From assembly GCA_002269645.1 (NCBI GenBank), contig NIVC01003566.1:35550-99549 (forward strand): DNA of 64,000 nucleotides. Reading direction: 5' to 3'. The translations under genes were made by a program, and so were the position numbers. The notes below the pieces were generated by a model. The model was not told the origin of the DNA. It saw nothing but the letters and a program-made list of their open reading frames with translations, and searched no databases. Shown here in pieces: positions 1-64,000 of this stretch (its first letter is position 1; each line of letters starts with the position of its first letter). The DNA is from Macrostomum lignano. Taxonomy: Eukaryota.

Positions 1-357
1 AACCTTTTATCTTTTTATTTTTAAAAATCCTTCTATAACCCCAAGACAAACAAGAAACGCTTGAAAAATTGTCACTTGTCACTTGGACTCCTGAATATCT
101 TGGCCCTAAGTATCTTTCAATTCAGGGTCAGTCGTAACAATTACAGTAAGATAGATTTCACAAGATATCACGATACATCAAACTGAATCAAGCTCCCTTC
201 GACAATGGTACATTGTCCATATTTATGTCCGTTCTAATTGAAGATACTTAGACACTATTATCTATTTGTTTTACATTGAATAGAGAAGCAGAACGACAGT
301 TTGAAAAAAGCTTGAAACAAAATTAACAAATTGTAAAGTAATTAAAGACACTGCCGA

Positions 358-5601
<5,244 letters not shown>

Positions 5602-6067
5602 GTTGCTGCATGCATAAGAAAAAATTGAGGGCCTAGATTAGACCATAAAAATATTTTTGTCTTAAAATAGTAATGAAACAGTTAAACAGAATTTAGGAAC
5701 ATATAAATGCATATAAACAAAGTATTAGACTAAATATTAGCTAGATCAGCCAAAATAGTGAAAATTAGGAAATATGTGGGCAATAAACACAACCTGCTAG
5801 CTAGATATAAAAAAAATGTTTTAGCCAGTCATAATGGCTGAACAAAAACAGCCTATAGTAAATTGTTCTGTATACCAACAAATTAGAAAGGTATATATAT
5901 TAAATTTCCAGTAAAACTTAGTACAAAAAAAGACTTATTATAAATTAATAACGTTGCCTTAAGTTTATAAATTGAGACTTTAAACCACATGTTAAAATTA
6001 GCTGCCAGTTTTTACGATGCTATACGTAAATTCAAGTAAAATAAGTTCATGCTACAAATTGAGAACT

Positions 6068-7107
6068 CAAGGACTTCTAGACTAACAGGATGTAAAATTC
6101 AATGATCGTGCAATTTTTTGGAGGCCACGATTTCCTGGAAAAAATACACTGCGAAGATAGGAAAAAATCTGCTTTTTGTCACAAAATCTGTGATTGTATT
6201 TGATCTGGGGCAGTGAAGACTACCATTCTTTTAATTTAACATGCACAACATGTTACTCTATTATATTTTCATATAGCTGTGTAGTGAAGTTTTCATTTTC
6301 ATATTGTTTTCACTTTATTTCATAAGCCCAAAGTTGCAAACTCACAAGTGGCATTAGCCAAATATAAAATTCAAGAAAAGAAAAGCTATTCAAATTTGTA
6401 ATATAATAATATTTTTAGCCTTTAAAATAAAAATGACAAAAGGACTAATCAATTTTTTTTCTTATAGATACCTAGTAAAAATGGTTAGGGCCTATTTTTG
6501 TGATTAAGTCTATTCTTCTTAAATCTTAGTCTTAAATATAGGCTTGGCTTAAAAACTGATAATACAGCTTTCTCAAGCCTAGGTAACCAACCATATGAAA
6601 CTATGTATTGGTAATCTATATATAATAAAAAAATCATTGTCTAAATTTAATTACTTATTAGGCTAGATAGTGTACTGTAGTGATAGGTCTAGTTCTAGTA
6701 GGCCTAGGAATTAGTATAGTTACTAAACCTACAATAATAGCTTAAGACTAAGAGTACCTACATGCAATGTTTTTATACTTTATTTTAAAAAGAACAACAC
6801 AAAAAGTTTGGCTAGGCCTAATGCCACTTGTGAGTTTGCAACTTTGGGCTTATGAAATAAAGTGAAAACAATATGAAAATGAAAACTTCACTACACAGCT
6901 ATATGAAAATATAATAGAGTAACATGTTGTGCATGTTAAATTAAAAGAATGCTAGTCTTCACTGCCCCAGATCAAATACAATCACAGATTTTGTGATGAA
7001 AAACAGATTTTTTCCTATCTTCGCAGTGTATTTTTTCCAGGAAATCGTGGCCTCCAAAAAATTGCACGATCTTTGAGTTTTACGTCCTGTTAGTCTAGAA
7101 GTCCTTG
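6068..7107. mobile_element. Non-autonomous DNA transposon (foldback MITE) with ~290-bp TIRs and 8-bp TSD
   Basis: 6068-~6358 is the near-perfect reverse complement of ~6819-7107. Ends CAAGG...CCTTG; TGAGAACT duplicated at 6060-6067 and 7108-7115. Confidence 0.92.
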
Positions 7108-8494
7108 TGAGAACTATACGACTTTATAACTTTAAAGCTTAAAGTATTACTGGTCCAAAAGTAGCATTGCTACAAAAGTAAATGTAATTGCATCAAAAAT
7201 GTTCTAACAGATGACAAATTAAAAAGAAAAGAATGCTACCTTCAAAATATTTAAAAGTTAGTAAAAAGATAAGAATTATAAGTATTTTGACAAAATGAAG
7301 AGTCAAATCAAAAGTTTTTGCTTGTTAGTATGTACAAAATATATTTAGATATACGCTTTGTTTAAATATGAACTTTTTTCTAAAACTTGAAGTGCCTTTT
7401 TTTCGAAACACGCATCGCAACGACCGGTGATCAAAATTGGTGAATCGTTCTTTCGATGGTCACAAATTTTATAAAATAATGCGATAGTTAAATCCACACA
7501 TGAAAATTGTTTCGTTTAGATTTTGGGAAGAATTTATTAAAATGTTAGAAGACCTGGAAAGTGGAAAGCATAGGGCCTAGTAGTTTGAAGCATTGAAGAA
7601 TTGAATGAGATTTTATTTTTTGGCATAGGGCCTACACTTACTCAATTACTGTGACTTCTTTTTTCCATACAAATAAATAGCCATCTGGAAAATCACTCTG
7701 AAAAAAGATTAAGAGCTAAGAAAGCTTGTTTTAATGTAATTTAATTCTCTTATTTTATAATTTCCAACAACTTTTTGTTCAAGCTTATGATAGGCCTAGC
7801 CTAGCTCATGCACATATGCTTTGTCTACTGGTCTACAGACTCTCAGTACAGGTACTAAGAATTATGGCCTACTGAACAGTGCAGATTGAGATATTGAGAT
7901 ATTAGGTATATTATATAATAGGCCTACTAAGTCCTAAAACTGTGATCTAACTGTTCTATTAGTTAGCCATAATGCCCATAAGGTTTGACTAGGCGTAAAA
8001 AGTATTTTTTTTTCATTTGAATATTGGGTGCTAGTGAATCTAGTAGCCAGTTAAATGTAGAATCTGTAGCAGAATTGGAATGGAATAGGCCTAGCAGGGT
8101 AAAATGTATAAATTTGTAGGGCCTAATAGAATGGTAAATTGCAAAATCAATTGTAGATTGTTGAATGTAATCTAGGCCTAATCTCTAATGGGAGACAAGG
8201 AAATGCTTTAAACCTTGGTGGTGCTTCAACATGCCTTTTATTTTTATTGTTTATATGAATGCAAAGTATATTTTAGTTAATAACATTTGTAATTGCAAAG
8301 GTTGCTTATTCACTAAAAAGGTAATCAACCAATGCACATTTCAGCTATTCTCTGTGTTTAGCATTACTTGCATCAATAAACAAAATGACTAAAGTCCTTA
8401 CTAGACTGCTGTAGTGTAAATCCATATGCCAATGCAAGTAGTATATTTAGTTTCATAATTGCATGATAACAGAATCTCAATAATCAGTGCAAAG

Positions 8495-11400
8495 ATGTCT
8501 CTAGACCCTGCTGTACAGAGGCGACAGCAGTTGCAGCCTAATCGGCACTATTCTTGTGACTCGGCAGAGATGCGCATAGCTGGGCAGTATGAGCTGCATC
8601 ACACCATTGGCCGGGGCCATTTTGCTGTTGTCAAACTAGCTAGGCACGTGTTTACTGGCGAACAGGTTGCCATTAAAGTTATTGACAAAGCTAAGTTAGA
8701 TTCGTCTAATCGAGAGAGCCTCTATCAGGAGGTGATGTGTATGAAGCTTGTACAGCATCCGAATGTTGTCAGGCTGTATGACGTAATTGATACGCCTAAT
8801 AAGCTCTATCTCATATTGGAGTTGGGCAACGGCGGTGACCTGTACGATTTCATTGTTCGACAGGACGACAACAGCGGATTAAAGGAGTCTTTAGCTAAGA
8901 GTTTCTTTTATCAGATTGTCACTGCAATTGCTTATTGTCATCGGTTGCACGTGTGTCATCGAGATTTAAAATTAGAGAACTGTGTTGTATTCGAACGACT
9001 GGGCGTTGTTAAACTGACCGATTTCGGTTTCTCCAATGTGTTCACGCCTGGCAAGTATTTGGAAACCTCTTGCGGCTCGTTGGCCTATTCGGCGCCGGAA
9101 ATTCTGCTTGGCGATTCCTATGATGCGCCTAAGGTGGATGTCTGGTCGCTAGGTGAGCTTCTGAGTTTTGTAGCAGGCTCTCTAGAGATTAAGGATGCCA
9201 AATTGGAAACCCAGCTGGCAGCAGTCAAAGCATATCTATACCCTATGCTTTTGATCTGTTAAGCCTCTGACCTCTGACTACTGAGAATCCTCCATACGCT
9301 GCCTGCAAGGGGCCTTGGCTGTTTCTTGCCTTAGTCTATGGGCCATAGTCGATTGTCGATTGTTTTGTATAACAGAAACAGAAACAGATACAATTGATGT
9401 TGCAAAGAATAAAATGAAATGACTGTGATGAGTCGCTGGCTGTCTACAGATGAAGCAATAGGCATTTGGACTGCAGAGTATTGTATTAGATATAAGTGAT
9501 AAATGCAAGTAGGCAACATCCCTTGTGGGTGTTGGAGAGGCAATGGTCAAGGAGGGTTGAGCTCGCAGGGGCTGGAGAGAGCTGGGAAAGAGAGAAACCG
9601 ATCGATTCTCAGTTTGGGTTTCTTTTTATCACTTTGGTTGGCTTTCACAGTCTTAGCCCATAGACTAAGGCATGAAACAGCCAAGGCCCCTCGCAGGCAG
9701 CGTATGGAGGATTCTCGGTTTAAATGGCTTTTTTCTCAGTTAGGCTGTCAAAAACACTACTTGAACTAATTACATTAAATGACATTTAGCTCCTCTTAGA
9801 GTGCATTTTAATGAGTATCTAATTATTCTAAATCACGGGAAATTTTGAAATGTAAAATATAAAAACTAGCTAATAAGCAGTGTCGATAAGCGCGTGACTT
9901 ACCACCGCTGTACCCCCTGTGTGAGCGGGTGTGTGAGTGTGTGCCTGCCTACGGTCTTGGCGCGCTTGTGTGTGGGCAGAATCGTGTGTGGCCAAGCGCA
10001 GCGGAATGGCGCAGAATCGCTGCACCTCTGCATGGTTGTGGGACAAAGTCACCGAGGGCGTTGCGCCTGGGTGCCCACAAAATAACTTTTGCAATGATTA
10101 AAATGATTGACAAGTGTCGCTCATCGTTCATACCATCGTTTGACAGGCGTGATCCTATTCATGCTAGTATCCGGTCGACTGCCATTTCAAGAGCCTAACG
10201 ATTCCGAGACCTTAGCTCGCATTATGGACGTGCGTTACAAAGTCCCTAAGCACGTTACCGACCAATGTCGCAGCCTAATTAGCCGATTATTGCAGCGGGA
10301 TCCATCGAAACGGCCAACTTTGGATGGCATACTAACTGACGATTGGTTTGCCGACGTGCAGCATAGCGTCTACGATGAGAGGCCATTGATTAGTCTGGGT
10401 AGGATTAGTCAGGCTGACCAACAGGAGGTTATTGGCAAGATGGTGAGTAGCAGATGTTAGAGACAGTCCTGGGTTTTGGTTTACATTCATATTTTCTGTC
10501 CTAATGTACATCCATGCAATTTTCTCTCTTGCCCAGTGTACATGCTTGCTGTTTATCTCTGCCCCAGTGTACATCCAGACTGTGTGCCCCAATGTACAGT
10601 TTGGTTCTCTGTCCCAATGTACATTGAGTTTCTCTGTCCCAATGTACAGCCAGATTATCTGCCTCAATGTACATTCATGCAGTTTTCTCTCTGCCCAGTG
10701 TACAATCATGCAGTTTTTTTTCTGCCCATTGTACAACCAGATTCTCTGCCCCAATGTACATTGAGATTCTCTGCCCCAATGTACATTCCGATTCTCTGCC
10801 CCAATGTACATTGAGATTCTCTGCTCCAATGTACATTCAGATTCTCTGCCCCAATGTACATTCCGATTCTCTGCCCCAATGTACATTCGGATTCTCTGCC
10901 CCAATGTACATTCAGATTCTCCGCCCCAATGTACATTCCGATTCTCTGCCCCAATGTACATTCAGATTCTCTGCTCCAATGTACATTAAAATTTTCTGTC
11001 TCGGTGTCCGTTCAGTTTGTCACAAACTTGCAGTCGATTTAAACAATTTGAACTGTCGCACTGCAGGTGGACGGCGGCCTAGCAACAGAGCAGGAGATAC
11101 TCGAAGCATTAGAACGCGACGATTACAGTTACATTACGTCCACGTTTTATCTGCTAGCTGAGAGGTTAATTAAACGGAACCTAGCATCTCCGGCCGCGGG
11201 TTCTTCCGCTCGACATTTGCTGCTACAACATCAGCAGCATCAAAGCCAGCGAAAGACATCGGATCCGTCTGCATTGTCGGCAGCGAGTGCTGACATTCAG
11301 CAGCAGCAACAGCAAGCATCCAGCGGCGGCGGCAGCAGTCGACAATCTTCGTCTGCTTCGCTTAGCGTTGAAGAGAAACTGCGCCGTTTCTCAATGATTC

Positions 11401-12581
11401 TAGAAGAAGAAGACGACGATGTCGCTTGTTTGGAAGAGGCCGGTGCCGCCGGCGCCGCGGCCGCAGCGGCTGGGAGCGGCACCCCGCCGGTTCGTTTGCA
11501 GTCTCCGCAGTTCAGCGGCGGCGGTGGGGTGGGCGGCCGTCTCTCCAGCCTATCAGGATTGGCCGCCCTGTGCGATCCAATCAGAGAAGAGGAGACAGGG
11601 GAGGGCGGAGTGCTGCAGATTCCTACGCCGGTTCTTTCTTCATCGGCGCTGTTTCCCGGCGCGGCGACGCTGCAATCTGCGAATATCGGCGGCGGAGGCT
11701 CGTCGACATCGTCGCAGAAGCGTCGATCTAGCGCGGCTAGAGAGAGCAGTTTCTCGTTGAGCTCGCTGGCTTCGAGTCTTCGATCGCTGTCGTCTCAGCG
11801 GGTGGCAGTGGATTTGATGCGCGATCTAGGCGGCTGTCCCAGCCCTATTAACAATGGCAGCAAGCAGAACTCGTGTGTGTTCTATCCAGCTAGCGGAAAT
11901 ACTACTACCAGTACTACTACTAGCAATAACAATAATAGTAATTCCACAATTCTCGCTGCCACCACGGCGCCAGTTGCTTCAACAGATGAAGTTGACCTTG
12001 AAGCCGACTCTGACGACGACTGCGACAGAGAAATAATTGACAACAATTCCGGAGATGATACTGTGGATTCGAGCAGAAAGAATGCTACTAGAAGTAGTAG
12101 TAGTAATAAACAGCCGCGCAAAGAGTCCGATAGTAATCACAATAGGCGAACTGGCTTATCCGGTCATGTTAATCAGTGCGTATCGCTTAGCTCAGAAGAG
12201 ATCCACAGAGCGTCTGATAGCGGGTCATCTACTCGTTCGCAAAAGCAGAAACAGCAGCAGCAGCAGCAGCAAGCGCATTCTTCCAGACAGCGCAGGCGTT
12301 CGTCCCGCAGTTCTAGACAGCGAAATAGTAGGCAGATCGGTCGCCTGCCTCCGCACAATAGCGGTGGTCATCAGCAGAGAAATCATAGTCACCAGGCGGT
12401 TGATATCAACAGCGGCAATGCCAAATGGCAGCGTCAGCAACAGCTGGCTTCCTGTTCAAGACAGGATAGCGGATTAGTCATCGCTGTTGCTAATTCCTCG
12501 GCTCAAGCCACTAATACTGCTCAGGCTGCGTCAAAAGCATCAATGGAGAAGTTTCGAATACGGTGTTGTACAATCAGCTGA
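8495..12581 (+). CDS. SNRK: SNF-related serine/threonine kinase (AMPK family), 3 exons, ~822 aa
   Basis: Exons 8495-9152, 10147-10442, 11067-12581 with consistent phases. Motifs: [24 protein letters not shown] (SNRK signature), HRDLK, DFG, activation loop [17 protein letters not shown]-like region ([25 protein letters not shown]), long S/Q/G-rich tail ending CCTIS*. Confidence 0.93.
9283..9716. repeat. 61-bp inverted repeat pair in SNRK intron 1 (MITE-like remnant)
   Basis: 9283-9343 vs 9656-9716 are reverse complements with 2 mismatches; no TSD seen. Confidence 0.85.
10490..10985. repeat. Minisatellite with CCCAATGTACATT...TTCTCTG core, SNRK intron 2
   Basis: Tandem degenerate units. Confidence 0.9.
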
Positions 12582-12958
12582 ATTGGAAATCAATCTGCAT
12601 TTGTTTTGTGTGCGCGCGTTTGGGAAATTCAACTGAAATTGATGAAATCAATCGTTACTGATCGATCTGACGGCTTGCAAAATTTTACGTAACTGCGGTA
12701 GAAACAGTGTCATTCGGCATTGCCCAGCTGGCACTACAGGTGCTAGAATAGTCAGCTATTTCACTCGAAATTTGTTTTAAAAAATCGAAGCATCTACTCT
12801 TTTTTCAGTAGTTTATCTGCGCAGTGTCACCTAAGTTTAATGTGACAGCTAAAATTTTCTTTCCTTCCTCGCTCGAGGTTTGTAGCCTAAGGATCATCCC
12901 TGGGATTAAGAATATTAAACTTGATGTAAAAAAGTGAAACAGACAGTCTAGTTAGTTA

Positions 12959-13575
12959 ACAGGCCCAATCTAGCTCAGCCAACGAGAGAGCAGTAAGGAG
13001 AGAGGGTCAAAGTCAGACGGACGAAACTCAGCCTAGGGGGCAGGCCCAATCTGGCTCAGCCAATGAGAGAGCAGTAAGGAGAGATTGTCAAAGTCAGACT
13101 GACGAAACTCAGCCTAGGGGACAGGCCCAATCTGGCTCAGCCAACGAGAGAGCAGTAAGGAGAGAGGGTCAAAGTCAGACGGACGAAACTCAGCCTAGGG
13201 GGCAGGCCCAATCTAGCTCAGCCAGTGAGAGAGCAGTAAGGAGAGATTGTCAAAGTCAGACTGACGAAACTCAGCCTAGGGGACAGGCCCAATCTAGCTC
13301 AGCCAATGAGATAGCAGTAAGGAGAGAGGTTAAAGTCTGACGGATAAAATTCAGCCTAGGGGACAGGCCCAATCTAGCTCAGCCAATGAGATAGCAGTAA
13401 GGAGAGAGGGTCAAAGTCAGACGGACGAAACTCAGCCTAGGGGACAGGCCCAATCTAGCTCAGCCAATGAGATAGCAGTAAGGAGAGAGGGTCAAAGTCA
13501 GACGGACGAAACTCAGCCTAGGGGACAGGCCCAATCTGGCTCAGCCAATGGGATAGCAGTAAGGAGAGAAGTCAA
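12959..13575. repeat. ~83-bp tandem repeat, ~7 copies, downstream of the SNRK stop
   Basis: Unit AGGCCCAATCTAGCTCAGCCAATGAGAGAGCAGTAAGGAGAGAGGGTCAAAGTCAGACGGACGAAACTCAGCCTAGGGGAC. Confidence 0.93.
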
Positions 13576-15257
13576 AGCCAGACATAAGCGGGCAAGAAGA
13601 AAGCCTAGCTTTATCGGCCTGGCTGGGGGCTGGGGCGCCAACCTTTTTCTTTCTTGCTCGCTAAGCACAGGCACTGGATTTGGGTGCAGCTTCAAACCTT
13701 GTGAAGATGTTATTTAACAGATTTACTTTTAGAAAGCCAGACAGAAGGCGATTGTTTCAGCTTTAAAAACTTAATGTAAGGTTTAATAGATTTTTAATTT
13801 TACTAAAACGAATTAAAAGCGCTAATTTTACTACTGAAAAAGAGTAGATAAGCGAATTTTTTCGTGCGGCCTAACGAGTTATTCTAGTATCTGTGGCTGG
13901 CATCAGACTACATTAAAATCAACTAAAGCATATCTTAATATGTTGTAATAATACAGTAAATTAGCTTTAGTTTCATAAGTTTTATTATAAATGTCCCCTT
14001 TAATTTGTTGAATTTACACTTCAAAAAAATCTATTTAGTAGAGTTTAAAATCGACCCGGTAAGTCAATTGTGAAGAGACAATATTGCCTGTAGTAATTTT
14101 TGTTTTCTATTTAATCTCGTGTACAATTTTTATTAAAGAAAACGTTCATATTTATCAATATTGCTACTAACAGTAGTGCTACAATATGCAAATTTGTTTT
14201 TGTGCAGTTCAAGCCTCTGAGCTGAGTGTGCTCAGTCTGTGATTGTTAAATTTGAAATTTATTAAATTCTAAAACCATAAAATTGCTTATTGATGCTTAT
14301 AATTAACACTGTAAAGGTAAAGGCTCATATTAGTGAGCTCAAATTCTTTTTATTGATTTATAAACTTTGTATATGTATATATTATTTACTTAGATAGATT
14401 GGCCATTTAGCTGTTGCTATAATTATTTGTAAATAATATTTATTTGCTCTCAGGGTTAACTCGGAGATTGTGGAAGAAGTTAACAGAAACTGACATATTT
14501 ATATTCATATATATATATATATTTGAGTAAACTGAATAAAAATTCAATAATAATTATCATAAATATAGTTGATGTTCCTAAAGTTCCTGGACATTTTTTG
14601 ACCAGCGCCTTGATAGTGCAGTTCCCTTTTTCGTGCTTTTCTCATGCAGAATTGTTATGCAAAGAAGAGAACTAAGAGTTTTCTCTCTGTCTTGAAAGAG
14701 TTTTGAAATTGTGTGCTTTTACACAAGACCGTCTCCACAATCGATGTTGGGTTCGCTATGCATGACTATATTTTTTCGGCACCTGCGCACTTACTCTACT
14801 CTCTTATAGTTGTCAACTATATGGATTTTGTAATATGCGTTTTTTGAGCTCAGTTGAGTAGTATATATTTTCACTACGCGCACACGTTTTTTAAAATGTA
14901 AAACTAAACCAACCTGTTTATGCAATTGCTGTTATTTCGATGCTCTGATGCAGAGATTGTAGTTATATTTTAGTATGTCATTCTTTGCAATTGTTTGTGT
15001 CTGTCTTTAGTTAACATTTGTCTTTTTCACTTATTTTAATATCTTATATTCGTTTTGTAAATTCTATTTTTTTAAAGTAGCCAATGACATTTTTTGGCTA
15101 TGATCAAGTCGTTTGTTAATGCGAGTAAATATAACTGAATATTGTGCGTTTAGTGAATAAATATATATCAATATGCGATAATATATCATGCAGGTTAGCA
15201 GATTAAATCTATGTTTATTATTGCGATTATGTTTATTTTTACTGAATGATCTATAGG

Positions 15258-15613
15258 CAGGGGTAGCATTCTACGAGTGATCTATAGGCAGGGGTAGCAT
15301 TCTACCGAGTGATCTATAGGCAGGGGTAGCATCCTACTGAGTGATCTATAGGCAGGGGTAGCATCCTACTGAGTGATCTATAGGCAGGGGTAGCATCCTA
15401 CTGAGTGGTCTATTGGTATGGGTAGCATCCTGCTGAGTGATCTATAGGCAGGGGTAGCATCCCGCTGAGTGATCTATAGGCAGGGGTAGCATCCCGCTGA
15501 GTGATCTAAAGGCAGGGGTAGCATCCCGCTGAGTGATCTATAGGCAGGGGTAGCATCCCGCTGAGTGATCTATAGGCAGGGGGTAGCATCCCGCTGAGTG
15601 ATCTATAGGTAGG
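15258..15613. repeat. ~30-bp minisatellite GAGTGATCTATAGGCAGGGGTAGCATCCC(GC/TA)T, ~12 copies, upstream of GCN1
   Basis: Tandem units ending ~190 bp before the GCN1 ATG. Confidence 0.93.
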
Positions 15614-15799
15614 GTAACAGCCCCCTATTACGAAGTGAGTTTCGGCATGTATTTCTGCTAATTTTTACCTTCATGAGATACACAGCTACTGATTAGTGCA
15701 CTCTGATTTTTTCAAAATTCCAAAGTCAATATTAGCCAATAAGTTGGCTTAGAAGTTGCTTGGTTCTGGTAGACATTATTATCAACACTGTCAGTGACT

Positions 15800-45432
<29,633 letters not shown>

Positions 45433-45479
45433 GCCCCCATTAATAATTCATGAACTGAACTGATACTTGACTGAGTAAC

Positions 45480-45485
45480 AATAAA
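45480..45485 (+). terminator. Putative GCN1 polyadenylation signal AATAAA
   Basis: 47 nt after the TAG; a second AATAAA follows at ~45506. Confidence 0.5.
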
Positions 45486-45934
45486 TCCCAGTAACCCGTT
45501 AAGATAATAAAATTAAGAAGTTTATCGTTGCGAGACTCAAATTTCGATAGCAATCAATTGCTGCTTGATGGAGAAAGAAACAATTCTAATAATAGTTGTC
45601 TATTGTTTTTTTTGTTTATCTGCGTCTATCGTGAGGGAATTGGAAGTAATCAGATTACTGAAATTATTTCAAGCAAAATGGCCGAATAAAACAAGCTGAA
45701 AAAAACTACTACTACTGCTGTTCAATAAGTAGGCAGAAATGCGCATGCAAATCATCACAAGCTGCAAAAGCTAAAAATTGATTAGCAAAGCTGCTTGTGC
45801 CGATAAAACATTAAAAAGTATTGGAGTACAGTGTTTTTATAAAAGTCCATCACATGCCACAAAAATGGAGCCTTGGCTTTGGAGATCATCTTTAGAGCGG
45901 AAGAAGACTGCCGCTCTTCATGAGGCAATCCAGT

Positions 45935-48900
45935 TCAATCAGATTCTGATTCTTCGCCAGATACCATCGATGCAGCCAGGTGCACCTCCTCAACTGAGGG
46001 CGCGCTTGTGCGACCTGCAGAACAATTGGAAAGAATTTCATTCGATTCGGTTTAGCTTGGGGACACCTAACCTCACCTACCTAGGTCTGTCTACTCTACC
46101 ATTTCTTTCTGTAAAAGACACACACAGACAGGCAGACAGACAGGCAGACAGACAGGCAGGCAGACAGACAGACAGACAGACAGGCACTCACGCTCGCGTC
46201 CCCGCTCAACAATGGAGTTGGCCCGCATGGCCAGCCTGGCGGTGGCAGCGATGGCCTCCACCGGAGAGCCGTCCTGCCTCGCAGCCGCGTCTCCAGCCAC
46301 GTCGCCCTCGGCGCCACCAGAAGGATTAGCGAACGCGGTCGTCGCCGACCGAGTCACGGTGGACTCGTGCGGCATGAGTCGTTGCGGCGATCTGAACAGG
46401 TAGTTGCTAGGGTAGTGCCGCAGGTTGGTGACCCGCTGGGCGTAGATATCGGCGTAGCGCTCCAGCTGGTAGGCGAAGCTGGTCAGGCGGCCCCCGGACC
46501 GGAACAGCGAGCCCAAGAAGCCGTAGGCGGTGTCCATCTGGCGGACAACGTCGCGAATGTCGGCGCGAATGCGTTGGACCTCGTTAGCCGGCGGTCCCGG
46601 GTTCGAATCGCTGGCAGCTAGAGTGCAGTGAAGATACATTCGGCCCATCTCGGCTTCCAAGCGTTGCAGCCTCTCGAACAGCTGCTGGTCCTGCTTCCAC
46701 ACGAATAGCTCGTTCGCCAGTTCAGGAACAATGAGCAGGGTGCGCCAGCCGACCTTCTTGGACTTGATGATGTCGCCGAAGATGTGATCGCCTGCGTACA
46801 GCACGTCTTTGCCGCGGCAGCCGATTAGGCGGGAGAACTCGGCGCAGGAGCCTGCGGAATGTGATGGGGAATGTTTCTGTAAGCTCCTTGGGGCGTCAAT
46901 TTAGTTGCGCTATTGAGGGTGATAATTGATCCTTTTAATTAACCTGTGCAACTTCATCTAATAAGGCTTTCTAATCTTGCTAGGTGAGGTGTTAGTCAGA
47001 GATCTCATTGAGAAGGGAGAGATCTCATCGAGAAGGGAGAGATCTCATTGAGAAGGGAGATATCTCATTGAGAAGGGAGAGATCTCATTGAGAAGGGAGA
47101 GATCTCATCGAGAAGGGAGAGATCTCATTGAGAAAGAAGAGTCAGTTTTAAAAAAAATCGATATCCCCAATAGCTCTAATAGATTTACATGTGTAGCCAA
47201 TATGTTGCGTAAAATACTTTACAAAGCAGAATTCTACATGGACATAACAAGTTGGCGCACTTTAATTTTAACACAAATTTAAACACTGAAACTAAAATCA
47301 GATTAATTCACCTACCAATACGTCATAAAAAACAGATACCCTCAATATAGCTGTAATAGCTGTAACCCTCAAGATGCATATACATTGCCGATATGTAGCG
47401 CAAAATACTTTTCAAAGCGGATTTCTACATAGACTTAATAAAGTTAACAAACTTTGTTTCAATTGAAGCCACTCACCACCCGAATAGACCACGCCAGACT
47501 GCAGCGGGCCCATGTGAGTACCCAGCTTGAGCTTGCCGCTAGAGCGATCAACCACGCGCAGTAGGCTACCCTCGGCGAAGAACTTCGGCTTGCAGGCGCT
47601 AACTAATACGTAGTTGAATATGCCCACCCAGTCGGGGCCCAACAGGTAGGACATGAGAGCGTCAGTGTACCAATACTCGGAATTAGTCAGTAGAAACACC
47701 TTCGCACCCGTAGCCTTTAACTGCTCCAGTAGATCCAACAGATCCGAGTCGGTGTGAACAAACTCGTCGATCTGTTCAACGGTGAGACGTTTCAACGAGT
47801 CGTCGTTGTGAATTGCGTCTGCCGCGCCTCGAACGTCATTGAATAGGGAGCGGTACGAGATGTTGAGCTCCTGGGGATTGGAGGGACAGCACACAATAAC
47901 GGTGAGATAGGGTGAGAACGGGGAAAGCAGAAAGAATCATAGTGCCCTCAAACAGACCTTGTACACAATGCCGTTCCGTTCCACCGAAGCCTACGGCAGG
48001 GCCTTGAAGAACTCAATGATGGAGGCCATGCAGTAGATCTCCGGCAAATTAAACAGAGTATCGTACACATAGAACCTGTCGCTCAGCTGTACAAACTTAT
48101 TCTCGTACCAGGAGTGAAGCTCAGCGGACGGCACTACTGTTAGGCCAAATAGGCAGCTTAATAAATTGCCAAACGAATCCACTTTAAGTAGGCAGCCGCG
48201 ATCTTTGTCAAACCACAAGCCTCTGATAGGGAATGTGTGATCGTATTGGAATTTGAGTATCTCGCTGGGGTAGCCAATGTCAACCAGGCGGTTGAGCATT
48301 AAACGGAAGGCTGCAGATTCGTAGCTGGGTGATTTGTACTGGGCAAGGGTGTAGTCCATGTCGAATCCGTAGAACTTGATGCGGTCCAGCTGCAGACTGC
48401 GGTTCACGAATATTCTGGGCAGAGGTCAGTGGGGGAGGTGTGCACTGGTGAGGGATCTTTGTAGGCTAAACAATATTCATAAAGTACTTTGGCTGGACCA
48501 GCCTCCCAGTTCCTTAGTTGCTGGGCCAGCCTCCCAGATCCTCAGTTTCTGGGCCAGCCTCCCAGATCCTTAGTTGCTGGGCCAGCTTCCCAGTCCTTAG
48601 TTGCTGGGCCAGCCTCTCAGATCCTCAGTTGCTGGGCCAGCCTCCCAGATCCTTAGTTGCTGGGCCAGCCTCCCAGATCCTTAGTTGCTGGGCCAGCTTC
48701 CCAGTCCTTAGTTGCTGGGCCAGCCTCTCAGATCCTCAGTTGCTGGGCCAGCCTCCCAGATCCTCAGTTGCTCTGCCAGCCTCTCAGAGTGTCAGTTGCT
48801 GGGCCAGCCTCTTAGATCATCAGATGCTGGGCCAGCCTCCTAGAGTGTCAGTTGCTGGGCCAGCCTCCCAGATCCTTAGTTGCTGGGCCAGCCTCCCAGA

Positions 48901-49390
48901 GTGTCAGTTGCTGGGCCAGCCTCCCAGATCCTCAGTTGCTGGGCCAGCCTCCCAGATCCTCAGTTGCTGGGCCAGCCTCCCAGAGTGTCAGTTGCTGGGC
49001 CAGCCTCCCAGAGTGTCAGTTGCTGGGCCAGCCTCCCAGATCCTCAGTTGCTGGGCCAGCCTCCCAGATCCTCAGTTGCTGGGCCAGCCTCCCAGAGTGT
49101 CAGTTGCTGGGCCAGCCTCCTAGAGTGTCAGTTGCTGGGCCAGCCTCCCAGATCATCAGTTGCTGGGCCAGCCTCCCAGATCCTCAGTTGCTGGGCCAGC
49201 CTCCCAGATCCTCAGTTGCTGGGCCAGCCTCCCAGATCCTCAGTTGCTGGGCCATCACCCTTCATCGTCAAGCAATAAGCGACCATTCTCAAAAGCAAAG
49301 CACGCACCTGTGACCAGTCTCACGCTTAAGCAATTGAAATTCGGAAGACTTCTTCTCCGACCAAGTGTTGGCTCTGCTGTAGTAGTCCAT
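45935..49390 (-). CDS. NT5C2: Cytosolic purine 5'-nucleotidase cN-II (HAD family), 5 exons, 557 codons, with one internal TAG at codon ~169
   Basis: Exons (minus): 49308-49390, 47958-48414, 47477-47870, 46192-46851, 45935-46014. Motifs: HR-IFVNRSL, HAD motif I GFDMDYTLAQY, FLLTNS, KPKFF, YAGDHIFGDI, acidic C-terminus (GEESESD*). In-frame TAG at 47991-47993, so this may be a nonsense allele or pseudogene copy. Confidence 0.88.
47000..47135. repeat. 20-bp minisatellite GAGATCTCATTGAGAAGGGA, NT5C2 intron 3
   Basis: About 6 units. Confidence 0.9.
48490..49255. repeat. 28-bp minisatellite TCAGTTGCTGGGCCAGCCTCCCAGATCC, NT5C2 intron 1
   Basis: Tandem units. Confidence 0.94.
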
Positions 49391-49478
49391 GTCCAGTCTT
49401 TGCAGGATGTGTTTACAAAATGCTCTACCGTAGTTCTATTTATATTAATTTAATTCCAAGTCATCCAATTGGGAAGCT

Positions 49479-49487
49479 CTGAAAAAA
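49479..49487 (-). promoter_or_regulatory. Unpaired acceptor TTTTTTCAG upstream of the NT5C2 ATG (candidate SL trans-splice site)
   Basis: Strong pyrimidine tract plus CAG, 88 nt before the ATG and ~350 nt after the upstream gene's AATAAA. Confidence 0.45.
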
Positions 49488-49828
49488 TGGGCAATCTATA
49501 TAATAATAATGACTACTAAATATAGAATTATGTCAGCTATTTACAGATTTCTTTTGAGGTAGAAATATTTTTCCAAGAAAACAATCAATCTGGCACAAAC
49601 GTTAATTAGGAAGGGCGGTTGCCAGGCAAACGAAGATTTGCCTATCAATTATAATACCATAAATAGGACTCTTATTCGCCTTGGATCCTTAGCTTCATCC
49701 ACATACCTAACCGTCTATATAATAAAACTACTTATAAGTAGTGTAAACGCGCATCAACAAAAGGTAGAAAAAAAGAAAATCAAAGAAACACTTTAATACA
49801 ACAAAAAAAGAAACGATCACAGAGGGTT

Positions 49829-49834
49829 TTTATT
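49829..49834 (-). terminator. Putative exonuclease polyadenylation signal AATAAA
   Basis: About 130 nt after the stop, followed by U-rich sequence. Confidence 0.5.
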
Positions 49835-49962
49835 CTAAAACAGTTTTTTACAGAATTTGTCTGGTTGGCTTCTAGTTTGTTTTAATCCAGTGTATTTGTT
49901 TTTTAATAGGAAAATAACTCTCTAAAGACTGCTTATAGTAGGCGCAGTATAAAGCGCGCCAG

Positions 49963-52900
49963 TCACCAGTATTTGTCATCGACTAGCAGATTGTCGGCAT
50001 CTCCAGTCTGCCAGGTGCCAACAAAGCCAGGCCTCACTTGTCGTCTGGCTGTTAACTTGGCTGTTGATTCGGGATTTGAGTAGGATAATTCATGTAGGCG
50101 CGCTCTCTGGCGCTCTTTCACTGATGCAGCTGCTTTGTCGCCATTGCTTGCCTGCGTAAAATAGTTTTAGAGCGATTGGCGCTGAAATCCAGCCTCTGGC
50201 GCTAAAATCCAGCCTCTGGCGCTAAAATCTAGCCTGTGACGCCAAAATCTAGCCTCTGGTGCTAAAATCCAGTCTGTGACCCTAATATCTAGCCTGTGGC
50301 GCTAGTTTAGCCTGTGGCGCTAAAATCTAGCCTGTGGCCCCAAAATCTAGCTTGTGGCGCTAAAATTTAGTCTGTGACTTTGTGGCGCTAAAATTTAGTC
50401 TGTGACTTTGTGGCGCTAAAATTTAGTCTGTGACTTTGTGGCGCTAAAATTTAGTCTGTGACTTTGTGGCGCTAAAATTTAGTCTGTGACTTTGTGGCGC
50501 TAAAATTTAGTCTGTGACTTTGTGGCGCTAAAATTTAGTCTGTGACTTTGTGGCGCTAAAATTTAGTCTGTGACTTTGTGGCGCTAAAATTTAGTCTGTG
50601 ACTTTGTGGCGCTAAAATTTAGTCTGTGACTTTGTGGCGCTAAAATTTAGTCTGTGACTTTGTGGCGCTAAAATCTAGCCTGTGGCGCTAAAATCCAGTC
50701 TGTGGCGCTAAAATCCAGTCTGTGGCGCTAAAACCCAGCCTGTGGCGCTAAAATCCCGTCTGTGGTGCTAAAATCTAGCCTGTGGCGCCAAAATCTAGCT
50801 TGTGGCGCTGAAATTAGTTTGTGGCGCTAAAATCTAGCAGCTGTAACGCTAAAATCTAGCCTGGGGCGAAAATCTAGCTTGTGGCGCTGAAATCTAGTTT
50901 GTGGCGCTAAAATCTAGTCTGTGGCTCTAAAATCGAGTTTGTGGCGCTAAAATCCAGCCTGTGGCTCTAAAATCGAGTTTGTGGCGCTAAAATCCAGCCT
51001 GTGGCGCTAAAATCTAGCCTGTGGCGCTAATATCTAGCCTGTTGCGCTAATATCTAGTTTGTGGCGCTTTAAACCAGCCTGTGGTGCTAAAATCTTGTCT
51101 GTGGCGCCATAAACTAGCCTGTGGCGCCATGAACCAGCCTGTGGCTCTAAAATCTAACCTGTGGTGCTAAAATCTAGTCTGTGGCGCTATAAACCTGCCT
51201 GTGGCGCCATAAACCAGCTTGTGGCGCTAAAATCTAGTCTGTGGCGCTAAAATCTAGCCTGTGGCGCTAAAATCTAGTCTGTTTGCGCTAAAATCTAGTC
51301 TGTGGCGCCATAAACCTGCCTCTGGCGCCATAAACCTGCCTCTGGCGCCATAAACCAGCCTGTGGCGCTAAAATCTAGTCTGTGGCGCTAAAATCTAGTC
51401 TGTGGCGCTAAAATCTAGTCTGTGGCGCTAAAATCCGTCTGTGGCGCTAAAATCTAGTCTGTGGCGCTAAAATCTAGTCTGTGGCGCTAAAATCTAGCCT
51501 GTTGGCGCTAAAATCTAGCCTGCTCACCTGATCAGACCCATCGTCAGACTCCTTGCCCAGCTCGGGAGCTCGCACTCCCAGCTGAGACTCCCACTCCTCG
51601 GCAACCAGATGATACAATTTCAGGCAAGCGTCGGCGTCTTCAACTGAGTCGTGCTCGCGCTGCTGGATTCTCAGATTGAGCAGAGCGAGGGAGAGACTGC
51701 GCAGACTGGCCGGCCGCTTGCCCTGGGGCGGCATGCCAGCCTTGGCCTTGGCGTGGGGTGGGTGGGGTATCGGGTTGATTGGGCGATAATTGTTGTCTTG
51801 AAAACTGTAAGGCTCTGGGCGTGAGATAACGGATGGTGCATAAGGTGAGACAGGGGTGAGACAGGGGTGAGATAGGGGTGAGACAGGGGTGAGATAGGGG
51901 TGAGACAGGGGTGAGACAGGGGTGGGATAGGGGTGAGACAAGGTTGAGATTTAGGTAAGTAGGGGTGAATGAGATAGATGTGAGAAGGTGCGAGACAGGA
52001 GTGAGATTAGGTGAGATAGGTGTGAGATAGGGGTGAAACAGGGACTGTGAGGTATAGGTAAGATAGGGGTGAGAGTGAGATAGGGGTGAGATAGAATGAG
52101 ATATGGCTGAAACAGGTGTGAGACAGGGAGATAAGGGTGTGATATGGGTGAGAAAGAGATGAGAACACTCGGCAGTCCAGAAGGCTCACCTGCAGCAGGA
52201 CGCACTTGCTAGTGTCCCGAACCAGACCCTCCGGATGGTGCAATCGCAGCACTCTTAAATCGTTATGCAAAGCGTGACCAACTAGAACTCGACCCCGTAC
52301 AGCCCGACGGACCAGATCCTGAACGGCGTCGAATGGAAGGCCGCGTGAGAGGTCGGCAGCTCGAATGCCGCTCCATCTGGTTCGGTAATCTGTTACTGGC
52401 TCGTCTGGCAGGCACATCACATCTAGCAGCACCTGACAGGTGGATTGGGAGACAGATTAATGAGCATCGTCTACCATGCCTTATCTACTCCAGTCCATGA
52501 TCTACAGTCTACCCCAGTCCATGATCTACCGTCTACCCCAGTCCATGATCTACCGTCTACCCCAGTCCATGATCTACAGTCTACCCCAATCCATGATCTA
52601 CAGTCTACCCCAATCCATGATCTACAGTCTACCCCAATCCTTGATCTACCGTCTACCTCAATCCATGATCTACAGTCTACCCCAATCCATGATCTACAGT
52701 CTACCCTAACCCTGATTTACCATAACTATCTACCCCAAATCCATGATCTACCATAACTATCTATCCCCAATCCATGATCTACCATAACTATCTATCCCCA
52801 ATCCATGATCTACCATAACTATCTATCCCCAATCCATGATCTACCATAACTATCTATCCCCAATCCATGATCTACCATAACTATCTACTCATCCAATCCA

Positions 52901-53505
52901 TGATCTACCATAACTATCCACTCACCCAATCCATGATCTACCATAACTATCTACTCACCCAATCCATGATCTACCATAACTATCCACTCACCCAATCCAT
53001 GATCTACCATAACTATCTACTCATCCAATCCATGATCTACCATAACTATCCACTCACCCAATCCATGATCTACCATAACTATCTATCCCCAATCCATGAT
53101 CTACCATAACTATCTACTCACCCAATCCATGATCTACCATAACTATCTATCCCCAATCCATGATCTACCATAACTATCTACTCACCCAATATAGGCAATA
53201 ACCCATTCAAAAAGTCTCACATCTCCTCTCTCGTTGAGCACGCTAGCTCTTCCTAGAGCGCTAACGCTGCCTCTTGGCCCGGTGCCAACAAATTCGCAAT
53301 CAATAGCCACCACTTGAGTGGCTAAGCTGGGCTCATCTAGGCGAACAATGTTAGTTCTAATAATTGGCAGCGCCTTTGACCGAGAAAAGAAATTGTTACG
53401 AATATTTAAACGGGCACGTTTGACTCCGATGGACTGCTGCTTAGCTGATGCACTTAGTCGTTTTGTACTTCCGACAGCGCGTTTTTCATGAGAAGTTGAT
53501 GCCAT
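49963..53505 (-). CDS. DEDDh 3'-5' exonuclease, ISG20L2/AEN-like (REXO4-related family), 4 exons, ~311 aa
   Basis: Exons (minus): 53221-53505, 52190-52432, 51528-~51746, 49963-50151. ExoI VAIDCEFVGTGPRG, DYRTRWSGI, ExoII VGHALHNDL, RDTS, ExoIII HDSVEDA, ends DDKYW*. YRTRWSG and GTGP favour ISG20L2/AEN over REXO4. The exon 3 acceptor is ambiguous by 6 nt. Confidence 0.85.
50170..51520. repeat. 20/29-bp minisatellite TGTGGCGCTAAAATCTAGTC, exonuclease intron 3
   Basis: Tandem units with a homogeneous 29-bp sub-block at ~50355-50665. Confidence 0.94.
51840..52160. repeat. GGGGTGAGA(C/T)A array, exonuclease intron 2
   Basis: Tandem 13-bp units grading into degenerate copies. Confidence 0.85.
52470..53190. 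repeat. 27-bp to 33-bp CCAATCCATGATCTAC minisatellite, exonuclease intron 1
   Basis: Two related unit lengths. Confidence 0.93.
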
Positions 53506-53533
53506 TCGCTGCTAGAGAAAGTTGAAAATTTAC

Positions 53534-53552
53534 CTGCAAATTGGAATGAAAA
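53534..53552 (-). promoter_or_regulatory. Unpaired 3' splice acceptor 28 nt upstream of the exonuclease ATG (candidate SL trans-splice site)
   Basis: Minus strand ...TTTTTTCATTCCAATTTGCAG|G, ~460 nt downstream of the inferred ERCC1 cleavage site. Confidence 0.5.
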
Positions 53553-53589
53553 AAGATTCTCTTCAGTTGCTTGTTATGAGCGATTCAGA

Positions 53590-53955
53590 AATGATCAAGG
53601 GCGAATCTCAGGGTAGATCGAGGGCGATTCTTGGGGTAGATTGAGGGCAAATCTCAGGGTAGGTTGATGGCGATTCTCAGATCTCAGGGTAGATTGAGGG
53701 GGATTCTCAGGGTAGATTAAGGGCGATTCTCGGGGTAGATTGAGGGCGATTCTCGGGGTAGATTGAGGGCAAATCTCAGGGTAGATTGATGGCGATTCTC
53801 AGATCTCAGGGTAGATTGAGGGCGATTCTCAGGGTAGATTGAGGCGATTCTCGGGGTAGATTGAGGGCGATTCTCGGGGTAGATTGAGGGCCAATCTCAG
53901 GGTAGATTGATGGCGATTCTCAGGGTAGATTAAGGGCGATTCTCGGGTAGATTGA
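53590..53955. repeat. 23-bp array GGGTAGATTGAGGGCGATTCTC between ERCC1 and the exonuclease gene
   Basis: Reverse complement carries the GAGAATCGCCC core. Confidence 0.9.
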
Positions 53956-54011
53956 CACAAAACACAAATTTGAAGCGTTAACAAACACCGATAAAGACCT
54001 TAATTGAATAG

Positions 54012-54017
54012 TTTATT
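54012..54017 (-). terminator. Putative ERCC1 polyadenylation signal AATAAA
   Basis: TTTATT on the plus strand, downstream of the ERCC1 stop. Confidence 0.5.
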
Positions 54018-54229
54018 ATTTTGATATACACAAAAATGCAGTGCGCAAGTTGCAGAAAACAGGCAGAAGTTACATGATAGTTCAAAATTAGGTTGCGAAG
54101 ATGCAAAATATTTTTTCCGGTTTCTAGGTAATGGTTTCTCGGAACAAAATACATTTATGAAGGAATAAAAGTGAGAAGAGTGGCCAGGAGGTTAGTGGCT
54201 GATACCTATCAATAATTAGAGACTAATAG

Positions 54230-54570
54230 CGGCATTTGTGAGACTTATCGTGAGATAAGAATTGAGATAAGGACGAAATAAGGGGTGAGATGTAGATGAG
54301 ATAGTGTGAGATATGGTTGAAGTAAAAGGGTGAGATAGGAGCGAGCTACATGTATGCGTGAGATAGGGATGGGTAAGGGTGAGATGAAGGTAAGAAAATG
54401 AGATAGGGGTTAGATGGGTGAGATAAAGGTGAGATAGGGATGAGATATCGGTGGATGGGGGTGAGATGGGGTAAGATAGGGATGAGATCGATGAGATATG
54501 GGTGAGATAAGGGTGAGAAACATGGATGAGAAGACAGGGTGAGTGAGATACGGATGAGATCGGGAACAAT
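54230..54570. repeat. Degenerate GGTGAGATAGG array downstream of the ERCC1 stop
   Basis: Loose tandem units, bracketed by donor- and acceptor-like sites on the minus strand. Confidence 0.75.
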
Positions 54571-54604
54571 GAGGAGACTAATCCCAGACACAGACCATCA
54601 GCCT

Positions 54605-55412
54605 TCAGTCAGCGAAGTTCTGCCCGAACACAGCGGTGAGCCTGGCGGCCTTCTTCGGGCCCAGGCCGGGGCACCGCTCCAGCTCGGCGCTGCTGGCTCC
54701 AACCATGGCCTCGAAGGTGCCGAAATTGGCAGCCAAACAGGCCGCGTCTGTCCGGCTGACGCCTCGGACGCATCCCAAGACGTCTCTGAGCTGTCCCGGC
54801 CAGTCCTCGGCCGAGCGTTCCATCAAACTATCGGCCGGTTTCTTCTCTAAAGATTTGAAACTCTCCAAATAACGAGCAGCCTCTTCGTTGCTCCAAGCCA
54901 GTATCAGAGTTGAGCCGGCTAGCAAACAGATCCGATTTAATTCTCTAACAGAATCGGAATATTCCTGCGTGTCTACTAACAGTAATAGAATGCGCAAGTC
55001 GTAATCTTTAGGGCCAAGCTGTTTGAGCCGGCGGTGCACATAGTCTGGGTGCAGGCAGTGGTAGCGAACGGACAGAAACAGAGCGCAGGCTGTCCGGCCA
55101 AGGACGAAATCGGCCGGATCTGCTAAATCCGAATACTCCCAGGGCACCGAGCGAATGAGCGGCAGCAGAGGATTGCCGCGCTGCCGATTGTTAACTAGTA
55201 TTCTCTGCTGCTGCAACTGCTGCTGCTGCTGCTGGTCCTTCTGCTCCTGCTGGAGCTGCTGGGCGGCCACTTTGATCACGCCTGGCAGGGGGTGAGCCTT
55301 TGGCAGCGTGCTAGCACTACTGGTCTTGCTCGGCTCAGGGTCTTTGTTGCCTGCTTTAAATTAACAAGTTTGTGGGCTATGTAATCTATGTGAATGATAT
55401 TGTATCTACACT

Positions 55413-55480
<68 letters not shown>

Positions 55481-55913
55481 CAGACAGACTGACAGACAGA
55501 CAGACTTTATTTTAACAAATTGTAAGGGATTTTCATTCTAAGCATGGAAAATTCCACATAACAGATTGTCATGAGTTATTTATCTTAAACAGCATACCAC
55601 TAGTGCAGTCAGTTGATGAAGGCCCACACTCAGTGCCAATAGAACCAGCTGATGCTGACTTTGCCCCTTCAGCTCGAGTGGCAGCAAATATTGCTCCAGG
55701 GGTGAATTCGGCATCACCATTAGGGTTTGAGCGCCATTTAGCAACTCCATTGCCACCATTGCTGTCAGATATCTCATCTCTACCATCATTATCATCACCA
55801 ATTATTGCAATATCAATTTGTACTCTAGGCTTTTTAGAAAGGTTTTCATCTGTTTTAAAGCCATTATCAGGAGCAACATTGTCAGACAATGTGCACTTTG
55901 GTGGCAATGACAT
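54605..55913 (-). CDS. ERCC1: DNA excision repair protein ERCC1 (XPF partner), 2 coding exons, ~353 aa
   Basis: Exon 54605-55350 carries ILVNNRQRGNPLL...VPWEY...DFVLGRTACALFLSVRYHCLHPDY, LILAWSNEEAARYLE and HhH2 CPGLGPKKA. The first exon 55598-55913 is a disordered N-terminus, less certain, and joins in phase 1 (G|gtatgc ... aagcag|GC). Confidence 0.9.
55413..55503. repeat. (GACA)n microsatellite, ERCC1 intron 1
   Basis: Tetranucleotide run. Confidence 0.95.
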
Positions 55914-57408
55914 AATCTAGTTTTTTTTTTATCAGATGACTCTTGAGGTTAAATTCTGGAATATTTAGAGCAAGTAATACGAGTACATTAATATTTGTGC
56001 ACGTGAGTACATACACATATAGCAATTATAAATATAGAAGATTTATCTAAGCAAGTATCTTTAGCACTAATACCCAAAAATAATAATCAACCAGCCAAAT
56101 TATTATATTCTAATTAAAATTCAAAATATTATAAATTTCCATTACACTGGAAATATATAAATAATATATTGGTTAGGCCTATAAAAAGCCAAAAAATGCT
56201 TGATAAATATTATTTAATATAAAGTTCTAGAAAATTCTGTAGAATTTCATTCTTAGCTTAATGATTATGCAACAAAATATACAACACTAGAATTGACAAA
56301 CTCCAGCCTAAAAACCACATGCCATATATAAAGCCTCTTTATCTGTTAAGAATAGGTTTAAGACTAGATTAAGACCTAGGTTAACTTAGGTTAGGCCTAG
56401 GAAATTAGGAAATTTAATGTAAACAAAGCATGGTTAAGTGTAGGCCCTAATATACATAGCAGTTATAAATAGCTATATTTTTATAAAGTCACAAGTGTTT
56501 AATTATGGCATTGTGTAAGGCAAATACAAGCTACCTTAAAAGTATTTTTACTCTATTATGAAACATGTCTTTTATGAAACATGGATTTAACCCTATCTAA
56601 TCTAGGCCTAGGTCTAAGAGTAAGTTATTTTATATATATGTAATATATAAATAAGGAAAGTCTAGGATTCTAAGATTCTAAGTATAGATAAATAGTGTAT
56701 TATTATTTAATGTGAACATTTTGAAGCCAAAGGGGTTTTGATATAAAGGAAAACTTGTTGTAAATATTGCAATAGTTTGAAATTTATTCTTTATAAATTA
56801 TATAGGCCCTATCTACTAAATTTTACTTTAAGTTTGCTATTATTTCAAACTCTCAGTTCACTAGGCCTACTAGGCCCTAACCTATATATATTCGATAATA
56901 TAAACTAGTTAGGTTTAAGATAGTCATGGTAGGCTTAGTGCTAAGTGGCTAGTCTTTCCTTTGATATGCACAGGTCAACAGAAACAATTTAGTAATATAA
57001 GCTAGGATAGGGCATAGAATGACAATGTTCCAGTTTTCCACTCAATTTTTTCACTGATAAAAATGTGTCACAATAGGCCTACTTGGTAAAGTCAAAATAT
57101 AGGGATCAACCTAAGAGTTTTCACACAAGATAATAATGGGAAATCCAGTAGAGTATATTCCCAAATTGGTTGCCTAGGAACAGATGGCACCACATGAACT
57201 TTGCATATTCCATGCATTGCTTGGAACTTTGCTTAGCAATTCTCCAACACTCACTTAGATTGTCTCTAAAAATTTCAGATGTCTTCTCGTAAAAAAACAA
57301 GGAATAAGCTGCTTTGGTATAGAATCAAGTAAAGCACTGGGCGAGTGGCTATTATTATGGTATAGAAGCAACAACTCATACTCACAGCCTCTTTATATTG
57401 GCTCCTCT

Positions 57409-58333
57409 GTGTTCAAGCATTTGAATGACCATGAAAAATCTTTGCTCCAAAAAGGCAACTCACTCAAAGTTAAAGAAGTTAAAAGCCAAGTAGAATGTGT
57501 AGTCATGCATTGTGGCTTGATTGACTTGTGTGGGAAGGCCAGTATTTCTATTAAAGATCTTGTTGAGCATGGCAATGATAACCGATGCCATACTAAATAA
57601 GCTTGATAAACAAGAGAGCCGCGCCCAACTTTTGGACGTAGCTGATTGGGACCCTGATATTGATGCTGAAGAATATGAAGAAGAAATTGCAAGTGGTGAA
57701 AGCAGCCAATCTGCCTTTAATGAGGAAGCTGAGGTGGCTAAAGCGAATCCTGGATTCAAACTAACGTCTCAATCATCATCTTCTAGCTCTACTATGTTGC
57801 GCAATGAGATGCAAAAGCTGCAATTGTACAAGAGGGCTTTTGCATCTGCTTCACATTCACAGCCAGCAAGGAAAAAGCCTCAAACTGACCATTCTTATCA
57901 TCTGGGCAGCAAGAATGCTGATCATAGAAGACAAATTATTCAGTTGGCACCATCAGCATAGGGCAATAGCCATTTTCCTAGTTCACCTAGTGTAAGTCGT
58001 TATGTTTGTGCTGGTCAGGAAAATCTGCCAAGGCAAGCATCACCATCAATGCTGAGTAAGTCTGACCAAGCCACTCTTTAGGTCTTGCTTGAAACTAGGC
58101 TGCAGACTTCTCTACTAAAGAAGTTGGCCAAGTTGATTGAAGAAATGAATCAATTGCTTCAAAATCTGGGCACTTCACGGCCACGCTCTGAAGGCTTAAA
58201 TCCAGACCAAATTGATTCTTTCTTTGGCACATTTGATGGCAAGCAGTGCAGTCTCTCCAGTCTAAATCAATCTAGCCCAATTTTTTTTGCTTGTGACTTT
58301 GTGTGGTATCAATTTAAATTTATCAGTATCTAA
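57409..58333 (+). pseudogene. Decayed coding sequence, possibly retroelement ORF1/gag-like
   Basis: One frame is open 57521-58333 except two TAGs (57959-61, 58079-81). An upstream 63-aa piece (57409-57600) lies in another frame. Protein-like acidic/coiled-coil composition; no clean splice model. Confidence 0.3.
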
Positions 58334-59467
58334 AAGACAAAATAATTGACCCTAATAAGACATTGAAGCGGGTGAAGCTGCATGATGCTGCAAAAGAGGA
58401 AATAATCACAGCACTAGACAACTTCTAGGCCACTAACTACAGCTGGCGTTTGGTGAAGAGCTCCTTAAACCAGATGTTTTGCAATCTGAAATAGATTTTA
58501 TAGACTGTATGCTTGTATGATCCTAGACTTTTCAAAATGTCATCTTTTAGGTTCTTTATAGTTCTTTTGGTTGAAACACAGCCCCAGTTCTTACTAAATT
58601 TAAGTAATTTTTTATGGCTGCATAACTTTTTTATTCTTATTTTTTGTTCTTTATAACTGTGTCATGACTTGCATTGTTTGCATATTATTTCTGTTTTTAA
58701 GTTCCACTAAGCGAAAATTACAATTCCTTATTTTGTGGCTATTAATTTTGCATCATTATGGTAAAAATAATGTTAGCTAAAATTCACATTTTCAGCTCAC
58801 AATTTGTGATGTCTAAGGATGAGGTTTCTGATCTGAGCTTAGTGCTTGAGTCAATTGCCAAAGATTTATTTGAAGATGAATCTATTTCTGAGGCTTCAAC
58901 ACACAGTAGTACTGTTAAACAATGAAATTGCTCTAATTTATGTTTCTGCTTTAATTTGCCCATGTGTGACTTTATCTCTACCTTTTTGAACAAAAGTTAT
59001 ACAGTTGTCTCACCAGTGGACTTTTTTGCTGAGTACCACTAGGTTTCCTTCTTGCAGATGTGACATGTTTTTCATTTCCCTAACATACATTGTCTGCTTT
59101 CATTTTTTTCTTTACTTTGATTTGCTTTATTTTTCCTATTATCAATCAACTATACTAAAAGTGAAATTTCTGTGGGATTGATTTTAGCAATGCACCATTT
59201 GATTACAACTTCTCTTGAATTGGCACATAATTATTGCCAATCTAACTGGGGGATTATTGCAAACCAGAATTGGGGTTATTGCGACTGCGAGCCTGTAATG
59301 CAATATCAAATTATTGGCTGGTGCAATATCATTTCATTTTGAGATACTGGCATACTAATTAAGCAAGCTAGCTTTTTCTATGTAAAACATGATTGTAGGT
59401 TTTTTGCTCTCTATGCAATATGTTAGCCACTGCGAAAATTTTACCATTTGCAGATAATAATAATGTC

Positions 59468-59760
59468 CATACATGCGCAACAGTCGGCCAAGTCGGCCGA
59501 TCCGGCTGACCAATTTAACGGCCAACCAAGGAAGTCGCAAAAATGCCCACCCAAAAAATTCCTAAGTAGTACTAAGTAGCTAACGAGGCATTTTGGCTTA
59601 ATAAGACAGTCATAGTTACTCCTGTCGTTTACCCAAAGTTGTGTTAAATTTGCTTTACGGTTTTTCACATGTAAGTCGCATTTTTGGCCAAAAACTATGT
59701 CGCATTTTGTTAAAAACTAAGTCGCACGGCCGACCAAATTTTGGAGGTTGCGCATGTATG
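59468..59760. mobile_element. 293-bp MITE with 14-bp TIR CATACATGCGCAAC and 8-bp TSD
   Basis: TIRs at both ends; ATAATGTC duplicated at 59460-59467 and 59761-59768. Confidence 0.9.
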
Positions 59761-60101
59761 ATAATGTCTAGTGCGTAGTACCATCTTAATAGTAGAAAAT
59801 CGATTGCAATAACACGTACTTGCATTGTACTGCATAATGTTTCCTATGTTACTTCTTTAATGTTAACTCAATGTCTGTGTTTTGAAATTAGGATTAATAT
59901 AAATTCTCACTTAACTATTTACTATATGTACTGATGTTTAGAAATTTGGGCTTTATACTTGTAGTTCTGAAGTACATTATAGTTAAATTTTGGATTAAAA
60001 AAATTACATAAATTGTAAAAATTAAAATTTCTTACAGAAAGCAAATTATGAAAATTATAATTAAATTAGTCAAAATTGAAAAATTACATTTTATTGGACT
60101 A

Positions 60102-60272
60102 CATGCTTGGGCGCAACCTTGGGATTCACTCGGCCGTTTCTATTGGCAACACACACATGTAAGTCGCTATTGGACGGAATAGTAGTCACGTGACTGCTCT
60201 CAGCCAATAGCGACTTACATGCGTGTGTTGCCAATAGAAACGGCCGGTGATTCCCAAAGTTGCGCATGTATG
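60102..60272. mobile_element. 171-bp palindromic MITE with related TIR and 8-bp TSD
   Basis: TTGGACTA at 60094-60101 and 60273-60280. The element folds back on itself around GTCACGTGAC; right end GTTGCGCATGTATG is identical to the 59468 element. Confidence 0.85.
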
Positions 60273-60365
60273 TTGGACTATAATAAATTGTAAGAATTGC
60301 ATAATTTTTACACAATTTTTCATCTAATTTTTTGCAATTTTGACAATTTTTGTCTACTAGTATAG

Positions 60366-61049
60366 TAGAGCTGTCAAAATTAGAGATTTTATTCGAGACG
60401 AGATTAGAGACGAGAAAGGCTTATAAGTCGAGAATTTCGAGATGAGACAAGACAAAGTAAATCTAAAAAATATATTTCAGAATTGCATCTTGTCTTGCTC
60501 TTATCTTGCCTTATCTTGTCTTAAATTTCTTGATAAGATCCAATTCTAAAATATATTTTTTAGATTTTCCAGAATATTTTCTTAATTCTAGTTTAAATTC
60601 TTTGCTATTTATTCATAAGAATTTATGCTTGTAGCATATAGGCCCTTGGCCCTACTATGTCTATTACTAATTTGTCAAAAGACCTGTGTAGATTGTCTTC
60701 AAGTCTGCTATGATACACCTTGCTGTAGAACTGAAATGATAACTAAAAGAGTGCATATGCAATGCAAACTCGTATATAATGATGTTCATTAAATAACTGC
60801 TCGACATTGGCTAGATTTTACCATTTGAAAATTGCCCTATCAAGCATGTTACAACAAACAGTTGTATTTATATGAAAATTTGCTCCCCTTTTTATATCTT
60901 ATCACTTAAAAGCTTTTGAAAAAAGGTATTAGAAAAATTCTTGAATCTTGTCTCAAATTTCTTGACAAAATTCGAGATTTCTTGAGATGAGAAAAAATGT
61001 CGAGATCTTGTCTTGAATCTTGTCTTGTCGAGATCTTGTGACAGCTCTA
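60366..61049. mobile_element. 684-bp hAT-like non-autonomous element
   Basis: 11-bp TIR TAGAGCTGTCA/TGACAGCTCTA; TSD TAGTATAG at 60358-60365 and 61050-61057; subterminal GAGAC(G/A)AG repeats. Confidence 0.88.
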
Positions 61050-61560
61050 TAGTATAGTAGCATGCAGATTTGTTAAGTGCTATGATTTGCATTGTTCACT
61101 GGGCCTAATTATTTGTGTTTGGTATGCATAGCCTAAATAAAAAAATTGTTCCAAAGACGAAGTAGTAATTATGTATGTTTGAACTAATAAAAGTCCATTT
61201 ACTGCAGACCGCAAAAATTCTAGGACCCATATCCAATTTGTCTGCAAGAAAAAGTTGTTTTGTCTGCCAGTAGACAAAAAAGCAACAGATGAAATAATCT
61301 GCACACCTCAAAATTATTAAGGGTCTTGGAAGTAGAGGGAGTGATTGACTGTCACTCTATCAAATAGTTGGCCAAAGTGTTGTATATAGGCCTATGATAC
61401 CCATGCTAAAATGCATTTTACATGTAAAAACAAACTAGAATGAGAAACTATGAAAGAGATTGCCTATGGCTCATATAACAATACAATATTATTAAATAGG
61501 CCCTATATATAAAATATAATATATTGAACTATTAATATGTTTGCCTTAATAAACATAGCT

Positions 61561-61841
61561 CGTATATGCGCAACTGCTGGCCGAACTGGCCGATCCAGCC
61601 ACCGTAAATTGTGGTAGACCAGGGGTAAGTCGCAAAAATGCCCATCCCAAAGAATATAGATACAGATATAGTACTAATTAGATGACAAGGCATTTAGCCC
61701 TTATAAAACAGTTATAGTTACTTCTGATGTTTACCCAAAATTGTGTTAATTTTGCTTTAGGGTTTTTTTCACAGGTAAGTCACATTTTTGGTCAAAAAGT
61801 AAGTTGCATGGCCAGTGTAAATCAGGGGTTGTGCATGTATG
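61561..61841. mobile_element. Diverged second copy of the 59468-59760 MITE
   Basis: Colinear internal similarity (AAGTCGCAAAAATGCCCA, TTTACCCAAA.TTGTGTTAA) with degenerate TIRs; TSD not preserved. Confidence 0.8.
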
Positions 61842-64000
61842 TTAATAAAGATGACTAGCAAACAAAAGGCTAGGACCCTATTGGAATAAGTTTTCAGACA
61901 CTGTGGACAGTGCATCTAGTGCGCCATGGCAATCATAAAGTGGCCTGGACGGTGCGTCATGACAATCTTCAAATCCTAAGGTGGTATGGACGATGTGTCA
62001 TTCAATCTTCAAATCCTAGGGTACCATAGCACTCTAGGTTTAGGTGATATTGTGCATGACTCCAGTCTCTATCATGTTCATTCTGATGATGCATCACTCG
62101 TTTTTGAGAGATTTAAAGAGATTGAGAGAAAGTTGTGTGTTTTACCGCACTTGTGTTTTACTGCACTCTGTTCTGTACTGTACTTCTGCCCCTTCTGTTG
62201 TAGTTGTATCTATTTCTTAATTCTTAGTCTACTCGTCTTTTGACTTACAAAGTTACATTGTTGGTCTATTCAAAGAAAAATAAATAATGTAAATAGTGTG
62301 GCAATTGCATCAGTGAGTACTTAAAATAATTACGAACACTGAAACCCTTTACTTCAATTTGGCTAATCGGTTAATACAAAATGAAGAAACTCCGTGATGA
62401 ACAACACAGAGTTCACGAACAAACAAAATTGTCTTTGCCTTATCCACACACTTTTCAGTAGTAGTTGTAGCACTTTGGCTTGGGTCGGGTTATCAAATCT
62501 GATAACTATTTAGCATGGTGTTTCGAAGAATATTTTCACATTTAAATGTCAGCATAAATAAATGTATGCGCAACCAATCAAAAAGATAATTAAACAAAGC
62601 AGAAAATTTGTTGAGACTTTAATAGAATTTAGTTTACTTTTATTTCTTGCAACTGCGTTATAAGAGAACATTAAGAGCAATTAGCATTTGCACTATGTTA
62701 TAATGTTTATGAGGCAATAAAGAACATTTCTGCTGGCGATCTTTCACTACAATTTCCAATTTTACGATTAACTTGCATGCATATTCTAGATGACACAGCA
62801 ATCAATACATATGATAGGAGATATGCTATACTATAGCCATAGCAATATTATCAAAGTTATAGAAATTAGAAAAACAAGTTTTACTTACAGTTTGCTGAAT
62901 TTCCACCGTGCTGCTGACTTTCTCCTGTGCATGCTTCTCATCCTTGTTTAGCAGCGCTGTATGTAGCGCGTGATGTCCTCCTTGCATCTTACCTGTGAGC
63001 TGCTGTTGCGTCATGGCGCATGGCGCGCGTAGCGCGCCATGCGCCATGACTGTGAGGAAAAAGAAAAAGTGCGCCGGACGCCGTCCCGAAAAATACCACT
63101 TATTCCAATAGGGGGCTAGGAGAGTTATTAGGCCCTAATTATTAATCATATATAAGTTCTTAGTTTATAGCCAACTAGAAATTTATATACAATTTTTTCA
63201 ATTATTTTCATCCTCTCCTTTCCTATCTTTCTTTCTTCTCCTCTCTTTTCTTTTTCATTCTTTTTCTATATTCCCTTGCCTTTCTTCTTCTATCTTTTCT
63301 ACCTAGTAGTACAGCTAATAGCCTAGGCCTTATCTTCTTTATTTCCTTTGACCATCTCCTCTCCCCCTCCTCTGCCCACAGTCATGCACATGCACAATGC
63401 AATGCAATGCAATGCACTAGCCTACCCACTACCCTTAGAGATTATTTATCTAGCCATTGAGGCAAAAAAGTTTGCTAACTCCTGATGTAACAGAATTATA
63501 AAATAGGTTTCTGAAACTAAAGAGTCCAGCTGTGCTATTCTAATTTTTTTATTAGGCACAGGACAGTACCTACATCATACACAACACCTATAGCTATGCC
63601 TATATCATATATAAGTTCTTAGTTTAGTTTAGGTACATAGGCCTAGCATAAGATAGATTGATAGAATACTAATTTTCTAAACGAAAAGCTTTATATGATA
63701 ATTAAAATATCAAAAGATGAACACTGGGTCTCATTGAAGTCATTTTTATCAAAATAAATAAATGACTATTTTTTACTGAAAAATGAAACATCCTGTTTCC
63801 ATACTGTATTTTTCGTTAAGACGCAAGTTGCCTCCTAAAATTTTCCCAAGAACGTAATAGTACTAAGTAGTACTTGCCGTATTTGTATTGGTAATTAAAA
63901 GAATGTTTTCAAGGTTTTGATTTTAAATTTTGACTTTGAACAAATACATTATAAAAATACTTTGCCAACGTGCTCAGTTTCACCACTTAAGACACTAAAG

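Follow-up and report, generated by a model that had tools for sequence, protein, structure and literature searches.

The cN-II locus and its gene model

The window, a stretch of 64,000 nucleotides of Macrostomum lignano DNA, carries on its minus strand a five-exon gene (45935-49390) that, judged by its sequence, encodes a cytosolic 5'-nucleotidase of the cN-II (NT5C2) type (PF05761, HAD superfamily). Over 3801 nt the gene region matches contig NIVC01003566.1 (GCA_002269645.1, assembly Mlig_3_7) at 100% identity, and this copy is found in GenBank as Mlig006192g4. The exons add up to 1674 nt, i.e. 557 codons and a terminal TGA (45937-45935), and all four introns are of the GT-AG type. Exon 1 (49308-49390, with the ATG at 49390-49388) ends in a phase 2 donor (CACAG/gtgcgt), exon 2 (47958-48414, 457 nt) encodes HAD motif I (DMDYT, residues 46-50), exon 3 (47477-47870, 394 nt) motifs II and III (TNS, residues 242-244, and CKPKFF, residues 273-278), exon 4 (46192-46851, 660 nt) motif IV (GDHIFGD, residues 332-338) and exon 5 (45935-46014, 80 nt) the acidic tail that ends in SGEESESD. 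Exons 1 and 2 together measure 540 nt and the acceptor of exon 3 is therefore in phase 0. Most of intron 1 (893 nt) is occupied by a minisatellite of about 27 copies of a 28 bp unit (48492-49254), and intron 2 is 87 nt long. An Rfam scan of the window gave no matches, and no mention of the identifier Mlig006192 was found in the literature.

The gene product matched human cN-II structures with an E-value of 3.5e-145 over query residues 19-479 and showed 45-53% identity to animal cN-II proteins, with PF05761 on all matches. Human NT5C2 (PDB 2J2C, 5OPL) belongs to the same family and likewise has motifs I to IV and an acidic tail at its C-terminus, although the tail is short in M. lignano and a long run of Glu and Asp residues in the human protein.

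A single in-frame stop in exon 2

Within the 557-codon frame we found one internal stop, a TAG at codon 169 (47991-47993, CTA on the plus strand). The minus strand at 47958-48000 reads ...GCC CTG CCG TAG GCT TCG GTG GAA CGG AAC GGC ATT GTG TAC AAG/gtctgt, which is translated as EFFKALP-stop-ASVERNGIVYK/ELNISYRSLFNDVR. The base 3' of the UAG is a G, followed by CUUCGGUG. HAD motif I alone lies upstream of the stop and motifs II-IV lie downstream, and the exon 2/3 and exon 3/4 junctions follow the stop at 33 nt and 427 nt, respectively. The alignment with human cN-II is free of gaps over this region and places the stop opposite the Arg of CPRYT, a variable, surface-type position (...NCPRYT... 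in human NT5C2). In 19 homologs the same column holds the sense residues Q, D, E, N, S or T and never Trp, with Gln as the most frequent residue in arthropod cN-II. A lone stop in an otherwise clean frame of 557 codons is no chance pattern; it is a genuine point lesion, and the gene that carries it is real. The earlier note had described an in-frame TAG in an otherwise intact NT5C2, positioned on one residue of a gap-free alignment and leaving catalytic motifs, splice sites and acidic tail untouched; our analysis bears this out on each point, including the gene identity, the exon structure and the translation around the stop.

For the neighbouring GCN1 gene a full-length model exists in the window, and the RNase_T gene, for which no model was called, has its three main exons intact and free of stops, on which ground we rejected a region-wide decay of the contig. 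A reassigned genetic code was rejected as well, since the neighbours are intact (GCN1 full-length, RNase_T exons stop-free) and the terminal stops are standard (TGA in the window copy, TAA in one of its homeologs), while another homeolog has CAG at codon 169.

Comparison with the two homeologous copies

M. lignano is a recent hidden polyploid: in DV1, the inbred line that was sequenced, the genome is present in three diverged copies (S, L1 and L2). Three homeologous copies exist for about 85% of the genome, and the copies differ by SNPs at 1.1% of coding sequence (PMC10733133). We indeed found three collinear cN-II loci, each with the order Rad10 - RNase_T - cN-II - GCN1, and compared the window copy (g4, L001) with the copies g6 (L002) and g3 (L003). 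Divergence among the three is 0.8-1.25% in coding sequence. Intron 1 measures 1615 nt in g6 and 1703 nt in g3, exon 1 is 100% identical in the window copy and g3, and g6 is the copy that ends in TAA. In addition, the genome holds a second paralog family of cN-II (62% identity), represented by three full-length NCBI models of 579 aa each.

The homeologs differ at the lesion. The g3 copy has CAG (Gln) at codon 169 and encodes an intact product of 557 aa (PAA94340.1), and exon 2 of g6 is 100% identical to that of the window, TAG included. An uninterrupted frame over the whole domain is thus present in g3, whereas the window copy and g6 have it broken by the TAG at codon 169. The earlier note had suggested a comparison with paralogs and homeologs, and the intact g3 copy that came out of it counts against a recoding of the stop.

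The two TAG-bearing contigs differ by about 5% in introns, but a tract of 563 bp surrounding the TAG (47878-48440) is identical in both, a sign that the stop in g4 and g6 has a common and recent origin. In a three-way comparison of the locus built by chained BLAST (about 8.5 kb of aligned columns) g3 differed from the other two at 153 sites, g6 at 60 and the window copy at 43. Since g3 is the odd one out at most sites, the two TAG copies are sisters, and this sisterhood would fit a single origin of the stop. The tree topology nevertheless switches within the gene: g6 and g3 agree over intron 3 and exon 4, where the window copy is the outlier.

On the terminal branches of the TAG copies we counted 4 nonsynonymous and 8 synonymous coding changes (n=12), fewer nonsynonymous changes than expected under neutrality given a nonsynonymous-site fraction of 0.765 (binomial P about 0.002-0.004). 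This ratio would mean continued constraint if all changes came after the stop. Because the topology switches inside the gene, however, most of these changes are probably older than the stop or were shifted by recombination.

Reliability of the assembled stop

The possibility that the TAG is an artefact of assembly or polishing deserves attention in this genome. In truth every copy could have CAG, or just one of them TAG, the T having been introduced or copied between contigs while the consensus was built or polished. It was reported that 93% of read pairs map to multiple places and that chimeric scaffolds make up 36% of the assembly length (PMC10733133), and Pilon polishing was done with Illumina and RNA-seq reads (PMC5730564). 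The g6 copy is a mosaic between the window copy and g3 inside the gene, and the older-assembly model that carries Gln at codon 169 has A497, where g3 has S497. Both public assemblies moreover go back to one set of PacBio reads, and the polishing of Mlig_3_7 involved short reads that map to more than one place (PMC5730564), so that the two contigs are not fully independent observations of the TAG. Nevertheless, the stop stands in two contigs that are about 5% apart in introns, and its effect is visible in gene models that make a detour around it and come from the older assembly, for which another assembler was used. Errors in long-read consensus sequences are mostly indels and rarely C-to-T substitutions, which counts against an artefact. 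Polishing may spread a T among copies but cannot create one without T-bearing reads, and therefore at least one real TAG copy is very likely. A pure assembly error as the source of the TAG is unlikely, and an artefact of either kind is in our judgement quite improbable.

Database models and possible splicing around the stop

The truncated product is already evident in the public annotation. The GenBank models of both TAG copies are 305 aa long and start from Met253 (ATG at 47654-47652 in exon 3), downstream of the stop (PAA50782.1 for the window copy); this is the longest ORF that remains if the transcript retains the stop. The annotation was built from RNA-seq-guided transcripts and TransDecoder (PMC5730564). 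The models from the older assembly show the same 2:1 pattern, with two models of 458 aa that lack codons 144-169 and one with Q169. The former two (UniRef A0A1I8HE05 and A0A1I8IJL2, both predicted) treat a GT...AG stretch of 78 nt (GTGTAC...CCGTAG, 47991-48068, minus strand) as an intron, the AG being supplied by the TAG itself.

If it were spliced, this in-frame mini-intron would rescue the gene by dropping codons 144-169 and yielding a protein of 531 aa. The two older models use precisely the resulting junction (SDRFY/ASVERNG), and the stretch has GT and AG boundaries and a length near that of the real intron 2. However, its donor GTGTAC does not have the G at +5 and the T at +6 that occur in all four real donors, and its removal would delete the near-invariant segment TLFNLPE(I/T)Y. 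The RNA-seq-guided GenBank models give the 305-aa ORF instead of the 531-aa ORF that such splicing would produce, and the same GT and AG are present in the intact CAG copy, so that the mini-intron is no specific rescue. The mini-intron is probably a workaround of the gene predictor and not a real splicing event, and we consider a rescue by this route highly unlikely.

Other ways of splicing the stop out were rejected. As the earlier note had argued, the donor CC/GTAGGC just at the stop is in phase 2 and cannot join the phase 0 acceptor of exon 3, and it is in frame with no AG near the start of that exon. Skipping of exon 2 would lose 457 nt and shift the frame.

Protein databases were also searched for products of the TAG copies. 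No Macrostomum matches were found with a 179-aa query spanning the stop or with a 168-aa N-terminal query, in searches that apparently returned matches near the length of the query. Six hypothetical products were looked up as exact sequences (the 168-aa fragment, the full-length Q169 protein in the g4 and g6 backgrounds, the full-length W169 protein in the g4 background and downstream ORFs with a GTG start), likewise with no Macrostomum match, in a collection that appears to be devoid of transcript-derived fragments from Macrostomum.

Recoding and truncated products

A stop codon in a gene that is otherwise intact may be decoded, and the TAG copies would then yield the full-length enzyme through programmed readthrough or through A-to-I editing of UAG to UIG (Trp). 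The intactness of the rest of the gene and the low number of nonsynonymous changes on the TAG branches speak for recoding, and ADARs, which such editing would involve, exist in flatworms (PMC8797187). The stop is not conserved, however, as the third homeolog has CAG, and the presence of this intact redundant copy makes a rescue needless. We found no readthrough motif 3' of the TAG: the context UAG-G followed by GCU UCG GUG resembles none of the known leaky contexts such as UGA-C, UGA-CUAG or UAG-CARYYA. A fold of the local 300 nt around the TAG was unremarkable (z = -1.0; 35 of 200 shuffled sequences folded equally well or better), and the absence of Trp from the column in the 19 homologs argues against editing. 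We therefore see no positive evidence for the recoding options that the earlier note had offered, and regard functional recoding as extremely improbable.

Comparison with established cases of recoding leads in the same direction. The readthrough genes of insects (Drosophila, Anopheles) likewise have an in-frame stop with sequence beyond it that appears to be coding. Their stops are conserved across species, usually add C-terminal extensions and are often UGA-C, whereas the present one is UAG-G, lies in the middle of an enzyme before three of the four catalytic motifs and is absent from a sister homeolog. In the amber/W site of hepatitis delta virus, as here, editing of the middle A would turn UAG into a Trp codon. 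Unlike at that site, there is no significant local double-stranded structure here in the 300-nt fold, Trp is never found at the column and the ancestral codon is CAG (Gln) and not UGG.

A variant of this reading holds that the TAG homeologs are alive, conditionally expressed, with the mid-ORF UAG decoded by readthrough or editing at a low or regulated level. This would, if true, explain both the clean downstream frame and the low ratio of nonsynonymous to synonymous changes on the TAG branches, but we give it hardly any weight.

Alternatively, the truncated products themselves might have acquired a new function, either the N-terminal fragment of 168 aa or the C-terminal ORF of 305 aa, the latter expressed by reinitiation at Met253. 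The annotation of the 305-aa ORF in GenBank and the clean frame after the stop could be taken in favour. Against this, the N-terminal fragment has HAD motif I only and the C-terminal ORF lacks the motif with the Asp nucleophile. Reinitiation past an upstream ORF of 168 codons is inefficient in eukaryotes, and the clean frame is accounted for by the youth of the lesion. A new function of this kind is most improbable.

A probable young nonsense mutation in a redundant copy

The TAG is very probably a genuine germline C-to-T nonsense mutation (Gln169, CAG to TAG) and a young knockout of a homeolog, tolerated through redundancy. This reading starts from direct observations: the lesion exists, two contigs carry it, the third copy is intact and the locus belongs to a genome present mostly in three copies. 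The substitution would have occurred in one homeologous lineage of the cN-II gene and would have given rise to the TAG in both g4 and g6, which may represent both variants of the large MLI1 chromosome, with g3 then belonging to S. Translation of the TAG copies is predicted to yield 168 residues that include no HAD motif but motif I, and neither this fragment nor the 305-aa product, without its nucleophile motif, is expected to be active as a nucleotidase. Nonsense-mediated decay is also predicted for the mRNA of the TAG copies. The loss would be tolerated because the function is supplied by the intact homeolog and by the second, three-copy cN-II paralog family, and the rest of the gene may look perfect because the lesion is young. 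Among the four explanations in the earlier note, recent nonsense or silencing of a homeolog is thus the one favoured, in view of the intact CAG copy; assembly error is unlikely, with the stop in two distinct contigs and older models detouring around it, and readthrough and A-to-I editing found no support.

The best reading of the locus is an early homeolog loss after genome duplication, and it resembles known ohnolog nonfunctionalisation and young unprocessed pseudogenes in several respects. There is one disabling point mutation, while introns, splice sites, synteny and promoter region are kept (the lesion copy retains its four GT-AG introns and the collinear neighbours Rad10, RNase_T and GCN1); an intact duplicate is present at a homeologous locus; and the genome was recently duplicated, with three subgenomes and about 1% coding divergence. 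It differs from these in that two copies out of the three assembled have the lesion, probably both MLI1 variants, and in that there is no second lesion so far.

Taken alone the significance is small, as it concerns another duplicate gene knocked out soon after whole-genome duplication. Recoding, if true, would be a rare case of stop decoding in the middle of an enzyme in a flatworm. The database models of this gene call for caution, since the 305-aa model is a leftover downstream ORF and the 458-aa models are built on a probably invented intron. Given a confirmed subgenome assignment, the C/T site may serve as a marker of the subgenome copies. The locus offers a cleanly dated, single-lesion loss of a homeolog in an animal neopolyploid, in which re-diploidisation is under active study.

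The premature stop in the cN-II gene

The cN-II gene lies on the minus strand (45935-49390) and consists of five exons (49390-49308, 48414-47958, 47870-47477, 46851-46192 and 46014-45935), which join to 1674 nt, that is 557 codons and a terminal TGA. Judged from its homologs, the product is a cN-II (NT5C2-type) cytosolic 5'-nucleotidase: PF05761 was found on every match, the identity to animal cN-II is 45-53%, human cN-II crystal-structure chains match with E = 3.5e-145 (residues 19-479), and the best matches are other Macrostomum lignano proteins (99% identity). The earlier note, made from the DNA alone, had described a single in-frame TAG in exon 2 of an otherwise intact NT5C2, and this description was borne out. 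The TAG at codon 169 (47991-47993), 33 nt short of the exon 2 end, is the only internal stop among the 557 codons; each of the four introns has GT-AG borders, and HAD motifs I-IV are present (DMDYT, residues 46-50; TNS, 242-244; CKPKFF, 273-278; GDHIFGD, 332-338), only motif I being located upstream of the stop. The joined model reproduced exactly the translation that had been given (EFFKALP*ASVERNGIVYK|ELNISYRSLFNDVR), and the alignment with human cN-II indeed runs without a gap across the stop, which is found opposite an Arg. Exons 1 and 2 together measure 540 nt and the exon 3 acceptor is therefore phase 0, so that the phase 2 donor CC|GTAGGC cannot rescue the frame, as the note had argued.

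Three homeologous copies of the locus

Macrostomum lignano is a hidden polyploid of recent origin, and about 85% of its Mlig_3_7 assembly occurs as three paralogous copies (Zadesenets et al. 2023, PMC10733133), namely subgenome S (small chromosomes) and L1 and L2, heterozygous variants of the large fused chromosome MLI1; the SNP divergence among copies amounts to 2.2% in total and to 1.1% within coding sequence, and chimeric scaffolds make up 36% of the assembly length (PMC10733133). At this locus we compared the three copies as DNA and found them collinear (Rad10 - RNase_T - cN-II - GCN1): the window copy (L001, g4, NIVC01003566.1), L002 (g6, NIVC01003772.1) and L003 (g3, NIVC01000012.1, PAA94340.1). 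The cN-II region of the window matches NIVC01003566.1 (assembly GCA_002269645.1, Mlig_3_7; 99.5 kb) with 100% identity over 3801 nt, and the window makes up the final 64 kb of this contig. L002 also carries the TAG, has an exon 2 that is 100% identical to that of the window and is, like the window copy, modelled as 305 aa from Met253, whereas L003 has CAG (Gln) at codon 169 and an uninterrupted model of 557 aa. Among the three coding sequences 24 codons vary, with pairwise differences of 13, 14 and 21 (0.8-1.25%), matching the published 1.1%. A more distant paralog (62% identity) is represented by three NCBI models of 579 aa.

The terminal stop is TAA in L002 (L002 11875-11877, homologous to window 45935-45937) and TGA in the other two copies. 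The window contig lacks a called model of the RNase_T-domain gene (51501-53505, minus strand), which measures 311 aa in both L002 and L003. The three main exons of this gene are nevertheless there, stop-free and with 94-100% amino-acid identity, suggesting a gap of the annotation rather than a lesion. For the convergent neighbour GCN1, the models comprise 2743 aa in both the window contig and L003 and 2367 aa in L002 (L002 12370-21877, the counterpart of window about 35935-45432, plus strand); the shorter model may reflect a further copy-specific lesion or an annotation difference.

The introns of cN-II are densely filled by minisatellites with copy numbers that vary between homeologs: a 28 bp x 27 array in intron 1 (48492-49254), a 20 bp x 7 array in intron 3 (46998-47134) and, at the beginning of intron 4, (ACAG)16 (46120-46183). 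Intron 1 is 893 nt long in L001, 1615 nt in L002 and 1703 nt in L003; for intron 4 the lengths are 177, 404 and 2012 nt in the same order. Over the whole 64 kb TRF gave 44 rows scoring at least 400, equivalent to about 30 distinct arrays. A 1.36-kb (GTCT)n microsatellite (25847-27203) and a 2-kb, 29-bp C/T-rich minisatellite (34889-36881) lie where the composition profile has its extreme AT-skew and GC-skew bins.

Database models and the reality of the TAG

The GenBank model of the window copy (Mlig006192g4, PAA50782.1) comprises 305 aa, starts at Met253 (ATG 47654-47652) and represents the longest ORF remaining downstream of the TAG. Transcript models of Mlig_3_7 were guided by RNA-seq and ORFs were called with TransDecoder (PMC5730564); a 305-aa call is what a stop-retaining transcript is expected to give, so the public annotation already implies the lesion. 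In the older ML2 assembly one model runs ...FFKALPQASVERNG, and two 458-aa models (A0A1I8HE05 and A0A1I8IJL2, UniRef/WormBase-type) pass from ...SDRFY straight to ASVERNG..., without codons 144-169. These 26 codons are cut by a 78-nt intron (47991-48068) whose AG is that of the premature TAG. This intron is probably invented, and the 458-aa and 305-aa entries both misrepresent the gene. The ML2 models show the same two-to-one split among copies as Mlig_3_7. The older model with Gln169, A0A1I8IA45, has Ala at codon 497 (window about 46328), where the Mlig_3_7 Gln169 copy L003 has Ser; the haplotype composition of the two assemblies thus disagrees at the single-base level.

The two assemblies share their PacBio reads, and multi-mapping Illumina and RNA-seq reads were used to polish Mlig_3_7 (PMC5730564), by which the count of two TAG contigs could be inflated. 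Nevertheless, the assembly error that the earlier note had listed is very unlikely: the C-to-T difference occurs in two contigs with about 5% intron divergence, its effect is mirrored in the models of an assembly made by another assembler, and real reads with a T almost certainly underlie it.

Direction, origin and age of the TAG

At the codon 169 column Gln is the most frequent residue in arthropod cN-II, and among 19 homologs D, E, N, S and T are seen besides; CAG is therefore ancestral, and one C-to-T transition gave the TAG. In a three-way alignment of the loci (about 8.5 kb of columns) L003 stood alone at 153 sites, L001 at 43 and L002 at 60. The two TAG contigs are thus more closely related to each other than to L003, which fits a single origin of the TAG in their common ancestor, plausibly the L lineage (MLI1), in which case L003 would be S. 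A 563-bp tract about the TAG (47878-48440) is identical in both TAG copies, outside of which their divergence within the gene reaches about 6% (intron 3). Near exon 2 the window equals L002; across intron 3 and most of exon 4 it is L002 and L003 that agree, which leaves the window copy as outlier with about 45 differing sites and several indels (window 46190-47480, L002 10178-11393, L003 12725-13941). This switch of topology indicates that the subgenome copies have recombined or undergone gene conversion, or else that a contig is haplotype-switched (chimeric), the latter a caution raised for Mlig_3_7 before (PMC10733133). Given the identical tract and the switching topology, the stop is probably younger than most of the divergence among the copies.

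Selection, recoding and splicing

On the L001 branch we counted 4 nonsynonymous and 6 synonymous changes, on the L002 branch 0 and 2 (and the TGA-to-TAA stop switch) and on the L003 branch 2 and 8 (and the CAG/TAG difference). The 4/12 nonsynonymous changes on the TAG branches are below the neutral expectation (nonsynonymous-site fraction 0.765; P about 0.002-0.004) and, taken at face value, would mean constraint after the stop, yet most of this divergence is probably older than the stop and the test therefore lacks real power. It is the only observation that keeps functional recoding alive, which the earlier note had proposed as readthrough or A-to-I editing and for which we see a minimal chance. 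A G stands directly after the UAG, and the codons behind the stop (GCU UCG GUG) correspond to none of the known leaky readthrough contexts. The 300-nt RNA centred on the TAG folds with z = -1.0, and 35/200 shuffles fold equally well. Editing is possible in principle, as flatworms possess ADARs (PMC8797187), but it would yield Trp, never seen at this column in the 19 homologs, and L003 has CAG. The genetic code at the locus is standard; a reassigned code was ruled out by the CAG of the sister copy, the terminal TGA/TAA stops and the intact neighbouring genes.

Rescue by splicing out the 78-nt GT...AG stretch, as in the older models, is extremely improbable: the donor GTGTAC lacks the +5 G and +6 T common to 4/4 real donors, the near-invariant TLFNLPE segment would be lost, and the intact CAG copy has the same GT and AG.

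Fate of the TAG copies

The TAG is very probably a real single nonsense mutation and an early stage in the loss of a duplicate gene from a neopolyploid genome, the option of the earlier note (a recent nonsense allele or homeolog silencing) that the intact CAG homeolog and the identical tract at the TAG favour. A C-to-T change in the common ancestor of L001 and L002 would have turned CAG (Gln169) into TAG, ending translation after 168 residues. That a truncated product functions is hardly conceivable, since neither the 168-residue fragment nor the 305-aa downstream ORF has a complete HAD active site. Exon junctions follow the stop at distances of 427 and 1087 nt, and the mRNA of the TAG copies is therefore, by the vertebrate rule, a predicted target of nonsense-mediated decay. 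The function of cN-II would be covered by the intact homeolog and the further paralog family, and with these in place the TAG would represent ordinary duplicate-gene loss.

What the first reader, a model, noticed from the sequence alone, without database searches (positions are those of the whole stretch)
45935..55913. Candidate SL-trans-spliced operon: ERCC1 > ISG20L2/AEN-like exonuclease > NT5C2
Three co-oriented genes are packed with short spacers. Each upstream gene has an AATAAA (54012, 49829) followed ~350-480 nt later by a strong acceptor (53534, 49479) with no convincing upstream partner exon. The second spacer is U-rich in sense orientation. This is the layout of polycistronic units resolved by spliced-leader trans-splicing, which is established in flatworms and nematodes. 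The products share a theme: repair endonuclease subunit, 3'-5' exonuclease and purine 5'-nucleotidase, i.e. nucleic-acid cutting through to nucleotide catabolism. Co-regulation is inference.
Basis: inference. Interest (0 to 1): 0.7.

Follow-up and report, generated by a model that had tools for sequence, protein, structure and literature searches.

The report
Ordinary flatworm operon candidate, partly annotated
Three housekeeping genes lie head-to-tail in the flatworm Macrostomum lignano and are probably read as one RNA and separated by spliced-leader trans-splicing, which is routine in this species, and part of this cluster already shows in the public annotation.

Summary
The window is the last 64 kb of Macrostomum lignano scaffold NIVC01003566.1 (Mlig_3_7 assembly). 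In detail: ERCC1, an ISG20L2/AEN-like exonuclease and NT5C2 lie co-oriented on the minus strand. The AATAAA signals and AG acceptors are at the stated coordinates.

The operon reading is plausible but not new. [quoted passage not shown] Both spacers meet that paper's spacing rule. Spacer 1 shrinks to 120 nt once its minisatellite is removed, close to the published peak of about 100 bp.

GenBank locus tags give the exonuclease and NT5C2 the same transcriptional-unit prefix (Mlig006192). ERCC1 has a different one.

Three caveats apply:
- One YTNCAG acceptor per spacer is what chance gives.
- The "strong" acceptor at 49479 is CAG only in this haplotype and CTG in the two others. A conserved TATAAATA lies 54 nt before the NT5C2 ATG.
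- I could reach no RNA reads, so SL addition is untested.

This copy of NT5C2 carries an in-frame TAG. The nucleic-acid "theme" has no support. Interest is low.

The parts
55956..55961 (-). Candidate trans-splice acceptor TTCCAG, 42 nt before the ERCC1 ATG
   Evidence: It matches the published M. lignano trans-acceptor motif [T/C]TNCAG. It is identical in all three haplotypes. Use is not shown.
54605..55913 (-). ERCC1 coding region: exons 55913-55598 and 55353-54605, 354 aa
   Evidence: Gene model. Pfam Rad10 E=3e-43 plus HhH. The protein is identical to GenBank PAA50783.1 / PAA72105.1.
54012..54604 (-). ERCC1 3' UTR ending in AATAAA (54017-54012), followed by a GU-rich stretch
   Evidence: The AATAAA is conserved in the other copies.
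53598..53955 (-). 23-nt minisatellite that fills 75% of spacer 1
   Evidence: TRF output. The unit count is 14, 15 and 36 in the three haplotypes. Removing the array leaves 120 nt between AATAAA and the acceptor.
53534..53540 (-). Candidate trans-splice acceptor TTTGCAG for the exonuclease gene, 28 nt before its ATG
   Evidence: It is the only YTNCAG match in spacer 1. It is present in the window and L001. In L002 it reads TTTCATG, and that copy has TTTTCAG 12 nt further downstream.
49963..53505 (-). ISG20L2/AEN-like DEDDh exonuclease gene, 4 exons, 311 aa
   Evidence: Gene model. Pfam PF00929. The protein is identical to PAA72104.1, BOX15_Mlig006192g1. Closest solved structure is 7yw5, human ISG20L2, E=1e-42. 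The gene is not annotated on this scaffold.
49829..49834 (-). AATAAA, 128 nt after the exonuclease stop codon, followed by a U-rich stretch
   Evidence: Conserved in L001 and L002.
49479..49487 (-).
   Evidence: It reads CAG in the window and in NIVC01001112.1. It reads CTG in L001 and L002, where an AG follows 2 nt later.
49437..49444 (-). TATAAATA, 54 nt before the NT5C2 ATG; a possible TATA box for the rival explanation
   Evidence: Conserved in all copies. The spacer is AT-rich, so this may be a chance match.
45935..49390 (-). NT5C2 gene, 5 exons, 557 codons, with an in-frame TAG at 47993-47991
   Evidence: Gene model. Pfam PF05761 E=3e-146. The codon is CAG in L002 and TAG in the window, L001 and L006. 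GenBank models only a 305-aa tail, PAA50782.1, Mlig006192g4.

Best explanation
This is an ordinary Macrostomum lignano tandem gene cluster of the kind already catalogued as operons.

The most likely mechanism is as follows. RNA polymerase II starts upstream of ERCC1 and reads through all three genes. Each upstream message is cleaved and polyadenylated after its AATAAA and GU/U-rich element. The 35-nt spliced leader is then trans-spliced onto an AG acceptor a few tens of nucleotides before the exonuclease ATG and the NT5C2 ATG.

What is shown: the gene order, the signals and the spacing; the fact that this species uses this mechanism widely; and the fact that the exonuclease and NT5C2 were assembled as one transcriptional unit in the published annotation.

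What is inferred: that ERCC1 is on the same precursor, which acceptor is used, and that the leader is added at all.
For: Organism and known biology:
- The window is 100% identical to NIVC01003566.1 of Mlig_3_7.
[quoted passage not shown] The repeat-adjusted spacing between trans-spliced genes peaks near 100 bp, and the operon cut-off is 1 kb.
- 45% of genes conserved with human are trans-spliced.

Spacing and signals:
- Spacer 1 is 478 nt from AATAAA to the acceptor, and 120 nt without its minisatellite. Spacer 2 is 350 nt.
- Neither spacer has a GT[GA]AG donor.

Acceptor upstream of the exonuclease:
- Every haplotype keeps at least one YTNCAG within 28 nt of the ATG, although its position shifts. 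The window has TTTGCAG only, L001 has both, and L002 has TTTTCAG only.

Published annotation:
- The exonuclease is Mlig006192g1, g2 and g5. NT5C2 is Mlig006192g3, g4 and g6. The numbers are consecutive on two scaffolds.
- The authors' rule is that genes cut from one transcriptional unit share its prefix.

Context:
- No annotated gene lies within 8-10 kb upstream of ERCC1.
Against: - I found no RNA evidence. No M. lignano transcript contigs turned up for the exonuclease or for the NT5C2 N-terminus, and the paper supplements do not list these genes.
- ERCC1 has a different transcriptional-unit prefix, Mlig020298.
- One YTNCAG match per spacer is the chance expectation.
- The acceptor at 49479 is CTG in two of three haplotypes, including the one whose NT5C2 is intact.
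- A conserved TATAAATA lies 54 nt before the NT5C2 ATG.
- A merged transcriptional unit can also arise from 3' read-through, or from the assembler joining neighbouring genes.
Confidence: 0.5

Rival explanations
1. A two-gene operon. The exonuclease and NT5C2 are co-transcribed, and ERCC1 is a separate upstream gene that ends at its own poly(A) site.
For: - The exonuclease and NT5C2 share the prefix Mlig006192, while ERCC1 is Mlig020298.
- ERCC1 has a complete poly(A) signal with a GU-rich downstream element.
Against: - A promoter for the exonuclease would have to fit into about 120 nt of unique sequence around a minisatellite whose unit count varies from 14 to 36.
- The authors warn that assembled transcriptional units split at repeat-rich operon spacers, which could explain the separate prefix.
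- The repeat-adjusted spacing of 120 nt is close to the published operon peak of about 100 bp.
Confidence: 0.2
2. No operon. These are three closely packed genes, each with its own promoter. NT5C2 would start about 30 nt after the TATAAATA at 49444. Any shared transcriptional unit would be read-through or an assembly merge.
For: - The TATAAATA is conserved in all copies, 54 nt before the ATG.
- Two of three haplotypes have no YTNCAG acceptor in spacer 2.
- The acceptor motifs occur at chance frequency.
- 70% of M. lignano genes are not trans-spliced.
Against: - The exonuclease and NT5C2 share a transcriptional-unit prefix.
- Spacer 1 has no TATA-like motif.
- According to the paper, short repeat-adjusted distances are typical of pairs of trans-spliced genes.
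- TATA-like strings are common in this AT-rich spacer.
Confidence: 0.2
3. The acceptors at 53534 and 49479 are cis-splice acceptors for short non-coding first exons that lie in the spacers.
For: Nothing positive. Only RNA data could exclude it.
Against: - Neither spacer contains a GT[GA]AG donor, the motif at about 65% of M. lignano donors.
- Spacer 1 is mostly minisatellite.
Confidence: 0.05

Closest known systems
Macrostomum lignano SL trans-spliced operons (Wudarski et al. 2017, PMC5730564; Ustyantsev & Berezikov 2021, PMC8629364)
   Same: - Same species.
- Same-strand neighbours with a repeat-adjusted spacer under 1 kb, and repeats that inflate the spacer.
- A [T/C]TNCAG acceptor before the downstream ATG.
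- Conserved housekeeping genes.
- Three-gene size, as in 18% of catalogued operons.
- The exonuclease and NT5C2 share a transcriptional-unit name.
   Different: SL reads at these particular genes were not seen here. ERCC1 is named as a separate transcriptional unit. The second acceptor is polymorphic between genome copies.
Caenorhabditis elegans operons (SL2-type)
   Same: Co-oriented genes with roughly 100-nt intercistronic regions. 3'-end formation is coupled to trans-splicing of the downstream gene. There is a U-rich spacer.
   Different: M. lignano has a single SL and no specialised SL2. The U-rich tract here lies directly after AATAAA, where any poly(A) site has one, so it is not evidence for a Ur element.
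Parasitic flatworm operons (PMC12582326)
   Same: They are defined as same-strand genes with short spacers and an SL acceptor on the second gene. In Schistosoma mansoni the median intercistronic distance is 99 bp.
   Different: That study used a threshold of 300 bp or less. Raw distances here are 350-478 nt. I found no evidence that this gene trio is syntenic in other flatworms; the one locus checked, in Paragonimus, was uninformative.

Membership tests
M. lignano SL-resolved operon (criteria of PMC8629364) | Immediately adjacent genes on the same strand, with no opposite-strand gene between them | tested here: met
   Gene models and GenBank gene calls on four scaffolds.
M. lignano SL-resolved operon (criteria of PMC8629364) | Repeat-adjusted intergenic distance under 1 kb | tested here: met
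   From AATAAA to the candidate acceptor is 478 nt for spacer 1 (120 nt without the tandem array) and 350 nt for spacer 2. True transcript ends are not known.
M. lignano SL-resolved operon (criteria of PMC8629364) | The downstream gene carries the 35-nt SL at its 5' end, shown by SL-containing reads | not testable with these tools
   No M. lignano RNA contigs could be retrieved. Only the acceptor motif could be scored, and it occurs at chance frequency.
M. lignano SL-resolved operon (criteria of PMC8629364) | The genes lie on one precursor transcript (one transcriptional unit) | tested here: inconclusive
   The exonuclease and NT5C2 share the prefix Mlig006192. ERCC1 is Mlig020298, or Mlig026289g2 on one scaffold. 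This is indirect, read from locus tags.
M. lignano SL-resolved operon (criteria of PMC8629364) | A single promoter upstream of the first gene and none in the spacers | not testable with these tools
   No 5'-end or chromatin data were available. A conserved TATAAATA lies in spacer 2.
ERCC1/Rad10 | Rad10 central domain plus a C-terminal helix-hairpin-helix | tested here: met
   PF03834 E=3e-43, and HHH_5 E=3e-5, which is below its gathering score.
ISG20/ISG20L2/AEN DEDDh exonucleases | RNase_T-type exonuclease domain with the acidic and His motifs | tested here: met
   PF00929. Alignment to human ISG20L2, 7yw5, E=1e-42, with DCE, HNDxxxL and HxSVED aligned. Vertebrate AEN proteins were the best database hits, at 39-50% identity among the first hits listed.
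Cytosolic purine 5'-nucleotidase (NT5C2) | Full-length 5_nucleotid HAD domain in an open reading frame | tested here: not met
   The domain matches end to end (E=3e-146). However, this copy has a TAG at codon 169. The copy on NIVC01000012.1 is intact.

The most novel reading that the evidence does not exclude
The recently duplicated copies of this cluster may record fast turnover of trans-splice acceptors.
- Upstream of the exonuclease, the acceptor slides 12 nt between haplotypes, yet every copy keeps one.
- Upstream of NT5C2, a new consensus acceptor arose by a single T-to-A change, and only in the haplotype whose NT5C2 also carries a nonsense codon.
- The intercistronic minisatellite ranges from 14 to 36 units between copies, with all three ERCC1 and exonuclease reading frames still intact.

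If SL reads confirmed allele-specific site use, this would be a small natural experiment on how operon spacers and acceptors evolve.
Probability: 0.2. Interest if true: 0.35.

Novelty: already known. Interest (0 to 1): 0.15.

Why it matters
It matters little. SL trans-splicing and operons have already been mapped genome-wide in M. lignano, and the public annotation already treats two of these three genes as one transcriptional unit.

Three points have modest practical value for users of the Mlig_3_7 annotation:
- The exonuclease gene is missing from this scaffold's GenBank annotation.
- The NT5C2 copy here is a nonsense allele, modelled as a 305-aa fragment.
- Anyone designing promoter constructs for these genes should take the region upstream of ERCC1, not the spacers, until 5'-end data say otherwise.

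Tried and rejected
1. Transcript contigs. I looked for contigs that would show the SL joined to the exonuclease or NT5C2 5' ends. Protein searches returned only GenBank genome models for M. lignano and no Logan or other RNA-derived members.
2. Paper supplements. I searched those of PMC8629364, PMC5816591, PMC5730564 and PMC5173321 for the gene IDs and human gene names, and found nothing. A full-text search for Mlig006192 gave 0 papers.
3. SL RNA genes. There is no SL RNA gene, and no copy of the 35-nt SL with up to 3 mismatches, in the window. Rfam gave no hits at gathering score.
4. SL resemblance at acceptor 1. The sequence CAATTTGCAG|GTAAAT (CATGGTAAAT in L002) looks like the SL 3' end plus its donor. 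3-23% of random 220-nt tiles of the window score as well, so I rejected it as chance.
5. Locus-tag numbering. I first read the gN suffix as position within one transcriptional unit. That is wrong in detail, because numbering runs across all copies in a 95%-identity cluster. The shared prefix still ties the two genes to one unit family.
6. Synteny. The Paragonimus westermani NT5C2 fragment has no annotated gene in the 10 kb upstream or the ~2.4 kb to the contig end downstream, so it was uninformative and I did not pursue it.
7. The TAG codon. My first guess was that it replaced a Tyr codon. That was wrong: the intact copy has CAG, Gln.
Full report
**What the window is.** The exonuclease protein encoded at 53505-49963 is identical to GenBank PAA72104.1 (BOX15_Mlig006192g1) of Macrostomum lignano. 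A 21,720-nt stretch fetched from scaffold NIVC01003566.1 of assembly GCA_002269645.1 (Mlig_3_7) matches the window at every base. The scaffold ends exactly at window position 64000. The window is therefore nuclear DNA of a free-living flatworm.

**Checking the observation.** I rebuilt the three genes on the minus strand.
- ERCC1 has two exons, 55913-55598 and 55353-54605, and encodes 354 aa.
- The exonuclease has four exons, 53505-53221, 52432-52190, 51746-51528 and 50151-49963, and encodes 311 aa.
- NT5C2 has five exons, 49390-49308, 48414-47958, 47870-47477, 46851-46192 and 46014-45935, covering 557 codons.

The product lengths equal those of the GenBank models on sister scaffolds. Pfam confirms the identities: Rad10 at E=3e-43, RNase_T, and 5_nucleotid at E=3e-146. 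The exonuclease's closest solved structure is human ISG20L2 (7yw5, E=1e-42), and vertebrate AEN proteins are its best database hits.

AATAAA lies at 54017-54012 and 49834-49829. TTTGCAG|G gives an exon start at 53533, and TTTTTTCAG|A gives one at 49478. The distance from AATAAA to the acceptor is 478 nt and 350 nt. Spacer 2 is 42% T in the sense orientation. Neither spacer contains a GT[GA]AG donor, which is the dominant M. lignano donor motif.

Judged as statistics the signals are weak. Each spacer has one [TC]TNCAG match, where shuffling gives 2.0 and 0.9. The U-rich tract lies directly after AATAAA, where any poly(A) site has its downstream element.

**What is known in this species.** M. 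lignano adds a single 35-nt spliced leader to about 30% of its genes, and about 15% of its genes are assigned to operons. The trans-acceptor motif is [T/C]TNCAG. After repeats are subtracted, distances between trans-spliced neighbours peak near 100 bp. The authors call a pair an operon below 1 kb, and they note that repeats inflate operon spacers and break assembled transcripts (PMC8629364).

The genome annotation was built by assembling "transcriptional units" and cutting them into genes at experimentally mapped SL and poly(A) peaks. Genes cut from one unit keep its prefix, for example unit Mlig030697.1 and genes Mlig030697.g1 and .g2 (PMC5730564).

**How the locus fits.**
- Spacer 1 is 75% a 23-nt minisatellite (53598-53955). 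Without it, 120 nt separate AATAAA from the acceptor, close to the published peak of about 100 bp.
- Spacer 2 is 350 nt and has no tandem repeat.
- Both candidate acceptors match the published motif.
- ERCC1 has its own conserved TTCCAG 42 nt before its ATG.
- No annotated gene lies within 8-10 kb upstream of ERCC1.

**Evidence from the public annotation.** The locus tags are the most informative thing I found. The exonuclease copies are Mlig006192g1, g2 and g5. The NT5C2 copies are Mlig006192g3, g4 and g6. The pairs g2+g3 and g5+g6 lie next to each other on their scaffolds.

The two genes share no sequence similarity, so they can share a prefix only if at least one assembled unit spanned both. 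The 2017 annotation therefore already treated the exonuclease and NT5C2 as one precursor cut into two genes.

ERCC1 is Mlig020298g1-g3, and on one scaffold Mlig026289g2, so it was assembled separately. That fits separate transcription. It equally fits a unit broken at the minisatellite, as the authors warn can happen. Locus tags are indirect evidence, and a merged unit can also come from read-through.

**Comparison of genome copies.** The assembly holds three distinct haplotypes or duplicates of the cluster, each followed by a convergent GCN1 gene:
- the window, together with the redundant scaffold NIVC01001112.1;
- NIVC01003772.1 (L001);
- NIVC01000012.1 (L002).

Upstream of the exonuclease, the window has TTTGCAG (28 nt before the ATG) and TTTTCAA. 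L001 has TTTGCAG and TTTTCAG (16 nt before the ATG). L002 has TTTCATG and TTTTCAG. Every copy keeps a consensus acceptor next to the ATG, but not the same one. This is mild support for a functional acceptor.

Both other copies read CTG, with a poorer GAG 2 nt later. L002, whose NT5C2 is intact, is one of those two copies. The site at 49479 is therefore probably a recent change and cannot be the general 5' end of this gene.

A TATAAATA 54 nt before the ATG is conserved in all copies. This keeps an independent promoter for NT5C2 in play, although such strings are common in this AT-rich spacer.

**What I could not get.** I found no M. lignano transcript contigs for either downstream gene. No supplement that I could read lists these genes. 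SL addition, poly(A) sites and transcription starts at this locus therefore remain untested here.

My estimates are:

| Explanation | Probability |
|---|---|
| Three-gene SL-resolved operon | about 0.5 |
| Exonuclease and NT5C2 only | about 0.2 |
| Independent genes | about 0.2 |
| Cis-spliced non-coding first exons | about 0.05 |

The suggested functional theme has no support beyond adjacency. The exonuclease's closest characterised relatives, ISG20L2 and REXO4, are to my knowledge RNA-processing enzymes rather than DNA-repair enzymes.

Nothing here departs from what is already described for this species, so interest is low.

Noticed in passing
window 47991-47993 (minus strand): NT5C2 has an in-frame TAG at codon 169. 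The copy on NIVC01000012.1 has CAG (Gln) and a full 557-aa model. The TAG is shared by the window, NIVC01001112.1 and NIVC01003772.1. GenBank models only a 305-aa C-terminal fragment on the window's scaffold and on NIVC01003772.1; NIVC01001112.1 has no NT5C2 model. It is either a nonsense allele or a young pseudogene.
   Followed up: partly
window 49963-53505: The exonuclease gene is intact here but has no GenBank gene model on this scaffold, NIVC01003566.1. The identical gene is annotated on the redundant scaffold NIVC01001112.1.
   Followed up: yes
window ~45941-64000 versus NIVC01001112.1 1-19975: A second scaffold of the same assembly carries the same haplotype at the sites checked and stops about 6 nt before the NT5C2 stop codon. 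This looks like assembly redundancy rather than a true extra copy.
   Followed up: partly
window 1-55505, e.g. 50177-51522, 52484-53190, 48492-49254: Minisatellites with 18-36-nt units fill 72-98% of four of the seven introns in these three genes (the other three: 0-38%), and 75% of spacer 1. None scoring 250 or more lies in the gene-free, AT-rich 8 kb upstream of ERCC1 (55.5-64 kb). Several arrays share the core AGAATCGCCC: 16929-17445, 40493-41167 and 53598-53955.
   Followed up: no
window 32000-38000 and 46000-54600: The octamer ATCTCACC occurs 31 times on the minus strand and never on the plus strand. It appears in the ERCC1 3' UTR, in exonuclease intron 2, and inside the oppositely oriented GCN1 gene.
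   Followed up: no
window 55351-55356: ERCC1 intron 1 ends in a tandem AAG|CAG acceptor. Using the upstream AG gives the 354-aa GenBank protein, and using the downstream AG gives 353 aa.
   Followed up: yes
ERCC1, window 54605-55913: On one of the two scaffolds that carry this exact protein, ERCC1 is tagged Mlig026289g2. That makes it the second gene of a different multi-gene transcriptional-unit family. I could not identify the partner gene g1.
   Followed up: no
window ~33348-45432 (plus strand): A GCN1 homologue (2743 aa in GenBank) converges on NT5C2, leaving about 500 nt between the two stop codons. A 1407-codon open frame at 33348-37571 runs straight through a 2-kb 29-nt minisatellite.
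   Followed up: no
window 8459-9262 (plus strand): [quoted passage not shown]
   Followed up: no
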